From Acidimicrobiia bacterium (GTDB lineage: Bacteria > Actinomycetota > Acidimicrobiia > UBA2766), in NCBI GenBank assembly GCA_019695375.1, contig JAIBAC010000001.1, positions 25,638 through 89,637 of the forward strand: a stretch of DNA of 64,000 nucleotides, in the 5' to 3' direction. Of this stretch, positions 1 to 64,000 are shown one piece after another (positions within the stretch are counted from its first letter, which is position 1; the number at the start of each line of letters is the position of its first letter). Under the pieces are notes generated by a model. That model had not been told where the DNA came from, did not search any database, and saw only the letters and a program-made list of their open reading frames with translations. A program made the translations under genes and the position numbers.

Positions 1-231
1 ACACCGGTCGTGTGCAGCGACGACGCCGCTGTGCGCGAGGTCGCCGGGAGTGCCGCGCTGGTGGTCGGGTCGACTGATTCGGGGGCCTGGACCGCAGCGC
101 TGGGGTCGGTACTCGATGACGCGGCGGAGGCACGCCGCCTTGCGGAGGCCGGGCGGACGCGGGCCGGCGAGTTCGACTGGTCCCGCTGCGCGGCCGCCAC
201 GCTCGCCGTCTACCGCGCTGTGGCGCGGTAG
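1..231 (+). CDS. glycosyltransferase (group 1) C-terminal fragment, 5' end outside window
   Basis: In-frame ORF running from window edge to stop at 229-231; C-terminal region typical of GT-B glycosyltransferases; strong GC3 bias. Confidence 0.5.
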   Translation, partial: TPVVCSDDAAVREVAGSAALVVGSTDSGAWTAALGSVLDDAAEARRLAEAGRTRAGEFDWSRCAAATLAVYRAVAR

Positions 232-527
232 CGCCGGCGCAGGAGCGCGCCTACTTGCTCAGGTCGTTGACCTCGACGGCGAGGATCACGTCGGCGGGGA
301 TCATGATCGTGCTGCCGCCGCTGAAGAGCAGGTGCAGCCACCCTTCGTCCGTCTCGTACTCGGTGACCCTGCCGCGGTCCGAGCCGATGAACTGCGGACC
401 CATCTGGGGGTCCTTGAAGTGAACCGTGATGCGTTCGCCGCTCTCGAGCTTCTGCACGCGCTGGTCCTCGATTCCTCGTCGCTGTCGAGCGGGCGATGTT
501 ACCGGCGGCGTACGCCGCCGTGGGGGG

Positions 528-1742
528 TCATGTCGTGGCGGCCTCGACGCTGCCGCTGCGGCGCTTGAACCAGCGCGGCGGGAAGTCCCACCCCTCGCAA
601 CGGGCGAACACGGCCACGAAAGCCACGAGGATCGGGGTCGCGACGGCCGCGACGACCACCTGGCGCAGGATGATCGGCCAGCCGGTCAGGGTCGGCCACG
701 CCCCCACCCAGTGCACCGTCCACCACGCCAGCGAGTAGGCGAGCATGTGCCAGATGTAGATCGTGTAGTTGTTCGTCGCCATGTAGTCGACGAAGGGCCG
801 CACGCCCCGCACGCTCGAGAACCTCGTGAGCGACTCGCGTGCCCAGACGAGCAGGAGCATGGCGGCGCTGCCCCCCATCAGGTACGCCGCCGTGGGTGGG
901 AACTGGTTGCCGTCGTTGGCGGTCCCGAAGAGGTAGTCGGGGTAGGGGCCCGCGACCATGACCACGGTCGCGAGCGTGCAGACCGCGGCGCCGGGCAGGA
1001 GCCAGCGCCGCACCTTCTCGTACTCGCGGTCGATGTAGAAGAACCCGATGTAGGCGAAGAACGTCCACGTGGTCAGGATCCGCGCGAGGAGGAGCAGCGG
1101 TAGCCCTCCCAGCACCTTCTGGCCCAGGTCGCACGCGAGCGTCGTGCCCGCGAGCAGGACGGGGAACAGGTACTTGAGGCGCCTGCGCTGGTAGATGCGG
1201 GCGGCCCCCGGCATCACGAGCGTGATGAACATCAGCGCCGTGAGGAACCAAAAGGGAGCCTGCGTCACCCCGAGGCAGTCGAAGTGCGGGTACGGCATCA
1301 CCCACGAGAGCGCCTTGAGCGGGTTCATCGTGAACCACATCTCCGTGCTCCGGAGTGCGGGGTCGCCGCAGGCGCCGACCTTGGCCGCCCACAGCGTGAG
1401 CTCGAGCACGACCATCACGGCGGCGAACACGAAATAGGGGATCAGGAGTCGCTTGAAGCGGCGCGCGTAGTAGGTGCGCACGGACCCGAGGGCGCTCTTC
1501 TTGCTCAGCGCCCCCACCATCCCGAACCACATGGGCATGACGAACACGAGGATCCACGACATCCACGGCGCCTGGAAGTACCTGTCGATCCCGATCGAGT
1601 TGAGCCCGTTGTCCTGTACGACGAGGAAGAACCAGTGCGCGACGACGACGAGGAAGATCATCAGCGCCTGCGAGAACGTGACGAAGCGGTCCCGTTCGCG
1701 TGGCGGTGAGGACACGGCGGGCAGGTCGGGCGTTGCAGTCAT
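528..1742 (-). CDS. acyltransferase 3 family integral membrane protein
   Basis: Multi-TM protein with acyltransferase_3-like hydrophobic profile; start chosen at ATG 1742 (MTATPDLP...) inside longer ORF 528..1817. Confidence 0.7.
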   Translation of the reverse strand: MTATPDLPAVSSPPRERDRFVTFSQALMIFLVVVAHWFFLVVQDNGLNSIGIDRYFQAPWMSWILVFVMPMWFGMVGALSKKSALGSVRTYYARRFKRLLIPYFVFAAVMVVLELTLWAAKVGACGDPALRSTEMWFTMNPLKALSWVMPYPHFDCLGVTQAPFWFLTALMFITLVMPGAARIYQRRRLKYLFPVLLAGTTLACDLGQKVLGGLPLLLLARILTTWTFFAYIGFFYIDREYEKVRRWLLPGAAVCTLATVVMVAGPYPDYLFGTANDGNQFPPTAAYLMGGSAAMLLLVWARESLTRFSSVRGVRPFVDYMATNNYTIYIWHMLAYSLAWWTVHWVGAWPTLTGWPIILRQVVVAAVATPILVAFVAVFARCEGWDFPPRWFKRRSGSVEAATT

Positions 1743-1780
1743 CGGCGCGTACCTTCCGCCACCACCCCGGGATCTCCTGC

Positions 1781-1903
1781 CCCCGACGTGGGGACGTGAA
1801 ACGCCCTCACACACCACTTCGCGTCCCCACGTCGATGCCGACCCCCGACGTGGGGACGTGAAACGCCCTCACACACCACTTCGCGTCCCCACGTCGATGC
1901 CGG
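1781..1903. repeat. two perfect tandem copies of a ~62-bp unit, each containing a 13-bp inverted repeat (CGACGTGGGGACG / CGTCCCCACGTCG) around a 25-nt loop
   Basis: Direct reading: unit 1781-1841 repeated 1843-1903; intergenic between lipoprotein stop (1911) and acyltransferase start (1742). Confidence 0.9.
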
Positions 1904-1910
1904 GGGCACG

Positions 1911-2375
1911 TCAGCGGGCGGTGCCGAGCTCAGCGGAGCACTGTTCGGCCGCCTTCTGCACGGCCGGGTCCTGCGCGAGCTGAGCGAGAGCGGCTTCGTC
2001 GTAGGAGACCCGCCCACCGGAGTCGACGTTGGGCGACGGCACGGCGATCCCCTTGGTGCGCAGGCAGTCCACCATCGCGTCGATGGAGGCATCACCTCCG
2101 CTGCCCGACGACGACTTCGACGACGGCGAAGAGGGCGACGACGAGGACGAGGACGACGGCGGCGGCGAACCGGAGCGGTTCGTGGGCGCCGGCTGGACCA
2201 GGGTCGACGCGGCCGTGGTCGTGGTGTTGATCACCTCGACCGGAGTCCCCGGTTTCGTGGTGGTGGTGACCGGTTCCGCCCCCAACCGCCCGTCCGGGGC
2301 CGCTCCGCACGCGGCGGCCGCGAACACCGCTGCGAGCCCCAGCGCCAGCCCGGCCGCGGCACGCCCCCGGCTCAT
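1911..2375 (-). CDS. putative lipoprotein with poly-Ser/Pro linker
   Basis: N-term MSRGRAAAGLALGLAAVFAAAACG has signal peptide plus Cys lipobox-like; Ser-rich low complexity; ATGA overlap with upstream HAD gene. Confidence 0.6.
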   Translation of the reverse strand: MSRGRAAAGLALGLAAVFAAAACGAAPDGRLGAEPVTTTTKPGTPVEVINTTTTAASTLVQPAPTNRSGSPPPSSSSSSSPSSPSSKSSSGSGGDASIDAMVDCLRTKGIAVPSPNVDSGGRVSYDEAALAQLAQDPAVQKAAEQCSAELGTAR

Positions 2376-2965
2376 CGGACCCACACCGCGTGGCTGGCGG
2401 CCTCGAGGAGATCGGAGTCGCCCGCGGAGTCCCCGTAGGCCCAGAGCTCGACCGCGTCGACGGACTCGCCCAGCCACTCCTCGAGTCGTGCGACCTTCGC
2501 GGGCCCGCGCACGTTGCCGCCGGCCATGACCCCGGTGAGCACCCCGTCGCGCGCCTCCAGTTCGACTGCGCAAACGCCGTCGAAGCCGAGCGCGGCACCG
2601 ACATGGCGCAGGTAGACGTCGAGCGAGGCGGACACGACCACCAGCTCGTCCCCGCGGCGGCGATGCTCCTCGACGCGGCCGACCGTGTCAGCGCGCAGGC
2701 GGCGTTGCAGGATCTCGGTCGCGAACTCCGCTCCCATCGCCTCGACGTCGACGGCGCTGCGACCGCGCAGGACGCGTGCGAAGACCGCCGCCTTCAGCTC
2801 GTCACGGCTCGTACGCCCCGTGGCGACCCCGAGCAGGCGCGGGAGCTCGGCGGCCATGGCGGCCAGGAAGCGCCACACGCCCGCGACCCGCACCAGGAAC
2901 GGCACGAGGCAGTCGCGCTTGCTCAGCGTCCCGTCGAAGTCGAACGCAGCAACGTGCCGTGGCAC
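2372..2965 (-). CDS. HAD-superfamily hydrolase (HAD-IB / phosphoserine-phosphatase-like)
   Basis: N-terminal DFDGTL motif (FDFDGTLS), C-terminal GDSAGD motif; sits immediately downstream of dprE2. Confidence 0.75.
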   Translation of the reverse strand: MPRHVAAFDFDGTLSKRDCLVPFLVRVAGVWRFLAAMAAELPRLLGVATGRTSRDELKAAVFARVLRGRSAVDVEAMGAEFATEILQRRLRADTVGRVEEHRRRGDELVVVSASLDVYLRHVGAALGFDGVCAVELEARDGVLTGVMAGGNVRGPAKVARLEEWLGESVDAVELWAYGDSAGDSDLLEAASHAVWVR

Positions 2966-2972
2966 CGCGACC

Positions 2973-3743
2973 TCAGATCGGCAGGCGGCGGAACACGGCG
3001 CGGGGCATGTGACGCAAGCCGCTCATCACCCACCGGAACAGGGGCGGCGCCCACACGATCTCCTTGCCGGTGGCGACGCCTTCGACGATGATCCGCGCCA
3101 CGTCGCCGGCATCGACGGCGAGCGGTGCAGCAGCCATGCCGGCCGTCATCTTGGTCTTGACGAAGCCAGGCCGCACGATCAGCACCCGTGCACCGGTGCC
3201 CTGCAGGCGGTCCTGAAGCCCCTGGGCCACGTAGTCGAGGCCCACCTTGGACGCGCCGTAGACGAAGTTCGACCTGCGCGGTCTCTCCGCCGCTGCCGAC
3301 GACATCACGACCGCGGTGCCGTGGCCTTGCTGCTCGAGGCGGTTCGCGATCGGCATCAGCAGCGAAACCGCTCCCGTGAGGTTCGTTCGCAGTTCGGCGA
3401 GGGCGGCTCGTGCATCGCGGGAGTTGCGGTCCTGGTCGCCGAGCACACCCCAGGCGAGATGGACGACGTCGAAGTCGCCGTAGTGGCCGAACACGCCGTC
3501 GACGAAGCGCTGGTGCTCGTCGGGGTCTGCCCACGCGTCGAAGCCCACGACCTCGGCCGTGGCGGCGCCGGCGGCGCGCAGCGCGGCCGCGTTCTCCTCT
3601 GCCGCGGCCTTGTCGCTCTCGAGGGCCGCGAGGACGACGACGCGGGCTCCGCGCTCGACGAACGCGAGCGCCGTGGCGCGGGCGATGTCGGATGCTCCTC
3701 CGAGGACGAGGAGCGAGTCGACTTTGCCGAGGGCGTCTTGCAT
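2973..3743 (-). CDS. dprE2: decaprenylphospho-2-keto-ribose 2-reductase DprE2-like short-chain dehydrogenase
   Basis: SDR Rossmann motif GGASDIARA, 256 aa, immediately downstream of DprE1 homolog as in mycobacterial Rv3790-Rv3791. Confidence 0.8.
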   Translation of the reverse strand: MQDALGKVDSLLVLGGASDIARATALAFVERGARVVVLAALESDKAAAEENAAALRAAGAATAEVVGFDAWADPDEHQRFVDGVFGHYGDFDVVHLAWGVLGDQDRNSRDARAALAELRTNLTGAVSLLMPIANRLEQQGHGTAVVMSSAAAERPRRSNFVYGASKVGLDYVAQGLQDRLQGTGARVLIVRPGFVKTKMTAGMAAAPLAVDAGDVARIIVEGVATGKEIVWAPPLFRWVMSGLRHMPRAVFRRLPI

Positions 3744-3776
3744 GGCTGTGTCTTCCGATCTCGGGTCGGGGACGGG

Positions 3777-5144
3777 TCAGACGAGGCGGAGCCTGCGTGC
3801 GAGGTCGGAGCGCATGACCCCGTCGGGATCGAGCTTCGCGCGCACCTCACGCCAGCGGTCCAGCTCTGGGTACATCGCCGCGAACACGTCGGGGTCGACG
3901 CGGCTGTCCTTCGCCAGGTAGATGCGCCCACCGGCTGCGAGCACGTGCTGGTCGAGCTCGTCGAGCATCGCGGCGAGGCCACGGGTGCGTGTGGGGATGT
4001 CGAGGGTCAGCGTCCATCCCTCCATCGGGAAGCTGAGCATCCCCGCGTTCGCGCGCCCGAAGCGCTTGAGCACCGTCACCGGCGATGCGGCACCGCCGTG
4101 GGCGAGGCGTTCCACGGCATACCGGACCGTCGCCTCGGCCCCGAACGGCACGACGAACTGGTACTGCAGGAACCCGCGTGGCCCGTAGAGGCGGTTCCAG
4201 TCCGTGACCCCGTCGAGGGGATGGAAGTACGCGGGCACGGATTCGACGGCGGTTCGCGGGTTGCGCGGCGATTTCGTGTACCACGCCCAGTTGAACGCGC
4301 CGATCGAGAAGCGGTTGACGACTCCGACCGGCAACGGCGGCACCTGCACGCGCTCGGGGGCCGAGTAGTCGAGCGGCTCGTGCCGTCGCGCGGGTTCGAG
4401 GTCGTCGAGGCGCGTGTGCTCTGCGTGCATGAGGATCCCGCGCCCGAGGTTCGCTCCCGTGGCCAGCGAGTCGAACCAGGCCACCGCGTAGCGGTGACCC
4501 GCGTCGGTGGCCTCCATGGTCTCCATGAGCTCGTCCAGATGCGGGATCCGCCGCGTGGCGACGGTCATGTAGGCGGTTTCGACGGGGACGAGCTGCAGCA
4601 CAGCACGGGTCACGATCCCCGTCAGCCCCATCCCACCCGCCGTCGCCCAGAACACCTCCGGGTTGGTCGCGGCCGAGACCCCGGTGTAGGTGCCCGATGG
4701 TGCGAGCAGGTCGAACGAGACGACGTGGTCGCAGAAGCTCCCGTCGACGTGGTGGTTCTTGCCGTGGATGTCGGCGGCGATCGCGCCGCCGACGGTGACG
4801 TTGCGGGTGCCTGGCAGCACCGGCGGGAACCAACCGTGGGGGATGACGAGCTCCATGAGCTTGTCGAGGCCGAGGCCGGCGTCGACCTCCACGACGCCGG
4901 TCTCCCAGTCGGCGGCCACGGCGCAGTCGAGGCTCGTCATGTCGACGACGGCGCCGCCGGCGTTCTGAGCGGCATCGCCGTAGGAGCGCCCGAGCCCGCG
5001 GGCGATGATCCCACGCGGCCCGGCGGCGGCTAGTGCGCGCGAGACGTCGTCGCCGACGGCCGGCAGCACGACATCGGCACCTGTCGGGACGGTGCGGCCC
5101 CAGCCCGAGAGCGCGCGGCGCCGCGAGGCGGCCTCACTTGACAT
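3777..5144 (-). CDS. dprE1: decaprenylphosphoryl-beta-D-ribose oxidase DprE1 (FAD-linked)
   Basis: 455 aa FAD-binding PCMH-type oxidase; N-term LSGWGRT motif and overall similarity to DprE1 family. Confidence 0.85.
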   Translation of the reverse strand: MSSEAASRRRALSGWGRTVPTGADVVLPAVGDDVSRALAAAGPRGIIARGLGRSYGDAAQNAGGAVVDMTSLDCAVAADWETGVVEVDAGLGLDKLMELVIPHGWFPPVLPGTRNVTVGGAIAADIHGKNHHVDGSFCDHVVSFDLLAPSGTYTGVSAATNPEVFWATAGGMGLTGIVTRAVLQLVPVETAYMTVATRRIPHLDELMETMEATDAGHRYAVAWFDSLATGANLGRGILMHAEHTRLDDLEPARRHEPLDYSAPERVQVPPLPVGVVNRFSIGAFNWAWYTKSPRNPRTAVESVPAYFHPLDGVTDWNRLYGPRGFLQYQFVVPFGAEATVRYAVERLAHGGAASPVTVLKRFGRANAGMLSFPMEGWTLTLDIPTRTRGLAAMLDELDQHVLAAGGRIYLAKDSRVDPDVFAAMYPELDRWREVRAKLDPDGVMRSDLARRLRLV

Positions 5145-6159
5145 ACAGGCCCACCGCGAAACAGCCGAGCCACACGAGCCCGATCACCTGCAGCATGCGG
5201 TCGCCGAGGATTACCTCCTCGGGCGCGCCGCCGCGACCCTGGTCGCACACCATCGCGTACCGGAACAGGGCGAGCAGGAACGGCGCGATCGAGAGCTGGA
5301 ACCAGATGGCACCGCCGATCTCGTCGGCGCGCTCGAAGGCCCACAGGCAGTAGGCGGAGATGCAGACCGCGGAGGACACCGTGCGCATGTGGTTGAGGAG
5401 GTCGACGGAGTAGTCCGCGAGGGCGGCTCGCGTCTTGGTGGCGGAGTCCTCACCGACGTCGTGCAGTTCGGCGCGCCTCTTGGCGACGACCATGAACAAC
5501 GATCCGAACGAGGTCACGATGATGAACCACTGCGAGATCGGCACTCCCGTCGCGACGCCGCCTGCGAGGGCGCGCAGTATGAACCCGGCGGCGACCACCG
5601 CGATGTCGAGCAGCGCGATGTGCTTCATCCAGATGCTGTAGTTCAACGTCAGCGTCAGGTAGACGGCGATCACGACGCCGAGCTGCCACGTGCCGAAGCC
5701 AAACGCGAGGCCGACAGCGGCGGCCATGAGGCCGACTCCCACGGTCCAGCCCAGCCACAGCGGCACGATGCCTGCGGCGATCGGCCGGTGCCGTTTGCGC
5801 GGATGGTGGCGGTCGGCGTCGACGTCACGTGCGTCGTTGACGAAATACGTGCCCGACGCAGCGAGCGAGAAGACGACGAACGCGAGCACTGCGTCCACGA
5901 GGACGTCGCGGTCGAGCAGCATCCCGGCGGCTCCGGGCGCCGCGAACACGAGGACGTTCTTGACCCACTGCTTGGGGCGCGCTTCTCGCAGGAGGCCGCC
6001 TGCGAGTGTGTCCTTCCACGTCCGCGCCGTCTCGGGCCGGGGTGTGGCGGGGACACCCGCCACGTCGACGTCGGGGGCGGTGTCGGTGGTCATGGGGTCA
6101 TCGGGGGGCGGCGCGGGCTGGTCGCGGTGCGAAGGTGGCTTCGGCACCGGCGAGTTCAT
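5134..6159 (-). CDS. decaprenyl-phosphate phosphoribosyltransferase (UbiA prenyltransferase family, Rv3806c-like)
   Basis: UbiA-family membrane protein with NDxxDxxxD motif (FVNDARDVDADRHH); start set at ATG 6159 (AGGA-like RBS), alternative ATG 6093. Confidence 0.75.
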   Translation of the reverse strand: MNSPVPKPPSHRDQPAPPPDDPMTTDTAPDVDVAGVPATPRPETARTWKDTLAGGLLREARPKQWVKNVLVFAAPGAAGMLLDRDVLVDAVLAFVVFSLAASGTYFVNDARDVDADRHHPRKRHRPIAAGIVPLWLGWTVGVGLMAAAVGLAFGFGTWQLGVVIAVYLTLTLNYSIWMKHIALLDIAVVAAGFILRALAGGVATGVPISQWFIIVTSFGSLFMVVAKRRAELHDVGEDSATKTRAALADYSVDLLNHMRTVSSAVCISAYCLWAFERADEIGGAIWFQLSIAPFLLALFRYAMVCDQGRGGAPEEVILGDRMLQVIGLVWLGCFAVGLYVK

Positions 6160-6184
6160 GTCCTGCCCGTGCTCGCCGGCGCGT

Positions 6185-7252
6185 TCACAGCCCGAGCCGT
6201 TCGGCGACGACTTCGAGGTCGGGTGCGACTGCGTCTGGCACCGCGATCTCCTGCACGACACGGTCGGGGTCTTTGAGGCCGTGACCCGTGAGCGTCGCGA
6301 CGATGACCGCATCCGCGGGCACTTCGCCACGTCCTGCCTTCTGCAGCAGCAGGGCGACACCGGCCGCCGACGCCGGCTCGCAGAACACGCCTTCCGTGTC
6401 GGCGAGGAGGCGGTAGGCGGCGAGGATCTCGGCGTCGGTCACGGATTCGATGGTGCCGCCTGAGCTGTCACGGGCGTCGAGCGCACCCTGCCACGACGCC
6501 GGGTTCCCGATGCGGATCGCTGTCGCGATCGTCTGCGGGCTCGCAACCGCCTCGCCGCGCACGATCGGCGCGGCGCCGGCAGCCTGCGCACCCCACATGG
6601 CAGGACGGTCCGGCCCGTCGAGGCCGGCCGTCTCGTACGCCTCGACGGCTTCGGTGTAGCCGAGCCAGGCTGCCGTTATGTTGCCTGCGTTGCCGACGGG
6701 CATCACGTGCACGTCCGGTACGCGACCGAGGGCGTCGATGATCTCGAACGCGACCGTCTTCTGGCCCTCGATGCGAAGCGGGTTCACAGAGTTGACCAGT
6801 GCAACCGACTCGAGCTCACCGAGCTTGCGCGCGATCGTGAGGGCGTCGTCGAAGTTGCCCTCGATCGGGATAACGGTGGCGCCGTGGATGAGGGCCTGCG
6901 CGAGCTTGCCGAGCGCGATGTTGCCGTCGGGTATGACGACGCCGCATCGCAGACCCGCGCGGCACGCGTACGCGGCGGCCGACGCCGATGTGTTCCCCGT
7001 CGATGCGCACACGACCGCGCTGGCGCCGGTGGCAACGGCACCGCTGACCGCCACGCACATCCCGCGGTCCTTGAACGAGCCTGTCGGGTTCATGCCCTCG
7101 AACTTCAAGTAGAGGCGCGCCCCGATCCGGGCGCCGAGGCGCGGCGCAGGGATCAGCGGTGTGTCGCCCTCCAGCAGGGTGATCGCGGGCGCATCGGCGG
7201 GCAGGCGCGAGAGGCGGCCGCGGAACTCGTCCACCACCCCGCGCCAGGCCAT
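6185..7252 (-). CDS. thrC: threonine synthase
   Basis: PLP-binding motif FEGMNPTGSFKDRG; 355 aa; 1-nt overlap with hom stop. Confidence 0.9.
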   Translation of the reverse strand: MAWRGVVDEFRGRLSRLPADAPAITLLEGDTPLIPAPRLGARIGARLYLKFEGMNPTGSFKDRGMCVAVSGAVATGASAVVCASTGNTSASAAAYACRAGLRCGVVIPDGNIALGKLAQALIHGATVIPIEGNFDDALTIARKLGELESVALVNSVNPLRIEGQKTVAFEIIDALGRVPDVHVMPVGNAGNITAAWLGYTEAVEAYETAGLDGPDRPAMWGAQAAGAAPIVRGEAVASPQTIATAIRIGNPASWQGALDARDSSGGTIESVTDAEILAAYRLLADTEGVFCEPASAAGVALLLQKAGRGEVPADAVIVATLTGHGLKDPDRVVQEIAVPDAVAPDLEVVAERLGL

Positions 7253-8574
7253 CAGGCGTCCTCGTCGGCCACGACACGCATGACGGCGGCGACGTTCTCG
7301 ACGCCGTCGAGACCACCGGCGACGGCCACCGCGGCGTCGACGTCGGCTTCGCGTGAAGCGTGCGTGATCATCACGAGCTCGGCGTCGGCCTCGCGGCCTT
7401 CCTGCAGCACGCTCTTGAGCGACACACCGTGGTCGCCGAAAGCGCGCGCTATCTCGGCGAGCACTCCTGGGCGGTCTTCGACCTCGAGGCGCACGTAGTA
7501 CTGGCTCGTGGCATCGGCGCCGTCCTTGATGCCGTGCAGGGCACGCCGGGAAACGTGGGGGCCACGGGCACCCTGGCGCAGGTTCCTTGCCGCGTCGACC
7601 ACGTCTCCGACGACGGCCATCGCCGTCGGTCCCGCACCGGCGCCGTGGCCGTAGAACATCATGCGTCCCGCTGACTCGCCCTCGACGAAGACCGCGTTGT
7701 AGCTGAGCCGCACGTTCGCGAGCGGATGCGAGTCCGGGATCATCGCCGGGAAGACACGGGCGAGGACGGCGTCGGCGGCCTCGTCGTACTCGGCGACCGC
7801 GAGGAGCTTCACGACGTAGCCGAGTCGGCGTCCGAGCCCGAGGTCGTGCGCATCGATCCCACGGATGCCTTCGGTCGGGACGTCGGTGTCGTGCACCCGC
7901 GTCCCGAACGCGAGCGTCGCGAGGATCGCGGCCTTCTGTGCGGCATCGTGGCCGTCGACGTCGGCGCTCGGCTCGGCCTCGGCGTACCCGAGCGCTTGCG
8001 CGTCGGCGAGCACGGCGTCGAAGCCGGCACCCTCCTCGTCCATGCGCGTGAGGATGTAGTTCGTCGTGCCGTTGACTATTCCCATGACGCGGCGGACGTA
8101 CTCGCCTGCGAGCGTCTCGGTGAGCGGGCGGATGATCGGGATCCCGCCGCCCACCGACGCCTCGTAGAGGAGGTCGACGTTGGCGGCTCGTGCCTTGTCG
8201 AGGAGCGCGGGACCGTCGGCCGCCATGAGCGTCTTGTTCGCGGTCACGACCGGTTTGGACAGGTCGAGCGCCGCGGCCACGAGGCTGCCGGCCGGGTCGG
8301 TGCCGCCCATCACCTCGACGACGAGGTCGATGTCGTCGGCGGCGACGACGGCGGCAGGGTCGTCGGTCAGCACCGTGTCGGGCACCGGCAGGTCGCGTTC
8401 GACGCCGAGGTCGCGAACTGCGATGCGCACCACCTCGACGTCCACGCCCGAATAGCGCGTGATCGCCTCACGGCGCTGGGTGAGGATGCGAACCGATTCC
8501 GCTCCCACGGTGCCGCAGCCGAGGAACCCGACGCGGACGGTTGGCCCGACGTCGTCTGCCGATGCTGTTGTCAC
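7252..8574 (-). CDS. hom: homoserine dehydrogenase with C-terminal ACT domain
   Basis: N-terminal NAD-binding GCGTVG, catalytic domain motifs, C-terminal ACT (YYVRLEVEDRPGVLAEIA). Confidence 0.9.
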   Translation of the reverse strand: MTTASADDVGPTVRVGFLGCGTVGAESVRILTQRREAITRYSGVDVEVVRIAVRDLGVERDLPVPDTVLTDDPAAVVAADDIDLVVEVMGGTDPAGSLVAAALDLSKPVVTANKTLMAADGPALLDKARAANVDLLYEASVGGGIPIIRPLTETLAGEYVRRVMGIVNGTTNYILTRMDEEGAGFDAVLADAQALGYAEAEPSADVDGHDAAQKAAILATLAFGTRVHDTDVPTEGIRGIDAHDLGLGRRLGYVVKLLAVAEYDEAADAVLARVFPAMIPDSHPLANVRLSYNAVFVEGESAGRMMFYGHGAGAGPTAMAVVGDVVDAARNLRQGARGPHVSRRALHGIKDGADATSQYYVRLEVEDRPGVLAEIARAFGDHGVSLKSVLQEGREADAELVMITHASREADVDAAVAVAGGLDGVENVAAVMRVVADEDA

Positions 8575-8577
8575 CCT

Positions 8578-9612
8578 CTACCCCGCGAGATGGACGGAGG
8601 CGATCGCTACCGAGTCGCCCGTGCCGGCGAGCAGGCTACCGGAGACCCCGGTGGCGTCGACCTTCCATCCCTTGATCCGGAACTGAACTCCGTCGAGGTC
8701 GCCGTCGATGTACACGGCGTAGCCGCCGCCGTTCTCCGACAGGATGCCGACGCCGGCACCGCGGCCGCCCTCGCCCTGGGACATCGTGAGGGTCTTGTCG
8801 TCGGGTTTGGTGGGTGGGTTCCAGACGAGCGTCGACAGCAGCGACACGGCGGGCTCCAGCGGAGAGCCGGGCCCCGGTGCAGGCGAGATGGAGAGGACGG
8901 CGGCCGGACCCGTCGGGGGTGGCGGGGTCGCCGGCGTGGGGCCGGTGCGGACGACGGTCGCGCTGCCCTCGGCGCTGCACTTGCCGGCGCCTTCCTCGAC
9001 GTGCACGAGCCACGTGGGCAGGAGCGGCAGTTCGACCCAGTTGAACGTCAGGTTCGCGTCGATGCTGCTCGGAGCCGGCTGGTCTGGCGGCGTCTCGGGT
9101 GATGTGAGCCGCATCTCGATCGCTCGCTCCTCGATCGTCTGGATCACCGCTGTCGTCCTGAGCGTGTCCTTGGCACCACCGGTCACGCGGCCCACCCACG
9201 GCAGTGACTGGCTCACGTCGTCCGCGGTGCCGATCGCCATCGTCGAGCCCGTCTCGGACACGCGCAACTCGAGGCTCGACACGAAGGCCCGCACCGCTTC
9301 GACCTGGGGCGCGTCCACCGGGACCTCGGTCGTGTCGCCCTGGAAGCTCTTGGGGTCGAGGGGGTTCACGATCGCGAGCAGCTCGTCGAGTGAGCCCTTC
9401 ACGTCGATGCGGCACGCTGCGCTGGAGATGCGGACGCCTGTGAGCTGGTAGACGCCGCCGCCTGCGTAGACCCCCGACGCGGGCCGATCTCCGGTGTTCG
9501 TGACAGCGGTGTCGACCGGGCCGTGGATGCGGGTCTGCTCAGGATCGTTGACGCAGGCCGATGCCAGCACGCTGGCGGCGCAGATCACGACGACGGCGTG
9601 GGATGCCTTCAC
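8578..9612 (-). CDS. lipoprotein of unknown function, GTG start overlapping lysA stop
   Basis: Frame with strong GC3 bias starting GTG at 9612 (GTGA overlap with lysA TGA); N-term KASHAVVVICAASVLASAC signal peptide and lipobox; Pro/Thr-rich linker. Confidence 0.6.
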   Translation of the reverse strand: MKASHAVVVICAASVLASACVNDPEQTRIHGPVDTAVTNTGDRPASGVYAGGGVYQLTGVRISSAACRIDVKGSLDELLAIVNPLDPKSFQGDTTEVPVDAPQVEAVRAFVSSLELRVSETGSTMAIGTADDVSQSLPWVGRVTGGAKDTLRTTAVIQTIEERAIEMRLTSPETPPDQPAPSSIDANLTFNWVELPLLPTWLVHVEEGAGKCSAEGSATVVRTGPTPATPPPPTGPAAVLSISPAPGPGSPLEPAVSLLSTLVWNPPTKPDDKTLTMSQGEGGRGAGVGILSENGGGYAVYIDGDLDGVQFRIKGWKVDATGVSGSLLAGTGDSVAIASVHLAG

Positions 9613-10958
9613 CGCATCAGCCGCATCACGTCGTCGAGGCCCTCGCGGCGGATGACCACACGCGCGACGCCGTCGCGGGCGAACACGACCGCGGGCCGGC
9701 CGACGAGGTTGTAGTTGTTGGCCATCGCGTACCCGTAGGCGCCGGTCGCAGGCGTGACGAGCACGTCGCCGGCCCTGACGTCGGCCGGTAGGCGGGCATC
9801 GCTGACGAGCACGTCGCCGGACTCGCAGTGCTTGCCGGCCACGTCGGCCACGAGGTCGCGCGGCGCCAGCGGTCTGGCGGCGACGAGCGTCTCGTAGCCG
9901 GCGCCGTACAGCGCCGGGCGCAGGTTGTCGCTCATGCCGCCGTCGACGGCGACGTAGGTCCTGACGCCGGGGAGGTGCTTGATCGTGCCCACCGTGTAGA
10001 GCGTCACCCCCGCGCGGCCCACGAGCGCGCGACCGGGCTCGACGTAGACGACCGGATCGTCGAGGCCGGCTTCTGCCGCAGCCGTGGCCACGACGGATGT
10101 GAGCGCCGCGATCCAATCGGGAACCGCTACGGGCACGTCACCCGCCGTGTACGCGATGCCGAGCCCACCGCCGACGTCGAGCTCGCGCACCGGCGCGCCC
10201 ACGATCGCGCTCGCCTCGGCTGCGAACTGGACCAGTGCGGCGGCGGCCTCGCGGAAGCCGTCGAGGCCGAAGATCTGGCTGCCGATGTGGCTGTGCACCC
10301 CGACGAGCTCGAGTCCACGGCGGCCTGCGACGTCCTTCACCGCTTCGAGCGCCTGCCCGTTGGCCCAGCCGAAGCCGAACTTGGACTCCTCGTGGCCGGT
10401 GCGGATGTACTCGTGCGTGTCGGCGTCGACGCCGGGCGTCAGGCGGACGAGGACGTCCTGTGGTGGGCCACCGCCGTCACGCACCACGGCATCGAGGTTG
10501 TCGACGTCGTCGAAGGAGTCGAGCACGATCCGGGCGACGCCGGCAGCCCGCGCCGCCGCGAGCTCGGCGGGGGTCTTGTTGTTGCCGTGCATGACGAGGC
10601 GCTCGGGCGGGAAGCCTGCAGCGAGCGCGACGCCGAGCTCGCCGTCGGTGGACACGTCGAGCCAGAGTCCGCGCTCGGCGACGATGCGCAGCAGCGCCGG
10701 GCAGCTGAACGCCTTCGACGCATACGCGACGCGGCCTTCCAGCGGTGTGGGCGCCGCCGCGAACGCGTCGGTGAGCTCCGTGCAACGCGTCTCGATCGCA
10801 GCTTCGTCGTAGACGAACAGGGGTGTGCCGTGTTCGTGTGCGAGGTCCACGAGATCGCACCCCGCGATGCGGAGATGTCCGGCCGCGTCGACGCCTGCAG
10901 AGGGCGGCAGGACGTCTGCGAGTCCGGCGAGCTGCGCTGGCAGCGAGGTCGTGGTCAT
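9609..10958 (-). CDS. lysA: diaminopimelate decarboxylase
   Basis: 449 aa, PLP-dependent fold III decarboxylase motifs (YASKAF, HSHIGSQ, EPGRALVG, CESGD). Confidence 0.9.
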   Translation of the reverse strand: MTTTSLPAQLAGLADVLPPSAGVDAAGHLRIAGCDLVDLAHEHGTPLFVYDEAAIETRCTELTDAFAAAPTPLEGRVAYASKAFSCPALLRIVAERGLWLDVSTDGELGVALAAGFPPERLVMHGNNKTPAELAAARAAGVARIVLDSFDDVDNLDAVVRDGGGPPQDVLVRLTPGVDADTHEYIRTGHEESKFGFGWANGQALEAVKDVAGRRGLELVGVHSHIGSQIFGLDGFREAAAALVQFAAEASAIVGAPVRELDVGGGLGIAYTAGDVPVAVPDWIAALTSVVATAAAEAGLDDPVVYVEPGRALVGRAGVTLYTVGTIKHLPGVRTYVAVDGGMSDNLRPALYGAGYETLVAARPLAPRDLVADVAGKHCESGDVLVSDARLPADVRAGDVLVTPATGAYGYAMANNYNLVGRPAVVFARDGVARVVIRREGLDDVMRLMR

Positions 10959-11037
10959 TCCCGAAACCGTATCGGCTCGCAGCAGTGCCGCGAGAACAAC
11001 TTGCCCCGGCGCCGGCGGCGGCTACCGTCAGGGCACG

Positions 11038-12390
11038 ATGGCGGATCCCAAGATCACGATGGTCGGCGCCGGGGGGATGTCCTTCGGTCCCACGATGGTC
11101 AACGACGTGGTCCACACGCCGGCACTGCACGGCGCGCGCCTCGTCCTGCACGACCTGAACGCCGAGCGGCTCCAGCGCGCCTACCAGTTCGCGGCGAAGC
11201 TCAACGCCGCCGCGGGGGCGCCCGTCGTGCTGGACCGCACGACCGACCCTGCCGCTGCCTACGACGGAGCGGACTTCGTCTTCTCGAGCGCCGAGTTCGA
11301 GCGCTTCGCCCGCTGGCGCCAGGACCTCGAGATACCCAACGCGCACGGCGCACGTCAGCTCACGGGCGAGAACGGGGGCCCGGGAGCGGTCTTCCACTCG
11401 TTGCGCTCCATCCACAACACCCTCGGCATCTGCGCCGACATCGAACGGTTCTGCCCCGACGCGTTCCTGGTCAACCTCACGAACCCGATGAGCCGGGTGA
11501 CGCTCGCGATCAACCGCGGCACCAGCGTCCGCAACGTTGGGATGTGCCACGAGATGCCGATGGGCATCAACCGGCTGTGCCGCCGGCTCCGCGTCAAGCG
11601 CTCCCATGTCAGCGCCAAGGCGTCGGGCATCAACCACTTCACGTTCTTCACCGAGTTCGTCGACACCACGAGCGGCGAGGACCTCATGCCGCGGCTGCTG
11701 GACTTCTACACGAGCAGGTTCTTCGAGTTCGGCCCGATGGCGCAGCGTGTCGCGCACGCGTTGGAGAGCACGCTCGCCGGCGCCGCCCTCGTCGAGATGA
11801 ACTACCTGCCGCTCGTGGCAAAGGTCGCACGCGAGCACGGGCTGATCGCCGTATCGGTGGACAGCCACATCGGTGAGTACCTCCCCTTCGCCCTCGACGC
11901 CGCCGAGTGGATGCCGGTCCCGCTCGACTTCCACGAACCCGCCATGCGCGTCGCTGAACGCGCCGCGTCGTGGGCAGCGCGGACTCGCGTTCCTCTCCCG
12001 CTGCAGGCCTACGGCCACTCCAGCGAGGAGGTCGCGCCGCTCATCGCAGCGATCTGGACGGGTGAGCCCACTCGGATCCTGGCGGTCAACGTTCCCAACC
12101 GCGGCTACCTGCCCGATGTCGCCGACGGCGCCATCGTCGAGGTCGGCGCAACCGTCGACGGCGACGGCGTGCACCCGGAACGGATGCCGGCTCTCGGCGA
12201 GCCGCTCGCGGGGTGGATCGGCGTCCAGACCCGCCTGCAGGACCTCGTGGTGGACGCCGCGCTCAAGGGCGACCCCGACCTCGCTCTCCAGGCCGTCCGC
12301 GACGACCCCTGCTCACCGCCGGACGAGGAGTCGTGCCGGCGGATCTTCGACGAGCTGCGCGAGTTGCAGGCCGACCTCCTGCCCTTCTGA
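11038..12390 (+). CDS. glycoside hydrolase family 4 (NAD/Mn-dependent alpha-glucosidase-like)
   Basis: N-terminal Rossmann KITMVGAGGMSFG, conserved Cys-His region (MCHEMPMG) typical of GH4; start ATG 11038 inside longer ORF. Confidence 0.75.
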   Translation: MADPKITMVGAGGMSFGPTMVNDVVHTPALHGARLVLHDLNAERLQRAYQFAAKLNAAAGAPVVLDRTTDPAAAYDGADFVFSSAEFERFARWRQDLEIPNAHGARQLTGENGGPGAVFHSLRSIHNTLGICADIERFCPDAFLVNLTNPMSRVTLAINRGTSVRNVGMCHEMPMGINRLCRRLRVKRSHVSAKASGINHFTFFTEFVDTTSGEDLMPRLLDFYTSRFFEFGPMAQRVAHALESTLAGAALVEMNYLPLVAKVAREHGLIAVSVDSHIGEYLPFALDAAEWMPVPLDFHEPAMRVAERAASWAARTRVPLPLQAYGHSSEEVAPLIAAIWTGEPTRILAVNVPNRGYLPDVADGAIVEVGATVDGDGVHPERMPALGEPLAGWIGVQTRLQDLVVDAALKGDPDLALQAVRDDPCSPPDEESCRRIFDELRELQADLLPF

Positions 12391-12421
12391 CGGGCCGTCT
12401 CCACGGCGCTTGCCCTGGAGC

Positions 12422-12805
12422 TCAGCTGCGGCGCGCGGTGCTCCCGCGCAGCACCCCGGCGACTTGCAGTGCGAGGTCGCGCGGTTCGAACGGTTTCGTC
12501 ACATAGGTGTCGGCGCCGGCGGCGAGGCCGGCCGCCACATCCGCGGCCTGGGCGCGGGCCGAGAGCATCAGGATCCCGACACGGGTCGTCGCCGGCTCAG
12601 CCCGCAGCGACCTGCACACGTCGATGCCGTCGACGCCGGGCAGCATCACGTCGAGCACGACGAGCTCGGCGCCGATGTCGTGGGCCACCGTCACAGCGCC
12701 GAGGCCGCGGTCGACGACGGTCACCTCGTGGCCCTCGAGCTCGAGCGTGAGGCGCACGAGCTTCTGCACCGAAGGGTCGTCCTCGACGACGAGAATGCGT
12801 GCCAC
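12422..12805 (-). CDS. stand-alone response regulator receiver domain protein (CheY-like)
   Basis: 127 aa; ILVVEDD, LVVLDVMLPGVDG, TKPF motifs. Confidence 0.8.
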   Translation of the reverse strand: MARILVVEDDPSVQKLVRLTLELEGHEVTVVDRGLGAVTVAHDIGAELVVLDVMLPGVDGIDVCRSLRAEPATTRVGILMLSARAQAADVAAGLAAGADTYVTKPFEPRDLALQVAGVLRGSTARRS

Positions 12806-12906
12806 ACGGCCAGCCTACGGGGCGATCGCGACGCTGCAGACGCCGGCCGCGTCGTCCACCTCCGAGGCGTGGCGGCGACGGGTGGCGGTTACACTCGCAG
12901 GTCGTT

Positions 12907-12981
12907 GCCCTCGTAGCTCAGGGGATAGAGCACCGGCCTCCGGAGCCGGGTGCGGAGGTTCGAATCCTCCCGGGGGCGCCA
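12907..12981 (+). tRNA. tRNA-Arg (anticodon CCG)
   Basis: Hand-folded cloverleaf: acceptor GCCCTCG/CGGGGGC, D-arm GCTC AGGGGATA GAGC, anticodon loop CUCCGGA, T-arm GGAGG TTCGAAT CCTCC, discriminator G plus CCA. Confidence 0.8.
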
Positions 12982-13034
12982 GCGAAGCAGTGCCACGATC
13001 CTCTTGGTGAGCGGCTCGCCTCGAAGTCGACTTT

Positions 13035-13298
13035 TCACCAACGCAGCTCAGCGGCTTCGGTCACGAGCGCGTCGCTCACCGGAACGATGGTCGTGCCGGC
13101 GATTGCCGCCTCGAGGCGAAGTCGACGAGCCTCCCCCCAACCGGCGACAAGCGCGCCATACCGCAGCTCGGCAACAGTCTGCGCCGCGAGGAGGACGATC
13201 CGGCCGGTCATGGCTCGAACCTGCGCCTCGAAGCGCTGCCTTCGTCGAATCGACAGCGAGGCGCTGAAGACCCCGGTGTCGACCAGGATGCGACTCAC
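13035..13298 (-). pseudogene. truncated PIN-domain toxin (VapC-like N-terminal ~87 aa), GTG start, no adjacent antitoxin ORF
   Basis: SRILVDTGVF...TVAELRYGA matches first half of VapC PIN domains; ORF ends ~55 bp from tRNA-Arg 3' end; C-terminal PIN acidic residues missing. Confidence 0.5.
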
Positions 13299-13381
13299 GC
13301 TTCAAGTGCAGCGAAGAAGGCGTCGACCACCTCATCGGGGAGGCTACCGCCGACGATCCACCAGTGGTCACGACGTGACGC

Positions 13382-14095
13382 TCAGGGGCGAACGGCCTCG
13401 AAGACCATCGTCTCGAAGCGGTTGATGCGCTCGTCGCCGATGAACTCGCCGTGGGTCTCGAGTCCGCTGAGGGCGTCGTGTTCGCTCTTGGCGACATCGC
13501 ACTCGGCGACGTCGACGAAGCCGGCGGCGTCGAGGGCGGCCTGCAGCGTGCGGCGTGCGTAGACGAAGGTGTGACCCCAGGCGCGCATCGCGTGGTTCAA
13601 GACGTGCACCTCGTCGGCCTCGGGCACGTCCTCGAAGTACATCCGCTTGTAGTAGTCGACGTAGTGGCGTGCGTCGTCGCCGGCGGCCCCCGGCACGAGG
13701 CCCACGAGCGTCTCCAGGCACGGCGTCGCCACGCGCAGCACCCCGCCGGGGCGCAGCACGCGGCGCACCTCCGCCAGCAGGCTCTTGCCTGCGGGGTAAG
13801 GGACGTGCTCGATGACGTGTTCGGTGAACACGTAGCGGAAGGTGGCGTCGTCGAAGGGGAGCGGTTCCGTGGCGTCGAGGAACACCATCCCGGGAAGGTC
13901 GTCGAGGTCGGTGTTCAGCCAGCCGTCGAGCGGGTTGCCGCCACCGCCGATCTGGAGTTTGGGCTCGGTCGCCTCCGCCAGGTAGGCAGCCACCTGAGCG
14001 GGACGGCGACGCCGGCGTGCCATCGTCCGCACCTCGGTACGCAGGACGTGGCCGACGTATCGGATGCGGTCGAGATTGCGGCTCGCTGTCGACAT
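13382..14095 (-). CDS. class I SAM-dependent methyltransferase
   Basis: Motif I-like LQIGGGGNPLDGWLNTD, motif post-I/II (VLRPGGVLRV); start at first ATG 14095 (GTG 14113 alternative). Confidence 0.65.
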   Translation of the reverse strand: MSTASRNLDRIRYVGHVLRTEVRTMARRRRRPAQVAAYLAEATEPKLQIGGGGNPLDGWLNTDLDDLPGMVFLDATEPLPFDDATFRYVFTEHVIEHVPYPAGKSLLAEVRRVLRPGGVLRVATPCLETLVGLVPGAAGDDARHYVDYYKRMYFEDVPEADEVHVLNHAMRAWGHTFVYARRTLQAALDAAGFVDVAECDVAKSEHDALSGLETHGEFIGDERINRFETMVFEAVRP

Positions 14096-14165
14096 AGGTG
14101 CCTCATTCCGCACGGCGATCCCGCGCTCCTGCGCTGACTTGCGGGCTGTGGCGGCGACGCGAGGC

Positions 14166-15257
14166 CTAGACCATCGCGCCCACGTCGGCGTCGGCGTGGG
14201 CCTCCATGAACTCCACGAGGTGCGGGAGGTACGACGCTACCGGTGGGCACGTCACGCCGCTGCCTTCGAGATCGCGGCCGGCGTTGGTCGTGTCGTAGTG
14301 GGTCGGGTGCACGAAGTACGCGACGGCGCTCGCGGGGATCCGCATGAAGCGCTCGAGGGGGCCGATGTTCGCGAGCGCCCACGTGGTGAGGCGCTGCGGC
14401 ATCGGTACCCGTACCGCACGCCTCGACGTGACGCGGCACATCTCCACTATGAGCTCCTCGATGGTCAGAGGCCGTGGATCGGCGAGCTGGTACGTGACCC
14501 CGAGCGAGGTGGTGGACGCAGCGAGTTGGTCGATGGCGTCGATGACGAAGTCCGACGGCACCATGTTGAAGCGCGTCTTGCGCGGGTCGCCGATGACGGG
14601 GACCACCGCGAACGACTGCGGCTGACGCAGCAGCCACTGCAGCACGAAGTACGGTCCGTCGAACTTCTGCGTCTCGCCGGTGTGGGAGTCGCCGACGACG
14701 ACCGACGGCCGGTAGACGGTCGTGGGCATGCCGCCGTCGCGGGCTTTCGCCACCTCGACCTCGGCGAGGAACTTCGTCTCCTCGTAGTAGTTGTTGAAGC
14801 CCTGCCCCACGTCGAGGTCGGTCTCCTTGAACGGACCGCAGTGGTGGCCGCTCACGTAGCAGGTGCTGACGTAGTGGTGGCGTTGCAAGCCGGGGCAGTC
14901 CGCGGCGAAGCGCAGGACGTTGCGGGTGCCTTCGACGTTGACGGCCATCCCCACCTCCCGCGCGACGCCCAGGTCGTAGACCGCTCCCAGGTGCCAGACC
15001 TCCGTCGTCTGCGCCATGATCTCCGCGCGTCCGGCGAGATCGAGGTCCGCGGCGGTGAGGTCGCCGGCCACGCACTCGATCCGGCCCGCGAGGGCGGGCT
15101 CGTGGGCGACGAGCTCCTCGACACGCGCCTTCGCGAGGGCGTCGAACTTCGGTTGCACGAGGCACACGGCGCGGGCGTCGGGCCTGCGTGCGAGGATCCG
15201 CGGAACCAGCCGGCTTCCCAGGAAACCCGGGAAGCCCGTGACGAAGATCGTGTCCAT
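14166..15257 (-). CDS. NAD(P)-dependent epimerase/dehydratase-family reductase (fatty acyl-CoA reductase / thioester-reductase-domain-like)
   Basis: N-terminal IFVTGFPGFLGS Rossmann, YxxxK-type SDR extended family; start set at MDTIF (15257) inside ORF to 15338. Confidence 0.65.
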   Translation of the reverse strand: MDTIFVTGFPGFLGSRLVPRILARRPDARAVCLVQPKFDALAKARVEELVAHEPALAGRIECVAGDLTAADLDLAGRAEIMAQTTEVWHLGAVYDLGVAREVGMAVNVEGTRNVLRFAADCPGLQRHHYVSTCYVSGHHCGPFKETDLDVGQGFNNYYEETKFLAEVEVAKARDGGMPTTVYRPSVVVGDSHTGETQKFDGPYFVLQWLLRQPQSFAVVPVIGDPRKTRFNMVPSDFVIDAIDQLAASTTSLGVTYQLADPRPLTIEELIVEMCRVTSRRAVRVPMPQRLTTWALANIGPLERFMRIPASAVAYFVHPTHYDTTNAGRDLEGSGVTCPPVASYLPHLVEFMEAHADADVGAMV

Positions 15258-15352
15258 GCGCCTGCCCTCCGACCGTCTCGCCGAACTCACCCTCCCCGCG
15301 AGGGTATCGCCCGCGTGAGCTACTTGACAAACGGTCATCAGATGTCCAATGT

Positions 15353-16528
15353 ATGGACATGACTGCGATACCCGTAAACCAGGCGGCGGCGGCCTGGCGC
15401 GACCGCAAGCGCTATCTCTGGCCCTTCGCTCTCCTGGTCCCGGCCCTGCCCTTCATCGCCGGTGGGCTCGTGGCGCTCACCGGCTCCGGCGTGTTCTGGT
15501 GGGTCGGCCCCCTCGTGGTGTTCGGTGTCATGCCGCTGCTCGACACGGTCCTCGGCCGCGACAGCACCAACCCGCCCGACACAGCGGTCGCCTCCCTCGA
15601 GTCCGACCACTACTACCGCTGGTGCACGTACCTGTTCGTCCCGCTCCAGTACGCGTCGCTCGTGTGGGCATGCTGGATGTGGTCGCGCGGGTCCCTCGCG
15701 CCCGTGGACTCGTTCGGTCTCGCGATCACCGTCGGCTGCGCCGCCGGCATCGCGATCAACACGGCGCACGAGCTGGGCCACAAGCGACCTGCGGTCGAGC
15801 GGTGGCTGTCGAAGGTCGCGCTCGCACAGACCGGCTACGGCCACTTCCAGCTCGAGCACAACCGCGGCCACCACGCGCGGGTCTCGACCCCTGAGGACCC
15901 GGCGAGCTCGCGCATGGGCGAGCACTTCTACGAGTTCTTCCCCCGCACCGTCATCGGCGGACTGCGCTCGGCGATCCGCCTCGAGCGCGAGCGCGAGGCG
16001 CGCACGGGTGAGCGGTTCTGGTCGCCGCGCAACGAGCTCCTCAACGCGTGGGTGATGACCGTCGTGCTGTTCGGCGCCCTCGTGGCGATCTTCGGGCTCG
16101 CGGTCCTGCCGTGGCTTGTCGTGCAGGCCGTGTTCGGCTTCTCCCTGCTCGAGGTCGTCAACTACGTCGAGCACTACGGCCTGCTGCGCGACCGCCGCGC
16201 GGACGGCAAGTACGAGCGCTGCCGTCCGGAGCACTCGTGGAACGCCAACCACACGGTCTCGAACCTGTTGCTGTTCCACCTGCAGCGCCACAGCGACCAC
16301 CACGCCAACCCCACGCGCCGCTTCCAGACGCTGCGCCACTTCGATGACGCACCTCAGCTTCCCAGCGGGTACGCAGGCATGATCCTGCTCGCATACGTTC
16401 CACCCCTGTGGCGACGCGTGATGGACCACCGCGTCCTCGCGTTCTACGACGGTGACCTCGACCGCGTGAACGTCCACCCCCGGGCGCGGCGTCGCCTCGA
16501 GCGTCGCTACGGCACGGCGGCCGCGTGA
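15353..16528 (+). CDS. alkB: alkane 1-monooxygenase (AlkB-type integral membrane di-iron hydroxylase)
   Basis: Three histidine boxes HELGHK, EHNRGHH, LQRHSDHH plus hydrophobic TM segments; 391 aa. Confidence 0.85.
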   Translation: MDMTAIPVNQAAAAWRDRKRYLWPFALLVPALPFIAGGLVALTGSGVFWWVGPLVVFGVMPLLDTVLGRDSTNPPDTAVASLESDHYYRWCTYLFVPLQYASLVWACWMWSRGSLAPVDSFGLAITVGCAAGIAINTAHELGHKRPAVERWLSKVALAQTGYGHFQLEHNRGHHARVSTPEDPASSRMGEHFYEFFPRTVIGGLRSAIRLEREREARTGERFWSPRNELLNAWVMTVVLFGALVAIFGLAVLPWLVVQAVFGFSLLEVVNYVEHYGLLRDRRADGKYERCRPEHSWNANHTVSNLLLFHLQRHSDHHANPTRRFQTLRHFDDAPQLPSGYAGMILLAYVPPLWRRVMDHRVLAFYDGDLDRVNVHPRARRRLERRYGTAAA

Positions 16529-17172
16529 GCAGCGCGTCGAAGCCGGAACCCGTGACCCCGGTTCCCTTCGGCGAGGCGGCGCGGGCGCTGATGCAGACCA
16601 CGATCCTGGCAGCCGTGCGCGACCTGATGGACGACCGTCCGTGGAGCTCCATCACCATGGCCGACGTCGCCCGGCGCGCGGGCGTGAGCCGCCAGACGCT
16701 CTACAACGAGTTCGGCGGCCGCAAAGACCTCGCGCGGGCGTACGCACTGGACGTGGCCGACTCGCTCCTCGACCGTGTCGAGGCGGAGGCGCTCAGCCAC
16801 GCCGGCGATCCCCGCGCTGCGCTACTGGGCGCGTTCTCGCTGTTCCTGACGATCGCGGCGGACGAACCGATCGTGCGTGCTCTGACCGCCCCGAGCGGCG
16901 CTGACGACTTCGCGGCGCTGGTCGGCACGCCCGAGGGAGTGCCGATCCTGAACGGGGCGACGGAACGGATCCGCAAGGTGATGCGGACGCTGGCCCCTCT
17001 CGCCGCCGCCGAGGACGTCGCCGCCCTCGCCGACGTCGTCGTGCGCCTCGCGATGAGCCACCTGAGCGTGCCGGGCGGCTCGGTCGCGGAGGCCACGGAG
17101 GCGCTCACACGCGTGGTCGGGCCGGCGCTCGACACGCTCGCCGCGGGACCGGCCCGCACTCAGGTGGGCTAG
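16525..17172 (+). CDS. TetR-family transcriptional regulator (AlkU-like), ATGA-coupled to alkB
   Basis: N-terminal HTH (ITMADVARRAGVSRQTLYNEFGGRKDL); 215 aa. Confidence 0.8.
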   Translation: MSSASKPEPVTPVPFGEAARALMQTTILAAVRDLMDDRPWSSITMADVARRAGVSRQTLYNEFGGRKDLARAYALDVADSLLDRVEAEALSHAGDPRAALLGAFSLFLTIAADEPIVRALTAPSGADDFAALVGTPEGVPILNGATERIRKVMRTLAPLAAAEDVAALADVVVRLAMSHLSVPGGSVAEATEALTRVVGPALDTLAAGPARTQVG

Positions 17173-17181
17173 CGTCGCCGT

Positions 17182-17547
17182 ATGGGTGTCGCACGGCGCG
17201 TCGCGAGGTTCAACAAGCACGTCACCAACCGCGTGCAGATGCTGTGGGCCCCACGTTTCGCGCCGTGGGCAGTCGTCATCCACGTCGGCAGGCGCAGCGG
17301 TCGTGAGTACCGCACACCGGTGGTCGCCGCGGTCTCGGGATCGACCATCACCATCGCGCTCCCCTACGGCGTCGAGTCGGACTGGGTGCAGAACCTGCTC
17401 GCGGCGAAGGGCGGGACCTTCGTTCGGCGTCGTCGCGAGTACCGGCTCATGGACCCCACGGTGGTGGCGGCCTCGGGAGCGGGCGCCGGGATCATCCGCC
17501 CGCTGATGGGCATCACGTCGCACGCCCTCGTCGCGCGCATCGGCTGA
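17182..17547 (+). CDS. nitroreductase-family deazaflavin (F420)-dependent oxidoreductase (DUF385)
   Basis: 121 aa; GRRSGREYRTPV motif characteristic of DUF385/Ddn-like proteins. Confidence 0.7.
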   Translation: MGVARRVARFNKHVTNRVQMLWAPRFAPWAVVIHVGRRSGREYRTPVVAAVSGSTITIALPYGVESDWVQNLLAAKGGTFVRRRREYRLMDPTVVAASGAGAGIIRPLMGITSHALVARIG

Positions 17548-17596
17548 CACCCGGGGAGGCCCAGCCCGGGCAGTTCGACGCGGGAGCGCCGCATCG

Positions 17597-18751
17597 ATGC
17601 GTCCCGACCCGAGCGGACATGCGCCCGGCGTACTAGACCTGATCCCCGATTTCGCGCGAGGAGGCGGCAGTGGCATGCATGCACCGCACACGCCGGCAAC
17701 CCGAGGGGCCGGCGCCGCGGTGAGTGTCAGCGGCGGGGCAGGACGCGCCGTCGCGTCGTGGGATGCCCTCATCGAGGCGTCGGGACGGCGCGAAGGGAAC
17801 GCCCTCCTCATCTCGGAACCTCCCTTCGTGCAGTCGGCGCAGACGCCTGTGTGGCCGCTGAGCCAGGTGATCGCTGCTGCGATGAGCCTTGCCGACGCCG
17901 GCACGGTCGCGTTCGACATCGAGGTCGATCGTCTCCTCGCGGGTCTCGAACGGCACCGCCGCGGTGACGCGTACACGGCCCACCCGCGTGAGAGGCTCCG
18001 CTACTACGACGACAACGCCTGGGTCGGACTCGGGCTCGCTCAGTGGCACACCCAGCGCGGGCGCGGACGCGATCTCGCCGCCGCACGCCGGTTGTTCGCG
18101 TTCGCGGCCGCAGGCGAACATCGAGACGGCGGAGTCCATTGGCGCGAGGGGACGCGCGAGCCGCGCAACACCTGCTCGACCGCACCGGCCGCGCAGCTCG
18201 CCCTGCGCATCCACGGTCTCACCGGCGAGCCCGGCCTCGTCGAGTTCGCGGCACGTGCCGACAGGTTCCTGTCCGAGACGCTCGAGTCTCCGCAGGGCCT
18301 GATGTGGGACCACGTCGATGCCGACGGCACGGTCGAGCGGACCGTGTGGTCCTACAACCAGGGCAGCACGGTCAGCGCTCGCGTCCTGCTCGGCCGCGCC
18401 ACCGGCGACGCGCGCCACGTTCGAAGTGCGCAGGCGCTCGCGGATGCGACGCTGGAGCACTTCGGCCGCGACGACGGCTGGTGGCGCCAGCCTGCGGTCT
18501 TCAACGCCATCTGCCTGCGGAACCTGGTCTCCGCCGCCGCAATCGCACCCGAGATCGGGCGCGACCGCATCCACGCCACTCTCGCGGACTACCTCGATCG
18601 CGTCTGGGAGGAGGCGCGCGAGGACGAAACCGGCCTGTTCGTCAACGGCGGCATCGGCCGGTACGACCAGAGCTGCATCGATCAGGCCGGCATCACTCAG
18701 CTCTATGCGCTCAGCGCGTGGCCTCGTGACCGGCTCCACCTCGTCGCCTGA
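17597..18751 (+). CDS. glycoside hydrolase family 76-like (alpha-1,6-mannanase fold) protein
   Basis: YYDDNAWVGL and WSYNQGS motifs typical of GH76; true start uncertain (alternative ATG 17675). Confidence 0.6.
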   Translation: MRPDPSGHAPGVLDLIPDFARGGGSGMHAPHTPATRGAGAAVSVSGGAGRAVASWDALIEASGRREGNALLISEPPFVQSAQTPVWPLSQVIAAAMSLADAGTVAFDIEVDRLLAGLERHRRGDAYTAHPRERLRYYDDNAWVGLGLAQWHTQRGRGRDLAAARRLFAFAAAGEHRDGGVHWREGTREPRNTCSTAPAAQLALRIHGLTGEPGLVEFAARADRFLSETLESPQGLMWDHVDADGTVERTVWSYNQGSTVSARVLLGRATGDARHVRSAQALADATLEHFGRDDGWWRQPAVFNAICLRNLVSAAAIAPEIGRDRIHATLADYLDRVWEEAREDETGLFVNGGIGRYDQSCIDQAGITQLYALSAWPRDRLHLVA

Positions 18752-18820
18752 CGCGTGGGTAGGAGATACCGTCACCCCGGTGCTTCTCATCGATTCTCAT
18801 CTTGAGTAGCCTCACAGACG

Positions 18821-19255
18821 ATGAGCTCGGATCTCCACGTGACGGTCGCGGCACGGCTCCACCAGGTGGGCCAGCGCTTCACGCCGGGACGTCGTGCGCT
18901 CGTCGACGTGCTCGACGCGTCCGAGCGGCCGCTCACGCTGCCCGAGATCCTCGAACACGACAGCTCTGTCGCCCAGAGCAGCGCCTATCGCAATCTGAGC
19001 GTGCTCGAGCGCGCGAGCGTCGTACGGCGCATCTCGACGACCGACGAGTGGGCGCGCTTCGAGCTCGCCGAGGACCTCACCGAGCACCACCACCATCTGA
19101 TCTGCGGCATCTGCGGCACCGTCGAGGACTTCACCGTCGGCGCCGACCTCGAGTTGGCGGTCGACCGTGCTCTGAGGCGCATCGCGCGGAGGCGCGGCTT
19201 CGCGCCGGAGCACCACCGCCTCGACCTGATCGGCACCTGTTCCAGGTGCGTTTGA
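18821..19255 (+). CDS. Fur-family metalloregulator (likely Zur)
   Basis: 144 aa; HHHHLICGICG...CSRC metal-binding motifs; adjacent (convergent) to Zn-type ABC transporter. Confidence 0.75.
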   Translation: MSSDLHVTVAARLHQVGQRFTPGRRALVDVLDASERPLTLPEILEHDSSVAQSSAYRNLSVLERASVVRRISTTDEWARFELAEDLTEHHHHLICGICGTVEDFTVGADLELAVDRALRRIARRRGFAPEHHRLDLIGTCSRCV

Positions 19256-19270
19256 GGCCCCGGCCTGACC

Positions 19271-20119
19271 TCAGCGACCGTGCCGGACCCGAGCGCGCGA
19301 CACGGCGTACAGCACCAGCCACACGGCGACCGCGATCGTGACGATCGCGAAGCTCGGCGGCAGGTCGAACATCGCGGCTGCCAAGAGGCCCGTCCACACC
19401 GACACCAGCGCGATCGCGGTCCCGAGCGCGACGACCGCGGCCGGCCGCGCCGTGACGTAGAGGGCAGCGGCCGACGGCGTGACCACCAGTGCGAACAGCA
19501 GCAGCGTCCCGATCACCTGGACCGACATCGTCACCACCAGCGCGAGCAGGACCATGAAGACGACCCCGAGCGCGCGCACGGGCACGCCTCTTGCCTCGGC
19601 CACCTGCGGGTCGATCGAGGCGAACACGAGCGGCCGTGCGACGACGGCGAGCACGGCACCGAGCACGAGCGTGAAACACGCGAACGTGAGGATCTGGGCA
19701 CCGGACACACCGAGCAGGTTCCCGAAGAGGATGCTCGTCACGGTGCTCGCACTCCGGCTCGCGAGTGAGCCGAAGAGGACCCCGAGCGCCGTCGCGAAGG
19801 CGAGCACCGTGCCGGTCGCCACCTCGCGCTCGGAGACGGCCTTGCCCAGGGCTCCGATCGCAAGCGCACCTGCGATGCAGAAGACGAGGAGGCCCGCCGT
19901 CACCGGCAACCCGAGCACGACCGCCCCCGTCGCTCCCGGGAAGCCGATGTGCGCGAGCGCATGCGCGGCGAAGACCTGCCTGCGCACGACGACGTGATAG
20001 CCGATGAGACCGGCTGCCACCGCCACGAGCGAGCCGGCGACGAACGCGTTCACCATGAACGGCGCGCGGACGACGTCGAACCAGTCCGATTGGTAGCCGA
20101 CCGCGGCGACCACGCCCAT
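19271..20119 (-). CDS. znuB: metal ABC transporter permease (ZnuB/TroCD family)
   Basis: 282 aa, 8-9 TM helices, ABC-3 family profile. Confidence 0.8.
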   Translation of the reverse strand: MGVVAAVGYQSDWFDVVRAPFMVNAFVAGSLVAVAAGLIGYHVVVRRQVFAAHALAHIGFPGATGAVVLGLPVTAGLLVFCIAGALAIGALGKAVSEREVATGTVLAFATALGVLFGSLASRSASTVTSILFGNLLGVSGAQILTFACFTLVLGAVLAVVARPLVFASIDPQVAEARGVPVRALGVVFMVLLALVVTMSVQVIGTLLLFALVVTPSAAALYVTARPAAVVALGTAIALVSVWTGLLAAAMFDLPPSFAIVTIAVAVWLVLYAVSRARVRHGR

Positions 20120-20895
20120 CAGCCACCTCCGCCCCGCGTGAACAGGTCGCCCTGAGCGGTCCTGACCACACGCACCGGTGTCCCGTAGAGGTGCGTGAGC
20201 AGTTCGGAGTTCACGACGGCACCGATCTCGTCGTAGTGGGGATGGCCGTCGAGGAGGTAGACCGCGCCGGTGAGGACGGGCAGGAGCGGGTTCACGTCGT
20301 GGGAAACCACCATGATCGTGACGTCACCACGGGCGCTGACGTCCTCGATGAGCGACACCACGTCGCTCTGGCTCGCCACGTCGAGACTCGAGAGCGGCTC
20401 GTCGAGGAGGAGCAGGTCGGGGTCGTCGACGAGGGCCTGCGCGATCGCGACGCGCTGCTGCTGGCCTCCGGAGAGACGCGAGACGCGCCGGTTCGCGAAC
20501 TCGGCGACGCCGGCGTCTTCCAATGCCGCGTCCACACGGCCGCGATCGTTCGCAGACAGCGGCCGCATGCCCCACCTGGTGCCCGAGATCCCGAGGGCGA
20601 CCAGGTCGCGGCAGCGGACCGCTTCACCGACCGAAGCCGTGTAGTTCTGCGGCACGTAACCGATGCGGCGATTGCCGCGCCTGGGACGGTCACCGAGAAC
20701 GCGGACGCTGCCCTCACTTGGCGCCACGAGGCCGAGGAGCAGTTCGAACAGCGTCGTCTTTCCCGACCCGTTGGGACCGATCACGGCCACGCAGGCACCG
20801 GCGGGCAGCGCGAAGGTGCCTTCGGACCAGAGCCGGTGCCCGCCCCGCTTCACGGCGACCCCGTCGAGCTCGACCACGTCCTCCGCCGCGGTCAT
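20119..20895 (-). CDS. znuC: metal ABC transporter ATP-binding protein
   Basis: Walker A GPNGSGKTT, signature LSGGQQQRV, Walker B LLLLDEP; ATGA overlap with upstream SBP gene; real start ATG 20895 inside long ORF. Confidence 0.85.
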   Translation of the reverse strand: MTAAEDVVELDGVAVKRGGHRLWSEGTFALPAGACVAVIGPNGSGKTTLFELLLGLVAPSEGSVRVLGDRPRRGNRRIGYVPQNYTASVGEAVRCRDLVALGISGTRWGMRPLSANDRGRVDAALEDAGVAEFANRRVSRLSGGQQQRVAIAQALVDDPDLLLLDEPLSSLDVASQSDVVSLIEDVSARGDVTIMVVSHDVNPLLPVLTGAVYLLDGHPHYDEIGAVVNSELLTHLYGTPVRVVRTAQGDLFTRGGGG

Positions 20896-21872
20896 CGCAG
20901 CCCCAGAGCGCCGGCGAGGCTGTCGAGCTGGCCGACCTGCCACGCCACGAACCCGTCGACACCGGCCGGGACGGTCTCCGTCACCTCGACGACGGGCACC
21001 GAAGACGCCACGGCGCGGGATCGCGCGCTGTCGGCGAGGGTGCTCTCGGTCTGGCTGTTGAAGACGAGCACGTCGACGGCATGCGTGCTCAGCTCCTCCC
21101 CCAGCGCGTAGACGTCGCCCGGCGACGGATCGGCCTCGTTCGCGGTGGCAGCCGCATACCCGGCGGGCGTGCGGTCCACGAGCCCGAGGGCATCGGCCAT
21201 GTGGTCGAAGACCGGCTCGGTGGCAGCGAACCGCCGCCCCGCCGCGCCCGCGCGCATGGCGGCGACCGCTGCATGGATCGGCTCGACGCGCGCCGTCCAC
21301 TCGGCCCGACGCGCGTCGAGGTAGTCCGCGGCTCCGGGTGACAGCGCGCGCAGTTCGGCGGTCACGGCATCGGCGACCTGATCGAGGAACCGCGGTCCGT
21401 ACCAGATGTGGGGGTTGTCGCCCTCGTGGAGCCCCACCACCTCGCCGGCATCCACCACGGGCGGCGCCGGCGACATGGTGTCGAGGACGTGCTCGGCCCA
21501 ATCGTCGTAGCCGAGACCGTTGGCCACGACGAGGTCGGCGTCGGTGAAGCGCGCCGCATCCGACGTGGCCGGCTCGAACTCGTGAGGATCTGCCGCGGAC
21601 CTCCCGACGATGGTCGTCACGTGGCCGCACGCTCCCGCGACCGTGGTCACGAGATCGGTCCACTGACCGACCGTCACCACGATGTCGACGGGCTCCACCG
21701 GGCAGTCGGCGCGACCGGCGGCTGCCGCGTCACCCGGGCGCATCGTGGCGGGCTCCTGCGCCGCGCACCCGGGGATCACGGCGGCCGCGACCGAGGTGGC
21801 AGCGAGCACACGGACGGACAGGGGCACCACAGGGTCGTCTCGGGCAGGGGCTATTCCGGCTTTGAGAATCAT
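20892..21872 (-). CDS. znuA: metal (Zn/Mn) ABC transporter substrate-binding lipoprotein (ZnuA/TroA family)
   Basis: Signal peptide with lipobox (VIPGCAAQ), TroA-like fold motifs (DPHIWY-like GDNPHIWYGP); start ATG 21872. Confidence 0.8.
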   Translation of the reverse strand: MILKAGIAPARDDPVVPLSVRVLAATSVAAAVIPGCAAQEPATMRPGDAAAAGRADCPVEPVDIVVTVGQWTDLVTTVAGACGHVTTIVGRSAADPHEFEPATSDAARFTDADLVVANGLGYDDWAEHVLDTMSPAPPVVDAGEVVGLHEGDNPHIWYGPRFLDQVADAVTAELRALSPGAADYLDARRAEWTARVEPIHAAVAAMRAGAAGRRFAATEPVFDHMADALGLVDRTPAGYAAATANEADPSPGDVYALGEELSTHAVDVLVFNSQTESTLADSARSRAVASSVPVVEVTETVPAGVDGFVAWQVGQLDSLAGALGLR

Positions 21873-21877
21873 ACTCA
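21863..21877. promoter_or_regulatory. candidate Zur box: imperfect palindrome TGAGAATcATACTCA overlapping znuA start codon
   Basis: 7-1-7 inverted repeat (6/7 match) resembling actinobacterial Zur boxes (TGAAAATGATTTTCA class); located in divergent promoter region. Confidence 0.4.
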
Positions 21878-21944
21878 CTGCAGGAGGCGGCCGGGCAACC
21901 CCGCCACGCGGCCTCCCACGCCTTCGTGCCGTAGGCTCTCCGGC

Positions 21945-23183
21945 ATGTCGATCGACATGCGCACCCGCGACGACGCGGTCGAGCCGCCGCCCGTCGATCC
22001 CGAGGCGTTCTTCGACGCGGACCTCCCCGATCTGTTCGCACGTGCGGCCGGCTTGGTCGCACCCGGACTCTCCCTCCTCGACCCTGCACCGGTCGCGATC
22101 GAGGTCGGTGACCGCAGCTGGTTGCTGGAGGCGTCGGGCACCGGCGAGCCACACGTGACCGCCGAGACCGGCCGTAGGGGCGCGGCAGCCGAGGCAGGCC
22201 GGCTGCGGCTCACACCTGAGCAGCTGCACGACCTCGTCCACGACCAGGTGACCGCCATGGGGCTGTTCTCCGCGGGTCGCATCGACGTGTCGCGGGTCCG
22301 CCTCGATCACGTCCTGCACTGGTGGCTCGCGCTGCGCAGCGCCCTCGACCAGGTACCTGTGCACACGCCTGGTGCCGTCGAGACCCTCGACGCCGACGGA
22401 CGGCCCCTCGACCTGAAGCGCTCGTTCGACCCCGACGACGACCGCGCCGAGATGGCCCGCTTCCTGGAGGCGGCGGGGTTCCTGCACGTGCGCGGGATGT
22501 ACACCGAGTCCGAGATGCGCCAGGTCGAACTGGACATGGACGCCGCCGCACCCGACTACTCACCCGGCGACGGGCGTTCCTGGTGGGCCCGCACCGACGG
22601 CGGCGTCTCGCGGCTGGTGCGCATGCAGTACTTCGACCGCAAGTCCGAAACCGTCGCGGCGATGCTCGACGACGACCGATTCCAATCCCTCGCCGGCCTC
22701 CCCGGCTGTGGCCATGTGGCCCGCCCTCACGACCACACCAACCGCATCGAGGCGCTCTTCAAACCGCTCGGGGTCGTGGAGGGGATCTCCGACGTGCCCT
22801 GGCACAAGGACTGCAGCCTCGGCCGCCACTCCTACGAGTGCTGTGGAATCACCGTCGGCTTCTCCGTGACAGGGGCGGGGCCCGACTCGGGCCAGCTCCG
22901 CGTGATCGCCGGCTCCCACAGGGCTCTCGTGTGGCCGGCGCTGCTGCAGCCGGGTCTCGACCTCGAGGAGGTCGAGCTGCCGACCGAACGCGGCGACGTG
23001 ACCCTCCATCTGAGCTGCACCCTGCACATGGCACAGCCGCCGACCGAACGTGAACGCCGCGTCATGTACACGTCGTTCACGCTGCCGCCGGTCGATGCCG
23101 GAGCCACGTCAGCGGCCCGCCGGCGCCTCGGGGCACTGCGCGAGGCCGCGCCTGTGTCCGTGTCCCAACCGGCCGCGCGGTAG
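21945..23183 (+). CDS. SCP2-like lipid-binding domain fused to phytanoyl-CoA dioxygenase (PhyH)-like Fe(II)/2OG oxygenase domain
   Basis: N-term SCP2-type pattern; C-term HxD (VPWHKDCS) and distal His (LHLSCTLHM); start ATG 21945 inside longer ORF. Confidence 0.55.
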   Translation: MSIDMRTRDDAVEPPPVDPEAFFDADLPDLFARAAGLVAPGLSLLDPAPVAIEVGDRSWLLEASGTGEPHVTAETGRRGAAAEAGRLRLTPEQLHDLVHDQVTAMGLFSAGRIDVSRVRLDHVLHWWLALRSALDQVPVHTPGAVETLDADGRPLDLKRSFDPDDDRAEMARFLEAAGFLHVRGMYTESEMRQVELDMDAAAPDYSPGDGRSWWARTDGGVSRLVRMQYFDRKSETVAAMLDDDRFQSLAGLPGCGHVARPHDHTNRIEALFKPLGVVEGISDVPWHKDCSLGRHSYECCGITVGFSVTGAGPDSGQLRVIAGSHRALVWPALLQPGLDLEEVELPTERGDVTLHLSCTLHMAQPPTERERRVMYTSFTLPPVDAGATSAARRRLGALREAAPVSVSQPAAR

Positions 23184-23280
23184 CGGGCCCACTACGATCG
23201 GAACCTCGGCCCGGCGCGCATTCGGGAATTCCCCGCGGCCGGTCCACGTTTCCCAGCCGATCGGCCGGACAGGAGAACGC

Positions 23281-23598
23281 ATGGCCACGGTTAGCGAGGT
23301 CAAGGAACAGGATTTCAACGAGCAGGTCCTCCTTGCCGACGGCAAGGTCGTCGTCGACTTCTGGGCGCCGTGGTGTGGACCGTGCAAGGCCGTGGCCCCC
23401 GAGATCCAGAAGCTCGCCGACAAGCACGGCAACGTCACGTTCGTGAAGGTCAACGTCGACGAGGCGCCCTCGGTCGCGGGCCGCTACAACATCATGGGCA
23501 TCCCGACCATCGGGATGTTCGAGAGCGGCCAGCTCGTCAAGACCGCCGTCGGTGCGATGCCCGCGGAGCGACTCGAGAGCGAGCTCGGCCTCACCTGA
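23281..23598 (+). CDS. trxA: thioredoxin
   Basis: WAPWCGPCK active site, 105 aa. Confidence 0.9.
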   Translation: MATVSEVKEQDFNEQVLLADGKVVVDFWAPWCGPCKAVAPEIQKLADKHGNVTFVKVNVDEAPSVAGRYNIMGIPTIGMFESGQLVKTAVGAMPAERLESELGLT

Positions 23599-23656
23599 GG
23601 GTGGGGAGCTGTGCCGCCGCGGTGTGCGGCGGCGAAGTCGGCCTACGCTGACCCGG

Positions 23657-24541
23657 ATGGACACCTCGCGCCTGAAGTACAGATGGCACCCTGACTTCGC
23701 GTCCGCGCCGACGCTGGTGCTCGCGTTCGGGGGCTGGAACGACGCCGGCGAAGCCGCGACCGGGTCCGTCCTGTGGCTGCGCGACGAGCTCGATGCCGAG
23801 CCGTTCGTGGAGATCGCCGGTGACGCGTACTACGACTTCCAGCAGGTGCGTCCGATCGTGACCGTCGAGGACGGTCTCGTGCGCGAGGTCACCTGGCCGC
23901 GAGTGACCCTGAGCGCGACGTCGTCGGGAACCGGTTCACCGATCGTGCTCGGCCACGGTTTCGAACCGCAGTACCTGTGGCCGGACTTCTGCGCCGATCT
24001 CGTGCAGGTCGCGACCGACTGCGGCGCCGGCGGCATCGTGTTCCTCGGGTCCCTGCTCGCCGATGTTCCCCACACGCGGCCGTCACCGCTCGTCGCGACG
24101 GCGTCGTCGGACGCCGTTCGCATCCGCACGGGGATCGAGGGTGCCAACTACATCGGCCCGACCGGGATCGTGGGGGCGGCGGCGAAGGCGTTCGCCGACG
24201 CCGGCTTCGAGACCGTGAGCATCTGGGCGTCGGCATCGCACTACGTGTCCGCCGAGGCGAACCCGAACGCGATGCTGTCACTGCTCGAGAAGGTGCGCGA
24301 GGTCTGCGGTGTCGACGTCGACACGGGTGCGCTGAACGCGACGGTGCAGAGCTGGCGCGCCAAGGTCGACGAGGCCATGGAGGACCACCCCGACGTCGCC
24401 GCCTATGTGCGCATGCTCGAGCGCCGCGTCGACAGCGGCGGCGACGGCCCGGCGCCGTTGCGCGCCGAGGACCTGCCGTCGGGGGACGAGCTCGCCGCCG
24501 AGTTCCAGCGCTTCCTCCGCGACCACGGCGAAGAGGGCTGA
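23657..24541 (+). CDS. PAC2-family protein (proteasome assembly chaperone 2-like)
   Basis: Start ATG 23657; sequence pattern (LVLAFGGWNDAGEAAT, VFLGSLLADVPHTRP) typical of bacterial PAC2/DUF75 proteins. Confidence 0.6.
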   Translation: MDTSRLKYRWHPDFASAPTLVLAFGGWNDAGEAATGSVLWLRDELDAEPFVEIAGDAYYDFQQVRPIVTVEDGLVREVTWPRVTLSATSSGTGSPIVLGHGFEPQYLWPDFCADLVQVATDCGAGGIVFLGSLLADVPHTRPSPLVATASSDAVRIRTGIEGANYIGPTGIVGAAAKAFADAGFETVSIWASASHYVSAEANPNAMLSLLEKVREVCGVDVDTGALNATVQSWRAKVDEAMEDHPDVAAYVRMLERRVDSGGDGPAPLRAEDLPSGDELAAEFQRFLRDHGEEG

Positions 24542-24606
24542 CAGGATTCGGCGTCCGGCGCGCGGAATCCACAGGGGCAGCTAGAGCCCTGGAGGCCCGC
24601 GACCCG

Positions 24607-25494
24607 ATGAAGAACCTGCTGTCCCTACTGCTGTCGCTGCCGACCTTCCTGCGCAGGGTCAAGTTCGTCTACCGCGCGAAGTTGATGGCCCGCCTGATGC
24701 GGGTCGATCTCGACATCCACGTCGACAGGCGGGTCAAGATCGGCCGCAACGTGCTGTTGAAGCTCGAGGCCGGCAACCCGGTCACGGTCCACATCGGCCC
24801 CAACGTCGTGATCGAGGACGACGTCCGCTTCGAGGTGCGCAACAACATCGGCCACGACCCGACCCTCTGGATCGAGGGCAACGCCATCATCCACCCCAAC
24901 GCGACCATGATCTTCGGCGGCCACCTGGTCTTGAAGGGGATGAACGAGATCGGTTACGGCACGGTCATCCGCTGCAGCCAGTACATCGAGTGGGGGTCGC
25001 CGTCGGGCACAGGCGAGTACGTGAGCGTGTACGACTTCCTCCACGCGACCGACCAGGCACAGACCACGATGTACCAATCGGTCCTGATCAGCCAGCCCGT
25101 GAAGATCGGCAACTGGGTGATGCTCGCGGCCAAGTCGGTCGTCAACCCCGGTTCCACCATCTCGGACATGACGATCGTGGCACCGAACTCGGTCGTGTCG
25201 GGCAACCACGGCGACCCGCTCGAGATCCTGGCCGGCATCCCGGCCAAGCACCTGTTCAAGCCCGAGATGTGGCCGCTGCTCGACAACCCCTTCATCGCCG
25301 CGGTGACGTCGTGGATCGGCGACAAGCCCGGCGCCGGTTTCAAGACGGTCGAGGAGGCCAAGAAGACGACACCCGACCCGGGCCGGTACCGTATGGACCA
25401 GCACGGCTGGGACGCGATCGTCAACATGGGCAAGGAACGGGTCGGCGAGAAGGTGGAGGAGGGCGCCGAGATCGCCCGTACCAAGGCCGACTGA
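24607..25494 (+). CDS. hexapeptide-repeat (left-handed beta-helix) acyltransferase
   Basis: Imperfect [LIV]GxxxxI hexapeptide periodicity (VKIGRNVLL, VHIGPNVVI, AIIHPNATM, VKIGNWVML); start ATG 24607. Confidence 0.6.
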   Translation: MKNLLSLLLSLPTFLRRVKFVYRAKLMARLMRVDLDIHVDRRVKIGRNVLLKLEAGNPVTVHIGPNVVIEDDVRFEVRNNIGHDPTLWIEGNAIIHPNATMIFGGHLVLKGMNEIGYGTVIRCSQYIEWGSPSGTGEYVSVYDFLHATDQAQTTMYQSVLISQPVKIGNWVMLAAKSVVNPGSTISDMTIVAPNSVVSGNHGDPLEILAGIPAKHLFKPEMWPLLDNPFIAAVTSWIGDKPGAGFKTVEEAKKTTPDPGRYRMDQHGWDAIVNMGKERVGEKVEEGAEIARTKAD

Positions 25495-25835
25495 GCGCCA
25501 TCGACACAGCTCTCACAGCACCAACGGCGCCGTGGACCATCGGGGGAAGGTCCACGGCGCCGTCGCGAACGCTTCGCCCGCCACCACCCGTCACGGCGGC
25601 GCCACCCGTCGAGGCGGCGTGACGCGGTCGCGTACCCTTGGGGCACAGGAATTGCCGACCGACCTGTGGAAGACTTCGGCGAGGCCAGAGGCATGGTGAC
25701 GCCCGGACTGTTGGGCCTTGGTGGGCGGGGACCGGATGTCACGACGCTCATGGCCGCCGCGTGGTGGGTCCCCCATCCCGCGCGGGTAGGTGGCGCGGTC
25801 CACCCTGGTGGGCCGGCGATTGCGAGGAGTGGCTA

Positions 25836-27542
25836 GTGGCGCGCAGACAGGCGTCGGGACCCATCGGTGAACTGCTGCTCAAGCGCAAGCTCGTCCGCCG
25901 CGAGGAGCTCGACGCGGCACTCGCTCACCAGGCGCAGAGCCCTGGCAACCGGATCGGAGAGATCCTCGTGGAGCTCGGCTACCTGCAGCCGAGCCAGCTC
26001 ACCCGCACCCTGGCCGAGCTCTACGGCGTCCCGGCCTACGAGGTGGGGACTCGTTGCGAGCCGGACGCGGTGGCGCTGATCCCGAAGGACTTCGCCGAGG
26101 ACCAGCTCCTGCTGCCGGTGCGCCTCGACGGCGACGCCGGTGATGTGATCGTGGTCGCGACCCCGCGACCCGACGACACGGAGCTCCTCGCGTTCGTGAC
26201 GGAGCGGACGGGCAAGACCGTCTCACCGCTCGTGGCGTCGGAGGCCGTCGTGCGCAGGGCGATCGGCGAGGCGTACCAGACCCTGCACGCGGTCGAACAG
26301 CACGTGGCCGCCTACCGGACCACCGCGATCGCCGCCACCACGGACGACTCGACGTCGATCTCCGCGGTCACCGAGGACGCACCGGTGGTGCGCATCGCCA
26401 ACATCCTCGTGACCGAGGCGCTGCGCGAGCGGGCCTCGGACGTGCACATCGAGCCTCAGCCCGACCGCCTGCGCATCCGCTACCGCGTCGACGGCACCTT
26501 GCGCGACGTCCAGGACCTTCCGCTCGAGATGGGGCCGGCGCTGGCGTCACGCATCAAGGTCATGGCCGACCTCGACATCATCGAGCGGCATCGCAGCCAG
26601 GACGGCCAGATGACCCTCGAGGTCGAAGGCCGCCAGGTCGACATCCGCGTCGCGATCACCGAATCGATCTGGGGCGAGAAGGTCGTGCTTCGTGTGCTCG
26701 ACCGCGGCAAGTCCGTTCTCGGCGTCGGGCAGCTGGGCATGCCCGACGAGCTCGTGAGCCAGTACCTGCCGGTCGTGCACATCCCCTTCGGGATGGTCTG
26801 CGTCGCGGGACCGACCGGCGCCGGCAAGACGACCACCCTCTACGCGTCGCTGAACGAGCTCGACCGCTTCGAGCGCAACATCACGACCATCGAGGACCCC
26901 GTCGAGTACATCTTCCCCGACATCACCCAGATACAGATCCACAAGGCGTACGGGCGCGACTTCGCCCACGGCCTGCGTGCACTCCTGCGCCAGGACCCCG
27001 ACGTGATCCTCGTGGGCGAGGTGCGCGACACCGAGACCGCCGAGATCGCGACCCAGGCGGCCCTCACCGGCCACGCCGTGTTCTGCTCTGTGCACGCCAC
27101 CGACTCGGTCGCGGCGCTGTTCCGCTTCCTCGACATGGGCGTGCCCAACTACCTCATCGCGCCGGCGATGGAGGCGATCGTGGCCCAGCGCCTCGTGCGC
27201 CGCATCTGCCACGTCTGCGCCGTCGAGTACGTCCCGAGCGCCGACGAGCTCGCCTTGTACGAGAAGGTCACCGGCGTGCGGCGCGAGGAGTTCTGGCACG
27301 GCACCGGATGCACCCACTGCCACGGGACCGGCTACTACGAACGCATCGGTGTGTACGAGTTCCTGCGCCTCGACGACGAGATCAAGGAGCTGATCGTGCG
27401 AGGCGCGACCGCGGCGGAGCTGCGCGACGCAGCCGTGAAGACATCGGGGATGGTGCCTCTCGGTCAGGCTGCGATGGCCAAGGTGACCACCAACGAGACC
27501 ACCATCTCCGAGGTGATCAGGACCGTCTATGCAGCCGGTTGA
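25836..27542 (+). CDS. pilB: type IV pilus assembly / type II secretion ATPase (PilB/GspE family) with N-terminal GspE_N domain
   Basis: Walker A GPTGAGKTTT, Asp box, His box, tetracysteine motif CHVC...CTHCHGTG; GTG start 25836 preceded by GAGGAG. Confidence 0.85.
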   Translation: MARRQASGPIGELLLKRKLVRREELDAALAHQAQSPGNRIGEILVELGYLQPSQLTRTLAELYGVPAYEVGTRCEPDAVALIPKDFAEDQLLLPVRLDGDAGDVIVVATPRPDDTELLAFVTERTGKTVSPLVASEAVVRRAIGEAYQTLHAVEQHVAAYRTTAIAATTDDSTSISAVTEDAPVVRIANILVTEALRERASDVHIEPQPDRLRIRYRVDGTLRDVQDLPLEMGPALASRIKVMADLDIIERHRSQDGQMTLEVEGRQVDIRVAITESIWGEKVVLRVLDRGKSVLGVGQLGMPDELVSQYLPVVHIPFGMVCVAGPTGAGKTTTLYASLNELDRFERNITTIEDPVEYIFPDITQIQIHKAYGRDFAHGLRALLRQDPDVILVGEVRDTETAEIATQAALTGHAVFCSVHATDSVAALFRFLDMGVPNYLIAPAMEAIVAQRLVRRICHVCAVEYVPSADELALYEKVTGVRREEFWHGTGCTHCHGTGYYERIGVYEFLRLDDEIKELIVRGATAAELRDAAVKTSGMVPLGQAAMAKVTTNETTISEVIRTVYAAG

Positions 27543-28947
27543 CCCCAACGGTCCCCATGCGGCCGCCGCGGCCACGCACGCCCACCCGCCCGTGCCGGCC
27601 GGCTACGCCTCACCCCAGCCTCCCTACCCCGCGGGTGCGGGCCACGCCGCTCCGGCGCCGCCACCGGCGCCGGTCACGCCCGAGCCCGAGGACGAGCGCC
27701 GGCGGGTGGAGGCCAAGCGCCGCCGCGACCGCCCCAAGATCGGCACGTACGCGTACAAGATCCGCACCGCCCACGACGTGATCGTGCGCGGCAAGCTCCG
27801 CGCGGCGAGCGCCGAGCAGGCCGCCATGATCGTGAACCAGCCCGGCGGCGAGATCCTCAAGCTGCGCCGCCAGTCCGACGTGCTCCACATGGAGATCGGT
27901 CCGCGGCGAATCAAGGGCGCCGAGCTCGTCATCTTCACACGCCAGCTCGCCGCGTTCGTGCGCTCGGGGATCCCGATGATCGAGGCGCTCGGCTCGATCG
28001 GCGGCGAGAACGCGAGCCGCCAGCTCCAGGACACTCTGCGCGAGGTGTCGCTCGACCTCGCCGAGGGGATGCCGCTCAGCCGCGCGATCTCCCAGCATCC
28101 CACGGTCTTCCCCAACTGGTACGCCGACCTCGTGCGCGCCGGCGAGACGACCGGCAAGCTCGACACCGTGCTCGAATCCGCTGCCCGCTACCTGCAACGC
28201 CAGGAGGAGGCGAAGAAGAAGGTCCGGTCGGCGCTGATCTACCCGGCGGTGATCGCGGTGATGGCGGTGGTCACCGTGGCCGTCCTCCTCGTGTACGTGC
28301 TGCCCAAGTTCGTGACGTTCTTCGAGGAGTTCGACGCGCAGCTCCCGGCCATAACCAGGGCACTGCTCACCACCTCCAAGTTCATCAGCGACAACCTCCT
28401 GTGGATCGCCCTCGGGTTCGCGATCGTGGTGCTCGTCGCGATCGTCCTCGTGCGGACCCCGCCGGGGCGGTACGCGTGGGACTGGCTCAAGATCAAGGTG
28501 CCGCTGCTCGGCATCGTGATCCGCTACTCCATCGTCGAGCGCTTCTGCGCGACGCTTGCCACGATGGTCTCCGCCGGCGTGCCGCTCGTCACCACGTTCA
28601 CGGTCGTCATCGACGGCGCCCGCAACAAGGTGTTCGAGCGCTCTCTCACCAGGGTGCGCGAGTCGATGATGATCGGCCAGGGCATGAGCGGCCCGATCGC
28701 GGCGACCGGCCTGTTCCCCCCGATCGTGCCCCAGATGGTCAAGGTCGGCGAGGACACGGGCACGCTCGACGAGCAGCTCCGCATGGCCCAGGAGTTCTTC
28801 GGTGAGGAGCTCGACTACCGCCTCCAGAAGTTCACCGCAATCTTCGAGCCGATGATGATCATCTTCATGGGTGTGATCGTCGGATTCGTGGCGCTCGCGA
28901 TCGTCTCCGCGATGTACGGGATCTTCCAGCAGGTCAAGCTGAAATGA
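27529..28947 (+). CDS. pilC: type IV pilus platform protein (PilC/GspF family) with Pro-rich N-terminal extension
   Basis: Two GspF repeats, 3 TM helices; overlaps pilB by 14 nt. Confidence 0.85.
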   Translation: MQPVDPNGPHAAAAATHAHPPVPAGYASPQPPYPAGAGHAAPAPPPAPVTPEPEDERRRVEAKRRRDRPKIGTYAYKIRTAHDVIVRGKLRAASAEQAAMIVNQPGGEILKLRRQSDVLHMEIGPRRIKGAELVIFTRQLAAFVRSGIPMIEALGSIGGENASRQLQDTLREVSLDLAEGMPLSRAISQHPTVFPNWYADLVRAGETTGKLDTVLESAARYLQRQEEAKKKVRSALIYPAVIAVMAVVTVAVLLVYVLPKFVTFFEEFDAQLPAITRALLTTSKFISDNLLWIALGFAIVVLVAIVLVRTPPGRYAWDWLKIKVPLLGIVIRYSIVERFCATLATMVSAGVPLVTTFTVVIDGARNKVFERSLTRVRESMMIGQGMSGPIAATGLFPPIVPQMVKVGEDTGTLDEQLRMAQEFFGEELDYRLQKFTAIFEPMMIIFMGVIVGFVALAIVSAMYGIFQQVKLK

Positions 28948-29450
28948 CGGATCCGGAGCCGACCGGCGAGTCCGGCATGACTCTCGTCGAGATCATGATC
29001 GCGATCGTGATCATGAGCGTGGTCGTCGTCGGGGTCCTCGCCCTGCTGGCGACGCTCGTGCGCGCCTCGGACCTGTCCAACCGCAAGACCGAGGCCGAGA
29101 CCACCGCGATCGCGGCAGCGGACTACCTCAAGGCCTCCGACTTCGACTACAGCGGCGCCGGCGGCTGCGAAGCCCACTACGCGACCGAGCTCGCCGCGTA
29201 CACGACCGTCTACCCGACCCCCGGGTTCACGACGTCGGTGCACGTGTACCGCGGCGACGCCGCCAGCATCAGCGCGGGAGCCGCAATCGCGACTCCCGAC
29301 GCGGGGACGCCCTGCCTCGACGGCAGCACTCCGGTCCTGCGGCTGTCGGTGGAGGTGACCGCCGACGACGGCGCGGTGTCGCGCTCTCAGGACGTCGTGC
29401 TGCGCTGCGACCCGGCAGCCGCCAAGGCCGCAGGAGGGACGTGCCTGTGA
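28944..29450 (+). CDS. prepilin-type minor pilin (N-terminal cleavage/methylation domain)
   Basis: Leader ...GESG followed by MTLVEIMIAIVIMSVVVVGVLALL class III signal; ATGA overlap with pilC. Confidence 0.75.
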   Translation: MTDPEPTGESGMTLVEIMIAIVIMSVVVVGVLALLATLVRASDLSNRKTEAETTAIAAADYLKASDFDYSGAGGCEAHYATELAAYTTVYPTPGFTTSVHVYRGDAASISAGAAIATPDAGTPCLDGSTPVLRLSVEVTADDGAVSRSQDVVLRCDPAAAKAAGGTCL

Positions 29451-30169
29451 GCGGTGATCACCGCGGCGGGGACCACGGGTTCACCCTGATCGAGGTGATG
29501 CTCACCGTCGTGCTCCTGTCGGTCGTGATGGGCGCGCTCGCGACCGCGGCGATCGTGTTCCTGCGCAACATCAACGAGACGCAGGCACGCCTCTACGTCG
29601 CGAACTCGCGCTCGCTCACGTCGCGCTACCTCGTGGGCGACATCCAATCCGCCGCCGTCTACGACCCCGCCTTCACGCCGACGCCGTGGACGGGGGGCAG
29701 TGACGGGACGGTCGTGTGGCCCGGTGCGCCCGCCACGCCGGCCGCGCCGAGCACCGACCCGGTGACGGCCACGAACGGGGTCGTGGAGTGCGACGCGACG
29801 CCGCGGACGGTCCTGACCGCCTACCACTACGACATCTTCCCCGGCGACGACCCAGACGTGGCGTCGAAGGACCGCGCCGTCAAGGTCGAATACACGGTGG
29901 TCGCGCCGCCGCCCGGTGACGACTGCCAGCTGGTGCGCACGAAGTGGGCGGTCACGGACACTGGTGGAACGTACGACTGGGCGGCACTGGAGCAGAACGC
30001 CGTCGCGCACGAGCTCCGCGTCGACGGCACCACACCGATGGTCACCACCACGGACCAGGGCGGTGGTCGCTGGCAGGTACACGTGAACCTGCAGCCGAAG
30101 TCATCGGAGGGCGTCGAGTACGCCTACGACTTGTGGGCCAAGCGCCGAGTGGACACCATCGTGCCATGA
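29441..30169 (+). CDS. prepilin-type minor pilin
   Basis: GDHG/FTLIEVMLTVVLLSVVMGALA prepilin motif; GTG start 29441 (alt GTG 29447) after AGGAGG. Confidence 0.75.
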   Translation: MPVSGDHRGGDHGFTLIEVMLTVVLLSVVMGALATAAIVFLRNINETQARLYVANSRSLTSRYLVGDIQSAAVYDPAFTPTPWTGGSDGTVVWPGAPATPAAPSTDPVTATNGVVECDATPRTVLTAYHYDIFPGDDPDVASKDRAVKVEYTVVAPPPGDDCQLVRTKWAVTDTGGTYDWAALEQNAVAHELRVDGTTPMVTTTDQGGGRWQVHVNLQPKSSEGVEYAYDLWAKRRVDTIVP

Positions 30170-32040
30170 AGGTGGGTGCCCGAGAGGTGGGACACGTGCG
30201 TCGACCGCGACAGCCACGGCGAGACGGCGCCGAGCAGGGCTCGGCCCTGATCATCGCGCTCGTCTTCCTGGTCGTGTTCGCGATGCTCGCCGGTGCGGTC
30301 GCTCAGCTCGCGACCGGTTCGCTGCGGACAGGCGAGACCGTGGGGGACCACAGCGACACGCTCTTCGGCGCCGACGACGCATCCGAACGCACGCAGGTCG
30401 CGATCGAGCAGAACCTCGACCCCGTCTGCCAGGCGGACGCCACGATCAAGCCCTACGTCCACGACGGCGACACCTACCTCGTGCGCTGCTCGTACCTCAA
30501 AGAGGGCGAGAACCCCCTGCCCGGCATCCACTTCGCGATGATGCTGTTCAGCAAGGACGAGTGGGCACTGACCAAGACCGGCTCGCCGGCCGCGTCGCTC
30601 ACCGGCGACATCCGCCTCAACACCGCGTTCCCGTGCTTCCGCTTCGCCCCCGACGGCTTCGTGAATCCGTTCGGGGTCATCGCGTGCACGAACCCGCCCG
30701 ACGAGCGTTCCGGGCGCATCCTCGGCGTCGACCAGTACTCACCGGTGGGCCCGATCCGCTTCCGCGCCAACTCCGAGGGCGCCCAGGGAGTCATAGACGT
30801 GCGCAGCAGCGACTGCAGCGGCAGCGGCTGGCTCCCGAGCCCCGTCGACATGGCATCGGCGCACGGCGGCCCGCACCTGCAGAACGCCAACAACGACGGC
30901 AGCGGCCCCTACACGTCGTTCACGAACGCCAACTGGACGTGCCACACCGACGACCTCGTGGACTCCGATCCCGACTACCCGCTGCCCGACCAGGTCGCCG
31001 ACGGGACGCTACCCACCCAGAGCTCTGCGGGCACATACGAGGACTGCAGTTCGACACCTCAGTGGTTCAACGTCGGATACCCGGTCCTGATGCAGTACAG
31101 CTGCGTGCGCCACTTCACGCCGGGGCGCTACACGTCCAACCCGACGCTCGACCTGACGGCCTCGTACGGTTACAACGGCAAGTCCACCGGGGTGCGGGCG
31201 AACATCTTCGATCCCGGGGTGTACTGGTTCGACACCGACGACACGGTGCCGCCGCAGCCGTGGTTCCCCGAGCCGGGTCTGAGCTTCTCTGTCAAGGACC
31301 AGTACCGCGACGCCCCCGTTGTGATGGGAACGGCCGACTCCCGCATACGGGCCAACACCACCTGGACCAACACCAACATCGTGGCCCAGATCCCGATCGG
31401 TGAGCGCTGCCTCGCAGGCGAGCCCGGTGTCGAGATGGTCTTCAACCCCGGCTACGGCATGGTGATCAACCCCGTGACAGGAGGCGCCGGCTTCCCCTCG
31501 GCACAGGTCACCGCGTGCCAGCTGCGGCCCGGACAGGTCGCCGGCGGCCAGCCCGGCATCGTGCTGTACCAGAAGAAGTACCCGGCCGCGGACTGGGACG
31601 GCGGCTTTACGAACTGGCCTGCGGGCAATCCGTCGCCGTGGCCCCAGCACCCCGCATGGGGGACGTTCGCCCTGTTCAACTCCGCCGACAACGTGAGCTC
31701 GGGCGGGCTCGTGATGGACGGCTTCGTGTACGCACCGCACGGCATCATCAAGACCGCCGTCGGGCTCGTGTCGACGTCGGGCACCCAGATCGCGTCGGGG
31801 ATCATCGCGTTCTCCCTGCAGCTCAAGGCGGTCGGCGCCGGCGGCCAGATGGTCGCCAACGAGCAGCCCCGCTTCGCCGGCAAGTACCTCGTCGAGATCT
31901 GGAACTGCGGGACGGCCGTCGACGCCGCTGCGTGCGGCATCGACGCCAAGCCCGCCGACGCGCGTGCCCTCGTCGACGCCGCCGTCCCCGGCGGCTCGGG
32001 CCCCACCCCGATCCGCTTCGACCGCTGGCTGCCCAACTGA
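30166..32040 (+). CDS. large PilX_N-domain minor pilin-like protein (624 aa) with Cys-rich C-terminal region
   Basis: N-term GSALIIALVFLVVFAMLAGAVAQLATGSLRTG resembles PilX N-terminal domain; ~16 Cys in extracytoplasmic part; ATGA overlap with previous pilin. Confidence 0.65.
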   Translation: MKVGAREVGHVRRPRQPRRDGAEQGSALIIALVFLVVFAMLAGAVAQLATGSLRTGETVGDHSDTLFGADDASERTQVAIEQNLDPVCQADATIKPYVHDGDTYLVRCSYLKEGENPLPGIHFAMMLFSKDEWALTKTGSPAASLTGDIRLNTAFPCFRFAPDGFVNPFGVIACTNPPDERSGRILGVDQYSPVGPIRFRANSEGAQGVIDVRSSDCSGSGWLPSPVDMASAHGGPHLQNANNDGSGPYTSFTNANWTCHTDDLVDSDPDYPLPDQVADGTLPTQSSAGTYEDCSSTPQWFNVGYPVLMQYSCVRHFTPGRYTSNPTLDLTASYGYNGKSTGVRANIFDPGVYWFDTDDTVPPQPWFPEPGLSFSVKDQYRDAPVVMGTADSRIRANTTWTNTNIVAQIPIGERCLAGEPGVEMVFNPGYGMVINPVTGGAGFPSAQVTACQLRPGQVAGGQPGIVLYQKKYPAADWDGGFTNWPAGNPSPWPQHPAWGTFALFNSADNVSSGGLVMDGFVYAPHGIIKTAVGLVSTSGTQIASGIIAFSLQLKAVGAGGQMVANEQPRFAGKYLVEIWNCGTAVDAAACGIDAKPADARALVDAAVPGGSGPTPIRFDRWLPN

Positions 32041-32046
32041 CGCCCG

Positions 32047-32174
32047 GCCCCACGCCAAACGCGGGCGGAATCGCCCGCGAGCACGTCAGACCACCCGCGT
32101 TTGGGGGACGGACCCACGCCAAACGCGGGCGGAATCGCCCGCGAGCACGCCAGACCACCCGCGTTTGGGGAGGT
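32047..32174. repeat. two tandem ~64-bp copies (1-2 mismatches) each containing 11-bp inverted repeat CCAAACGCGGG/CCCGCGTTTGG and nested GCGGGCG-GAAT-CGCCCGC hairpin
   Basis: Direct reading; located between pilX-like stop and major pilin start. Confidence 0.9.
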
Positions 32175-32301
32175 GGCCGCCCCGCGCGTTGGCGGGCGGG
32201 ATGGCAGGATCTGGGGCTCTCATGTAGAAATGCGTGACTGTTGGGTAGTGGGCTGAGTTACCTGGATCAGGAAGTCGACCCTTACTGGGGGAGAACCGGC
32301 G

Positions 32302-32673
32302 ATGAAGAGACAGTTCGAGCGGCTGCACGCCGCGCGGGTGGGCGAGGGTGAAGGCGGGTTCACCCTGATCGAGCTCCTGATAGTTATCGTGATCCTCGGC
32401 ATCCTCGCCGCCGTCGTCGTCTTCTCGGTGAGCGGCATCACCGACACCGGCGACCAGGCAGCCTGCACGTCGAGCCGCTCCGCGATCGAGACCGGCCTCG
32501 AGGCCGCCTACGCGAAGTCGAACCCGAAGGCTTACCCGGTGGACCTCGCGGCACTGCAGGCTTCGGGAATGGTTGGCGAGCTCAACGGTGTGACTGCGAC
32601 GTGGACGGTCAACGCCGGGCCTCCGCAGACGATCAGCGGACTGACCGTCAGCACCCCGACCACCACCTGCTGA
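32302..32673 (+). CDS. pilA: type IV major pilin (prepilin with G/FTLIELL cleavage-methylation site)
   Basis: 123 aa; leader MKRQFERLHAARVGEGEGG then FTLIELLIVIVILGILAAVV; GGAGA RBS. Confidence 0.85.
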   Translation: MKRQFERLHAARVGEGEGGFTLIELLIVIVILGILAAVVVFSVSGITDTGDQAACTSSRSAIETGLEAAYAKSNPKAYPVDLAALQASGMVGELNGVTATWTVNAGPPQTISGLTVSTPTTTC

Positions 32674-32699
32674 ACCAGCAGGCAGACGACACTCCATCC

Positions 32700-32724
32700 G
32701 TACCCCGGCCCGCGGCCGGGGTAC
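32700..32724. terminator. GC-rich hairpin (11-bp stem GTACCCCGGCC/GGCCGGGGTAC, 3-nt loop) between convergent pilA and pilT
   Basis: Perfect inverted repeat read from sequence 27 bp after pilA stop. Confidence 0.5.
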
Positions 32725-32730
32725 GGCGCG

Positions 32731-33744
32731 TCAGGGGAGGCCGAGCACCTGACGTTCGGACTCCTCGAGGGTGACCATCCCCTCCGCACGGCTCGAGCGG
32801 ATCACGTTGTGGATCTGGTTGGTCTTGGCCTCGCGGATCAGGTTTCGCACCGGGTCGGTGGCGATCAGGACCTCGAACGCCGCCACACGACCCCCGGTGG
32901 GGCTGGGATGGAGGCGCTGGTGGACGACAGCGAGCAGCGCGGCACTGAGCTGGGCGCGCACCTGGTTCTGATGATCGCCACCGAACGCGTCGATGATGCG
33001 GTCCACCGCCTGTGCCGTGTCGTTGGTGTGAAGGGTTGCGAACACCAGGTGGCCGGTCTCGGCGATGGTCAACGCCGACGAGATCGACTCGAGGTCGCGC
33101 ATCTCACCGACGAGGACGACATCGGGATCCTCACGCAGCACGGACCGCAACGCCATGTGGAAGTCGGGGGTGTCGGTGCCTACCTCACGCTGGTCGACGA
33201 CGGCGTGCTTGTGGGTGAACACGTACTCGATGGGGTCCTCGAGCGTGATCACGTGGCACGCCCGCGTCTGGTTGATGCGCTCGATCAGCGACGCGATCGT
33301 CGTCGACTTGCCCGACCCGGTGGGACCCGTCACGATCACGAGGCCCGTGCTCTTCTCGGTCAACGCCACCACAGCGGGAGGGACACCGAGCTGCTCCGGT
33401 GCCGGTATCACCGCGGGCAGGTGCCGCAGGGCCACCGCCCAGTGCCCCTTCTGACGGAAGACGTTCCCGCGGAAGCGTGCACGACCGGTCCAGTCGAACG
33501 CGAAGTCCGCCGTGTTGTGCTCGGCGAGCTGAGCGCGGTGCTCCTCCCCGACGAGCGCCTCGACACACGCGTCGACCTCGACGTCGGTGAGCGGTTCCGC
33601 TCTCATCGTGCGGAGCGCTCCGTCGACGCGGCCACGCGGTGGTGTGCCCACGGACAGGAGCAGGTCGGAGCCGCCGATCGCGACGAGCTGGTCGAGGAGC
33701 CACTCGAGCAGAGTGACCGCCGCCTGCGTCTCGTAGGCCTCCAT
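32731..33744 (-). CDS. pilT: twitching-motility / pilus retraction ATPase PilT
   Basis: Walker A GPTGSGKSTT, Asp box, His box (GHLVFATLHTN), AIRNLIRE-like motif (PVRNLIREAK); start at MEAYE 33744. Confidence 0.85.
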   Translation of the reverse strand: MEAYETQAAVTLLEWLLDQLVAIGGSDLLLSVGTPPRGRVDGALRTMRAEPLTDVEVDACVEALVGEEHRAQLAEHNTADFAFDWTGRARFRGNVFRQKGHWAVALRHLPAVIPAPEQLGVPPAVVALTEKSTGLVIVTGPTGSGKSTTIASLIERINQTRACHVITLEDPIEYVFTHKHAVVDQREVGTDTPDFHMALRSVLREDPDVVLVGEMRDLESISSALTIAETGHLVFATLHTNDTAQAVDRIIDAFGGDHQNQVRAQLSAALLAVVHQRLHPSPTGGRVAAFEVLIATDPVRNLIREAKTNQIHNVIRSSRAEGMVTLEESERQVLGLP

Positions 33745-33801
33745 GGCGTGACACGGTACACGCACTGCGACAACACCAAGTCGCGGTCATAGCCTCAGGG
33801 G

Positions 33802-34953
33802 GTGCGATTCGCGTCCCGCCTCTGTCTCGCGCCCGAGGACCCGGCCGAGATCACCTCGGCGGCGGCCTCGATGCGCTCCGAGCTCGGCGAGCCCGCGACA
33901 CTCGTCGCCGTGTTCGCCTCCGCCCGATTCGGTGACGATCTCGAGACGATCACCGGAGCCGTCGCCGGCGCCACCGGTGCGGATGTGCTCTTCGGCTGCA
34001 CCGCAGGCGGGGTCGTCGGCGGCGCCATCGAGATCGAGCACGCGCCCGCCGTGTCGCTGTGGGCGGCGGCGATGCCCGGTGTCGAGATCGACGCACGCCA
34101 TGTGGAGCATCCCGGCTCGGACGCAGCGGCTTTCGTGAACATGCCCTCGATCGGCGACGACACTGCGGCGCTCATCCTCGTCGCCGACCCGTTCACGTTC
34201 CCCTCGGACCTGTTCTGCACGACGATCGACCACGAACACCCCCGACTCACCTGCGTCGGCGGCCTCGCCTCGGGCGGCCGGCAGGCCGGCGAGACACGCC
34301 TCGTGCTCGACGGCTCGATCCACGACACGGGAGCGGTCGCGGTGGCGCTGTCGGGTGCGGTCGCCGTGCGCACCCTGGTGAGCCAGGGCTGCCGCCCGAT
34401 CGGGCGATCACTGCTCGTCACCGCCGGTGAGCGCAACCGGATGCTCGAGCTCGGCGGTCGCCCCGCTGTCGACCGGCTCGTCGAGACCGTCGCCGAGCTC
34501 GCCCCCGAGGACCGCGAGCTCATCGAGGGCGGGCTCCACATCGGGCGCGTGGTGGACGAGCACAAGGTCGAGTTCGGGCGCGGCGACTTCCTGATCCGCA
34601 ACGTGGTGGGTATCGAGCGCGACTCCGGCGCAGTCGCGATCGGTGACTCCGTCGAGGTCGGCTCGACCGTTCAGTTCCACGTGCGCGACGCCGTGACAGC
34701 CGACGAGGACCTCGCCGCGCTGTTGGCAGAGATCGGCGACGCAGAGACGGAGACCGGGGTGCTGGTCTTCACGTGCAACGGCCGCGGGCGGCGCTTCTTC
34801 GGGATGCCCGACCACGACGCCGCCGCGATACGGGCACTCCTCGGGACCAGCGACGTCGGTGGCTTCTTCTGCGCAGGCGAGATCGGCCCGGTGGGAGGCG
34901 TCAACCACCTCCACGGATACACCGCAGCCGTCGCAGTCCTGTCCGCGCCGTGA
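33802..34953 (+). CDS. FIST-domain sensory protein (FIST_N + FIST_C), no output domain
   Basis: 383 aa; C-terminal GFFCAGEIGP motif typical of FIST_C. Confidence 0.65.
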   Translation: MRFASRLCLAPEDPAEITSAAASMRSELGEPATLVAVFASARFGDDLETITGAVAGATGADVLFGCTAGGVVGGAIEIEHAPAVSLWAAAMPGVEIDARHVEHPGSDAAAFVNMPSIGDDTAALILVADPFTFPSDLFCTTIDHEHPRLTCVGGLASGGRQAGETRLVLDGSIHDTGAVAVALSGAVAVRTLVSQGCRPIGRSLLVTAGERNRMLELGGRPAVDRLVETVAELAPEDRELIEGGLHIGRVVDEHKVEFGRGDFLIRNVVGIERDSGAVAIGDSVEVGSTVQFHVRDAVTADEDLAALLAEIGDAETETGVLVFTCNGRGRRFFGMPDHDAAAIRALLGTSDVGGFFCAGEIGPVGGVNHLHGYTAAVAVLSAP

Positions 34954-35910
34954 TCAGGCCGGGGTGCGGCTGCGGCTCGCCAGCCAGGCACCGGCGATCA
35001 CGAGCCCACAACCGGCGACCGCTATCGGCACGGCGGTCTCGCCGTTGACGAACACACCGAGGCCGAGAGCGACCACAGGCACGAAGTAGATCCCGATCGA
35101 ACCGCGGTCGGCGCCGACGCGGCCAACGAGCGAGACCATCGCCACGAACGCGACGCCGCTGCCCAGCACGCCGAGCGGCACCATCGCCACGAGGCTTGCG
35201 GCCGTGAAGGTCGAGTCGCCCACCGACCAGATCGCGCCGGGTACGGAGACAGCGAGCGCCACCAGCTGGCCGCGCAGGACGACCGGCAACGTCCCGTACC
35301 GCTGCTGCAGCGGCGCGGCGACGGTCGCACCGATCGCGTAGCAGACGACGGCGACGATGATCAGCGCGACGCCGAGTGGGCTCGCGTCAGCGCCCACCAC
35401 TTCGGGAAGGGAGATGCAGACGATCCCTGCAAAGCCGACGCCGATGCCGATCGCCTGCGTGCGGCCGGGGGGGCGCCTGGTGGTGATCGCCACCACCACG
35501 GCGGCCACGACCGGCATGGCACCGTTGATCATCCCCGCCACCGACGTCGCCACCCACTGCTCGGCGATCGGGAAGAGCACGAACGGGACGGCCATCCACA
35601 CGACACCGAGGACCGCGATCTCGCGCCACGCCGCCCGCGGCACCGGCGCTCGTGCCTTGGGCAGCACCGCAAGGGTCAGCGCACCCAGCAGGATCCGCAG
35701 GAACGCGACGAGGCCGGGGCGCAACCCCTCGATCCCGATCGCGATGAACAGGAACGACGAACCCCAGATCGAGGCGACGAGAGCGACGAGACCCCACTCC
35801 GTGGGGCCGAACGCGCCCTGATGGGTGCCGAGCGCCCCGTGGGGTGCACGATCGGTCTCTCTGGCCCGGCCCTCGCCTCGCTTCTCACCCCCACCTGAGG
35901 GCGCTGTCAC
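34954..35910 (-). CDS. EamA/DMT-family transporter
   Basis: 10-TM profile, two EamA repeats; GTG start 35910 overlapping etf stop (GTGA). Confidence 0.7.
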   Translation of the reverse strand: MTAPSGGGEKRGEGRARETDRAPHGALGTHQGAFGPTEWGLVALVASIWGSSFLFIAIGIEGLRPGLVAFLRILLGALTLAVLPKARAPVPRAAWREIAVLGVVWMAVPFVLFPIAEQWVATSVAGMINGAMPVVAAVVVAITTRRPPGRTQAIGIGVGFAGIVCISLPEVVGADASPLGVALIIVAVVCYAIGATVAAPLQQRYGTLPVVLRGQLVALAVSVPGAIWSVGDSTFTAASLVAMVPLGVLGSGVAFVAMVSLVGRVGADRGSIGIYFVPVVALGLGVFVNGETAVPIAVAGCGLVIAGAWLASRSRTPA

Positions 35911-37685
35911 TCGAGCGCCCTTGCGAGCAGCGGGACGGCGTCGTGCCAGTCGGCGACGATGCCGACGTCGCAGTAGCCGAAGACCGGTGCGGCCGCATCG
36001 GTGTTGATGGCGAGGACCGAGCCAGCCGCGCGGAATCCCGACGAGTGGTTGAACTTCCCGCTCGCCCCGATGCTGACGAGCAGGCGCGGCGCCACCGCGA
36101 TCCCGGTGATGCCGATCTGGCGACTCCGTGGCAGCCAGCCCCGGTCTGTCACCTTGCGCGTGGCACCGAGCTCGGCACCTAGCACCTTGACGAGGCGGTC
36201 GAGCTCGCCGTACTCGTCGGGATCGACGCCGACACCGACGCAAACCACGACGTGAGCGAGCGTGAGGGCTTCACCGTCGTCCTCGACCGTGTGCGCGACG
36301 ACGCGGACGCGTCCGCTGCCGGCGACGCCCACGGTCTGCACCGCCGGGAACGACGCGGCCACTGGGCCGTCGGCGGCGAGCACACCGGGACGCACCGTCG
36401 CCATCTGCACCGAGGACGACGACGTGATCGCGGCGACGAGCGATCCGCCGAACGCGGGCTTCCACGCGACGAGGCGGCCATCGGCGCCGACGTCGAGCTC
36501 GACGGCATCGCCGGTGAGGCCGTGCCCACCTGCCGCCGCGACCCGCGACGCTATCTCACGTCCCCGAGCGGTGCTCGGCGCTATGACACCCCAGGGGCAG
36601 GCATCGGCGACCAGCTGGGAGATCGCAGCGGCGTAGTCCTCGTCGGATGCGACCGGGTCGGCGTCGAGCACCGTGACCGCGCCGACACCGGACGGCACCG
36701 CCCCCAGATCGGCACCCAACGACACGACGCGTGCGCCGAGGCCGAGCACGCGAGCGAGCCGCGCGGCCTCCTGGCCGAGCTCGTGAGCCAGCCGCGGGCG
36801 GGTCGGGTCAACCAACGCCCAGACCTCACGACCACCGCCGACGTCCACGTGGTCGACGTCGGCCGTCCGCGGCGCGAAACCGTCGGTGACCGCGGCGTCG
36901 AGGGCACCGCGTCGTGCGAGTGCTCCGACCGCCGACTCGACCTGCGACGCCGCGTCGCCGGTGAGCACCAACGGGTCGCGCTCGACGGCCAGCGATCGGG
37001 TCGCTCCCACCGAGGTCGGGGACGCGGCGGCACCCCACGGGCCGTCACCGAGGTCCGCTGCGGTCACGGTCCAGATCCGGTCGGCGGAGACGGCAGCACG
37101 CTCGTCCGGGAAGGCCTTCGCAGGCGCCGTGAGCCGCTCTGCGCAGCTCAACACGGCCGGCAGCTCACCTTCGATGCGGCGGTGGCCGTCGTCGGTCTCG
37201 CACACTGCCGCGAACGTGGCAGCCATCAGGTCGATGTCGAGCTCACGCACCGGCCCTGCGAACGGCCACCCGAGCAGCTCGGCGAGCTCGGGGCCGACCT
37301 GCCCTGTGTCGGAATCCACCGAGTTCTTGCCCACGAGCACGAGGTCGAGGTCGCCGATCTGGTGCAGCAGGCGGGTGAGCGCCGTCGCGGTCGCCAGGGT
37401 GTCAGAACCCGCGAACACCCCGTCGCTGAGGAGCACCCCGCGATCGGCGCCACATGCGATCGCCTCACGCAGGCAGTCCTCGGCCGAGGGGGGACCCATC
37501 GTCACGACGACGACCTCGGCGTCCGCATCGGTGGCGAGCTCGACCGCCTCGGCAACCGCGCGCCGGCAGTACGGGTTGAGCTCGAGCTCGACACCATCGC
37601 GTCTCACGCGGCCGTCGGGTCCCAGCGTCATCTCCTCGAAGCGGGGTACCTGCTTCACGAGAGCAGCGATACGGGCGGCGGTCAC
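35907..37685 (-). CDS. etfBA: fused electron transfer flavoprotein beta-alpha (EtfB-EtfA single polypeptide, 592 aa)
   Basis: N-terminal EtfB-like (RIAALVKQVP...), C-terminal EtfA FAD-binding region (SIGASGKFNHSSGFRAAGSVLAINTD). Confidence 0.75.
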   Translation of the reverse strand: MTAARIAALVKQVPRFEEMTLGPDGRVRRDGVELELNPYCRRAVAEAVELATDADAEVVVVTMGPPSAEDCLREAIACGADRGVLLSDGVFAGSDTLATATALTRLLHQIGDLDLVLVGKNSVDSDTGQVGPELAELLGWPFAGPVRELDIDLMAATFAAVCETDDGHRRIEGELPAVLSCAERLTAPAKAFPDERAAVSADRIWTVTAADLGDGPWGAAASPTSVGATRSLAVERDPLVLTGDAASQVESAVGALARRGALDAAVTDGFAPRTADVDHVDVGGGREVWALVDPTRPRLAHELGQEAARLARVLGLGARVVSLGADLGAVPSGVGAVTVLDADPVASDEDYAAAISQLVADACPWGVIAPSTARGREIASRVAAAGGHGLTGDAVELDVGADGRLVAWKPAFGGSLVAAITSSSSVQMATVRPGVLAADGPVAASFPAVQTVGVAGSGRVRVVAHTVEDDGEALTLAHVVVCVGVGVDPDEYGELDRLVKVLGAELGATRKVTDRGWLPRSRQIGITGIAVAPRLLVSIGASGKFNHSSGFRAAGSVLAINTDAAAPVFGYCDVGIVADWHDAVPLLARALE

Positions 37686-37799
37686 TGGCGGCTCCCAGGA
37701 TTACCGGGCGGAAACGTCGCCCGAGAGTATCTGCGCCACGAGCACCGACCCAGCCGGAAAGAGCGCAGAATCCCGGCATCTGCGCGCCAGACTGTTGCG

Positions 37800-38336
37800 A
37801 TGCGCACATCTTCGAAGGTCCTGTCGGTCGGCATCGTGGTCGCGGTGGCCGTGGCACTCGGATCGTGCAGCCGGACGTTCGGCGCCAGGGAGGACGGCAC
37901 CGACGAGAATCCCGGTGACACCACGACCGTGACCACCGCCGCAGCGTCCACGTCGACGAAGGCCCCCACCACGTCTGGCAAGGACAAATCCGAGTCGAAG
38001 ACGACGACCACGTCGAAGCCGGCACAGGGCACCACCGACGACGGCTTCGGCGGCAACCCACCGAGCTTCCCGGCGTTCACCTTCACGGCGACGCGGAACG
38101 CCGACGGGACCGTCACGGTCACAGGCTCCGGATGTGCCGGCGGGAAGGTGTCGCTGTATCCGTCCACGTCGAGCTCAGGCGAGGGCGGCGATCCCTTCTA
38201 CGCCAACCCCGACTCCGCGGGGAACTTCACGGCGACGGCCAAGATCCCAGCGGGTCAGCTGCAGGGGACCTGCTTCGGGGTCGGCACCAGCGGGCAGTCC
38301 CATGTGGGCGGCTCCCACACCGTCACGATCCCGTAG
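37800..38336 (+). CDS. secreted lipoprotein, Thr/Ser-rich, unknown function
   Basis: MRTSSKVLSVGIVVAVAVALGSC lipobox; 178 aa; embedded in long spurious ORF. Confidence 0.6.
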   Translation: MRTSSKVLSVGIVVAVAVALGSCSRTFGAREDGTDENPGDTTTVTTAAASTSTKAPTTSGKDKSESKTTTTSKPAQGTTDDGFGGNPPSFPAFTFTATRNADGTVTVTGSGCAGGKVSLYPSTSSSGEGGDPFYANPDSAGNFTATAKIPAGQLQGTCFGVGTSGQSHVGGSHTVTIP

Positions 38337-38349
38337 CAGAGCACGAGCT

Positions 38350-39234
38350 GTGGGAACCAGGTTCGGGCTCTACCTACCTCAGATGAGGATGGGCTACGAC
38401 ACGATCGTCGAACGCGTTCTCACCGCCGAGAACGCGGGCTTCGACTCGGTGTGGTTCATGGACCACCTGGCACCGCCGATGCTCCCTGCGGCCGACAGCT
38501 TCGAGGGGTGGACGCTGGCCACCGCAGTCGCGGTGCGGACGACGCGCATCCGCGTGGGCCACATGGTTCTCTGCGACGGATTCCGCCATCCGTCACTGCT
38601 CGCGAAGATGGCCGCGACGCTCGACGTCGTGAGCGGCGGACGGCTCGAGCTCGGTATCGGTTGGGGCTCGGTGCCCGTCGAGCTCGCGCGGTTCGGATTC
38701 GGCACCGAGCCCGCCGCGGTGCGCAGCGCGCGGATGGAGGAGACACTCGAGGTCCTGCGGCTTCTCTGGAGTGGAGACGCTGTCGACTTCGACGGCGAGT
38801 TCGTGGCTCTCAGCGGCGCCCAGCAGCGTCCGGTTCCCCTTCAGCAACGGATCCCGGTCCACGTCGGCGGTGCCGCGGACCGCACCATCTCCGTCGCCCG
38901 CCGCCACGCTGACTGGTGGAACTGCCCCGCCACCGACGCCGACCGCTTCCCGGAACTGGCCGCTCTCGTCGGCGACCGCGTCAAGAAGTCGCTGCAGCGG
39001 GTGGTGGGGCTCGCGCCGACGCGCGCCGCACGCGATGACGTGGCGGCGACGGCTCAGCGGCGCTTCGCCGGTTGGCGCGGTGTCACCACCGGCACGCCTG
39101 ACGAGGTCGCGGCCGTGCTGCGTGCCGACGTCGACGCGGGAGCCGACGGCTTCATCATCACGTTCAGCGACTTCGGCGACGTGGCGACTCTCGCGCTCTT
39201 CGCTCGCGAGGTGGCCGCCGCCGTCACACCTTGA
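38350..39234 (+). CDS. LLM-class (luciferase-like) F420-dependent oxidoreductase
   Basis: N-term [12 protein letters not shown]-barrel LLM motifs ([18 protein letters not shown]); GTG start 38350 (alt ATG 38386). Confidence 0.7.
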
Positions 39235-39460
39235 TGCCGCGGCGGCGCATGTCGGCGAGGACCTTCTCGATCCCGAGCTTGTCGATCGTGCGCAGGCCCT
39301 TGGTGCTCACCTTGAGGCGCACCCACCGCTTCTCGCTCGGCACCCAGAAGCGGCGCGTGTGGATGTTCGGTACGAAGCGGCGCTTGGTCTTGTTGTGCGC
39401 GTGCGACACGTTGTTGCCCGTGCGGGGGCGCTTGCCCGTTACCTGGCAGACCTTCGACAT
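39224..39460 (-). CDS. rpmB: 50S ribosomal protein L28
   Basis: 78 aa [12 protein letters not shown]...[11 protein letters not shown] matches L28 family. Confidence 0.9.
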
Positions 39461-39523
39461 GTGAGCTCCCCGAGGTGGCAGAGGGGGTTCGAGAGCAAGC
39501 GGCGAGTGTAGCAACTCGCCGCG

Positions 39524-40963
39524 CTACCTGGCCTGGCGAGCCTCCCCGGAGCGGTCCAGGAACACGTCGCGAACCGTGACGATGTCGTCGCCGGAGAGGA
39601 TGCCGGAACGCCCCAGGAGCCGGCCCCGCTCCCAGTTCGTGAGCCCGAGCTCGGGGCGCTGCCATGCCCACTGGCCGTCCACCCATCGCGTGAATCCGGC
39701 CCCGACGTAGGGCGCGTCGACCGCGTCGTAGAACTGCTCGAACGCACCCGGGTTCGTCGTGAGGATCGACGCGACGAAGTGCGGGCTGTGGTCGTTGACG
39801 AGCCGAGCGGCTGCCGGCAGCCCGTCGGCGGTCACGAACGCGAGCTCGGGTCGGCCTTCCCACTCGTACTCGCGCGACAGCGACTCGATCGGAATGTCGG
39901 ACGTCCCCGTGGCTGCCACGACCCCACTCGACCCGGCCGCCACGTGCACGACGGCGTCGAGGGACTCGAGCGTCTTGGCGACGACGGGACCGAGGACCTC
40001 GATCGCAGCGGTGTCGAGCACCAGGGTGTTCAACGTGTTGCACACCTTGCGGTCGAGGCTCGCGCTCACCGCGTTCTCGACCGCGGCGGGCGTGGCTGTC
40101 GCATCGACGTACATCCAGGCGCCGCCGGTCCCGTGCAGCGACGCCGGGATACCGTGCTGCTCGGCGATCGAACCCAACAGCGCGACGGTCGGACCCGAGC
40201 CCCGCGCGACCGCGAGCCGCACCTGCGGCAGCGTGAACAGGGCCTGCCCCGCCGCCCGGTCGCGGCTGCGTACGAGGCGCACCGCACCTGCGGGCAACCC
40301 GGCGTGCGCGAGCGCCGGGGCGAGGGCGTGCTGCTCGATCGCCTCGGCCGTGCCGAGGGCATCCCCGCCGATGCGCATCACGGCGGTGTTGCCGTTCCGC
40401 AGCACCCCGACGCCGTCGGCGAAGACGTTGGGCCGTCCTTCGAACACGAACGCGACCACACCGAGGGGCGCGACGCGGCGCTCCAGCACGTAGTCAGGGC
40501 CCTCACGCCGTTCGACGACACGACCCACAGACGATTCGCGACCGGCCCACCCGCGGAGGCCGTCGACCATCGCGGCACGCATCTTGTCGCTCACCGGCAG
40601 GCGGTTCGTGAACCGGCCGGCGGTCCGGGCGCGCTCGACATCGGCTGCGTTCGCGGCTGCGATCACGTCCCACACGGAGTCGTCGTCGAGGAGGGCGGCG
40701 AAACCGTCGAAGAACGCGTCGACGCGGCCCGGCTCCGTCGTCGTCATGGCCGCGAACGCGGCATGGGCGTCGTCAACGGCCGCGGTCGCTGCACGGCGGG
40801 CCGCCTCCCCCACGACCAGGAGATCACCGGTGCGGGCGACGGCAACCACCCGGTCACCCGGAACCGTCTCGGGCATCGGCACGACCCAGTCCCCCACGAC
40901 CACGGGCGTGCCCGCCGCCACCTCGGTGAAGCGCCTGCGGTCCGTGTCGATCTCGCTGTCCAT
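39524..40963 (-). CDS. proA: glutamate-5-semialdehyde dehydrogenase (gamma-glutamyl phosphate reductase) with ~60 aa N-terminal extension
   Basis: ProA motifs (FEGRPNVFADG, KVCNTLNTLV); start ATG 40963. Confidence 0.75.
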   Translation of the reverse strand: MDSEIDTDRRRFTEVAAGTPVVVGDWVVPMPETVPGDRVVAVARTGDLLVVGEAARRAATAAVDDAHAAFAAMTTTEPGRVDAFFDGFAALLDDDSVWDVIAAANAADVERARTAGRFTNRLPVSDKMRAAMVDGLRGWAGRESSVGRVVERREGPDYVLERRVAPLGVVAFVFEGRPNVFADGVGVLRNGNTAVMRIGGDALGTAEAIEQHALAPALAHAGLPAGAVRLVRSRDRAAGQALFTLPQVRLAVARGSGPTVALLGSIAEQHGIPASLHGTGGAWMYVDATATPAAVENAVSASLDRKVCNTLNTLVLDTAAIEVLGPVVAKTLESLDAVVHVAAGSSGVVAATGTSDIPIESLSREYEWEGRPELAFVTADGLPAAARLVNDHSPHFVASILTTNPGAFEQFYDAVDAPYVGAGFTRWVDGQWAWQRPELGLTNWERGRLLGRSGILSGDDIVTVRDVFLDRSGEARQAR

Positions 40964-41054
40964 GACGCAAGGATGGCCTACACCGAGGGAACGAAGAAAG
41001 GCATTCCGCCGCCGGCAGGCGGGCGGTGTCGTGCCCGCGATAGCTTGACCGGCC

Positions 41055-41561
41055 ATGTACGAGCTACGCCCGGAAGGGCTGGACTTCCTCGGGTCCGCTC
41101 CCGTGATCCACGTGTTCGAGGGAGACGTCGCCGCCCCGCGCAAGGCGGTGTTCGCTCTCGTCGCCGACACCGCTTCGTGGGCGCAGTGGTTCCCGGGGTT
41201 CAGACGCGGGTCCTACGGTGCGCCACCCGAGACCGGTACCCAGGTGGGCATGCCGCGTTCGATCGTCATCGGCCCCGGCGTCCGCATCGAGGAACACGTG
41301 GCGGCGTGGGACGAGCCCGAGCGATATGCCTACGGCGTCGAGCGCACCTCGGTGCCGATGGCGAACGCGCTCGTGGAGGCATGGGACCTCACCGAGATCG
41401 ACGTGCCCGGCTCCCCGGGCGGCGGCACCCGTGTCAAGTGGACCTTCGCCATCGATCCGAAATGGCCGATGCGCCTCACCACGCCGCTCGCCCCACCCGT
41501 CCTCGGGTTCCTGTTCCGCAAGGCGCTGCGCAAGCTCGAGGCCGCCGCACAAGCTGGCTGA
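41055..41561 (+). CDS. SRPBCC-family (polyketide cyclase/START-like) protein
   Basis: 168 aa; fold-typical pattern, no catalytic motif assignable. Confidence 0.5.
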   Translation: MYELRPEGLDFLGSAPVIHVFEGDVAAPRKAVFALVADTASWAQWFPGFRRGSYGAPPETGTQVGMPRSIVIGPGVRIEEHVAAWDEPERYAYGVERTSVPMANALVEAWDLTEIDVPGSPGGGTRVKWTFAIDPKWPMRLTTPLAPPVLGFLFRKALRKLEAAAQAG

Positions 41562-41909
41562 ACCGGCTCGGCGGCATGGCCACCAGGGTTGCCGGCTCAG
41601 CCCCGACGGACCGCGGTCAAGCTCACCGAGCGTGGTGTCGAAAGAGTGGGTGAGGGCCGCCGGCCCGCAGAACCCCGAGACGAGACACGGACGCTTCGAG
41701 TTCCGGTGAGCACCCAAGAGCACAGAGTCGCATCGGCATCCAGCTGGCGCCAGGACCCCGGCCCCGGCCACGCCCGCATGATCCTGCGTCCCTTCGGGGG
41801 CTCGCCTCTGCGCCAGCGCGGCCACATCCGTCCGCGCCGCCGGCCGAGTCGTACGCTCCGGCGTGGCCGCACCCACCGCCGCTGACCGACGACCACTCGA
41901 TGGCGGCGC

Positions 41910-42668
41910 TCAGCCGGTCAGCTCCCGTGCACGTGTGAACACGTCGTCGAGCATCGACTCGGTGAGGCGCCGCGTGAAGGTGTTCTGCTGGCTCGGGTGG
42001 TAGCAGCCCAGCAGCGTGATCCCGCCGACTGCGACCTCGGCACCGTGACCGAATCGGGGCTTGGGCCGCACGGGCCCGAACAACGCGAGCGCTCCGTCCC
42101 ACGCGAACGTGCCGAGCGCCACGACCACGGACACGTCGACGAGGAGATCGACCTCCGTCCGCAGCCACGGACGGCAGTTGTCGCGTTCGACGGGGGTCGG
42201 CTTGTTCTGAGGTGGAGCGCAGCGGACCGATGCGGTCACGAACGCCCCGTCGAGGCGCAGGCCGTCGCCACGGTGGGTCGACTCCGCCTGGTTGGCCCAT
42301 CCGCATCTGTACATCGACGCGAACAACCAGTCGCCCGAGCGGTCACCGGTGAAGATGCGGCCGGTGCGGTTGGCGCCGTGAGCGGCCGGGGCGAGGCCGA
42401 GGACGAGCAGCCGTGCGCCGGGGTCGCCGAAACCAGGTACCGGCCGGCCCCAGTAGTCCCAGTCACGGAACGCGGCGCGCTTGTGCTGAGCGACCTCCTC
42501 GCGCCACGCCACGAGCCGCGGGCAGCGCCGGCACCCGATCAGCTCGGCCTCGAGTCGCTCCAGTGCGGCCTCGCGCCCGTCCTCGCGTCCGGATAGGTCC
42601 ACGAGGCGACGGTAGCCGCGCGGCAGACCGCGGGCGGCGGGGCGGCGATCGGTACCGACGGCTGCCAC
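41910..42668 (-). CDS. family-4 uracil-DNA glycosylase (Fe-S cluster type)
   Basis: [19 protein letters not shown] motif (GEAPG-like) and Cys ligands (CRRCPRL...). Confidence 0.8.
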
Positions 42669-42706
42669 TACGCTGCAACCGGTAGCCGCCGTCGCACGAG
42701 AGCTGC

Positions 42707-43918
42707 ATGATCGTCATCGCGCCCGAGATCAGTGCCGTGAGCGACACGGCCATCACGATCTGCTGCGCGACCGCCGACGACGATTCGCACCCTCGCCCCC
42801 ATGACGTCGAGGTCGTGCTCAAGCCGGCGGAGGGCGGACCGGCGCGGCGCGTGCACCTACCCGCAGACGAGGCCGACCCCGAGTCCGGCCTGCGGCAGGT
42901 GACGATCGACGGCCTCGAACCGGGCACCGACTACGAGGTGGACATCCACGGCAACGGCCACACCGCCCTGCCCGACCTCGTGTTCTTCCCGAACGAAGTG
43001 CGCACCCTCGACAGCCCGCCCGGCGAGCGCATCTGCACCATCGCGACCGTGTCGGACCTGCACTTCGGCGAGGAGGTGTGCGGGCTCGGGCCGAGCGGAC
43101 GCGAGACGCCGGTGTTCCGGGCCCGCGACGAGGACCCGCCCTACTGGCACTACATGAACCACGCCATCGTCGACGAGATCGCGAAGGCAGGCGTTGATGC
43201 CGTGGTGGTCAAGGGCGACATCACCGGTGACGGCCACGCGCACGAGTTCGAGTCGGCGCGGGAGGCCTTCGACCGCCTTCCCATGCCGTGGCACTCGGTC
43301 ATGGGGAACCACGACCGCATGCAGGACGGCGTCGACGGTTTCGCCCTGCTGGGTCAGCCCGACGACCCCGCCCGCGCCGTCGACGTCGACGGTGTCCGTC
43401 TCGTGCTCGTCGACACCGTCGACCCCGGACGCGATGGCGGCACGCTGCCACCCGATCGCCGCGGCGCCCTCGCCGACGTCCTCGCCGACGGCCACGGAGC
43501 TCCCACGCTCGCGTTCGCGCATCACTACACGTCGTCACCCAAGAAGCGCACGAAGAAGGCGTTCGGCCTGAGCCGCCCCGACTCCGAGGCCCTCCTCTCC
43601 ATGCTCGCCGCCCACCCCGAGGTCGGCGGCTTCTTCGCGGGTCACACGCACCGCAACCGCGTCCGCCGCTTCGCCGAGACGGGCGCGATGCCACACGGGG
43701 AGGTGTGCGCCACGAAGGACTACCCGGGCGCATGGGCGTCGTACCGCGTACACGAGGGCGGCTACGTGCAGCAGGTGCACCGATGTGGCGCGCCGCGCGC
43801 CCTCGCGTGGTCGCACAGGGCCAAGGACATGTACTTCGGGTTGTACCGCGCCTACGCGATCGGGACTCTCGCCGAACGCTGCTTCAGCTACCGCTGGGAC
43901 GCTCGCGACCGCGGCTGA
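42707..43918 (+). CDS. metallophosphoesterase (calcineurin-like, purple-acid-phosphatase-type) with N-terminal beta-sandwich domain
   Basis: GDxxxD/GNHD/GHxH motifs ([23 protein letters not shown]). Confidence 0.7.
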
Positions 43919-44710
43919 TCAGGCGTCGAGCGCTTCGCGGGCCATGGCGGGGTCGTCGGTGATCACCGCCGCCACCCCCGCTCGTGCGACGCCGGCGACA
44001 GCGGCGGCGTCGTTGAGGGTCCACGGTGCGACCCAGCATCCTGCCTCGCGCGCCGCGGACACGACTTCGGCTGCCCCGGCCGCCTCCAACGTCACGAGGT
44101 CCGGGTGGAGTCCGCGGCAGCCCGCGTCGACTGCAGCCGGCAGCGCCTCCGACGGTGCCCAACCGAGCGTGAGCAGCGCGACGGCGACCTCGGGCGCAGC
44201 CGCCACCGCGGCCCGCGCGAAGTCGATCGAGAACGACGACAGGAAGACACGGTCGGTCTCACCACGTGCGGCCACGAGGCGGGCGACGTCGCCGGCGAGG
44301 AGGGCGTCGTCGGCCTCGGCCTTGATCTCGACGTTGACCACCAGGCCTGCACCAGCGGCGAAGTCGAGGACGGATTCGAGGACCGGGACACCCACACCGC
44401 GGCCGCGGAAGGGGTGGTCGCCCGCGGGGCCGGCGAACGCCCAGCCTGCGTCCACGTTCGCGAGCCGGCTCGCCGTGGTCTCGGACACGCGCCCCGTCAC
44501 CCCTGTCGTGCGCTCCAGGGTCGGGTCGTGGATGACGACGATCGCACCGTCGGAGCTGCGGTGCACGTCGAGCTCGAAGCCGTCGGCACCGGCCGCCGCG
44601 GCCGCCTCGAAGCCGGCCATCGTGTTCTCCGGCGCCAGGCGGGGTGCACCGCGGTGCCCGACCACGAGCGGCCGCCCATACCCGTTGAGCAGGGCAAACA
44701 TGGACGACAA
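43919..44710 (-). CDS. glycerophosphodiester phosphodiesterase
   Basis: VVGHRGAP...ENTMAGF, ELDVH motifs of GDPD family. Confidence 0.8.
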   Translation of the reverse strand: MSSMFALLNGYGRPLVVGHRGAPRLAPENTMAGFEAAAAAGADGFELDVHRSSDGAIVVIHDPTLERTTGVTGRVSETTASRLANVDAGWAFAGPAGDHPFRGRGVGVPVLESVLDFAAGAGLVVNVEIKAEADDALLAGDVARLVAARGETDRVFLSSFSIDFARAAVAAAPEVAVALLTLGWAPSEALPAAVDAGCRGLHPDLVTLEAAGAAEVVSAAREAGCWVAPWTLNDAAAVAGVARAGVAAVITDDPAMAREALDA

Positions 44711-44850
44711 GCTACATCAACGGGGTTCGTGGGGCTCGCGGGCAGGATCTCGTGCGCGCGCTTGCGAAAGTTCACGAAGCGTTGACACTGGCGTCACCCG
44801 GCACTACGATCCCCAATGTTGCGCTCCACCCCACCAGGTGGCCACTGCCT

Positions 44851-44866
44851 TGTGAACGTTCTCACA
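44851..44866. promoter_or_regulatory. perfect CRP/Cmr-type binding site TGTGA-N6-TCACA
   Basis: TGTGAACGTTCTCACA ~78 bp upstream of whiB TTG start in a lower-GC promoter region. Confidence 0.6.
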
Positions 44867-44943
44867 ATCACAAGAGAGCAATTTCCCCTCACAAGGCCCA
44901 CCAAGACAATCCGGGGGGCAGGACAACCAGGAGGGCGGGTCCC

Positions 44944-45246
44944 TTGCAGACCTTGAACCGTTCAATTCAGGACCACGACGTCGTCGAGGAGCGCGAGTGG
45001 CGCGACTTCGCCGCTTGCCGTGACACAGACCCCGATCTCTTCTTCCCGGTCGGCACGACCGGAGTCGCGCTCGAGCAGATCAAGGCGTCCAAGCGCATCT
45101 GCAAGACGTGCGAGGTCCGTGCGGAGTGCCTTCAGTTCGCTCTGGCCACCAACCAGGAGTCGGGCGTCTGGGGTGGCACGAGCGAGGAGGAGCGCCGTGC
45201 GCTGCGCAAGTCCTGGCTCGCTCGCCAGCAGCGCCGCTCGGCCTGA
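44944..45246 (+). CDS. whiB1: WhiB-family Fe-S transcription factor (WhiB1-like)
   Basis: Cys pattern C-x24-C-x2-C-x5-C, FFPVG, GVWGG, ERRAL motifs; TTG start 9 nt after AGGAGG. Confidence 0.8.
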   Translation: MQTLNRSIQDHDVVEEREWRDFAACRDTDPDLFFPVGTTGVALEQIKASKRICKTCEVRAECLQFALATNQESGVWGGTSEEERRALRKSWLARQQRRSA

Positions 45247-45256
45247 GCTCCCACCT

Positions 45257-46786
45257 CTAGAGGCCTGACGCCCCCTCGAAGCCGTCGTCGACCGGGTCGA
45301 CCGCCAGCGCGTCGACCTGGGGGCTGAACGGCACGGGGAACGTCAACGTCACGCACCCCCCGGCGGCCTCGGCGCCGGCGCGGACGTCCATCTCCCCGTT
45401 GAGCTCGCCTGCGACGAGCGTTCGGACGATCTTGAGCCCGAGGCCGCCCTGGCCCTCCAGCTCGAAGCCGTCGGGGAACCCGCTGCCGTTGTCCTCGACC
45501 TCGACGCGCATCCAGCCGTCCTCGCGGCGCAGGCGAACCCGCACCCACCACGGCGCCACCTCGTCCTCGTCGCTGTCGAGGCCGGCGAAGCCGTGTTCGA
45601 CGGCGTTCTGCAGCAACTCGGTCAACACGACCGCGAGCGGCGTCGCCACCTCGGCGGGCAGGATCCCCGCCTCACCGTCGATCGCGAAGCGGATGCGACG
45701 CTCCCCGACGAGGCCTTCCTCGACGTCGCGCAGCAGCGGGTACAGGATGCTGTTGAACGGCAGCCAACCTCCTGCCTCCCGCGAGAGCATCTCGTGGACG
45801 AGCGCGATCGAGCGGATGCGGCGCACCGACTGCGCGAGCGCCTCCTGCGCCTCGTCGGAGTCCGTGCGCCGCGCCTGGAGCTGCAGCAGCGACGCGATGG
45901 TCTGCAGGTTGTTCTTCACCCGGTGGTGGATCTCCCTGATCGCCGCCTCCTTCGAGAGGAGGAGGCGGTCGCGGCGACGCAGCTCGGACACGTCACGCAC
46001 GAGCACGAGGCAGCCCGTCGACTGCCCGCCACGGATCAGGGGCAGGCCGAGCACGAGGATCGAGACGTCACCGTCCTCGAACTCGTCGCTCGCGGGCACG
46101 CCTGTCGCGACCGCCGAGTGCACGGCCGTGTCCGACACCCCCAGCTCCCGAAAAGTCACGTCGTCCATCGAACCGAACACGCCGAGACGGTGGAACGCGC
46201 TCGTCGCGTTCGGCGAACGGAACTTGATGCGCAGGTCGGCATCGAGGCGCACGAAGCCGTCACCGGCACGGACGGTGTCGGTGAGCACCGGCCCGCCGCT
46301 GCGGTACGGGAACGTGCCCTCGGAGATCATGATCGCCATGTCGCGCCCGGCGTCGGCGTAGGCCCTTTCCTGTGGGCTGGCGCGGCGCCGGTCCTCCCGC
46401 CAGCGCTCGTGTGAGAGAACCGCGACGAGAACGCCGTCGCGACGCACCGGGACCGCGTAGACGTCGATCGGACTGGGCCGGTGAGGCGGCGTCATCACCC
46501 CGACGGTCATCTCGCCGGTCTCCCACGCCTTCGCGACCCAGGGCCGTTCGTCAGGGTCGTACATGCGCCCGACGGGGTCCTCGAGGTAGGTGGTCTCGCT
46601 GTTGGTGGGCCGCTGGTGCGCGAGGACCACGAACGCGTCGCTCTCGGCTGCGGGCACGAACAGGAGGAGATCGGAGAAGTGCAGGTCGGCGAGCAGCTCC
46701 CACTCGGCGACGAGGTGCTGGAGATGGGAGATGTGGTACGGCGGCAGCCGGACGTGCTGACGTACGAGCTCGGCGATCGTGGACAC
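45257..46786 (-). CDS. pdtaS: sensor histidine kinase PdtaS-like (GAF-PAS-HisKA_2-HATPase)
   Basis: EIHHRVKNNLQ HisKA_2 motif, N-term STIAELVRQHVRLPP like PdtaS; GTG start 46786. Confidence 0.8.
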   Translation of the reverse strand: MSTIAELVRQHVRLPPYHISHLQHLVAEWELLADLHFSDLLLFVPAAESDAFVVLAHQRPTNSETTYLEDPVGRMYDPDERPWVAKAWETGEMTVGVMTPPHRPSPIDVYAVPVRRDGVLVAVLSHERWREDRRRASPQERAYADAGRDMAIMISEGTFPYRSGGPVLTDTVRAGDGFVRLDADLRIKFRSPNATSAFHRLGVFGSMDDVTFRELGVSDTAVHSAVATGVPASDEFEDGDVSILVLGLPLIRGGQSTGCLVLVRDVSELRRRDRLLLSKEAAIREIHHRVKNNLQTIASLLQLQARRTDSDEAQEALAQSVRRIRSIALVHEMLSREAGGWLPFNSILYPLLRDVEEGLVGERRIRFAIDGEAGILPAEVATPLAVVLTELLQNAVEHGFAGLDSDEDEVAPWWVRVRLRREDGWMRVEVEDNGSGFPDGFELEGQGGLGLKIVRTLVAGELNGEMDVRAGAEAAGGCVTLTFPVPFSPQVDALAVDPVDDGFEGASGL

Positions 46787-46898
46787 GCGCGGATCGTACC
46801 CGCGCCCGCACTCCTTTCGGCTGTGGTGCGGCCCGTGGCCTGCCGATGAGTCAGTCGTGGAGCACGAGGAGTCACAGGCAGGTCCTCCGGGACGGACG

Positions 46899-47744
46899 AT
46901 GATGGTGGTGGGTGCTCCGCCATCGGTGGCCGAGGTCGTGGACGACCGATGCAGGTCGCGGGCGGTCGTCGTGCGGCGCCGCCCGGCGACGGCGCTGGAC
47001 TGCGAGCGCGATCTAGACTTCGACGCCCCGTCGGTCCTCGTGCTCGGTGACTTCTTCGGTTCCGAGCCTGCGGCTCTGGTGCGACGGCTCAAGGCACCTC
47101 CGCACCGGGCGTTCCTGCCCGTGCTGGCGCTCGTCGACGGACCCGATCAGCGCCGTGACGTGTGGGCAGCAGGTGCTGACCTCGCACTCGAGCTGCCGTG
47201 TGCCGCCGACGACGTAGCGGCCGCCGTGGACGGACTTCTCGGCCGGTGCGAGCAGATAGAGCGTCAGCTCGGGGTCGACCTCGCCACCGGACTTCTCGCC
47301 CAGGAGGCCTTCCGCGACCGCCTCGACGAGGCGATCCGTTTCGTGCGCCGCTACCACGTGCCTGGCTGCGCAGGGGTGCTCGCCCTCGCGCCCGCCGACA
47401 CCCCACCCGCAGGTATGGCCGTGCCGTACACGTTGCGGTGGGCGGCATCGATCGCACGCGCATCGATGCGCGAGGTCGACGCTCTCGGTGTCGCAGGCAC
47501 CGACGCCATCGGCGCCGTGATGCTCGGCACGACGCTCGGCGGCGGGATCGTGGCGATGCGCCGCCTCCTCGAGCACATCCAGACCGCCACGGGCGCCGCG
47601 CACGAGGGCCTCCCACGCTTGACCCCCGCCACGGCGGCGGTGACGTCGTTCGGGAACTCCGGTGTCGAGCGCCTCATGGAGCGGTTCCACCGTTCGATCT
47701 CGTGCGCCCGCGAGCGGGAGCCGGGCACTCTCGTGATCCTCTGA
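46899..47744 (+). CDS. pseudo-receiver plus degenerate GGDEF-like domain protein (paralog 1)
   Basis: Domain order and motifs parallel to downstream paralog; GGDEF position reads GTDAI. Confidence 0.5.
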   Translation: MMVVGAPPSVAEVVDDRCRSRAVVVRRRPATALDCERDLDFDAPSVLVLGDFFGSEPAALVRRLKAPPHRAFLPVLALVDGPDQRRDVWAAGADLALELPCAADDVAAAVDGLLGRCEQIERQLGVDLATGLLAQEAFRDRLDEAIRFVRRYHVPGCAGVLALAPADTPPAGMAVPYTLRWAASIARASMREVDALGVAGTDAIGAVMLGTTLGGGIVAMRRLLEHIQTATGAAHEGLPRLTPATAAVTSFGNSGVERLMERFHRSISCAREREPGTLVIL

Positions 47745-47901
47745 CGGCGCAAGCGGCTGCAGGCCGCGCGGCCGTTGCCGGAACGGCGCTAGGGTCGTGC
47801 TACGGGGACCGAAGTTCGTCATCCGCTCAAGGACGCCGCCGAAGTGGCGATCATCTTGGGAGACGCGAAGACCGGTCGACCGACCGGGGGAAGAGGATCG
47901 A

Positions 47902-48801
47902 ATGTCGGGCGCAGGTGCCAACATCAAGAGCGGCCCCCGCCGGGTGCTGCTCGCCGCCGACTCGGCCCAGGACAGCTCCCAGTTCGCAAAAGCGCTCGAG
48001 CAGCTCGGCTGCCAGGTCTACATGTCGTCGCCGTCCAAGGTCGAGGAACTCGAGCAGCTCCTCGACCTGCTCGGACCGTCGGTCGTCGTGCTCACGGGCA
48101 GCTTCGACACCGACTTCCTCTCGGTCTACCGCCGCATCAAGACGCCGCCGCACCGGGCTCTGCTGCCGGTCATCTGCACGATCGGAGCCGGCGAGAGCAA
48201 GCTCGCGCTCATCCAGGCCGGTGTCGATGCCGTCATCGCCGAGCCGTGGGAGGCCGACGAGGTCAAGGCCGCTGTCGGCGGCATCCTCGAACGCGCTGCG
48301 ATCGTCGACCAGCACAAGGAGGTCGACGACCTCACAGGTGCTCTCACACCGTCGGCGACGAACGAACGCGTCGACTACGAGGTCTCGCGTGCGCGCCGCT
48401 ACCGCCGCCAGGGCTGCCTGTCGCTCGTCGACCTCGACAACTACGACAAGGTCCGCGAGGGTGTCGGCGAGCTCGCTGCCGACGCGGGAATGCGCCGCTT
48501 CAGCCAGATCGTGCGCCATGAGCTGCGCGAGACCGACATGCTCGGCCGCCTCGACGGCGACCGCTTCGCCGTGATCATGCCCGACACCGACCTGACCGGT
48601 GCGGTGCAGGCGATGCGCCGGGTGCTCGCGGTGATCGGATGCGCGACCGTCGACGTGCCCGGCGGACAGAAGGTGACCCTGGCGGCATCGGCGGGTGTCG
48701 GCGCGTTCGGCTCCGACGGACCCGAGGCGATCCTGTCACGGGTGTCCGGCGCCATCGACCGCGCCAAAGCCGCCGGCGGCGGCGCCCTCTTCACCGCCTG
48801 A
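47902..48801 (+). CDS. pseudo-receiver plus degenerate GGDEF domain protein (paralog 2)
   Basis: DDLTGAL...SLVDLDNYDKV...RLDGDRFAVIMPDT matches GGDEF fold with GGDEF replaced by DGDRF; N-terminal receiver-like fold lacking canonical Asp pocket. Confidence 0.6.
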   Translation: MSGAGANIKSGPRRVLLAADSAQDSSQFAKALEQLGCQVYMSSPSKVEELEQLLDLLGPSVVVLTGSFDTDFLSVYRRIKTPPHRALLPVICTIGAGESKLALIQAGVDAVIAEPWEADEVKAAVGGILERAAIVDQHKEVDDLTGALTPSATNERVDYEVSRARRYRRQGCLSLVDLDNYDKVREGVGELAADAGMRRFSQIVRHELRETDMLGRLDGDRFAVIMPDTDLTGAVQAMRRVLAVIGCATVDVPGGQKVTLAASAGVGAFGSDGPEAILSRVSGAIDRAKAAGGGALFTA

Positions 48802-48843
48802 GCAGGCCGAGGCGCTTCGCCGAGCGCCTCGGTGAACAAGGGC

Positions 48844-49338
48844 TCAGTCCTCGAGCACAGCGGCAGCGGTGAGCTCGGCGAGCTCGGCCTCGAGGTCGTC
48901 ACCTGCATCGGCTGAACGGGCAGCGAGGAAACCGAAGAGCAGGCCTGAGAGCGCGAATCCGCCCCAGAGCACACCGAGCGGCTTCTTGATCTCCCCACGG
49001 GCGGCAGCGGCGAACAGCGCGACAGCGTCGAGGCCGTCGACGACCATCGCGGCCTCGTACCACCCGCGTGCGTTGCCGTGGCGGCCGGCGAGGATCTGGC
49101 CCGCTCCGATGATCGCATCGCGGCTCCCGAAGAGGCGCATGGCGAGCCGGCCGCCGGGATCGAGGTCCGCGCCGAGGATCTTGCCTGCGATCGAAGGAGC
49201 GAGGAACGAGGCGACTCCGACACCGATGCGAGTGGCCGATACACCGACCTTCCAGCCCGTGCGCTCCACCGCCATCTGCGCCTCCGTGTCCGCCGGTTCG
49301 CCGACCCGCCGACCTCGACCGGCTGGATCGGGGCGCAC
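48844..49338 (-). CDS. small hydrophobic protein of unknown function
   Basis: ORF with GC3 bias and 3-4 predicted TM segments; start uncertain (ATG 49275 possible). Confidence 0.4.
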   Translation of the reverse strand: MRPDPAGRGRRVGEPADTEAQMAVERTGWKVGVSATRIGVGVASFLAPSIAGKILGADLDPGGRLAMRLFGSRDAIIGAGQILAGRHGNARGWYEAAMVVDGLDAVALFAAAARGEIKKPLGVLWGGFALSGLLFGFLAARSADAGDDLEAELAELTAAAVLED

Positions 49339-49368
49339 CCTACACGGGCGCGGCCACCCCGCCGGGGA

Positions 49369-50589
49369 TCAACCGAAGAGGTGGTCGCCGATCCGCAACA
49401 GGCCTCCGAGGTCGGCGATGTCCACCTCGAACTGGGGTACACGCGCGATGACGTCGGCGTTGCCGGTGGACAGCTCCGCCTGCATCTCGGCCTCGCGCTT
49501 GGCGACGACCGCGAAGTTCTCGAAGTTGTCGGCGATGGTGCGCAGGATCCCTGCCGTGCGCGCCTCGTCGCCGAAGGCGACCGGGTCGAGGGCGTCGAGG
49601 CGCTTGGCCGTCTCACCGGCGTTGGCGACGTCGTCGAGACGTTGCGCGACGGCCGCTGCCGCGGGGTCGTGGAGGAAGTCCGGCAGCGCGCGGTTCAGCA
49701 CCAGCGCGCCGAGGTCGAAGTCGAGCTCCTCGAGCTTGGTGCAGAAGAACTCCGCCTCGGCGAGCGGTGCCGACTCCAGGGTGCTCACGACGCAGAACGT
49801 CGTGCGGCGGTCGTGCAGCAGCTTCTCGACCTCGCGGGCGCGGGTCACGAAGCCCTCCTGCATCGACTGGAAGTTGAGGAAGAACTCTCCGAGACGGCGC
49901 ATGAAGTCTCCGCCGAGAAGGCGGTCGGCCATGCGGTAGAACGGCCGCGCGGCGAAGTCCAGCGCGCGCACGCCGCGTTTGCCGCCGACCTTGTACGGAA
50001 GCGTGAGCACACGCAGGAACCAGCCGCCGAAGAAGTCCGCCATCCGCTCCGGCGCCTCCAGGAAGTCGATGGCGTTGCGCGTGGGAGGCGTGTCGATGAC
50101 GATGAGGTCGTACTCGCCGGAGCGGTGCAGCTCGTAGAGGCGCTCCATCGCGATGTACTCGTGGGCGTTGATGAAGCGGCCGGTGATGTTGTGGTACAGC
50201 GGGTTCTCGAGGATCTTGTACGCCGTCTCCTCGTCCGGCGCGTACCGGTGCACGAGGTCGTCCCAGCTCCGTTTGGTGTCGAGCATCGCCGCGAACATGC
50301 GCCCGCGCGGCTCCACGCCCGCCTCACGGAACTTCTCAGTCGGCACCTCGCGCGCGACGTTGCCGATGCCCTCGAGACCGAGCGCCGTGGCGAGGCGGCG
50401 TGCGGGGTCGACCGTGAGCACGAGGACGGAACCGCCGAGCCGAGCCGCCGCCACTGCGGCCGCGGCCGCAGCCGCCGACGTCTTGCCGACCCCGCCGGAG
50501 CCGCAGAAGATCACCATCTCCTTGGACGCGAGAAGGTGCTCGAACGACGTGTGCACCGACGTGTCGTCGCGCCTGCGGGTCCGGCTCAC
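49369..50589 (-). CDS. ArsA-family (Get3-like) ATPase
   Basis: P-loop CGSGGVGKT, DTPPT motif; paired with second ArsA-like gene. Confidence 0.75.
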   Translation of the reverse strand: MSRTRRRDDTSVHTSFEHLLASKEMVIFCGSGGVGKTSAAAAAAAVAAARLGGSVLVLTVDPARRLATALGLEGIGNVAREVPTEKFREAGVEPRGRMFAAMLDTKRSWDDLVHRYAPDEETAYKILENPLYHNITGRFINAHEYIAMERLYELHRSGEYDLIVIDTPPTRNAIDFLEAPERMADFFGGWFLRVLTLPYKVGGKRGVRALDFAARPFYRMADRLLGGDFMRRLGEFFLNFQSMQEGFVTRAREVEKLLHDRRTTFCVVSTLESAPLAEAEFFCTKLEELDFDLGALVLNRALPDFLHDPAAAAVAQRLDDVANAGETAKRLDALDPVAFGDEARTAGILRTIADNFENFAVVAKREAEMQAELSTGNADVIARVPQFEVDIADLGGLLRIGDHLFG

Positions 50590-51581
50590 AGGCCCATCTC
50601 CGCTGCCAGAGCGTCTGCCACGAGGCGTGTCGCCCGCTTGCCGTGGCTGCGCGTGAACAGATACGGGACGTACATCATCGGGAGCGGCACCTCCGATCGG
50701 AGGCGCCGGATGTGCTCAACCCGCGTGCGCCGCAGCGTCACTGCGAGGCGGGCGGCTTCGAGGACCGGCTCGAGCGGAGCGCCGACCACCGATTCGGCTG
50801 CTTCGACGGCGTCGGCGTCACCGAGGCGATCGAACGTGTCTTCCTCGGCCGTCGTGAACAGCTCGGGCAGCACACGGTTGACCACGACGCCTGCGAGGCG
50901 GACGTCGAGTGCCTCCGTCGCGTGGTAGAGCTCGATCGTCTCCGAAACCGGCATCTCCTCGGGCGTCGCCACGATCAGCAGCGCCGTGCGGTTCGGATCG
51001 GCGAGCACCTCGCGCATCCAATCGGTCTGGGTGCGCACCATCCCGACCTCGAACAGTTCGTTGATCGCGGCCGGGGCGTCGAGCTGGCCGACGATGCGCC
51101 CCGTCGGGGCGGCGTCGACGACGATCAGGTCCCACTTGAAGTCGACACCTTCGGTCAGCGTCGCCTCGTACGCGATCTTGCCGACCGTGAGGATCTCCTT
51201 GACCCCCGGCGCCGCGTTGGCGACGAACTCGAAGATCGACGAGAGCGGCCCGATGCGGCTCATCATCCCCATCTTGAGGAAGATCTGGAGGTACTCGCGC
51301 AGTGAGTCCTCGGTGTTCATCGTCATCGACCACAGTCCGGGACGGATCTCGACGGGGTCGTAACCCACCCGCGGGTGCTCGAAGAAGTCGGTCAGGTTGC
51401 CCTTGGCGTCGACCTCGACCATGAGCGTGCGCTTGCCGAGGCTCGCCGCCAGCTCACCGATGGCAGCCGCGATGGTCGACTTGCCGGTGCCGCCCTTGCC
51501 GGTGACGAAGAGGAGCTGGCGACCGAGCAGATCGAGCGCAGACGTGGGGTCAGCGCTCTGTGCCTCGGGGACGGCGTTCAT
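50586..51581 (-). CDS. ArsA-family ATPase (second paralog)
   Basis: P-loop GKGGTGKST, VVDAAPTG motif; ATGA overlap with downstream paralog. Confidence 0.75.
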   Translation of the reverse strand: MNAVPEAQSADPTSALDLLGRQLLFVTGKGGTGKSTIAAAIGELAASLGKRTLMVEVDAKGNLTDFFEHPRVGYDPVEIRPGLWSMTMNTEDSLREYLQIFLKMGMMSRIGPLSSIFEFVANAAPGVKEILTVGKIAYEATLTEGVDFKWDLIVVDAAPTGRIVGQLDAPAAINELFEVGMVRTQTDWMREVLADPNRTALLIVATPEEMPVSETIELYHATEALDVRLAGVVVNRVLPELFTTAEEDTFDRLGDADAVEAAESVVGAPLEPVLEAARLAVTLRRTRVEHIRRLRSEVPLPMMYVPYLFTRSHGKRATRLVADALAAEMGL

Positions 51582-51632
51582 CCCAAGCAGGTTTGCAGGA
51601 TTCGTCGGTAACGGCGAAACCGTGCCCGTCCG

Positions 51633-51869
51633 TCACGCCATGAAACCGATACCGCCGGCCTTCGAGCCGTCCTCGACCTCGACGTAGGTGAGCTTGTCGG
51701 TGGGCACGACGACCGTCTTGCCCTTGGAGTCTGTGACCCGCACGAACTTGTCGGCGGCGCTGATCGCGCTGGTAAGCGACTCGAGCACGTCACCGGCTTC
51801 GCCTTCGACCTCGAGCTCGAGCTCCTTGGCGGAGAAAACCACGCCGAGATGAACCTTGGTCGTCGCCAT
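51633..51869 (-). CDS. DUF3107-family small protein
   Basis: 78 aa MATTKVHLGVVFSAKELELE... typical of actinobacterial DUF3107 found next to ArsA pair. Confidence 0.6.
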   Translation of the reverse strand: MATTKVHLGVVFSAKELELEVEGEAGDVLESLTSAISAADKFVRVTDSKGKTVVVPTDKLTYVEVEDGSKAGGIGFMA

Positions 51870-51902
51870 CGTCGAAAGCCTCTCAGGTCTGCGGGGTCGG
51901 TC

Positions 51903-52595
51903 TCACGGGTCGACGCTCGGTCGACGCGGGTCGGAGCCGGGCGATCTTACATTGGCCCATCCGCCGTGGTGACGCTGCGCCCAAGCGCGGTCGACGTGTC
52001 CGGTGGCCATCCCTCGCAGGGCCTCGCGGTCACGAAGGCCGAGCACGACGTGCCCTGCGACGACGAGGACAAGCGCGGCGGCCGTCAGGTCGTGGACGAG
52101 GTTTGCGCCCGCCTTGAGCCACTGCGGGAAGTGGGTGTGGAAGAACATGATCGTGCCGGTGCCGGCGAGCACCGCGATCGCGGCGGCTGTGAACGCGGCG
52201 TTGAGCTTCTGGCCGGGATTGAACTTGCCGACCGGTGGTGGAGGGACACCGCCACGGCGCGCGAAGAGGTCGGCGCGCCAGCCGCCGTGGACCCAGTCTG
52301 CGTCGGCGGCGTCGCGCAGGTCGATCTCGCGCAGGTCGGCGCGCAGGCCCCGGCCCCACGATCCCGCCAATGCGAGCAGTGCCCAGGCGACGATCGAATA
52401 GCCAGCGGTGTCGTGGGCGACACGTACGAGCTCGCGACGACCGACGGCCTCCGACAGCGCCGGGACGAACATGATCGCCCCCGTCGCCGCGAGGACGGCG
52501 AACCCGACTGCGTTGGCCCAGTGGAACGCACGCGTGTTCAGGTCGAAGCGCCGGACCGTCACGGGCGAGGCGTGTTCAGGTGGACTTGTAGCCAT
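51903..52595 (-). CDS. cytochrome b (Ni/Fe-hydrogenase-type b561) membrane subunit
   Basis: 4 TM helices with conserved His (FHWANAVGF, AHDTAGY, FFHTHF); start uncertain (52595 or GTG 52562). Confidence 0.6.
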   Translation of the reverse strand: MATSPPEHASPVTVRRFDLNTRAFHWANAVGFAVLAATGAIMFVPALSEAVGRRELVRVAHDTAGYSIVAWALLALAGSWGRGLRADLREIDLRDAADADWVHGGWRADLFARRGGVPPPPVGKFNPGQKLNAAFTAAAIAVLAGTGTIMFFHTHFPQWLKAGANLVHDLTAAALVLVVAGHVVLGLRDREALRGMATGHVDRAWAQRHHGGWANVRSPGSDPRRPSVDP

Positions 52596-53301
52596 TGGAC
52601 GCACCAACCCATCCGTCCTGGTCGTAGCCGCGCACCTCCCAGTATCCGGGGTCGGCCGAGTCGGTGACCGTGATCTCGCTCACCCACTTGGTGCCCTTGT
52701 AGCCGTACATCGACGGCACGATCACCCGCGCCGGGTAGCCCTGGGCCTGTGACAGCGGTTCACCGCCGAGGTGGGTGGCGATGAGGTTCTCGGGCCGGCG
52801 GGCCTGCTCCATCGTGAGCGACTCGGTGTAGGCGCCGTCGAAGCTGGCGAAGGCCACAGCGCCGTCCGTGCTCGACGCGCCGGCTGCGTCGAGCACGGTT
52901 GCGAGCGGCACCCCGCTCCACACGCAGTCGTAGACGCTCCAGCCGGTGACGCAGTGGAAGTCACTGGTCTCGTCGACTGTGCCGAGTCCTCGGAGGCTCC
53001 CGTAGTCCAGCGACAGGGGGCTGTCGACGTCACCGGCGACGGCGAGGCGCCAATCTGCGAGGCTCGCAGTGGGCAACGAGTCGGTGACGGTGTAGATGCG
53101 GAACCTTCCCGTCGGCAGGACGCGCGACACCGTCTGCTGGGCGGCCTTGCCCAACACACCGGCGACGACCGTGGCGCCGGCCCCGAGACCGACCAGAGAC
53201 AGGAACGCCCGCCTTCCGACGCCGCGGCGCACCGGCTCGAGCGCGCCGGCCTCGACGGCGTCGGTTACGTCGCCGGCTGCGGGTGAGTCGCTCATCCCCA
53301 C
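52576..53301 (-). CDS. molybdopterin-dependent oxidoreductase, sulfite-oxidase family (MsrP/YedY-like) with Tat signal
   Basis: RRAFLSLVGLGAGA twin-arginine signal; Moco-binding Cys region (FHCVTGWS). Confidence 0.75.
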   Translation of the reverse strand: MGMSDSPAAGDVTDAVEAGALEPVRRGVGRRAFLSLVGLGAGATVVAGVLGKAAQQTVSRVLPTGRFRIYTVTDSLPTASLADWRLAVAGDVDSPLSLDYGSLRGLGTVDETSDFHCVTGWSVYDCVWSGVPLATVLDAAGASSTDGAVAFASFDGAYTESLTMEQARRPENLIATHLGGEPLSQAQGYPARVIVPSMYGYKGTKWVSEITVTDSADPGYWEVRGYDQDGWVGASNGYKST

Positions 53302-53350
53302 AGTCTCGTCCGCGTACCGGCGGTGGTCATGGGTTCTCTGCAGCCTCGTG

Positions 53351-54475
53351 TCACATGAGCTTCAGCTCAGGGCGGCGGATCCTGGTTCGCTGCGTGGCGG
53401 CGATCGCGTCCGCGATGCGGACGATCTCGGTGGCCGCAGGCGAGTCGGGGTGGGCTGCGACCACCGGGCGTCCCGCGTCGGCACCCTCACGCAGGACCTC
53501 GTCGATGGGGACCTGGCCCAGGAGCGGCACGTCGAGGTGCTCCGCGAGAGCCTCGCCGCCACCCTCTCCGAAGATGGCACGGTGGCTGCCGTCGGCCTCG
53601 ACGAGCCAGCTCATGTTCTCGATCACACCGAGAACCCGCTGGTTCGCCTTCTTCGCCATCGCGCCGGCTCGCACCGCGACCCGCTGCGCGGCGAGCTGCG
53701 GTGTCGTGACCACGACGACCTCGACCGTCGGCAGGAACTGCGAGAGCGAGATCGCTATGTCGCCCGTCCCCGGCGGCATGTCGACGAGGAGGTAGTCGAG
53801 CTCACCCCAGTACACGTCGACGAGGAACTGCTCCATCGCCTTGTGCAGCATCGGGCCGCGCCACACCACGGCCTGGTCCTCGTCGACGAAGTAGCCGATC
53901 GAGACGCAGCGCACACCGTGGACCTCCGGCGGCACGATCACGCGCCCGACGAGGTTGGGGGGACGGTCGACGCCGAGCATCCGCGGTATCGAGAAGCCCC
54001 AGACGTCGGCGTCGACGAGGCCCACTGCGGCGCCGTCCCGCGCAAGGGCGACGGCGAGGTTCGTGGTGATCGACGACTTCCCGACGCCGCCCTTGCCCGA
54101 GCTGACGGCGATCACGCGGGCGCGCGAAGCCCCCGATTGGAAGACGTTCTCACGGGTCTGACCCGGCATCGAGTCGGGAGCGACCTCGAGCACCTCCATC
54201 AGGCGGTCGAGCTCGGCGTCGTCCATCGTGTGCACGTCGAGCTCGACACGATCGCCGGCGGCAGCACCCACGGCGGTGGACTCGATCGAGGCGAGCAGGG
54301 CGTCGCGCCAGGGGTGGGAGTCCGAGGTGAGCGCGACCTCGACGGTCAGGCGGCCACCCTCGCGGCGCAGATCGGAGATCATCCCCAGCTCGACGATCGA
54401 GCGGCGCAGCTCGGGATCCTCCACTTCTGACAGCGCTTCGCGGACGGCTCCCAGTACGGCGTCGTCAGTTGCCAT
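53351..54475 (-). CDS. mrp: Mrp/ApbC-family Fe-S cluster carrier ATPase with N-terminal DUF59-like domain
   Basis: P-loop SGKGGVGKSS, CxxC-type motif region; start ATG 54475 within very long ORF. Confidence 0.85.
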   Translation of the reverse strand: MATDDAVLGAVREALSEVEDPELRRSIVELGMISDLRREGGRLTVEVALTSDSHPWRDALLASIESTAVGAAAGDRVELDVHTMDDAELDRLMEVLEVAPDSMPGQTRENVFQSGASRARVIAVSSGKGGVGKSSITTNLAVALARDGAAVGLVDADVWGFSIPRMLGVDRPPNLVGRVIVPPEVHGVRCVSIGYFVDEDQAVVWRGPMLHKAMEQFLVDVYWGELDYLLVDMPPGTGDIAISLSQFLPTVEVVVVTTPQLAAQRVAVRAGAMAKKANQRVLGVIENMSWLVEADGSHRAIFGEGGGEALAEHLDVPLLGQVPIDEVLREGADAGRPVVAAHPDSPAATEIVRIADAIAATQRTRIRRPELKLM

Positions 54476-54523
54476 GGGCAGCGTTTCCTCGCTCAGGGGG
54501 ACTGCCCGAAAACTATAATCACC

Positions 54524-55336
54524 ATGTCCGTAGGAGAAATTCGGCGCAGCACGCGCTGGAGTTCGTACCGAAAGATGCCCCCTACAGTGCCCTCGACGGC
54601 TCCACGCCCGACCCCGACACCACCCGACCCGCCTGCCCCGCAGGCCGGGTTGTCGGAGCGTCTCGACGAGGTGAGCCGCGCCTTCGGCGACCCCACACGG
54701 CGCGCCATCTACTTCGAGGTCGTCGACTCCGGCAGCACGACCGTCGCCCACATCGCCGACCGTTTCGGCGTGCACCCGAACGTCGCCCGCCACCACCTCG
54801 AACGCCTCCTCGTCGACGGATACCTCGAGGTCGCGGCGCCCGAGGCGCACAGCCGCCGCGGAGCCGGTAGGCCGTCCAAGCGCTACGTGCCCTCGGCCAA
54901 GGAGGTCGGCCTCGGCGTCGAGACCGCCCACGACGAGCACCTCCTCGTCGAACTGCTGCTCGCGACGCTCACGACGCTTGAACCCGCCGATGCGTCGCGC
55001 CTCGCCGAGCAGGCAGGCGCCGAGTACGGCCGGCGCCTCGCCTCTTCCTCGCTCACCCCCGACCAGCAGTGCGAGTCCCACGACCAGCTCCTGGCCTCGG
55101 TCGCGGCCTCCCTGTCGGACCACGGCTTCGCCGCGACGGCCAATCCCGGCAACGACGAGATCGTGAGCGAGGCGTGCCCGTTCGGCGAGATCGCCCAGCG
55201 GTTCCCCCACGTCGTCTGTGCCCTGGACCACGGGATGGTCCGCGGCATGGTCGAACACCTGAGCGGAACACCCGTCGAGATACGGCAGGGACGCAGCCGC
55301 GCCCAGGGTGACGCCGCCTGCGCCACGAGCTTCTGA
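54524..55336 (+). CDS. ArsR/SufR-type winged-helix regulator with C-terminal Cys-containing domain
   Basis: HTH (TVAHIADRFGVHPNVARHHLERLLVDGYL), C-terminal Cys residues (SEACPFG...VVCALDHG); directly upstream of cysteine desulfurase. Confidence 0.55.
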   Translation: MSVGEIRRSTRWSSYRKMPPTVPSTAPRPTPTPPDPPAPQAGLSERLDEVSRAFGDPTRRAIYFEVVDSGSTTVAHIADRFGVHPNVARHHLERLLVDGYLEVAAPEAHSRRGAGRPSKRYVPSAKEVGLGVETAHDEHLLVELLLATLTTLEPADASRLAEQAGAEYGRRLASSSLTPDQQCESHDQLLASVAASLSDHGFAATANPGNDEIVSEACPFGEIAQRFPHVVCALDHGMVRGMVEHLSGTPVEIRQGRSRAQGDAACATSF

Positions 55337-55338
55337 CC

Positions 55339-56448
55339 GTGACGGTCTACCTCGACCACGCCTCCGCGACCCCGATCGTGCCGCAAGCACGAGCCGCGAT
55401 GGCACCGTGGCTCGAACGCGCCGCCGATCCGGCGCGGGTCCACTCCGATGGGCGTGAGGCACGCGCGGCGGTGGAGGCGGCGCGCGACCAGGTCGGCGAG
55501 CGTCTCGGGGTGCGGCCTCGCGACGTGATCTTCACCGGTAGCGGCACCGAAGCACTGAACTGGGTCGTCTACGCCGCGGCAGGGCTCACCCCCAAGTCAC
55601 GCGGACCGTGGGGGCGGCGGATCGTGGTCACCGCCGTAGAGCACACCGCCGTCCTCGACGCAGCCCGCCTCGCTGCGACTCGTGCGGGCCTCGACCTCGT
55701 CGAGATCCCTGTGGACACGGACGGTTCGATCTCGCCGTTCGAGGTGCCGCCCGACACGGCACTGGTCGCATGCCAGCACGTCAACCACGAGACAGGCGTC
55801 GTGCAGCCGGTCGAGGAGGTCGCCGAGCGCTGTGCCGGTGCCGGCGCGCGGCTCCTCGTGGATGCGTGCCAGTCCGTCGGCGTCACCGTCCCACACGCTG
55901 ACTTCGTCGTCGTCTCGGGCCGCAAATGGGGCGGGCCGGCAGGTACCGGGGCGCTCGGGCTCGGGCGGCGCGTTCGCATCGACCCGCTCCTCGTGGGAGG
56001 CGAGCAGGAGCTGTTGCGCCGCGCAGGTGGTGAGAACGTCAGCGGCATCGTCGGCCTCGGTGCTGCGTGCGCCACACCGTTCCCCGACCTCGTGGGCCTG
56101 CGCGACGACCTCGTCGCGGGCCTGGGGTCGATCGCCGGCGTCGAAGTCGTCGGCCTCGGCGCACGCCGCGCTCCGCAGATCGTGTGCGCGACGGCGACTC
56201 CCCTAGGCGGCGAGGCTCTCCTGATCGGCCTCGACCGTGCCGGGATCATGGCGAACTCGGGATCGTCGTGCTCGGCGGAGCGCCTCGAACCGAGCCACGT
56301 GCTGCGAGCCATGGGAGCCGACGCTGACTCGTCACTGCGCTTCGGGCTCGGATGGGACACGACCGCGTCGGACATCGCCGCCGTGAACGACACCCTGCCC
56401 AGCCTCGTCGCCGAACTGCGCTCCCTGAGGGAGCACGCCGGTGCCTGA
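55339..56448 (+). CDS. cysteine desulfurase (class V aminotransferase, NifS/IscS-like)
   Basis: PLP Lys region (VVSGRKWGGPAGTG), active-site SGSSCS. Confidence 0.8.
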   Translation: MTVYLDHASATPIVPQARAAMAPWLERAADPARVHSDGREARAAVEAARDQVGERLGVRPRDVIFTGSGTEALNWVVYAAAGLTPKSRGPWGRRIVVTAVEHTAVLDAARLAATRAGLDLVEIPVDTDGSISPFEVPPDTALVACQHVNHETGVVQPVEEVAERCAGAGARLLVDACQSVGVTVPHADFVVVSGRKWGGPAGTGALGLGRRVRIDPLLVGGEQELLRRAGGENVSGIVGLGAACATPFPDLVGLRDDLVAGLGSIAGVEVVGLGARRAPQIVCATATPLGGEALLIGLDRAGIMANSGSSCSAERLEPSHVLRAMGADADSSLRFGLGWDTTASDIAAVNDTLPSLVAELRSLREHAGA

Positions 56449-57025
56449 CGACACGAAGACCGAGAGCGAGAGCACGCAGCGGTGGACCCGACTCGTGCTG
56501 ATCGGCGCGATCGTGCTCGTGCCCACGATGCTCGTGGCGTTCCTCGTGTTCAGCACCGAACGTGGATCCGCTCCCGCAGCCGTGGGGCCCGTCACGGCTG
56601 CACCCGTCCTCGCCGACGGGCGCTCCGCCACACGCGAGTTGATCGCGTCCCTCGACCCGTCGCTGGCGTGCGTGGCGATCGACCAGACCACGATCGCACG
56701 TGTCGACGAGCTCGTCGCCGGGAGCCACCTCGAGCTCGACCAGGTCCCTCCCCCGGCCGGCGCCGTCGCGTGCGACGGCGGTGGACTCGAGCGCAACTAC
56801 ATCGTGTTCAGGCGTGCCGACGACGCACGTTCGCTCTTCGAGGCGGCGGCTTCGGTCGCAGGCGCCACCCCTGTCACGTCCGGGCCCGCAACCGGGTGCC
56901 GCAACTTCGCCGTCGCCGGAACCGGCGCCGTGACGGTCCTCTGCGACGACCACCCCGACGTCGTGTGGACCGCCCGTGCCGCAGGACTCGACGCCACTGC
57001 GGTGCTGGCTCAACTCGCTGGATAG
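56441..57025 (+). CDS. membrane-anchored protein of unknown function
   Basis: Single N-terminal TM (LVLIGAIVLVPTMLVAFLVF), 8-nt overlap with desulfurase. Confidence 0.45.
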   Translation: MPDDTKTESESTQRWTRLVLIGAIVLVPTMLVAFLVFSTERGSAPAAVGPVTAAPVLADGRSATRELIASLDPSLACVAIDQTTIARVDELVAGSHLELDQVPPPAGAVACDGGGLERNYIVFRRADDARSLFEAAASVAGATPVTSGPATGCRNFAVAGTGAVTVLCDDHPDVVWTARAAGLDATAVLAQLAG

Positions 57026-57035
57026 GCTGGCCTCG

Positions 57036-57725
57036 ATGACCGATCAGCAACTCGAGACCGTCGCGCAGAGCTCGAACGGCTCCCGGCCCCAGTCCGGGCT
57101 CGAACCACTCGGAGCCGGCCCCGACAGGGGATCGTCGCGTCTGCTCATGGCACTCGTCGCAGTGCTCCTGATCGGCCTCGTCGTCGCTGCCGTGCTGGTC
57201 GGCGGCGTCGGGACGTCCGACGACGACGCCTCCACGTCTGCGCCGGCGTCGACGACCGCACCCACATCCCCGGCGGTGGCGCCGCACGAGCCCGAGATCG
57301 AGTACCCGGACCAGACCCCCGGTCCCGCGCCGGACTTCGACTTCACGACCTTCGACGGCAGGCAGGTGTCGCTCGCGGCGCTGCGCGGCTCGCCCGTGGT
57401 GTTGAACTTCTGGGCGTCGTGGTGCGTGCCGTGCCGCAAGGAGATGCCCGCCTTCCAGCAGCTCTCCGACGAGCTCGCGGGGCGCGTCTCGTTCGTGGGC
57501 CTCGCATCCCAGGACGGCGAGGCCGATGCCCGTCGCTTCGCCGAGGCGAACTCGATCGACTACACGCTCGGGCTCGCCCCCGACGGCCTCGCGGATTCGA
57601 TGGGGGTCTTCGGCCTGCCGTCCACGTTCCTCATCGACACCAACGGGTCGATCGTCGACGCCCACTTCGGCGAGCTCTCACACGACGAGCTCCTCGCCAA
57701 GCTGCAGCGCTACGGCTTCGCCTAG
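57036..57725 (+). CDS. TlpA/ResA-family membrane-anchored thiol-disulfide oxidoreductase
   Basis: WASWCVPC thioredoxin-fold active site after N-terminal TM anchor. Confidence 0.8.
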   Translation: MTDQQLETVAQSSNGSRPQSGLEPLGAGPDRGSSRLLMALVAVLLIGLVVAAVLVGGVGTSDDDASTSAPASTTAPTSPAVAPHEPEIEYPDQTPGPAPDFDFTTFDGRQVSLAALRGSPVVLNFWASWCVPCRKEMPAFQQLSDELAGRVSFVGLASQDGEADARRFAEANSIDYTLGLAPDGLADSMGVFGLPSTFLIDTNGSIVDAHFGELSHDELLAKLQRYGFA

Positions 57726-58198
57726 ACGTCCGAGGACTCGGCCACCGCCTTGAGACGGGCCAGGCCCTTCTCGAAATCCCTGCCCACGGCCTTGTCCATC
57801 GACCAGAAGATCGACATGACCCGCGTCATGAACGTCTTCCTGCCCGTCATGGCCCATGTGACCCTGGTTCCGTCGTCTGCTGGCGCGAGTGTGAACACGA
57901 TGTCGTTGCGCGCCTTGAAGGGCTTGACGAACTCGAGGTCGATGCGGACCTCGGCACCGTCCTCGGCACCGACGATCTTCATCGTCCCTTCTCCGACCTT
58001 CCGGTTGCCCTGCCAGGAGTAGGTCGCGCCGACGCCGGAGTCGGCGCCGCCGTAGGTGCGCGTCATGTTCGCGTCCGTGTCCTCCCACGGCGACCAGCCC
58101 TCCCACCGGTGGAAGTCGACGACTGACTCGTAGATCGTGGCGGCGGGCGCGGCGATGACGATGTCACGCTGCACCGTGTAGGTCTGTTCCATGGTCAC
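57722..58198 (-). CDS. SRPBCC-family (AHSA1/polyketide-cyclase-like) protein
   Basis: 158 aa, fold-level pattern only. Confidence 0.5.
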   Translation of the reverse strand: MTMEQTYTVQRDIVIAAPAATIYESVVDFHRWEGWSPWEDTDANMTRTYGGADSGVGATYSWQGNRKVGEGTMKIVGAEDGAEVRIDLEFVKPFKARNDIVFTLAPADDGTRVTWAMTGRKTFMTRVMSIFWSMDKAVGRDFEKGLARLKAVAESSDV

Positions 58199-58207
58199 GT
58201 CCTGTCT

Positions 58208-58948
58208 TCAGATGGCAGTCAGTCTGTCGAGGCCGAGCCAGGTCATGAATCCGATGATCTGCTGTGACAGCCAGGTGACCTTGCCGAAGACCATCAGGAG
58301 CCCGAAGACAACCATGATCGTCCCTGCGATGGCGTTGATGAGGCGGGCATGGCGCTTGAACCAGCCGAACACGCGGCTCAGCTCGCTGAGCGCGAGGCCC
58401 GAGAGCAGGAACGGGACGCCGAGGCCTGCGGCGTAGGCGACGAGCAGCGCGATCCCGCGGCCCACGCTCGCGGTGGCGGCTGCGAGCGTGAGCACTCCCC
58501 CGAGGATGGGGCCGATGCACGGCGTCCACCCGAACGCGAACGCCATCCCCATCACCGGCGCCCCCCACCCGCCGAGGGAGTCACCCACCCGGAAACGGCG
58601 CTCGCGTTCGAGCCACATCGGCCTCAGGATCCCGGCGAGGAACACCCCGAACACGATGATCACGACCCCGAATGCGATCTCGAACACGCGCTGGTTCCGC
58701 ACCAGGAACTTGCCGACGGTCGCGGCACTCGCGCCGAGGAGGACGAACACCGCCGTGAAACCCGCCATGAACAACGCGACCCCACGCAGCACCTTCAGGC
58801 GCTGCTCCCGCGCGGTCTCGCGCTCCTGCAGCTCCGCGACGGAGACGCCCGTCACTATCGACAGGTATGCGGGTACGAGCGGCAGCACGCACGGCGACAG
58901 GAACGAGATCATCCCCGCGCCGAACGCCGCCAGGAGCGAGACGTCCAC
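58208..58948 (-). CDS. ccdA: cytochrome c-type biogenesis protein CcdA (DsbD-like transmembrane electron transporter)
   Basis: Two conserved Cys in TM1/TM4 (FLSPCVLPLVP, FGWTPCIGPILG); GTG start 58948. Confidence 0.8.
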   Translation of the reverse strand: MDVSLLAAFGAGMISFLSPCVLPLVPAYLSIVTGVSVAELQERETAREQRLKVLRGVALFMAGFTAVFVLLGASAATVGKFLVRNQRVFEIAFGVVIIVFGVFLAGILRPMWLERERRFRVGDSLGGWGAPVMGMAFAFGWTPCIGPILGGVLTLAAATASVGRGIALLVAYAAGLGVPFLLSGLALSELSRVFGWFKRHARLINAIAGTIMVVFGLLMVFGKVTWLSQQIIGFMTWLGLDRLTAI

Positions 58949-58954
58949 CCACCC

Positions 58955-59625
58955 AAACTACAAAGGCGCCCGGCCTGCTCCCCACAAGGCGCTCGGCACT
59001 TCCTCCCACGGACCTCGTGAACCACGTACCTCGACCCGTGGACGTCAAGAGAGGAAGCACCTCGGCCTGCTTTCCACAGAGGCGCTCGGCACTTCCTCCC
59101 ACGGACCTCGTGAACCACGTACCTCGACCCGTGGACGTCAAGAGAGGAAGCACCTCGGCATGCTTTCCACTGAGGCGCTCGGCACTTCCTCCTACGGACC
59201 TCGTGAACCACGTACCTCGACCCGTGGACGTCAAGAGAGGAAGCACCTCGGCCTGCTTTCCCCTGAGGCGCTCGGCGCTTCCTCCTACGGACCTCGTGAA
59301 CCACGTACCTCGACCCGTGGACGTCAAGAGAGGAAGCACCTCGGCCTGCCACTCCACAAGGCGCTCGGCGCTTCCCTCCTACGGACCTCGTGAACCACGT
59401 ACCTCGACCCGTGGACGTCAAGAGAGGAAGCACCTCGGCCTGCCACTCCACAAGGCGCTCGGCGCTTCCCTCCACAAAGGCGCTCGGCGCTTCCTCCTAC
59501 GGACCTTGTGAACCACGTACCTCGACCCGTGGACGTTGAGAGAGGAAGCACCTCGGCCTGCTACCCGTGCCGCTCCAGACAGGAAGCACCTCGGCCTGCC
59601 ACTCCACAAGGCGCTCGGCGAGGTC
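58955..59625. repeat. array of ~7 tandem 93-bp structured repeats (MIRU/VNTR-like), last units degenerate
   Basis: GGCGCTCGGC anchor recurs at 58988, 59081, 59174, 59267, 59360, 59454, 59478 (period 93/94); each unit has nested inverted repeats (CACTTCCTCC..GAGGAAGCAC, CCACG..CGTGG). Confidence 0.9.
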
Positions 59626-60418
59626 ACATACCGCGGAAACGTGGGGGGCGCTTCTCGGCGAAGGCGGCGAGGCCTTCACGCAGGTCGGAAGACGCGCACG
59701 CGGCCTCGGACGCGTTCTTGTGGCGGCTGTACTCGGCATCGGAGTCCGCGAGCCACCAGCTGTCCACGACGGACTGGATGGCGGCCTTGTGGCCGGTGAC
59801 GGACAGCGGTGCTCGTGTCGCAATCCGCTGCGCCCACTCCGTCGCCCGCGACCGCGCGTCGCCGGCGGCGACGACCTCGTGCACGAAACCGAGCGCCGCG
59901 GCACCCTCACCGTCGACGGGATCGCCTGTGAGGAGCAGGCGGCGTGCGGCAGCCGGTCCGAACTCGCACACAAGCCTGTTCAGGTTGACGATGTCGAGTT
60001 GCAGTCCGATGCGGGCCGCAGGGATCCCGATCATCGCGTCGGTGGCCACCACCCGGAGGTCGCACGCAGCGAGCACCTGACAACCGGCACCGAGCGCCGG
60101 CCCCTCGACGCCCGCGACGAAGGGGACACGGAAGTGCGCCATCCGGTCGAGGACGGCCTGGAACAGCGGCAGGAACCCGCCCCTGTCCGAAGAGTCGTCG
60201 AAGTCGCCGAAGTCGGCACCCGCGCAGAACGCCGGCGGATCGCCGACCACGACAACTGCCCGCACGTCAGGAGCAGCCTCGACACGGTCGAGCGCGGCGT
60301 GCAAACGCCCCGTCATCGCGACGCTCAAGGCGTTGCGGCGTGATGGGCGTGTGAGGGTCAGGGTGGCGACGGCTGCGTCGACGGCGACGACCACGTCGCC
60401 CTGTTCGGGCTCAGACAT
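59624..60418 (-). CDS. enoyl-CoA hydratase/isomerase family protein
   Basis: Crotonase fold motifs (FCAGADF, GAGCQVLAACD); start ATG 60418. Confidence 0.8.
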   Translation of the reverse strand: MSEPEQGDVVVAVDAAVATLTLTRPSRRNALSVAMTGRLHAALDRVEAAPDVRAVVVVGDPPAFCAGADFGDFDDSSDRGGFLPLFQAVLDRMAHFRVPFVAGVEGPALGAGCQVLAACDLRVVATDAMIGIPAARIGLQLDIVNLNRLVCEFGPAAARRLLLTGDPVDGEGAAALGFVHEVVAAGDARSRATEWAQRIATRAPLSVTGHKAAIQSVVDSWWLADSDAEYSRHKNASEAACASSDLREGLAAFAEKRPPRFRGM

Positions 60419-60450
60419 GGATCGCAGCGTAGCGAGCCCGCACAACTACC

Positions 60451-60825
60451 TTGCGGGCGGTGGAGGCTGTGGACGCGTTCCTCGAGCGCTTCGGCGTGGA
60501 CGGGCGGCGGGTCCTCGATGTCGGGTGCGGGGACGGCGGCCTCCGCGACCACCTCGAGGCGAACCATCCCGGGTTCCTCTCCTACCTCGGCGTCGACTCC
60601 GCCGATGCCATAGCACGGGCGCGGCGTGCCCATCCCGACGCCCACCGCGACTTCGCCGTGCGCGACGTCGCTGCTGCACCGTTCCCGCCGGGGACCTTCG
60701 ACCTCGTCGTGTCCCTCGGCGGGTCGGGACCACCGATCGCGGACCTCGCGCAGATGGCGACCGTCGCCGCCCTCAGGACCGCTGCCGACGGCACGGCCGA
60801 GTCCGCGACAGGGGGGTCGCGCTAG
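60451..60825 (+). CDS. small class I SAM-dependent methyltransferase-like protein
   Basis: Motif I VLDVGCGDGG; TTG start 60451 (GTG 60468 alternative); only 124 aa so possibly truncated. Confidence 0.45.
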   Translation: MRAVEAVDAFLERFGVDGRRVLDVGCGDGGLRDHLEANHPGFLSYLGVDSADAIARARRAHPDAHRDFAVRDVAAAPFPPGTFDLVVSLGGSGPPIADLAQMATVAALRTAADGTAESATGGSR

Positions 60826-61616
60826 CGGCCCTTCCAGACCGGATCGCGCTTCTGCATGAAGGCCGCGATGCCCTCGGCAGCGTCCTCGGCTGACGTGTTC
60901 ACCGACAGCATCGCCTGCAGATAGGCGAGGGCGGCATCACGGGGCATGTCGCGGGTCGCGTAGTAGGCGTCGCGGCCGAGACGCAGGATGGCCGGCGACT
61001 TCGACGCGAGGATGCCGACGAACTCGGCGACGTCGGCATCGAGCGCCTCCGGCTCGCTCACCGAGCGCACGAACCCGATGCGGGCGGCCTCCGCAGCGCT
61101 CACGCGCCGGCCCGTCATCATCAACTCGAGCGCTGTCTTCGGGGCCATCGCGTCCATGAGCACGACCGAGATCATCATCGGCCACAAGCCGCGGTCGATC
61201 TCCGGTACACCGAACGTCGCCCGCTCCGACGCCATCACGAAGTCGCACGCGAGGGCGAGGCCCATTCCGCCGGCGAGGCAGTAGCCCTGCACACGCGCCA
61301 CGACCGGCTTGCCGAGGCGCCACATGTCGCGGAACAGGTCGGCGAGGTGACCGCGGGCGTGATGGAGATCGAGCGGGCCGGGCAGCTCGTCACCGACGAA
61401 GCTCGCGCCGAGGTCGGCGCCGGCACAGAACGCCTTGTCGCCCGCACCGGTGAGCACGACGGCACCGACGCCGGGATCAGCCTTCGCCGTCGCGAACGCT
61501 TCACGCAGCTCGGCCATCACCTGCGGCGACATCGCGTTGTGGCGTTCCGGCCGGTTGATGGTCACCGTCGCGACACGACCGGCGACGTCGTAGAGGACCG
61601 TCTCGAGCTCGGACAT
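60822..61616 (-). CDS. enoyl-CoA hydratase/isomerase family protein
   Basis: FCAGADL, crotonase fold; start ATG 61616. Confidence 0.8.
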   Translation of the reverse strand: MSELETVLYDVAGRVATVTINRPERHNAMSPQVMAELREAFATAKADPGVGAVVLTGAGDKAFCAGADLGASFVGDELPGPLDLHHARGHLADLFRDMWRLGKPVVARVQGYCLAGGMGLALACDFVMASERATFGVPEIDRGLWPMMISVVLMDAMAPKTALELMMTGRRVSAAEAARIGFVRSVSEPEALDADVAEFVGILASKSPAILRLGRDAYYATRDMPRDAALAYLQAMLSVNTSAEDAAEGIAAFMQKRDPVWKGR

Positions 61617-61627
61617 GGCCCGCGAAG

Positions 61628-64000
61628 CTAGTCCCGGCCTCGGTCCTTCGCTGCCGGAGAACCCTCGACGGCCTCGCGCGGGAACTTCTTCTTGCAGGCG
61701 GTGCAGGTGAGCGTCGCGCCGGCACCGGTCAGCAGACCCCCGCACTCGGGGCAGGGCAGCGCGTGCGGCTTCTCCCACGCCACGAAGTCGCAGTCGGGGT
61801 ACTTGTTGCAGCCGTAGAAGGTCTTGCCCTTCTTGGAGCGACGCGTCACGAGGTCGCCCTCACCGCACTTGGGGCACTTGACCCCTGTCGACTGCTCGAT
61901 GCGCTTGATGTGCTTGCAGTCCGGGTAGCGGCTGCAGCCCAGGAACGCCCCGAAGCGACCCCTGCGCATCTGCATCGTGCCCTCGCCGCACTCGGGGCAG
62001 GTCTCACCGCCACCGTGGGCCTTCGCCTCGGCGAGGTCCTCGTCGAGGGGCCGCGAGTACGTGCACTCCGGGTAGCCGCTGCACGCGATGAACTGGCCGT
62101 AGCGCCCGCGCTTCTTGACGAGCTCGTTCCTGCCGCACTCAGGACAGGTCTCGCCGATCGGCTCGGGTGCCCAGTCGCCGTCGGCCGAGCCGAGAGGGCG
62201 GCTGAAGTCGCACGAGTCCGGGTTGTTGGTGCACGCCACGAAGCGGCGCCCGCGGAACCCGGTGCGGAACTCGAGCGGGGCACCGCACTGCGGGCAGCCG
62301 CCCATGACCTTCTCGATGCGGCGTTCGAGCTCGTCGTGGAACGAACGCACCTCCGGCTTCCACTCGCGCCGGCCGCCCGCGATCTCGTCGAGGTCGGCCT
62401 CCATCGCCGCCGTGAACCCGTAGTCGACGTACTCGGGGAAGTGCTTCGCCAGGAAGTCGCACACCGACGTTCCGATCTCGGTCGGCTGGAAGCGCTTCGC
62501 GTCGAGCAGGACGTACTCGCGCTCCTTGATCGTTCCCAGCGTCGGTGCGTAGGTGGACGGGCGGCCGATGCCGAGCTCCTCGAGCTTCTTGACCAGCGAC
62601 GCCTCCGTGTAGCGCGGCGGCGGCTTGGTCTGGTGCTCGCGCTTTTGAACGCGGCGGGCCGCTAGCGCGTCGCCGCCGTGCAGCTCGGGCAGTCGCGACT
62701 CCTCGTTGCCGGGCGCATCCTCGGCCGACGCGTCGGCCTCTGCGTCGGTGTCGCGGTCCTCCTGGTACACGCGCAGGAAGCCGTCGAAGACGACCGTCTG
62801 GCCGGTGGCGCGCAGCTTGTACACGGTCGCGCGCCCGCTGGGCCTCGCCTCGATGTCGGCAGACACCTGCTGCAGGACCGCGTCGGTCATCTGCGACGCG
62901 ACCGCGCGCTGCCAGATGAGGCGGTACATGCGTTGGAGATCGCGCCCGTCGCGGTGGTCGGCAAGCGCCGCCGCGACCGCGTCGGGGGTGCGCCGCGCCG
63001 ACGTCGGCCGAACCGCCTCGTGCGCCTCCTGCGCCCCCTGGCTACGGGTCTTGTAGGCGCGCACACCGTCGTGGTACCGCTCGCCGTAGGTGTCGCGGAT
63101 CACGTCACCGATCTCGGCCGTGGCGACATCGGAGAGGTTGACCGAGTCGGTGCGCATGTAGGTGATAAGACCGACCTGGCCCTCGCCGGGCATGTCGAGG
63201 CCCTCGTAGAGGATCTGGGCGAGACGCATGGTGCGGCTCGCGCTGTAGCCGAGCTTGCGCGCGGCCTCCTGCTGCAGCGTCGATGTCGTGAACGGTGGCG
63301 TCGGACGGCGCTTGACATCCTTCTTCTTGACGTCGACGACAGCCCACGAGGAGTCCTGCAGGTCCGCGAGGTAGGTGTCGGCGAGCGCCGAGTCCGCGAT
63401 CGCTCCCTTGTAGCGGACCGTCTCGTTCGCCTTCGGGCCGTCGCCCTCAGGCGTGAGCACGAGGCGCGGCCGCGACGTGAACACGAGGTCGTCGTCGTCG
63501 ACGGCGACGAGGCGGGCGTCGAAGGTCTCCTGCGCACCATCCTTCTGCAGGCGCGCCCAGATCGAGTAGTAGTCCTCCGCCTCGAACGCCTCGATCTCAC
63601 GCTCGCGGTCGACCACGAGACGCAGCGCGACCGACTGCACGCGTCCCGCGGACAGCGCGCCCCCGGACTGCAGCGAGTCCCACAGCACCGGCGAGAGGCG
63701 GTAGCCGACGAAGCGGTCGATGATCCGCCGGGCCTGCTGCGCATCGACGAGGGGCATCTCGATCTCGCGCGGGTGCGAGAACGCGTCCTTGATCGCGTCC
63801 TTCGTTATCTCGCTGAACGTCACGCGCTGGGTCGACTCGGGCTTGGCCTTGAGCGCCTCGGCGAGATGCCATGCGATCGCCTCGCCCTCGCGGTCGAGGT
63901 CCGTCGCGAGCCAGAGCGTCTCGGCCTTCTTGAGCTGGGCCTGGAGCTCCTTGACGAGGTCCTTCTTGTCCTTGGGCACGAGGTACTTGACCTCGACGTC
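61628..64000 (-). CDS. topA: DNA topoisomerase I, partial (N-terminal ~100 aa beyond window) with four C-terminal C4 zinc ribbons
   Basis: TOPRIM DxDxEGE (LATDLDREGEAIAWHL), catalytic domain, CPECG/CPKCG x4 zinc ribbons; frame continues to window edge. Confidence 0.9.
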   Translation of the reverse strand, partial: DVEVKYLVPKDKKDLVKELQAQLKKAETLWLATDLDREGEAIAWHLAEALKAKPESTQRVTFSEITKDAIKDAFSHPREIEMPLVDAQQARRIIDRFVGYRLSPVLWDSLQSGGALSAGRVQSVALRLVVDREREIEAFEAEDYYSIWARLQKDGAQETFDARLVAVDDDDLVFTSRPRLVLTPEGDGPKANETVRYKGAIADSALADTYLADLQDSSWAVVDVKKKDVKRRPTPPFTTSTLQQEAARKLGYSASRTMRLAQILYEGLDMPGEGQVGLITYMRTDSVNLSDVATAEIGDVIRDTYGERYHDGVRAYKTRSQGAQEAHEAVRPTSARRTPDAVAAALADHRDGRDLQRMYRLIWQRAVASQMTDAVLQQVSADIEARPSGRATVYKLRATGQTVVFDGFLRVYQEDRDTDAEADASAEDAPGNEESRLPELHGGDALAARRVQKREHQTKPPPRYTEASLVKKLEELGIGRPSTYAPTLGTIKEREYVLLDAKRFQPTEIGTSVCDFLAKHFPEYVDYGFTAAMEADLDEIAGGRREWKPEVRSFHDELERRIEKVMGGCPQCGAPLEFRTGFRGRRFVACTNNPDSCDFSRPLGSADGDWAPEPIGETCPECGRNELVKKRGRYGQFIACSGYPECTYSRPLDEDLAEAKAHGGGETCPECGEGTMQMRRGRFGAFLGCSRYPDCKHIKRIEQSTGVKCPKCGEGDLVTRRSKKGKTFYGCNKYPDCDFVAWEKPHALPCPECGGLLTGAGATLTCTACKKKFPREAVEGSPAAKDRGRD

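Follow-up and report, generated by a model that had tools for sequence, protein, structure and literature searches.

A two-copy hairpin repeat beside a pilin gene of an Acidimicrobiia bacterium as a probable local array of a dispersed intergenic minisatellite family

Described intergenic repeats and the array at the pil locus

The described systems that most invite comparison with the repeat considered here are the REP and REPIN elements, the MIRU units and the MITEs. REP elements occur mostly between convergent or unidirectional genes, no more than about 20 bp from a 3' end and at a variable distance from the next start, and they pair head-to-head or tail-to-tail, head-to-tail dimers being rare (PMC3733652); tandem clusters of whole REP units plus their flanks are known in Pseudomonas (PMC3116915). 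MIRUs are head-to-tail units of 40-100 bp, present at approximately 40-50 intergenic loci and carrying G+C-rich imperfect terminal or internal inverted repeats, that are located between the genes of polycistronic units and whose ends can overlap the adjacent open reading frames (PMC3184786). MITEs, finally, are characterized by terminal inverted repeats, a non-coding core, a stable stem-loop and intergenic dispersal (PMC3184786).

The window (that is, the whole 64-kb stretch of DNA that was analysed) includes a type IV pilus cluster in which the order is a T2SSE/MshEN ATPase gene, a T2SSF gene (27529-28947), two N_methyl minor-pilin genes, a PilX_N-like gene, the repeat array, a pilin gene and a PilT-like ATPase gene, the last of which is convergent with the pilin gene and ends the cluster as listed. 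The PilX_N-like gene (30142-32040, plus strand), recognized from the gene calls, a weak Pfam PilX_N match and its NCBI name, encodes a minor-pilin or pilus-assembly protein of 632 amino acids and is the final gene of the upstream type IV pilus operon; the candidate major pilin gene (32302-32673, plus strand), recognized from the gene calls and Pfam, encodes 123 amino acids with an N_methyl motif. For the genomic context of the repeat family, genes were called by a GC3-based open reading frame heuristic, which recovers the main genes of the pil region and misses a few short or atypical reading frames.

A sequence-only reading of this locus had described a tandem duplication of a 64-bp hairpin unit, and that description was confirmed at 32045-32172, both by Tandem Repeats Finder (32045-32170, period 64, 2.0 copies, 96% matches, score 238) and by a repeat search that returned two 62-nt copies (32045-32106 and 32109-32170) with 97% identity. 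The 25-mer CCAAACGCGGGCGGAATCGCCCGCG occurs exactly twice within the window, and two matches were obtained in 0 of 100 shuffles. With the addition of a register comparison, unit 1 (C-rich linker, 50-nt core and G-rich tail) was placed at 32045-32108 and unit 2, head-to-tail with it, at 32109-32172, each being 64 bp in length and on the plus strand. The further statement that the units differ by one transition did not hold: they differ at 2 of 62 core positions (C/A at 32048/32112 and T/C at 32086/32150), and the final two positions of the 64-nt register also differ between them. The sequence of the region 32041-32210 can be written as TGA-cgcc-( CGGCCCCACG CCAAACGCGGG CGGAATCGCCCGCGAGCACGTCAGACCA CCCGCGTTTGG GGGA )( CGGACCCACG CCAAACGCGGG ...CGCC... 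CCCGCGTTTGG GGAG )GTGG..., with each pair of parentheses enclosing one unit.

Exact pattern matching placed the core of unit 1 at 32055-32104 (plus strand), where the arms CCAAACGCGGG (32055-32065) and CCCGCGTTTGG (32094-32104) surround a 28-nt asymmetric interior, and the core of unit 2, with identical arms at 32119-32129 and 32158-32168, at 32119-32168 (plus strand). The outer inverted repeat of each unit is thus 11 bp long (CCAAACGCGGG/CCCGCGTTTGG), and an inner palindrome of 8 bp, CGCGGGCG-GAAT-CGCCCGCG, was located by the repeat search and by folding at 32060-32079 in unit 1 and at 32124-32143 in unit 2, both on the plus strand. The position that had been assigned to the array, between the pilX-like stop and the pilin gene at about 130 bp from its start, proved accurate: the stop codon ends at 32040 and the pilin ATG is at 32302, with the array beginning approximately 5-14 nt 3' of the former and ending 130 nt 5' of the latter. 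Immediately after unit 2, at 32176-32201, is a short hairpin, CCGCCC-CGCGCGTTGGC-GGGCGG, which resembles a degenerate 3' arm (CCGCGCGTTGG versus CCCGCGTTTGG) and which, judging from that resemblance, may be the leftover of a third unit.

The remainder of the spacer (32173-32301, plus strand) was found to be conserved in a three-species alignment. Conserved blocks include TGTAGAAATGCGTGAC (32223-32238), CGACCC and an RBS-like GGGGGAGAA (32287-32295), and the 130 nt adjoining the pilin ATG retain TGTAGAAAT.CG.GAC, CGACCC and GGGGAGAACCG in all three alignable species. This stretch, 3' of the array, is probably the pilin's own promoter and 5' untranslated region; a sigma-70 consensus scan of 31800-32800 found no promoter.

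Dispersal, anatomy and placement of the family

Additional copies were sought by scanning one genome per species, across 185,579 species, for the pattern CCAAACGCGGG-N15-40-CCCGCGTTTGG, and this arm-pattern scan returned 47 loci. Of the 47, 38 come from a single MAG, 'Acidimicrobiia bacterium STL-ACT9', whose contigs reach 1.5 Mb; there the arm span is always exactly 50 nt and the elements occur either singly or every 63-64 bp. STL-ACT9 is a relative of the organism examined here, its locus L014 being syntenic with window 7667-17466 at approximately 80% nucleotide identity. Five further loci correspond to a different, perfect-palindrome repeat in the Actinomycetes MAG ELA509 that has the core CCCCTCCAAACGCGGG in common with the family, and the remaining matches look like chance hairpins. 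The same arm pattern found four unrelated single hairpins among metagenome contigs, in a scan that missed the JGI contig carrying the locus (L007), and had 0 matches among viral contigs, so that no sign of a phage origin was seen. The ELA509 element (L022 4203-4264, L034, L042, L053 and L054) is in its own right a near-perfect palindromic, REP-like sequence of about 62 nt, CGCAAAsCCCCTCCAAACGCGGGTTTTyG..., and the presence of its 16-nt core CCCCTCCAAACGCGGG in the Acidimicrobiia family, across classes, hints at either a common origin or a shared recognition motif.

A family HMM, run with nhmmer over the fetched STL-ACT9 loci plus the window, identified 130 distinct copies in 44 arrays. Overall the arrays range from 1 to 7 copies, with 2-7 copies in 41 of the 44; adjacent units are head-to-tail in 85 of 86 pairs, and the modal period is 62-64 bp. 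Since arrays of the family mostly comprise 2-7 units at that period, the 2 x 64 bp found in the window is a typical array. It is the single array of this family in the 64-kb window, and dispersal was demonstrated in the relative, STL-ACT9.

The unit of approximately 63-64 bp consists of a 50-nt core, made up of 11-bp terminal inverted repeats and a partly conserved, asymmetric interior of 28 nt, followed by a C-rich/G-rich linker of about 13 nt, and its oriented consensus is cccCaCC-CCAAACGCGGG-C(A/C)RGAYG(A/G)CCCGCC-A(A/G)CGNGNCA(A/G)ACC(A/G)-CCCGCGTTTGG-gGa. Between arrays the arms are 97% identical (a figure inflated by the fetching of loci through at least one exact-arm copy) and the interiors 65%; within arrays, interior identity is 93.5%. 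That contrast fits units that were dispersed at an earlier time and have since been locally, and recently, duplicated or homogenised. Rare single changes in the arms (GTTTGC, GTTCGG and GATTGG) merely break a pair, and no compensatory double changes accompany them, which indicates that the arm sequence, and not only its pairing, is maintained.

The claim that each unit contains an outer and an inner stem that are mutually exclusive was upheld, because GCGGG, in the 5' arm, is common to both. When single units were folded as plus-strand RNA, the outer stem formed the minimum-energy structure (-29.4 and -32.5 kcal/mol; the z-scores, -1.7 and -2.3, are modest), and the inner hairpin was favoured on the complementary strand and with DNA parameters. 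The interior CCCGC from which the competing inner stem arises is a feature of the family, giving at least five contiguous pairs in 86 of 130 copies; an inner stem of 7 bp occurs in just nine of the 130, and the loop-adjacent inner G-C pair is confined, among the same copies, to the two in the window. Mean stability across the family is -19 kcal/mol for the outer stem versus -9 kcal/mol for the inner. No compensatory changes were found in the 11 arm pairs across 130 copies, and covariation gives no signal either way on structure because the arms are essentially invariant. At the gathering threshold, an Rfam search of the whole window matched tRNA alone, and a permissive search of 31950-32350 returned chance miRNA or sRNA matches, none better than E=1.6. 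A consensus scan of 31800-32800 for intrinsic terminators found none, the stem being followed by GGGG or GGAG, with no T-run.

The arrays are placed in a consistent manner relative to the surrounding genes, and none lies inside a called gene. For 38 arrays the context is convergent in 16 cases, co-directional in 17 and divergent in 5, against 39, 126 and 44, respectively, for background gene pairs at the same loci (Fisher p=0.003 for the convergent enrichment). Flanking stops are close, at a median of 16 nt (31 of 49 lie within 30 nt), and flanking starts farther off, at a median of 92 nt; where the genes are co-directional, the stop precedes the array by a median of 10 nt and the next start follows it by a median of 82 nt. 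The geometry of the pil locus, with the array approximately 10-14 nt after the stop and 130 nt from the ATG, is therefore typical of the family. Orientation relative to the adjacent gene is without bias (19 same, 23 opposite), and in at least five arrays the stop codon (TGA) of the upstream reading frame lies 19-24 nt inside the element.

Direct traces of transposition were sought as well. No consistent direct repeats, of the kind a target-site duplication would leave, were found beside single copies or arrays, the sequence on either side consisting of the C-rich and G-rich extensions that belong to the family itself, and the sole syntenic comparison (L014 versus window 12980-14168) is not a clean empty site. 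In that comparison, approximately 1.2 kb of the window (12981-14165, versus L014 3869-4011) next to a tRNA gene (12907-12978) is absent from the STL-ACT9 locus; this extra DNA contains a methyltransferase-like reading frame (13385-14113, minus strand) and one of 149 amino acids, and L014 has instead two CCAAACGCGGG element copies between the tRNA gene and the stop of the convergent gene. A regular expression for the HUH motif, admittedly a crude test, matched two of 423 coding-like reading frames in about 300 kb around the arrays, neither of them transposase-like by eye. No resemblance to a transposase was seen, either, in the translations of the reading frames in uncalled gaps near the L024 and L048 arrays or of the gene that separates the two arrays of L033.

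When set against the described systems, the family shares with REPs and REPINs the form of a short, G+C-rich, extragenic hairpin repeat at tens to hundreds of loci, with conserved stems, a variable loop or interior and several families per genome. It shows the high-copy extragenic dispersal of those elements (130 copies in 44 arrays in the STL-ACT9 loci and the window) and their placement near 3' ends in convergent and co-directional spacers, only 5 of 38 arrays being divergent, and its tandem arrays of whole units recall the REPIN clusters of Pseudomonas (PMC3116915). It differs in having a 50-nt core with 11-bp arms and a 28-nt interior, whereas a REP is a palindrome of 20-40 nt with a short loop; in carrying CCCCACC as its 5' flank, rather than a GTAG or CGTC tag; and in the same-orientation arrangement of 85 of 86 adjacent pairs, where REPs and REPINs would form inverted doublets. 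Its phylum, moreover, does not figure in the list given for tagged REPs; PMC3733652 nowhere uses the word "Actinobacteria".

The likeness to MIRUs lies in an actinobacterial host, in units of 62-64 bp, in the number of arrays (at least 44) and in the stop codon that falls within the element in at least five of them. MIRU units are reportedly co-oriented with their genes (a point credited to Supply et al.), whereas orientation in this family is random (19 same, 23 opposite) and 16 arrays occupy convergent spacers. Two other differences are the uniform copy number at the pil locus (seven contigs from at least six samples) and a host class, Acidimicrobiia, that is not Mycobacterium, in a comparison with MIRU that concerns organisation. 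With MITEs the family has in common nearly invariant 11-bp terminal inverted repeats that flank a non-coding core; in contrast, its unit is far smaller than most MITEs, shows no apparent target-site duplication and exists predominantly in tandem arrays, and no parent IS with matching ends was noticed. By analogy, then, the family is best regarded as REP-like in distribution and probable effect and MIRU-like in organisation. No REP or MIRU survey was found to describe it, and it appears to be an undescribed member of the broad group of REP- and MIRU-like intergenic hairpin repeats, outside any named family.

Several other identities were considered for the repeat and dropped: a CRISPR-like mini-array, in that the would-be spacers are identical; an integron attC site, there being no cassettes between units; a coding repeat, periods of 62, 63 and 64 all being present; and a sigma-54 promoter, for which the spacing is inconsistent. 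Actinobacteria are, moreover, not known to possess sigma-54.

Orthologous spacers, copy number and other repeat families

PilX-like homologues with 69-73% identity led to contigs of three further species, and thereby to orthologous pilX-pilA spacers. In L066 the TGA is followed immediately by a single diverged family copy, which matches at 21 of 22 arm positions and 20 of 28 interior positions; in it, CCCAC replaces CCCGC, with A.C beside the loop, and the inner pairing is lost. The presence of a copy at the same site implies that the element is older than the species split, and that the duplication occurred in the lineage of the window. In a second species (L062 6477-6590, and also L063-L065) an unrelated hairpin repeat, GTTCTGGGCGCGCC ... 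GGCGCGCCCAGAAC, is situated directly after the pilX TGA. In the third (L058 7879-7918, and also L059-L061) all four contigs stop approximately 40 nt past the pilX stop, within a CACGTGGGGA repeat that belongs to the second family described below, and these contig ends show the pattern expected of an assembly that breaks at a repeat.

Copy number could also be read from seven metagenome contigs that encode an identical pilin and derive from at least six samples: each has exactly two copies, with the same diagnostic SNPs. At position 32142, where the window has C, all seven have T, a change that weakens the inner hairpin of unit 2; the 303 nt compared, comprising the 261-nt spacer and some 40 nt of flanking sequence, are otherwise identical. 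Two Logan contigs, L008 and L009, break inside the array.

Other hairpin repeats were encountered, both in the window and in STL-ACT9. A perfect tandem of 62 bp x 2 with an inverted repeat of 13-17 bp (arms CGACGTGGGGACG/CGTCCCCACGTCG) occupies window 1780-1902. The preceding gene, a hypothetical one on the minus strand, has its stop (1911) 8 nt away, and the ATG (1742) of an Acyl_transf_3 gene follows at about 37 nt; a Logan contig of 1.7 kb, L071, begins at the edge of this tandem. The CGACGTGGGGACG repeat constitutes the second dispersed family, and is found in tandem at the STL-ACT9 loci L011, L028, L032 and L051, which had been fetched for other reasons. A further array, at window 58971-59561 (with partial units to approximately 59620), is built from a 93-bp unit that has the inverted repeat CTTCCTCC...GGAGGAAG in its interior and is repeated about six times, one unit being 118-119 bp long. 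It takes up the whole interval separating two minus-strand genes, an enoyl-CoA hydratase gene whose stop is at 59624 and a DsbD_TM gene that starts at 58948. A third tandem family, with a 61-bp period x 2 and arms CACGTGCGCGCG / CGCGCGCACGT, was seen at L026 6768-6882 and L044 415-536 of STL-ACT9, and its architecture is the same as that of the other two families. Hairpin minisatellites of one architecture thus adjoin functionally unrelated genes across the lineage.

Readings of the pil-locus array

Taken together, these observations are best explained, with a probability of roughly 0.8, if the array is the local two-copy member of a dispersed family of non-coding hairpin minisatellites in a small clade of Acidimicrobiia. 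Of the possibilities raised by the sequence-only reading, that of a REP- or MITE-like mobile repeat gained support from the 130 copies in 44 intergenic arrays that lie near stops, rather than starts, in STL-ACT9; mobility itself is something that we infer, because neither a transposase or RAYT, nor a target-site duplication, nor a clean empty site was found. The search for further copies had been set in advance as the test of a pilin-specific role, and in the closest available genome the unit is scattered at unrelated loci. A pilin-specific switch is very unlikely because, in that relative, copies closely follow the stop codons of dozens of unrelated genes, and the pilin context would be incidental; the repeat has the look of a selfish or a housekeeping element.

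The family is spread over intergenic sites directly behind stop codons, and dispersal is presumably effected by a trans-acting enzyme that reads the arms. The near-identical head-to-tail neighbours are the pattern that local tandem amplification would leave, and arrays may have grown by slippage or unequal recombination. The pil array would then belong to the 3' untranslated stretch that trails the minor-pilin operon, 5' of the pilin's conserved regulatory region. Once transcribed, a unit would form an 11-bp G+C-rich stem that might act, as has been proposed for REP, as a 3'-end barrier or a partial, orientation-independent terminator; such a stem would incidentally insulate the pilin promoter from read-through, and the array would not be a dedicated pilin regulator.

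Two proposals of the sequence-only reading assign the array a specific role in pilin expression, and neither fared well. Under one of them, an attenuator or RNA-processing site, the exclusive stems would switch read-through into pilA, or fix a site of cleavage, and so set the ratio of pilin to minor pilin. The coexistence of two stems that share GCGGG, the unusually strong 8-bp inner hairpin of the window copies, the location of the array between two pil transcription units, and the occurrence of some hairpin repeat directly after the pilX stop in every orthologous spacer examined are all compatible with that idea. The same unit, however, stands in either orientation behind the stop codons of dozens of unrelated genes, and, against what would be expected of a cis-regulatory RNA, the orthologous spacers hold a single copy or unrelated families of hairpin repeat. 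The strong inner hairpin is peculiar to the window copies, and inner pairing is missing from the L066 ortholog; conservation within the spacer falls on the 130 nt that follow the array, and there is neither a U-tract terminator nor an Rfam family. An attenuator or processing site must accordingly be considered highly improbable. Under the other proposal, gain or loss of a 64-bp unit would alter promoter spacing or read-through and thereby turn pilin expression up or down. Tandem head-to-tail units are prone to slippage, arrays of the family vary from 1 to 7 copies, and the breaks in Logan contigs L008 and L009 fall within the array; but phase variation in copy number is disfavoured because all seven spacer-spanning contigs, from at least six samples and with the same diagnostic SNPs, uniformly have exactly two copies. 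The array is, furthermore, upstream of the conserved promoter-proximal block and not within it, and an effect on spacing does not need a 64-bp step, so that a phase-variable switch is hardly credible.

A different alternative accepts the genome-wide distribution and holds that a dedicated host protein, for instance one with a part in nucleoid structuring or in 3'-end formation, binds the arms as DNA or RNA, such that the repeats are functional rather than selfish and the pil copy is like the others. In its favour are (i) the 97% identity of arms versus 65% of interiors between arrays, with no compensatory changes, so that the sequence itself is conserved; (ii) the tight and orientation-independent placement next to stop codons; (iii) persistence at the orthologous L066 site with 21 of 22 arm positions conserved; and (iv) the failure of the crude HUH screen of 423 neighbouring reading frames to find a transposase. 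Against it, arm conservation is inflated by the exact-arm ascertainment, multiple copies were found in only one of the 185,579 species genomes, and the existence of several families that have different arms and the same architecture, and that replace one another at one site, fits selfish turnover better than it does a single host factor; a host-selected module is, on balance, unlikely. The invariant arms, the retention of a copy in L066, and the presence of a hairpin repeat after the pilX stop in all four lineages could nonetheless mean that structure is selected at this position.

A broader and speculative proposal, for which the odds are poor, is that these repeats make up an undescribed superfamily of head-to-tail hairpin minisatellites, with at least three families that share one architecture (58-64 bp) and differ in their invariant arms (CCAAACGCGGG, CGACGTGGGGACG and CACGTGCGCGCG). 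On this view dedicated proteins, other than RAYTs, would recognize them, their insertion would be directly behind stop codons, one family would take the place of another at orthologous sites, and to the host they would be orientation-independent 3'-end or insulator modules. Were that so, the pil copy would be an insulator between the minor-pilin operon and the pilin promoter.

Returning to the preferred reading of a dispersed minisatellite family, its interest lies in a combination of features (invariant arms, a variable interior, a head-to-tail norm, placement adjacent to stops, and sister families that turn over at the same site) within uncultured, wastewater-associated Acidimicrobiia. The repeats break short-read assemblies, as at L058-L061 and in the Logan contig at 1780-1902, and so are relevant to MAG quality. 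Strain typing could also make use of them, as could studies of how REP-like elements spread without a RAYT. For the pil locus itself the value of the finding is corrective, in that proximity to a pilin gene is no reason to annotate a conspicuous hairpin duplication as a regulator of pilin.

Follow-up and report, generated by a model that had tools for sequence, protein, structure and literature searches.

In Streptomyces avermitilis, the NADH-sensing repressor Rex binds to and represses wblE through an operator (ROP) located in the leader of the gene, and NADH releases Rex from the DNA (Liu et al. 2017, Sci Rep 7:44567, PMC5355995). The DNase I footprint on wblE extends from +108 to +135 and includes the ROP TCGTGAAAGCGTTCACAT together with a TTCACAA half-site, and EMSA, ChIP and qRT-PCR in a strain lacking rex also support the link between Rex and wblE (PMC5355995). 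Other Streptomyces Rex operators are those of cydA1, ATGTGAACGCGTTCACAA, and of rex itself, TTGTGCACGCGTTCACAA (PMC5355995), while the Rex operator of S. aureus has been reported as TTGTGAAW4TTCACAA (PMC2883068). In Mycobacterium tuberculosis, the whiB1 gene is controlled by CRP (Rv3676) through two imperfect sites, an activating one, AGTGAGATAGCCCACG, centred at −58.5 and a repressing one, CGTAACACTATTGACA, centred at −37.5 (Stapleton et al. 2010, JBC 285:7016, PMC2844151). Both CRP sites lie upstream of the transcript start, which is itself found 109–110 nt before the start codon (PMC2844151). The histidine kinase PdtaS of the same organism is encoded by Rv3220c (PMC5676007).

Here we analysed a 64 kb stretch of DNA from an uncultured member of the Acidimicrobiia, hereafter the window, which carries a gene of this type at 44944–45246 on the plus strand. 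The gene encodes 100 aa from a TTG start and matches the Pfam family Whib (3.1e-25). Among solved Wbl structures, its product is closest to M. tuberculosis WhiB1 (5oay, 1.4e-26), followed by WhiB (WhiB2 type, 1.1e-18), WhiB4 (1.7e-11), WhiB3 (4e-10) and WhiB7 (3e-6), and in the alignment to WhiB1 all four cluster Cys and the SGVWGG turn are kept. By these comparisons the gene is a member of the WhiB1/WblE subfamily of Wbl proteins, in agreement with the sequence-only reading, which had called it whiB1-like. The TTG start after a strong AGGAGG, proposed in the same reading, also holds. Specifically, the AGGAGG Shine-Dalgarno sequence (44929–44934, plus strand) lies 9 nt before the TTG at 44944, the identical product was called from the same TTG on each of six independent metagenome contigs, and the N-terminal extension is retained in the relatives behind GGAGG, a motif found ahead of the whiB1 start in almost every related locus.

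Downstream of whiB1, on the minus strand (45257–46786), lies a gene coding for a PdtaS-type cytoplasmic histidine kinase (GAF_PdtaS 1.3e-35, HisKA_2 5.6e-23, HATPase_c 3.2e-13). The two genes are convergent, with stop codons 10 nt apart, and the conservation of this gene order claimed earlier is borne out by the presence of the convergent pair in 72/80 acidimicrobial loci and in 65/68 actinomycete-type metagenome loci. The locus resembles that of M. tuberculosis in having an orthologous gene which adjoins pdtaS (Rv3219/Rv3220c by locus numbering) and a core of the GTGA..TCAC type. A receiver-only ORF at 12425–12814 of the window lacks an ANTAR domain; in M. tuberculosis the gene for PdtaR, the ANTAR response regulator that partners PdtaS, is not known to adjoin pdtaS either. 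A conserved link between pdtaS and a neighbouring GGDEF gene was rejected, as it is found in only 2 of 60 loci. On the other side of whiB1, a divergent gene (43919–44701, minus strand) codes for a glycerophosphodiester phosphodiesterase, GDPD (Pfam GDPD 2.5e-43, NCBIfam PRK09454 4.7e-43; 260 aa according to the gene callers on metagenome contigs). GDPD is the usual upstream neighbour of acidimicrobial whiB1, on the minus strand and 95–480 nt upstream of the box described below, in 53/73 related loci.

The intergenic region contains the perfect CRP-type box noted previously, TGTGAACGTTCTCACA (44851–44866). The sequence-only reading had placed it about 78 bp upstream of whiB; it is indeed upstream of that gene, but the distance between the end of the box and the TTG is 77 nt. 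That reading had also described a locally lower-GC promoter, and the GC content is 61.8% in the intergenic region and 52.6% at 44850–44925 versus 70% in the window. When the motif scan for other TGTGA-N6-TCACA sites suggested there was carried out, no second perfect site emerged in the 64 kb; dinucleotide shuffles give 0.05 expected perfect boxes in the window, with at least one in 5 of 100 shuffles.

This box is not confined to a single genome. Of the 80 acidimicrobial species compared, 73 have it at most 300 nt upstream of whiB1 (57 perfect and 16 one-mismatch boxes), which confirms the site conservation put forward earlier, while no perfect and five one-mismatch boxes were found in the remaining 804,287 positions of these loci. 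Moreover, the box and a plus-strand promoter persist in loci where the upstream gene is co-directional with whiB1 (the box in L010, L011, L012, L015, L019, L020, L022 and L024), so that the box belongs to whiB1, and the possibility that CRP acts through it on the divergent GDPD gene was rejected. Inspection by eye of the aligned loci revealed no conserved minus-strand −10 element for GDPD. The box is a cis-element of whiB1, both conserved and old.

The position of the box with respect to the promoter separates this locus from the M. tuberculosis model. A promoter scan predicted a −35 hexamer TTGACA (44782–44787, plus strand) and a −10 hexamer TACGAT (44805–44810, plus strand); with 10/12 matches and a 17-nt spacer, this is the only promoter match in the region 44650–45300 (0.0 in shuffles). 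Both elements are conserved in relatives, as TTG and TANNNT respectively. A TANNNT is found 36–70 nt upstream of the box in 61/72 distinct acidimicrobial loci, and a TTG hexamer lies 16–18 nt before the TANNNT in 60/72, compared to 7/1600 random control positions. In the 60 loci with the TTG hexamer, the 3′ end of the −10 element precedes the box by 35–62 nt (median 45.5). The whiB1 transcript would accordingly start at about 44817 in the window, with a predicted leader of about 127 nt, comparable in length to the 109–110 nt of M. tuberculosis. Calculated from the conserved promoter, the predicted box centre falls between +36.5 and +63.5 among relatives and at about +41.5 in the window. On its downstream side, a gap of 18–80 nt containing GGAGG separates the box from the start codon across relatives, and the gap is only 18–22 nt in L012, L013, L014, L032, L058, L062, L067, L068 and L084. 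We place the box in the transcribed leader, which is the position of a repressor, because this predicted promoter is conserved upstream of it and because the box lies close ahead of the start codon and its GGAGG.

This arrangement bears directly on the proposal that the site is controlled by CRP and cAMP as in M. tuberculosis, where two imperfect sites lie upstream of the transcript start, whereas the window has one perfect palindrome downstream of the predicted promoter. Some relatives have the box just 18–23 nt ahead of the start codon, and the Shine-Dalgarno sequence falls within that gap; there, CRP cannot activate from a class I or II position, and CRP as an activator of this type was rejected on the geometry of the box downstream of the conserved −10. 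A different role for a protein of the CRP/FNR family, in which a CRP/GlxR or Cmr orthologue on the leader would repress or act as a roadblock, unlike the class I activator of M. tuberculosis whiB1, needs to be weighed separately; we regard it as unlikely. In its favour, the window site is a perfect TGTGA-N6-TCACA, all 10 core bases of which agree with the CRP/GlxR consensus, and CRP acts directly on the whiB1 gene of M. tuberculosis, where the second site is repressing (PMC2844151). Even so, a leader position, so close to the start codon in several species, is unlike the −58.5 and −37.5 of the mycobacterial sites.

By comparing 71 distinct sites, we obtained the pattern W-TGTGA-A-N4-W-TCACA-A, in which the A following TGTGA is conserved in 63/71 sites and the A on the right flank in 61/71, with T at the latter position in only 2; both features speak against a CRP-type site. 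Pointing in the opposite direction, A precedes TGTGA in 42/71 sites, where the Rex consensus has T and E. coli CRP-type sites have A. Similarly, the base before TCACA is A instead of the T of the Rex consensus in 31/71 sites, so that an ATCACA right half is present in about 44% of them. Taken together, the extended flanks of the window site fit Rex better than CRP. The 18-bp inverted repeat formed by the box and one flanking base per side, TTGTGAACGTTCTCACAA (44850–44867), matches the Rex consensus TTGTGAANNNNTTCACAA (TTGTGAA-N4-TTCACAA) at 13 of the 14 defined positions, and 65/71 related sites have at most two mismatches to this consensus; elsewhere in the window there is no second site with up to three mismatches. 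In addition, an extra half-site, ATCACAA (44867–44873, plus strand, read from the sequence), directly abuts the operator and is also present in L007. We therefore favour the palindrome as a candidate operator for the NADH-sensing repressor Rex on whiB1, a reading which we consider probable.

Comparison with the respiratory Rex operators of Streptomyces and S. aureus is consistent with this assignment, as the window site shares their 18-bp consensus. Compared with the cydA1 operator, its only changes are at the first base, at the four central positions and at a single position in the right half, and all these operators sit where a repressor would, inside the promoter or downstream of it. They differ in their targets, since the respiratory operators precede operons for respiratory or fermentative enzymes and the window site precedes a regulator gene; no respiratory or fermentative operons with Rex operators were found in the window.

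The closest match, however, is the wblE operator of S. avermitilis. We collected 80 metagenome loci of actinomycete type, whose WblE proteins are 73–98% identical to the S. coelicolor protein and which provided 75 usable leaders, and found TCGTGAA-N4-TTCACAA 42–120 nt before the start codon in 51 of the 75. One of these loci, L087 (98% identical WblE), carries TCGTGAAAGCGTTCACAT, exactly the sequence footprinted in S. avermitilis, followed by TCACAAG and with pdtaS convergent downstream, and the window has the same layout, with TTGTGAACGTTCTCACAA followed by TCACAAG. Judged by their sequences, the window box and the actinomycete wblE leader element are homologous. The two systems thus have in common an orthologous target (wblE being of the whiB1 type), an operator placed in the leader, after the transcript start, which is of the TTGTGAA-N4-TTCACAA type (an 18-bp inverted repeat) and is abutted by an extra TCACAA half-site, and the convergent pdtaS gene, the last as seen in L087. 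They are distinguished by the left half, which is TTGTGAA in the window but TCGTGAA in actinomycetes, and by the position, centred at about +41.5 on the shorter predicted leader of the window versus +108 to +135 for the S. avermitilis footprint. Moreover, the window comes from another class, the Acidimicrobiia, where the site is a predicted operator. That the homologous Streptomyces element is experimentally a Rex site (PMC5355995) weighs against CRP as its reader here. With the extended motif, the half-site and the position all matching a footprinted Rex operator, the CRP/cAMP assignment on the M. tuberculosis model finds no support, and what had been proposed as an ancient cAMP–WhiB1 circuit is best read as a new member of the known Rex circuit.

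The scarcity of similar sites leads in the same direction. Outside the whiB1 leaders, 868 kb of flanking acidimicrobial DNA, which for the purpose of estimating regulon size is a limited and biased sample, contained 0 perfect, 5 one-mismatch and 87 two-mismatch matches to the core, against 0.4, 12.5 and 164 expected by chance. The lack of an excess of box-like sites in this sample is unexpected for a global regulator of the CRP/GlxR type, and the sparse matches fit a small regulon, such as that of Rex, better. The same flanking DNA and the rest of the window yielded no further Rex operators either, and the classical Rex target genes were not identified in this sample; that the window has no second operator in front of such a gene counts against the Rex reading.

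A search for the regulator genes themselves was carried out. Neither the window nor any fetched locus contains a crp gene, and a tblastn search combined with a Rex HMM detected no rex gene in the window or in the 166 fetched loci. As for an acidimicrobial Rex protein, the S. coelicolor Rex query returned only Streptomyces; representatives at 50% identity gave 150 Rex proteins without taxonomy; the named clusters were only Arsenicicoccus, Luteococcus and Micrococcales; and a profile of 18 divergent high-GC representatives gave consensus-like Actinomycetes (Jiangella, Streptomyces). A search of the available papers on Rex, CRP or WhiB in Acidimicrobiia found nothing relevant. Because neither a rex nor a crp gene was located, the regulator of whiB1 is one that we infer: Rex would be the protein on the site, and the organism would presumably encode it. 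The same negative searches, together with flanks that fit neither the Rex nor the CRP consensus perfectly, would also suit another dimeric helix-turn-helix regulator, specific to Acidimicrobiia and sharing the TGTGA/TCACA core by chance. Such a regulator is highly improbable, as it would require a coincidence with the Streptomyces Rex site in core, spacing, A/T flanks, half-site, target gene and leader position.

A second element lies directly 5′ of the box, namely a GC-rich leader hairpin (GCG..CCACC-loop-GGUGG..UGC, 44821–44848, plus strand). Its fold, calculated on 44817–44870, is unexceptional when considered alone (z = −0.84). Across 32 related leaders, all 8 of the 8 stem pairs changed on both sides with 78% of the cells paired, giving a covariation score of 0.317 compared to 0.151 in shuffles (0/500 reach the score), and cognate hairpin halves pair better than non-cognate ones (0/10000 permutations). 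Under the promoter model both the hairpin and the palindrome are transcribed, and with pdtaS adjoining whiB1 it is conceivable that the two act together as a structured 5′ UTR RNA, in the form of two tandem stem-loops or a three-way junction, serving as an attenuator or as the site of an RNA-binding regulator such as an ANTAR partner of PdtaS. The three-way junction was suggested by the minimum-free-energy folds of one large clade, and it was rejected because its closing helix fails the comparison of cognate with non-cognate halves (p ~0.35). In addition, RNAalifold of the leaders returns only the invariant palindrome, and no Rfam family matches the leader, even at E values up to 10. ANTAR targets show an A1/G4 hexaloop pattern, which in an informal comparison was missing from the leader loops.

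The palindrome itself behaves in a different way from the hairpin. It never covaries, four of its five pairs being invariant and one varying on one side only, and its mismatched variants are without compensation. A stem constrained by RNA structure would show the reverse of this invariant stem and variable loop, and the invariant palindrome looks like a DNA site read by a protein. Since the homologous Streptomyces element is, in addition, explained by footprinting at the DNA level (PMC5355995), we hold a joint role of the palindrome and the hairpin as leader RNA to be very doubtful.

On the Rex reading, the following mechanism can be proposed. A sigma-A-type promoter (TTGACA at 44782, TACGAT at 44805) would start whiB1 transcription near 44817, and a Rex dimer would sit on TTGTGAACGTTCTCACAA (44850–44867) and on the adjacent TCACAA half-site, about 33–57 nt downstream of the start. 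Bound Rex would block RNA polymerase, probably as a roadblock, and whiB1 would stay low while NADH/NAD+ is low. Upon a rise in NADH, caused by oxygen limitation or respiratory inhibition, NADH-bound Rex would come off the DNA and whiB1 would be derepressed. In this way the amount of WhiB1, an Fe-S regulator sensitive to NO, would be coupled to the respiratory redox poise.

As the core is common to Rex and CRP sites, the leader operator could also be an ancestral element of the phylum, readable by either regulator, with Rex as its reader in Streptomyces, and presumably also in Acidimicrobiia, and with control passed to CRP in lineages such as the mycobacteria; alternatively, Rex and CRP could compete here, so that whiB1 would integrate NADH and cAMP. 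In this joint scheme the covarying hairpin would provide a second, RNA-level control of whiB1, possibly tied to PdtaS/ANTAR. We consider it a rather improbable scheme.

Rex repression of the orthologous gene in Streptomyces is already known, and the locus described here does not reveal a new kind of mechanism. An annotator following the M. tuberculosis example would assign a perfect "CRP box" upstream of whiB1 to cAMP control, while its position and extended sequence point to control by Rex in response to NADH/NAD+; as the sites of the two regulators share their core, comparable errors are probable in other high-GC genomes. Should the Rex reading be true, the Rex–WhiB1/WblE link reaches beyond the one Streptomyces species with experimental proof, with the same element in the leader of the same gene and next to the same kinase in the deep-branching, largely uncultured class Acidimicrobiia. 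This would suggest that the Actinomycetota have long tied WhiB1, an essential regulator, to their respiratory redox poise.

The whiB1-type gene, read from the sequence as 100 codons (44944-45246, + strand), has a TTG start at 44944 with an AGGAGG between box and start codon (44929-44934, +). The identical gene is present in six metagenome contigs, each called from the same TTG. Its product carries a Wbl domain that retains the GVWGG turn and all four cysteines; M. tuberculosis WhiB1 gives the best alignment (1.4e-26), and other Wbl classes score lower. The nearest relative by WhiB is Acidimicrobiia bacterium STL-ACT9 (94% identity), and the source organism is uncultured and belongs to a class that branches deeply within Actinomycetota. 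Downstream, a convergent PdtaS-type kinase gene (45257-46786; GAF_PdtaS, HisKA_2 and HATPase_c domains) ends 10 nt past the whiB stop; pdtaS is convergent downstream in 72/80 acidimicrobial loci. Upstream, a GDPD (glycerophosphodiester phosphodiesterase) gene (43919-44701, - strand) is divergent, as in 53 of 73 such loci; with this usual neighbour, gdpd-whiB1-pdtaS forms a conserved trio in Acidimicrobiia. The intergenic region is lower in GC than the window (61.8% versus 70%).

Two receiver/GGDEF-like paralogues on the + strand are divergent from pdtaS: one at 46779-47744, which overlaps the pdtaS start and lacks a Pfam match, and one at 47797-48801 (GGDEF, 3e-18). GGDEF genes adjoin pdtaS in only 2/60 relatives; mycobacterial PdtaS has been reported to bind c-di-GMP (bioRxiv 10.1101/615575). 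Beyond them lie an ArsA-like ATPase gene pair, a DUF3107 gene and a Mrp/NUBPL Fe-S carrier gene (49372-51632, 51636-51902 and 53354-55531, all - strand). In M. tuberculosis an ArsA-like pair is located between crp and whiB4; the window, where this pair lies, contains neither crp nor a second wbl gene.

The box TGTGAACGTTCTCACA (44851-44866) is the sole perfect TGTGA-N6-TCACA in the window, with 0.05 expected, and ends 77 nt before the TTG; the sequence-only reading had its upstream position right and its distance, about 78 bp, slightly off. Since the box, the gene, the TTG after a strong AGGAGG, the pdtaS neighbour and the lower local GC were each found, the sequence-level observations of that reading were all correct. 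Conservation of site and gene order, also proposed there, was borne out by scanning one genome per species (80 loci, all from Acidimicrobiia or Acidimicrobiales metagenome-assembled genomes). Specifically, within 300 nt upstream of whiB1 the box was perfect in 57 species, had one mismatch in 16 and two in 4, whereas elsewhere in these loci (804,287 positions) there were no perfect and five one-mismatch matches. In the acidimicrobial sites neither TGTGA nor TCACA varies, while the central bases are free to do so. Because the box is also kept where the upstream gene is co-directional, it belongs to whiB1. Its conservation is real and deep.

The box is absent from the relatives L026 and L061, the former a lower-GC relative with a different palindrome (AACACATAGTGTT) in its leader. 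One clade (L035, L064, L066, L071, L076, L080 and L082) carries two boxes: the distal one, TGTGATCGTGATCACA, has its end 3 nt upstream of a -35-like hexamer, TTGCAG; the proximal one, TGTGAT..TTCACG, lies ~130 nt farther downstream, with the usual -10 missing before it.

When the upstream regions were aligned, a conserved promoter emerged, composed of a TTG-type -35 (TTGCAA, TTGCCA, TTGACA), 16-18 nt and TANNNT, in 60/72 distinct loci, compared to 7/1600 random positions. The 3' end of TANNNT lies 35-62 nt (median 45.5) upstream of the box. In the window, the predicted elements TTGACA (44782-44787, +) and TACGAT (44805-44810, +), separated by 17 nt, are the sole match of a generic promoter scan in 44650-45300. 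Assuming that transcription starts at the seventh base past the -10, the box would be centred at +41.5, and at +36.5 to +63.5 in relatives. In addition, the box end is 18-80 nt from the start codon in acidimicrobial loci (commonest 37-40) and this gap contains GGAGG, so that a box centred at -41.5 or farther upstream is impossible in many species. The box is thus predicted to lie in the transcribed leader at variable spacing from the promoter, a geometry which argues for a repressor and not for a CRP-type activator.

The likeness to the mycobacterial whiB1 promoter did not hold. In M. tuberculosis, whose whiB1 mRNA carries a 109-110-nt leader, two imperfect CRP sites are both located upstream of the transcript start, the activating CRP1 (AGTGAGATAGCCCACG) at -58.5 and the repressing CRP2 (CGTAACACTATTGACA) at -37.5 (PMC2844151); the acidimicrobial arrangement differs in site position, number and quality.

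The flanks of the core are also conserved. Extended to both sides, 71 distinct acidimicrobial sites give the motif W-TGTGA-A-N4-W-TCACA-A, with A following TGTGA in 63 and TCACA in 61. Rex, a repressor that senses NADH, has the consensus TTGTGAA-N4-TTCACAA (PMC5355995; PMC2883068), to which TTGTGAACGTTCTCACAA (44850-44867) in the window conforms at 13/14 defined positions. In Streptomyces avermitilis, Rex, which NADH frees from DNA, directly represses wblE, the whiB1 orthologue, as supported by EMSA, ChIP and transcript levels in a rex deletion strain; its DNase I footprint covers +108 to +135 of the leader, over TCGTGAAAGCGTTCACAT and a TTCACAA half-site (PMC5355995). Similarly, in the window an extra half-site ATCACAA (44867-44873) directly abuts the 18-bp operator. 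Among 80 actinomycete-type metagenome loci (L087-L166; WblE sharing 73-98% identity with that of S. coelicolor), TCGTGAA-N4-TTCACAA was found in 51/75 usable wblE leaders, 42-120 nt before the start codon, and pdtaS is convergent downstream in 65/68. L087 (98% WblE) carries the exact footprinted S. avermitilis sequence followed by TCACAAG, a layout shared by the window (TCACAAG at 44868-44874). All together, motif, leader position and the homologous wblE element make the acidimicrobial element the counterpart, in both location and sequence, of a Rex operator defined by experiment in the orthologous gene.

In these actinomycete-type leaders the left half-site is nearly always TCGTGAA, with C in place of the T of the Rex consensus and acidimicrobial sites, GC flanks are conserved on both sides, and many contain a CCCGGG-type hairpin ~25 nt upstream of the operator.

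A GC-rich stem-loop (44821-44848) lies directly 5' of the operator in the window and at the equivalent position in the related acidimicrobial loci, its sequence varying among clades with pairing kept. Across 32 leaders, two-sided changes occurred in 8/8 stem pairs and 78% of cells were paired, against 26-42% in slid controls; the covariation score was 0.317 versus 0.151 in shuffles (0/500), and cognate halves paired better than non-cognate ones (0/10000 permutations). The adjoining palindrome, in contrast, showed no covariation. The leader had no match in Rfam, and the closing helix of a candidate three-way junction was not supported. Since a polymerase stalled at the operator would have transcribed the hairpin incompletely, action of the hairpin on the full-length leader is more likely.

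Neither rex nor crp genes were found, whether in the window or among the fetched loci, and we infer which protein binds here from the site itself, its location and its homology. Repression through the same core by a CRP-family protein could also occur; we consider this rather unlikely, the flanks and the homology pointing to Rex. The motif scan bears on the same question: in 868 kb of acidimicrobial DNA outside whiB1 leaders (80 loci plus window), sites with zero, one and two mismatches to the core numbered 0, 5 and 87, versus 0.4, 12.5 and 164 expected under a first-order Markov model, with no excess over chance. This density fits a few-target regulator better than a global CRP/GlxR, a weak argument because the sample is small and biased. 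Near-matches are about half as frequent as predicted, which could reflect avoidance or mere oligonucleotide bias.

In conclusion, the circuit probably runs from Rex (NADH/NAD+) to WhiB1, and not from cAMP-CRP to WhiB1 as the sequence-only reading had proposed. As the link between Rex and wblE is already documented in Streptomyces, the acidimicrobial whiB1 site would be a further case of a known circuit.

Follow-up and report, generated by a model that had tools for sequence, protein, structure and literature searches.

Two adjacent genes, here designated P1 and P2, lie divergently from the histidine kinase gene pdtaS in a 64-kb stretch of Acidimicrobiia DNA (the window), and each encodes a receiver-like domain followed by a degenerate GGDEF domain. 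This arrangement raises the question of what such proteins would do beside PdtaS, and an earlier note on this DNA had proposed three roles, namely alternative partners of the kinase, c-di-GMP receptors, or scaffolds. A degenerate active site (A-site) together with an intact inhibitory site (I-site) marks the c-di-GMP receptor in PopA and SgmT (PMC3509222, PMC10333796), and in CbrR, a protein with a variant active-site motif, mutation of the I-site abolished c-di-GMP binding (PMC8779298). PdtaS itself was reported to bind c-di-GMP through its GAF domain with a KD of 0.33 uM (bioRxiv 10.1101/615575; FASEB J 2021, cited in PMC10519070), and this binding is disputed (bioRxiv 10.1101/2025.05.18.654591). 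In this work, the residues, predicted folds, genomic context and distribution of P1 and P2 were analyzed, and the proposed roles were weighed against the resulting evidence.

Gene content and organization

P1 and P2 are encoded on the same strand and both diverge from pdtaS (Table 1), confirming the description of tandem paralogs in the earlier note. The kinase is a genuine PdtaS, matching the M. tuberculosis protein (2YKF) with E=5e-43 and displaying the Pfam domains GAF_PdtaS (1e-35), HisKA_2 (6e-23) and HATPase_c (3e-13). The host is an Acidimicrobiia MAG and not a mycobacterium. No ANTAR domain was found in P1 or P2, and PdtaR must be encoded elsewhere. With GC3 values of 0.83 and 0.87, respectively, and dN/dS well below 1, P1 and P2 are real genes. 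An in-frame GTG at 46857 matches the annotated starts of P1 orthologs, and its use would add 14 aa to P1.

Table 1. Coordinates of the genes, intergenic regions and sequence motifs of the locus within the window.
Feature	Position	Strand	Description
P1	46899-47744	+	281 aa; pseudo-receiver ~1-124, strongly degenerate GGDEF-like domain ~125-281
P2	47902-48801	+	299 aa; pseudo-receiver 13-138, degenerate GGDEF 141-296
pdtaS	45257-46786	-	Soluble histidine kinase: GAF_PdtaS, PAS-like region, HisKA_2, HATPase_c; GTG start 46786-46784
whiB-family gene	44944-45246 (start approximate)	+	Flanks pdtaS; Pfam Whib E=1e-24
Divergent intergenic region pdtaS/P1	46787-46898		112 bp; 70 bp with P1 start at GTG 46857
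P1-P2 spacer	47745-47901		157 bp; holds conserved element CTCAAG-N15-GGCGATCA at 47826-47853
P1 I-site RxxD, R191-E-V-D194	47469-47480	+	Counterpart of the canonical-cyclase RxxD in the alignment
P1 former active-site motif, G200-T-D-A-I204	47496-47510	+	At the place of GGDEF
P2 I-site, R209-E-T-D212	48526-48537	+	PleD R359-D362 in residue-by-residue alignment
P2 partner Arg, R240	48619-48621	+	PleD R390
P2 degenerate active-site motif, D218-G-D-R-F222	48553-48567	+	PleD G368-G-E-E-F372

Domain composition and predicted structure

P1 and P2 share 34% identity over 238 aa (BLASTP, E=1e-34), and their alignment becomes full-length once orthologs are included. Residues 1-43 of P1 are unaligned in the pairwise BLAST, and a decayed or frameshifted N-terminus was considered and discarded, as elements beta1-alpha1-beta2-alpha2 are present in both the multiple alignment and the AlphaFold (AF2) model. 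The domain searches suggested in the earlier note matched GGDEF models in P2 only (Pfam E=2e-18, 67 bits versus a threshold of 23.8; TIGR00254 E=2e-23; PleD model, P2 13-293 on model positions 156-449), with no Pfam match of any kind for P1 at E<=10, and Response_reg was matched by neither protein at that same cutoff. A phmmer search with a canonical REC sequence detected similarity to receivers in P2 (E=2e-6) and in P1 (E=4e-3).

The AF2 models (pLDDT 85.6 for P1 and 84.8 for P2) predict for both proteins a receiver of (beta-alpha)5 topology and, after it, a GGDEF fold, the receiver elements being in the order b1-a1-b2-a2-b3-a3-b4-a4-b5-a5. Foldseek searches of the PDB returned PleD, WspR and DgcR as the best matches over the full length of both proteins, with E values of 1e-22 to 1e-19 for P2 and ~3e-15 for P1; the predicted fold of P1 fits GGDEF structures such as 3ign (TMt 0.79). 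Residues 167-175 of P1 are disordered in its model, at the place of the DxD/FK/N substrate loop. Taken together, sequence identity, AF2 models and Foldseek matches bear out the shared architecture that had been noticed, a pseudo-receiver followed by a degenerate GGDEF domain in each paralog.

Degeneration of the phosphorylation and active sites

The receiver and I-site positions were compared in an alignment of the family with four canonical REC-GGDEF proteins. P1 and P2 depart from the canonical residues at all five signature positions of the receiver, in agreement with the earlier reading that the receiver lacks the canonical Asp pocket: where an acidic pair is expected after beta1, P2 orthologs have AD, VG, GN or AL and P1 has GA or GI; T, A or G stands in place of the acceptor Asp after beta3; the position of the T/S after beta4 holds I, A, S or V, the T/S being kept in one aligned ortholog alone; and E, H, P, L or R occupies the position of the Lys after beta5, preceding the conserved Pro. 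Across the family, none of the signature residues is conserved. In some orthologs an Asp is found one position past the canonical acceptor site, a position that is not conserved either (G in the P2 of the window, E/N in other P2 proteins, and G/S/E/N in some P1 proteins).

The motifs read previously as DGDRF in P2 and GTDAI in P1 proved exact; all aligned P2 orthologs keep xGDRF, and both paralogs show the PleD spacing of six residues from the RxxD Asp to the start of the motif. Alignment of PleD to P2 gave the correspondences D327 to D177, K332 to D182, N335 to R185, H340 to E190, D344 to D194, K442 to K289 and R446 to G293. Of the GTP-binding residues, K332, N335 and R446 are replaced (D, R and G) and D344 and K442 are kept; the metal ligand D327 is also kept, and the substrate-site residues still present in P2 are D177, D179, D194 and K289. 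In P1 the whole DxDxFK..N segment is gone, and the metal-binding DxD upstream of the motif is lost (ALAP). Judging from these residues, P1 and P2 are both likely to be catalytically inactive, as the earlier note had supposed, given the degenerate motifs and the replaced GTP contacts.

Retention of the c-di-GMP inhibitory site

The comparison with PleD that had been proposed as a check thus returned degenerate active-site residues together with intact I-site residues. All 19 family sequences and the four canonical cyclases share the I-site triad R209/D212/R240 (P2 numbering; R359/D362/R390 in PleD) without exception, and its residues are among the only 8 columns that show no variation in P1, P2 and the four canonical REC-GGDEF proteins. 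R163, which corresponds to the cross-linking Arg R313 of PleD, is kept in the aligned P2 orthologs and is offset by one residue in P1. Five residues separate RxxD from the motif in both P2 (R209-ETD212...D218GDRF) and P1 (R191-EVD194...G200TDAI). Both proteins hence combine the degenerate A-site and intact RxxD I-site of the PopA/SgmT type. RxxD is common among GGDEF domains, so its retention is suggestive rather than diagnostic. The earlier note had made no mention of the retained triad.

Distribution and evolution of the family

Word-indexed single-protein and profile searches, together with a full HMMER search of 1.84 billion representatives, delimited a family of ~20 protein clusters from four GTDB species, all of them Acidimicrobiia MAGs. 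In those searches family members scored >260 bits and generic REC-GGDEF proteins <200 bits, a gap that supports the narrowness of the family. MAGs carrying the locus include STL-ACT9 (JAXLRM01), SJ788 (JADZDR01), UBA2766 (DEIU01) and ERP124720_co1_197. In the reading favored here, P1 and P2 descend from a conventional diguanylate cyclase with REC-GGDEF architecture, of the WspR/DgcR/PleD type. An exhaustive profile search for Rosetta-stone fusions of the family to PdtaS-like domains found none; two kinase-fusion candidates (P0041 and P0042, 860 aa) turned out to be ordinary tandem REC-GGDEF proteins with canonical DD/D/K residues and GGEEF.

The ORFs are intact in 8 distinct genomes displaying 60-90% identity over concatenated PdtaS, ArsA1 and ArsA2. 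P1 is present in 4 of the 8 distinct loci, with an intact ORF in every one (8 protein clusters), and is missing from the other 4 lineages. Purifying selection acts on both genes, with dN/dS of 0.06-0.10 for P2 and 0.21-0.39 for P1. Compared with loci L006, L008 and L007, the proteins of the window are 93, 87 and 69% identical for P2 and 74, 54 and 39% for P1, which evolves 2-4x faster; its KxPPHRxxLP loop and I-site are almost wholly conserved. P2 is the ancestral, slowly evolving copy, and P1 is a fast-evolving tandem duplicate.

Linkage to pdtaS

In all 8 distinct loci, P2 or the P1-P2 pair diverges from pdtaS at a distance of 70-280 bp. The genes on the far side of P2 differ among loci (SKI, ThiC plus a 493-aa ORF, orf164 and others), indicating repeated rearrangements downstream of P2 and never between P2 and pdtaS; moreover, whiB orthologs (98-114 aa) adjoin pdtaS in all related loci examined. 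At distant pdtaS loci, arsA1-arsA2-pdtaS are contiguous, arsA2 abuts pdtaS with a gap of at most 128 bp in 34 of 41, and a GGDEF-like gene was found in 0 of 58 loci with at least 1 kb of upstream sequence, in a search whose positive control worked. The contiguity of these genes at distant loci and the absence of a GGDEF gene there show that a P2-type gene entered a contiguous arsA1-arsA2-pdtaS backbone, on the opposite strand, in a lineage-specific insertion. The linkage that the earlier note asked about consequently holds in every related locus and is confined to one narrow clade; as this clade comprises four GTDB species representatives, the constant adjacency could partly reflect shared ancestry.

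The position of M. tuberculosis W43, the reported c-di-GMP-stacking Trp, is F in the PdtaS of the window and in 7 of the 8 clade members. A loss of this Trp in genomes carrying P2, with P2 taking over sensing, was considered and rejected as there is no clade-specific change: distant PdtaS proteins are equally variable (F 24, Y 22, L 13, W 12, H 6 and others 3 among 80 without P2).

Comparison with known c-di-GMP systems

Proteins with a dead GGDEF domain and an intact I-site are an established class of c-di-GMP receptors, and the protein type is in itself unsurprising. New aspects are the existence of a very small, undescribed family in which receiver and cyclase are both dead, an old tandem duplication that gave rise to one fast-diverging copy, and a precise insertion into the conserved arsA1-arsA2-pdtaS cluster beside a kinase whose c-di-GMP regulation has been reported and disputed. 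No paper linking a GGDEF gene to pdtaS was found in the literature searched; a link between c-di-GMP and PdtaS has, however, already been reported (bioRxiv 10.1101/615575).

PopA of Caulobacter likewise derives from a PleD/WspR-type cyclase; however, it is an alphaproteobacterial REC-REC-GGDEF protein, whereas P1 and P2 have a single receiver devoid of phosphorylation residues, are 281-299 aa long, occur only in Acidimicrobiia and form a tandem pair in half of the lineages, beside pdtaS. They are thus not PopA orthologs. PleD of Caulobacter ranks with the best matches in both sequence and structure, P2 2-296 aligning to PleD 143-449, a segment that comprises the non-phosphorylated D2 pseudo-receiver and the GGDEF domain and whose I-site residues R359, D362, R390 and R313 are all matched in P2. 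Conversely, the cyclase of PleD (GGEEF) is active and under the control of a phosphorylatable D1 domain, and P2 lacks D1 as well as E371, K332, N335 and R446. WspR and DgcR, which are matched over their full length by Foldseek, have the two-domain architecture and the length (~300 aa) of P1 and P2, but they are phosphorylation-activated enzymes with canonical receivers and GGEEF. CbrR of Campylobacter jejuni, to which a weak NCBIfam match was obtained (E=3e-9), is also a response-regulator-type GGDEF protein with a variant motif, and its I-site binds c-di-GMP (PMC8779298); unlike P1 and P2, it has two receivers with a predicted acceptor Asp and may keep trace cyclase activity. Finally, kinases are placed under c-di-GMP control via a dead GGDEF domain (GGGVF with RHPD) in SgmT of Myxococcus and via a pseudo-receiver in ShkA of Caulobacter (PMC3509222, PMC10333796). 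SgmT and ShkA carry the sensing domain as a fusion to the kinase, whereas P1 and P2 are separate polypeptides encoded next to the kinase gene, and their interaction with the kinase is putative.

Proposed role and alternative explanations

Among the three roles originally proposed, that of c-di-GMP receptor or scaffold fits best with the invariant I-site triad, and that of phosphotransfer partner does not. As phosphorylation and active sites are lost and the c-di-GMP pocket is kept, a c-di-GMP sensor role is predicted, and on residue and model evidence we give about an even chance to P1 and P2 being PopA-like dead-GGDEF receptors or adaptors in which phosphorylation control and catalysis have been lost. 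c-di-GMP, probably as an intercalated dimer, would bind the I-site of P1 and P2, and its occupancy would alter the packing of the GGDEF-like domain on the pseudo-receiver or cross-link two protomers, either two of P2 or, in genomes with both paralogs, one of each; the pseudo-receiver would act as a protein-protein interaction surface. Because a P2-type gene is kept directly upstream of pdtaS in every carrier genome, PdtaS, a kinase with a reported response to c-di-GMP, is the leading, if speculative, candidate for the target or co-regulated partner of P2, and coupling of P1 and P2 to PdtaS appears plausible from gene order. The pseudo-receiver could, again speculatively, dock on the DHp domain of PdtaS as a non-phosphorylatable decoy or modulator. 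We consider rather unlikely the full version of this scheme, in which P2, with P1 as heterodimer partner where present, would act in trans as a c-di-GMP sensor of the PdtaS pathway, its receiver docking on the DHp domain and I-site-bound c-di-GMP switching the docking. If such trans-acting sensing were true, it would provide independent evolutionary support for the contested c-di-GMP-PdtaS link and represent the SgmT/ShkA principle split over two polypeptides; the locus would be a natural experiment on the wiring of PdtaS signalling to c-di-GMP if the coupling is true, and another lineage-specific degenerate GGDEF receptor if it is false.

Alternatives in which P1 and P2 retain the activities of their ancestors fare worst. 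As response-regulator partners receiving phosphate from PdtaS, they would make use of the receiver fold and of their position next to an orphan kinase, and the +1 Asp of some orthologs might serve as acceptor; but with five of five signature positions non-canonical, a +1 Asp that is not conserved and is G in the P2 of the window, and Response_reg unmatched even at E<=10, this role is extremely improbable, and it was rejected on residue evidence since there is no conserved acceptor Asp. It is also very unlikely that P2 is an active, non-canonical diguanylate cyclase supplying c-di-GMP locally to PdtaS, with P1 as regulatory subunit. The GGDEF HMM score of P2 lies far over the threshold, its metal ligand D177 and acidic third motif position D220 are kept, and CbrR, likewise with a variant motif, was reported to synthesize traces of c-di-GMP (PMC8779298); nevertheless, all aligned P2 orthologs have Arg at the fourth motif position (PleD E371), H340 is replaced by E in addition to the lost phosphate and guanine contacts K332, N335 and R446, substitutions of the motif Asp/Glu inactivate WspR (cited in PMC3509222), and even the metal-binding Asp is gone from P1.

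A doubtful reading, which nonetheless deserves some weight, is that P1 and P2 are scaffolds or adaptors independent of c-di-GMP, or bind another nucleotide (e.g., GTP, in the remnant active site), their adjacency to pdtaS being an accident of one insertion and implying no coupling. Nucleotide binding in the old A-site of P2 is conceivable given the substrate-site residues it keeps, the confinement of the family to one narrow clade makes conserved synteny weak evidence, and the scans revealed neither a shared regulatory RNA nor a shared promoter. Against this, the I-site triad is wholly invariant in two paralog lineages that are ~30% identical, and the rearrangements that occurred downstream of P2 have spared the interval to pdtaS. 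The receptor reading we favor concerns both paralogs, and it is distinctly unlikely that P1 is instead a decaying duplicate heading to a pseudogene, with P2 alone functional: the faster evolution of P1, its dN/dS of up to 0.39, its absence from half of the lineages and its lack of a Pfam signature would fit decay, but its ORF is intact in all four carrier lineages, its dN/dS is still well under 1, its fold is predicted with confidence, and its I-site and KxPPHRxxLP loop have scarcely changed.

Intergenic elements and signalling genes of the window

No active cyclase or phosphodiesterase was found within the window, a result that weighs against the receptor reading. The sole canonical receiver of the window is a stand-alone 130-aa ORF (12425-12814). 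Searches of the intergenic regions yielded no c-di-GMP riboswitch or other Rfam family, and scans of the pdtaS-P1 and P1-P2 spacers no sigma-70-like sites or terminators. A short element between pdtaS and P1, CTGCCGATG (46840-46848), recurs with single-base variants in the four tandem loci. CTCAAG-N15-GGCGATCA is found upstream of P2 in three tandem loci (the window, L006 and L008) and in two single-copy loci (L010 and L004), and its occurrence in both types of locus suggests that P2 retains its own 5' control region. A promoter-like site is located at 44782-44810, by the whiB-family gene.

Domain architecture and residue conservation of P1 and P2

Two genes, P1 (281 aa) and P2 (299 aa), lie divergently from the histidine kinase gene pdtaS, and were described in an earlier note as tandem paralogs coupling a pseudo-receiver to a degenerate GGDEF domain; this observation is confirmed, and its interpretation is partly supported. 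At the BLASTP level both proteins share 34% identity over 238 residues (E=1e-34), and their alignment becomes full-length once orthologs are included; the two are paralogs. Domain searches recovered P2 well over threshold with GGDEF models (Pfam, 67 bits; TIGR00254, 83 bits), whereas P1 had no Pfam match even at E<=10. Using a full-length PleD model, residues 13-293 of P2 were aligned to PleD 156-449, which comprises the non-phosphorylated second receiver and the GGDEF domain. The common architecture was further upheld by AlphaFold models obtained from family alignments (pLDDT 84.8 and 85.6), both displaying a GGDEF fold C-terminal to a (beta-alpha)5 receiver, and by Foldseek, whose top PDB matches for both proteins were PleD, WspR and DgcR over the full length. 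The two ORFs display coding-type GC3 values (0.83 and 0.87), and dN/dS against two relatives was 0.06 and 0.10 for P2, 0.21 and 0.39 for P1, and 0.08 and 0.12 for pdtaS; both paralogs are under purifying selection. P1 may start further upstream than called (region 46857-46898): its frame contains a GTG at 46857 (VEHEESQAGPPGRT...), in register with the ATG starts (MEE.../MEH...) annotated for the P1 orthologs in the related loci L008 and L007, and P1 would then be 295 aa long instead of 281 aa.

Receiver residues were scored against four canonical REC-GGDEF proteins harboring DD, D, T/S, K and GGEEF, and by residue-by-residue alignment to PleD. The acidic pair after beta1 reads AD, VG, GN or AL in P2 orthologs and GA or GI in P1; across the family, the acceptor Asp after beta3 is replaced by T, A or G, the T/S after beta4 by I, A or V (S in one ortholog), and the Lys before the conserved Pro (beta5) by E, H, P, L or R. 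Since not one signature position is conserved, the domain is, judging by its residues, a pseudo-receiver devoid of the canonical Asp pocket, as had been proposed.

Alignment to PleD likewise revealed a degenerate cyclase active site. In P2, PleD D327, D344 and K442 are kept (D177, D194, K289), and K332, N335, H340 and R446 are lost (D182, R185, E190, G293); PleD G368-G-E-E-F372 corresponds to D218-G-D-R-F222, with Arg at the fourth motif position in all aligned P2 orthologs. The original motif readings, DGDRF in P2 and GTDAI in P1, were correct, and P1 further lacks the metal-binding DxD segment, which is disordered in its model. Conversely, the I-site (c-di-GMP inhibitory site) residues R359, D362 and R390 of PleD are matched by R209, D212 and R240 in P2 and by R191, D194 and R222 in P1. 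This triad is invariant in 19/19 family sequences and constitutes three of the eight columns still invariant after adding four canonical enzymes; P2 R163 (PleD R313) is also kept. The allosteric product-binding site is intact.

Distribution and linkage to pdtaS

The adjacent kinase is a genuine PdtaS, with GAF_PdtaS (1e-35), HisKA_2 and HATPase_c domains, and residues 1-286 matching the sensor-domain structure of Mycobacterium tuberculosis PdtaS (2YKF, E=5e-43). When 5.8 billion clustered proteins were searched with P1, with P2 and with a profile of the family, 12 P2-type and 8 P1-type clusters were recovered, below which scores fell from about 420 to 70 bits. HMMER, run exhaustively over 1.84 billion representatives, identified only four family representatives, next-ranked hits being ordinary REC-GGDEF cyclases, and no kinase-GGDEF fusion proteins. 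Only four GTDB species representatives carry the family, each an Acidimicrobiia MAG; the nearest relatives of the window (G+C about 70%) are all metagenome-assembled Acidimicrobiia.

Synteny was retained among close relatives: in 8/8 distinct loci, P2 sits directly upstream of pdtaS in divergent orientation, or is parted from it by P1 alone, and the genes beyond P2 vary from locus to locus. P1 was found in four lineages; its sequences form a single clade, with all P2 sequences as the sister group, and diverge two to four times faster. The duplication is therefore old, and P1 has either been lost repeatedly or been kept in some lineages only.

Conservation did not extend to more distant genomes. 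Eighty further pdtaS loci (40-48% identity) display a nearly contiguous arsA1-arsA2-pdtaS backbone on a single strand, the arsA2-pdtaS gap being <=128 bp in 34 of the 41 having both genes. This arrangement suggests an operon, apparently undescribed so far. No GGDEF-like ORF was detected in the 58 distant loci that extend 1 kb or more upstream, using the same HMM that, as a positive control, detects every known copy; P2 is therefore an insertion specific to this lineage, placed where arsA2 and pdtaS otherwise meet. In the window clade, the insertion splits the backbone (49369-51581 and 45257-46786).

Features of the pdtaS region and of the wider window
Feature	Position	Strand
Stand-alone canonical receiver	12425-12814	-
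tRNA gene	12907-12978
PilB-type ATPase, MshEN N-domain	25623-27539
T2SSF	27517-28944
706-aa ORF, no Pfam match	29920-32037
Prepilin-like protein	32257-32670
PilT-like ATPase	32734-33786	-
FIST-domain protein	33793-34950
ETF frame	35910-37700	-
GDPD gene	43919-44710	-
Sigma-70-like match	44782-44810	+
whiB	~44944-45246	+
pdtaS	45257-46786	-
P1	46899-47744	+
CTCAAG element	47826-47853
P2	47902-48801	+
Unannotated 164-aa ORF	48844-49338	-
arsA2 (ArsA-like ATPase)	49369-50589	-
arsA1 (ArsA-like ATPase)	50586-51581	-
DUF3107 gene	51636-51902	-

Proposed roles

Among the roles put forward previously, that of alternative phosphotransfer partners of PdtaS is excluded by the receiver residues. The role of c-di-GMP receptor or adaptor ranks first, with about an even chance of being right, because receiver and cyclase are both dead, the I-site is invariant and selection is purifying, which is the signature of PopA and SgmT, known degenerate-GGDEF c-di-GMP receptors (PMC3509222, PMC10333796). 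In a related case, CbrR, c-di-GMP is bound via the I-site of a GGDEF domain with a variant motif (PMC8779298). P1 and P2 would constitute a new, very narrowly distributed addition to the enzymatically inactive GGDEF c-di-GMP receptors.

Their placement beside pdtaS is noteworthy, and any functional tie is a candidate only. Two observations make physical or regulatory coupling with PdtaS plausible, albeit rather unlikely: the adjacency conserved within a narrow clade, and the reported binding of c-di-GMP by the GAF domain of mycobacterial PdtaS (KD 0.33 uM; bioRxiv 10.1101/615575), which has been questioned (bioRxiv 10.1101/2025.05.18.654591). No clade-specific change was found in the PdtaS residue reported to contact c-di-GMP. 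No GGDEF gene linked to pdtaS is reported in the literature searched.

Regulatory and neighboring elements

An element, CTCAAG-N15-GGCGATCA, located some 50-75 nt ahead of the P2 start, is common to three tandem loci (the window, L006 and L008) and to the single-copy loci L010 and L004. It may serve as a promoter or leader belonging to P2 itself, in which case P1 would have come to lie between pdtaS and the ancestral control region of P2. Rfam searches yielded no riboswitch or other element at the locus, and scanning of the spacers yielded no consensus promoter or terminator. Across the 4.8-kb region there is a single sigma-70-like promoter match, TTGACA-17-TACGAT, some 130 nt ahead of where whiB probably starts.

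The gene slot beyond P2 is variable: L004 has SKI there, and L003 has ThiC and a 493-aa ORF. The 164-aa ORF, convergent with P2, had no match in Pfam or NCBIfam, and its conservation is limited to the closest relatives, L006 and L008. Within the 64-kb window, neither GGDEF genes besides P1 and P2 nor a REC-ANTAR regulator were found; its sole canonical receiver is a 130-aa ORF (Response_reg, E=5e-25) adjoining a tRNA gene.

A type IV pilus/T2SS-like cluster spans 25623-34950. The MshEN region of its PilB-type ATPase harbors a tandem pair of motifs, PIGELLLKRKLV...Q and RIGEILVELGYL...L, which resemble the c-di-GMP-binding MshEN motif, hinting that the organism may use c-di-GMP. Finally, a single 597-aa stop-to-stop frame with two ETF-domain matches and ETF_alpha may represent an EtfB-EtfA gene fusion, or else two neighboring genes that share one frame.

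Follow-up and report, generated by a model that had tools for sequence, protein, structure and literature searches.

The window analysed here, a stretch of 64,000 nucleotides from an Acidimicrobiia bacterium (GCA_019695375.1, JAIBAC010000001.1:25638-89637), carries on its minus strand an enoyl-CoA hydratase (ECH) gene and, downstream of it, ccdA, which encodes a cytochrome c biogenesis protein (Table 1). The spacer between the two genes is taken up, from 58962 to 59620, by a repeat array consisting, as assembled, of six complete elements of 85–86 nt and four fragments. An earlier note on this DNA had placed the repeats between these same two genes, and both the ORFs and the Pfam assignments bear this out: PF02683 (DsbD_TM) was found on an identical CcdA protein in Logan contigs, and the ECH product has an exact 264-aa match with Pfam ECH_1, also in Logan contigs. 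The ATG at 60418 may be an alternative start of the ECH gene. By the source names of the matches, the host is an uncultured member of the Acidimicrobiales/Acidimicrobiia. The array leaves 3 nt to the ECH stop codon and 13 nt to the GTG of ccdA; a distance of 7 bp had been given for the latter, and the repeat homology in fact begins 14 nt away. Between the array and ccdA there remains a sequence that can be aligned to the final ~15 nt of the spacers of L007 and L017, two sister species, and that likely carries the ribosome-binding site of ccdA. Scans of 58000–60600 for sigma-70 promoter and intrinsic-terminator consensus sequences found no site.

Table 1. Genes, elements and fragments at the ECH-ccdA locus, together with the other family member in the window (positions counted from the first letter of the stretch).
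Feature	Position	Strand	Basis or remark
29-nt 'mini' member, GAGGCGCTCGGCG joined to AAGCGCCTCGGCCTGC	48802..48830	-	covariance-model E = 0.011; regular-expression match
ccdA, cytochrome c biogenesis protein, downstream gene	58208..58948	-	GTG start at 58948; DsbD_TM
Remnant of native ECH-ccdA spacer, GTAGTTTGGGTGG (minus strand)	58949..58961	-	aligns to L007, L017 spacer
'Solo ends' fragment, AAAGGCGCCCGGCCTGC	58962..58978	+	sequence and direct-repeat family D2
Element 1, 85 nt, orientation E+	58986..59070	+	covariance-model match, 107.7 bits
Element 2, 85 nt	59079..59163	+	covariance-model match, 98.9 bits
Element 3, 85 nt	59172..59256	+	covariance-model match, 106.5 bits
Element 4, 85 nt	59265..59349	+	covariance-model match, 110.5 bits
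Element 5, 86 nt, 1-nt insertion in left arm	59358..59443	+	covariance-model match, 103.6 bits
Extra left-end copy, 25 nt, AAGGCGCTCGGCGCTTCCCTCCACA	59452..59476	+	source of 118-nt unit
Element 6, 85 nt	59477..59561	+	covariance-model match, 110 bits
Right-tail module, TACCCGTGCCGC	59562..59573	+	also 3' of element at L026, L027, L033
Isolated right-arm and right-end fragment, AGGAAGCACCTCGGCCTGC	59581..59599	+	
Isolated left-end fragment, AAGGCGCTCGGCG	59608..59620	+	3 nt from ECH stop codon
Enoyl-CoA hydratase gene, upstream gene	59624..60445	-	stop codon 59624-59626; ORF, ECH_1

Tandem Repeats Finder, run on the window, reported a repeat at 58971–59469 with a period of 93, 5.4 copies, 95% matches and a score of 839. 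Both a 31-nt core of the unit (6 occurrences) and a 22-nt arm/junction motif (7 occurrences) recur in the array, with about 0 expected in shuffled sequences. Elements 1–5 are connected by 8-nt linkers (TTTCCACA, TTTCCACT, TTTCCCCT and CACTCCAC), and element 6 is preceded by a 33-nt linker that includes the extra left-end copy; the same program detected a 25-nt period at 59434–59494. The spacings from one element start to the next are 93, 93, 93, 93 and 119 nt. If the units are anchored on the junction motif, they measure 92, 93, 93, 93, 94 and 118 nt, followed by a 38-nt unit and a terminal partial unit. The 93-nt period of the earlier note is therefore right for most spacings but fails for the 119-nt one and for the junction-anchored units of 92, 94 and 118 nt, in which the register is lost, and its seven units become six complete elements and four fragments. 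Pairwise identity among the six elements is 92–99% with a mean of 96%, where ~95% had been given before. In the fragment next to ccdA (58962–58978), the left and right ends are fused via the common CTCGGC motif and the interior is deleted. Two further statements of the note hold: the array is an intergenic minisatellite built of a unit with internal inverted repeats, and it is not a CRISPR array, because the whole 93-nt period repeats and the linkers are variants of one another, with no unique spacers. The two flanking genes are co-directional, which is also the case at many MIRU loci.

Does the array exist independently of the assembly from which the window was taken? The exact CcdA protein was found on Logan short-read contigs of six samples, all of which end 122 nt upstream of ccdA, that is, one unit into the array. 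The exact ECH protein was found on contigs of three other samples; these all end 33 nt past the ECH stop codon and are 100% identical to the window up to 59591. Independent short-read assemblies from at least nine samples in total thus break at the edges of the array, and such breaks at both edges are as expected of a true multi-copy repeat. For this reason, the repeat array is real and independent of the window assembly, and the unit number is that of the assembly. One might still propose that the assembler expanded a single element or a short repeat, since all short-read assemblies break here and the internal structure is consequently confirmed by none of them. However, the window contains unit-specific variants in a definite order (GCAC versus GCGC arms, three linker types, the 1-nt insertion and the 25-nt duplication), which would not arise from artefactual expansion, and the long-contig metagenome-assembled genome (MAG) STL-ACT9 has arrays of 2 and 3.5 units that belong to this family and likewise repeat every 93 nt. 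Together with the breaks in the nine independent samples, the ordered variants led us to reject the artefact, whose probability we regard as very low. The strains represented by the ccdA-side contigs share 99.6% identity with the window over 10.8 kb, yet they show 3/93 differences in the first unit, which would fit a fast turnover of the repeat.

The surroundings of the array are conserved in sister lineages. In three of them, L007, L013 and L017, CcdA is 91, 90 and 87% identical to that of the window (83–86% nucleotide identity for ccdA), and the gene order TopA-ECH-ECH-ccdA is kept. The ECH-ccdA spacers of these lineages, as the genes were called, are 45, 15 and 22 nt long and contain no repeat array. 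Of the spacer, no more than the ~13 nt directly upstream of ccdA can still be aligned between the window and these relatives, and the last three codons of ECH differ, the C-terminal end reading FRGM* in the window and FEGR* in the relatives. Because the sister lineages keep the synteny with short, array-free spacers, this comparison of sequences shows the array to be lineage-specific and recent, one copy having entered the ECH-ccdA spacer after the split from the 83–85%-identical relatives.

The array had been treated as a one-off feature of this locus, whereas its unit belongs to a dispersed family. A 25-nt core of the unit had no match in 185,579 representative genomes or in JGI metagenome contigs, and this core is species-specific. 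The junction 20-mer GAGGAAGCACCTCGGCCTGC, in contrast, had matches in the MAG Acidimicrobiia bacterium STL-ACT9 (JAXLRM01), where it marks eight loci distributed over three long contigs and recurs with a 93-nt spacing at two of them, and also on the metagenome contig L031; its matches at L023, L030 and L032 gave no nhmmer or covariance-model match and were dismissed as chance. Full-length copies of 84–85 nt were recovered by nhmmer, by a regular expression and by a covariance model to which each locus contributed one copy. The element is single at L021, L026, L027, L029 and L031; it forms arrays of 1.5 units at L024 and L025, of 2 units at L022 and of 3.5 units at L028, the last being 100% identical with a period of 93. 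A further full-length copy was detected by nhmmer and the covariance model in contigs of a fourth organism (L033–L036). The family thus comprises at least 12 full-length loci in four organisms plus a 29-nt mini form, all intergenic; genomes were scanned with the exact 20-mer, and the copy counts per genome are therefore limited to 20-mer matches.

The mini form lies elsewhere in the window (Table 1), between convergent genes, directly at one of the two stop codons (0 nt) and 13 nt past the other, and its left end is fused directly to its right end so as to form a perfect 7-bp palindrome. Core, arm, blastn and covariance-model searches of the rest of the window (63 kb) revealed no other copy of the family; blastn matches of 10–12 nt to GAGGCGCTCGGC lie within coding sequence and were ascribed to chance. 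Rfam gave nothing in the array at E ≤ 1, its sole match in the window at the gathering score being a tRNA, and three units searched by distant-mode blastn in plasmid and phage collections were without a match. Our literature search on STL-ACT9 or Acidimicrobiia repeats found no paper. The genes beside the copies encode an acyl-CoA dehydrogenase, thiolase, LeuA, an ECH paralogue, IlvN and a GT4 glycosyltransferase; they are unrelated housekeeping genes that share no functional theme beyond general metabolism. We saw no transposase or RAYT gene near any copy. The array at L028 also follows an ECH gene, and we considered whether it might be the orthologous locus; the two ECH proteins are only 26% identical, and this possibility was rejected.

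The consensus of the family is RAGGCGCTCGGCGCTTCCTCCYACGGAC-v1-GAACCACGCACC-v2-CGTGGACGTC-v3-GAGGAAGCACCTCGGCCTGC(YAYCCGTGCC), with a fixed element length of 84–85 nt, or ~97 nt including the tail; this tail, YAYCC(G/C)TGCC, follows the consensus at five loci. The three segments v1–v3, of 5–7 nt each, are hypervariable between loci and the intervening blocks are nearly invariant, the invariance of the last 20 nt being a matter of ascertainment because the loci were recovered with that exact 20-mer. The element contains a subterminal inverted repeat of 11–12 bp (GGCGCTTCCTCC / GGAGGAAGCACC) and inner stems, and the outermost 9–12 nt of each end are conserved and not inverted. On either strand, RNAalifold predicts an outer helix of 4–5 bp, the arm helix of 11–12 bp and inner helices, and leaves the conserved motif GAACCACGCACC mostly unpaired. 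In this same structure, 97% of the cells of the alignment are paired on E- (the complement) and 92% on E+; with the partners slid by 1–3 columns, the value is 35–53%. Measured against dinucleotide shuffles, the z-scores of single elements ranged from -1.9 to -3.7 on E- and from -0.6 to -3.2 on E+, the unit of the window itself folded 0.6 (plus) to 1.9 (minus) standard deviations better, and the whole 678-nt array folded no better (z = +0.1 and +0.6). The arms within the array are able to pair either across the core or across the linker, the latter being the predicted fold. The description 'highly structured' in the earlier note is accordingly correct with regard to the inverted repeat, its 11–12-bp arms and the inner stems, but overstated with regard to folding.

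Covariation analysis found no pair that had changed on both sides, on either strand, and no measure above shuffles. An apparent preference for E-, on which 4/4 arm transitions are kept as G-U or U-A, would occur by chance with a probability of ~0.16 and was not counted as evidence. Inspection by eye for pairing among v1, v2 and v3 yielded nothing consistent, and GTAG, a motif conserved at the foot of REP hairpins that stands next to the arm on E- in most copies here, is a 4-mer to which we attach no weight. Because the arms pair in most cells but no covariation beyond shuffles is seen, we take the dyad symmetry to be real and conserved, with no evidence for selection on RNA structure.

Where do the elements lie with respect to the neighbouring genes? 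At 7 of the 11 other full-length loci, the left end is found between 1 nt inside and 9 nt beyond a co-oriented upstream stop codon, the gaps from stop codon to element being -1 (L029), 1 (L022), 2 (L024, L026 and L028), 5 (L033) and 9 nt (L027). The upstream ORF of L031 seems to extend 33 nt into the element before it ends. In the window and at L025, a divergent gene starts 12–14 nt from the left end; at L021, it is the right end that faces a stop codon, a convergent one, at 32 nt. The distance from the right end to the next gene is usually 70–110 nt. The orientation of the element relative to transcription is not fixed, as 3 of the 12 full-length loci differ, and E-, the better-folding strand, lies antisense to the upstream gene at the majority of loci and is the sense strand in the window.

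The flanks of the 12 copies contain no matching direct repeat and hence no target-site duplication. An empty site is provided by L040, whose IlvN is 91% identical to that of L029: IlvN stops at the same codon in both, the element of L029 begins inside this codon, and the empty TAG corresponds to TAA-AGGCGC at the filled site, again with no target-site duplication. A search of the left flanks for a shared target tetranucleotide gave only a loose YWGNAA, a pattern to which the stop codons themselves may give rise. Each array of the family has linkers of its own, assembled from the local flanks; for example, the L022 linker, TATCTGAA, consists of TATC from the right flank and CTGAA from the left flank around an ATC microhomology. 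Such locus-specific, flank-derived linkers imply that one insertion is followed by tandem duplication on the spot, and that the arrays do not stem from repeated insertion.

Several known systems share parts of this picture. The long hairpins of REPIN type are ~90–110 nt in length, similar to the 85-nt element. Like REP/BIME elements and REPIN doublets of Enterobacteria and Pseudomonas (Nunvar et al. 2010, PMC2817692; RepRanger 2025, PMC12306157), the copies recovered here are G+C-rich imperfect palindromes that are intergenic, dispersed at housekeeping loci, often clustered and free of target-site duplications, and REPs, too, often lie within 15 nt of an upstream stop codon, as do the elements at seven loci here and the mini form at 13 nt. 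Ribosomes are stalled in E. coli by REPs that lie no more than 15 nt from a stop codon, as summarized in one of these reports with reference to Liang et al. 2015 (PMC12306157). The differences are nevertheless substantial. REPs have no sequence similarity to our element, and REP/BIME clusters alternate in orientation, whereas the units of the window, L022 and L028 are all head-to-tail on one strand with a 93-nt period. The arms are subterminal here, flanked by conserved non-palindromic ends with a direct CTCGGC motif; moreover, no RAYT gene was seen near the copies, and the host belongs to the Acidimicrobiia. To our knowledge, no REP-like family has been described for this actinobacterial class.

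The analogy with the MIRU-VNTR loci of Mycobacterium (Supply et al.; PMC12548453), which the earlier note had drawn, is likewise partial. Interspersed actinobacterial units of 40–100 bp that form tandem arrays between co-directional genes, filling the spacer nearly from stop to start, are found in both cases; the six units of period 93 between two minus-strand genes are of this kind. The architecture in the operon spacer therefore agrees, but the insertion at start codons and the internal ORF coupled at -4 nt, which the cited account gives for MIRUs, do not: our element abuts the upstream stop codon at 7 of the 11 other loci, 70–110 nt from the next start, and has neither a constant frame nor a coding signal, although a GTGA overlap does exist at the ECH stop codon. 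It also differs from MIRUs in its strong dyad symmetry and in occurring in both orientations. Bacterial MITEs such as Correia/NEMIS, ERIC, RUP and Nezha (reviewed in PMC3184786) resemble it as small, non-autonomous-looking, intergenic elements with inverted repeats and a long hairpin, transcribed with their neighbours; they differ in that the present element has no target-site duplication, subterminal inverted repeats, no known parent IS and a tandem amplification. Membership in a known IS/MITE family, which the note had named as an outcome that would overturn its reading, is thus borne out by half: the unit does belong to a dispersed family, but one that has subterminal inverted repeats, lacks a target-site duplication and is undescribed. 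The ToxI RNA of type III toxin-antitoxin systems consists of repeats of ~36 nt upstream of an endoribonuclease toxin gene and is similar in that short structured units, repeated directly in tandem, precede a gene of the same strand. In our case, the units are 93 nt long, the downstream gene is ccdA (DsbD_TM) and not a toxin gene, and the same unit occurs singly at many unrelated loci beside metabolic genes, and we rejected this identification.

Could the array be translated, or function in some other way that has been selected for? GC at third codon positions (GC3) is 0.58–0.66 in every frame of the array, compared with 0.92 in ccdA (0.66/0.47/0.92 by codon position), 0.83 in ECH and 0.93 in topA. 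Of the six frames, four are open within one unit; each strand has one frame that meets a stop codon in every unit, and the 92-, 94- and 118-nt units shift the reading register; the claim that all six frames stay open through the array is consequently mistaken. A six-frame synthetic translation of units from three loci, a query aimed at arrays that had been called as ORFs elsewhere, matched none of 5.8 billion protein clusters. The absence of gene-like GC3, the closed frames and the indels that break the register show that the array is non-coding, and the repeat peptide that the earlier note had thought possible, together with the coding signal that it had suggested looking for in any frame, receives no support. 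The related idea that the array is a translated spacer of MIRU type, in which short ORFs either pass ribosomes on from ECH to ccdA or code for a repeat peptide, can appeal to a GTG that overlaps the ECH stop codon (ATGTGA) and opens a 69-codon ORF (59627–59418), to a 188-codon ORF (59475–58909) that runs past the ccdA start, and to three junction-anchored units of exactly 93 nt, or 31 codons. Given the GC3 values, the shifted and stopped frames and the lack of any similar predicted protein, and given that the members at other loci are single, follow stop codons and occur in both orientations, we hold it to be very improbable.

A different proposal, the main rival, takes the element as a selected RNA module of the 3'-UTR, in which a stable hairpin directly behind the stop codon terminates transcription as an 'I-shaped' actinobacterial terminator without a U-tract, shields the upstream mRNA against 3'-exonucleases, or stalls the terminating ribosome and so tunes the upstream gene; the array would then be a reinforced version that sets the ECH:ccdA expression ratio. 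This we judge unlikely. The left ends at co-oriented stop codons (-1 to 9 nt) at 7 of the 11 other full-length loci speak for such a module, as do the position of the mini form between convergent stop codons, reminiscent of a bidirectional terminator, the conservation of sequence blocks at fixed length, the E. coli precedent of ribosome stalling summarized in PMC12306157, and the retention of E- pairing via G-U pairs in 4 of 6 arm variants. Against it, no helix shows compensatory changes and covariation is no better than in shuffles; the orientation with respect to transcription varies (3/12 loci differ), E- being antisense at most loci; the scan of 58000–60600 gave no terminator-like site; and close relatives do without the element at the same loci. 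Protein binding at the DNA level, either by a nucleoid protein, gyrase or IHF, in analogy with the BIMEs of E. coli, or by a dedicated regulator that recognizes GAACCACGCACC / CGTGGACGTC, would account for conserved blocks that are not needed for the main stems, that lie beside freely varying segments and that are regularly spaced in direct repeat; the array might then serve as a topological or transcriptional insulator. However, no candidate binding protein has come to light, most loci have a single copy, and the neighbouring genes share only general metabolism, which makes binding sites a quite improbable explanation and an insulator an equally remote one.

In our view, the array is probably a cluster produced by local amplification of an interspersed palindromic repeat of uncultured Acidimicrobiia, REP/BIME- or MIRU-like, that had not been described before. 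The family would have spread by a DNA-level process that leaves no target-site duplication, in the manner of REP/RAYT or IS200/IS605 elements or by hairpin-mediated recombination, with a preference for sites just 3' of stop codons. The resemblance to REP/RAYT or IS200/IS605 is suggested by the lack of target-site duplication together with a fixed junction at one end; with no transposase or RAYT gene near the copies, the mechanism of mobility is one that we purely infer. A single copy inserted in the ECH-ccdA spacer may have multiplied through replication slippage or unequal recombination into what are now six complete units and fragments, and hairpin-promoted deletions between the common CTCGGC motifs possibly gave rise to the fragments. 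The ECH-ccdA transcript would thereby gain ~660 nt of alternating G-C-rich hairpins, whose sense strand is predicted to fold better via G-U pairs. Such hairpins would most likely act as barriers to 3'-exonucleases and as partial punctuation of transcription and translation, loosening the coupling of ccdA to ECH, and this effect on coupling would be a by-product and not a selected function.

Two features of the family are nonetheless noteworthy, namely the landing within a few bases of stop codons and the alternation of conserved and hypervariable blocks at a fixed length. The latter exceeds what a decaying selfish repeat would need and, as far as the sequences go, hints at recognition or function; the adjacency of the left end to stop codons is left unexplained by selection alone. 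We speculate, with considerable doubt, that the element might be more than passive, namely a mobile module with a specific integration site at the 3' edge of open reading frames, in the stop codon or directly behind it, whose blocks GAACCACGCACC and CGTGGACGTC, lying outside the main stems and evenly placed between the hypervariable segments, are read by a dedicated protein or ribonucleoprotein. If this were true, the family would represent a new class of stop-codon-targeting element or of structured 3'-UTR RNA in Acidimicrobiia, and the arrays would be its dosage-tuned versions.

As a locally amplified interspersed repeat, the element belongs to a family that is new, but REP/BIME, MIRU and MITE elements are familiar as a general phenomenon and this is not a new kind of system. 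Its recognition should keep the array from being annotated as ORFs or as a CRISPR array, and it explains why short-read assemblies break at ECH-ccdA and at other loci of this Acidimicrobiia lineage. The 93-nt tandem arrays, which the element forms readily, could serve as strain-typing (VNTR) markers in metagenomes. With the family described here, a class of actinobacteria that is uncultured and poorly known gains its first interspersed-repeat family.

The 84-85-nt palindromic, REP-like element of the 93-nt family may extend beyond its conserved right end. A tail, TAYCCGTGCC(GC), is conserved 3′ of that end at several loci in three organisms, and because it recurs there, we consider that the complete element is probably approximately 97 nt long, tail included. 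At one locus of MAG STL-ACT9 (L026), the tail continues into another G+C-rich hairpin, GCCGCGGCC...GGCCGCGGC.

Coordinates of the features discussed (window positions unless a contig or locus is named)
Feature	Sequence	Position	Strand
Tail	window	59562-59573	
Tail	L026 (MAG STL-ACT9)	2039-2050	
Tail	L027 (MAG STL-ACT9)	6238-6249	
Tail	L033 (fourth organism)	1920-1929	
Element	L031 (metagenome contig)	2759-2843	
Mini form, 29 nt	window	48802-48830	minus
62-bp tandem duplication	window	1780-1902	
64-bp tandem duplication	window	32045-32170	
124-codon ORF	window	60451-60825	plus
Final three ECH codons	window	59624-59635	minus
tRNA gene (Rfam gathering-score match)	window	12907-12978	

A mini member of the family, GAGGCGCTCGGCG + AAGCGCCTCGGCCTGC, forms a perfect 7-bp palindrome and is flanked by two stop codons, that of a 143-aa ORF at 13 nt and that of a GGDEF-domain gene at 0 nt. 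It could be a family copy with an internal deletion or, alternatively, the ancestral hairpin of the family.

Two other units with inverted repeats are duplicated in tandem in the window. The copies of the 62-bp intergenic unit, which includes the inverted repeat GACGTGGGGACG / CGTCCCCACGTC, are 100% identical; this unit is unrelated in sequence to the 93-nt family but shares with it the tendency of an intergenic hairpin to become duplicated. The 64-bp unit (96% identity; inverted repeat CCAAACGCGGG / CCCGCGTTTGG) begins 4 nt past a 698-aa ORF whose stop codon occupies 32038-32040. Across the 64 kb, the tRNA gene is the only Rfam match at the gathering score.

Between the two enoyl-CoA hydratase genes, the opposite strand carries the 124-codon ORF. 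It is annotated as a methyltransferase in a Logan contig (L018); in the sister lineage L007, its place is taken by a gap of only 249 nt, and the hydratase is called with a longer N-terminus.

How might the element affect the genes that it adjoins? The enoyl-CoA hydratase gene (ECH) next to the array ends in FRGM*, versus FEGR* in all three sister lineages with this synteny and no array (L007, L013 and L017). These codon differences are located exactly where the gene meets the array, which suggests that the gene end was remodelled by the array insertion or by subsequent rearrangements. On L031, the sole upstream ORF that is coding-like by GC3 extends 33 nt into the element and terminates at a TGA within v1, the first of its three hypervariable segments; judging from this reading frame, the element may there contribute the C-terminus of a protein.
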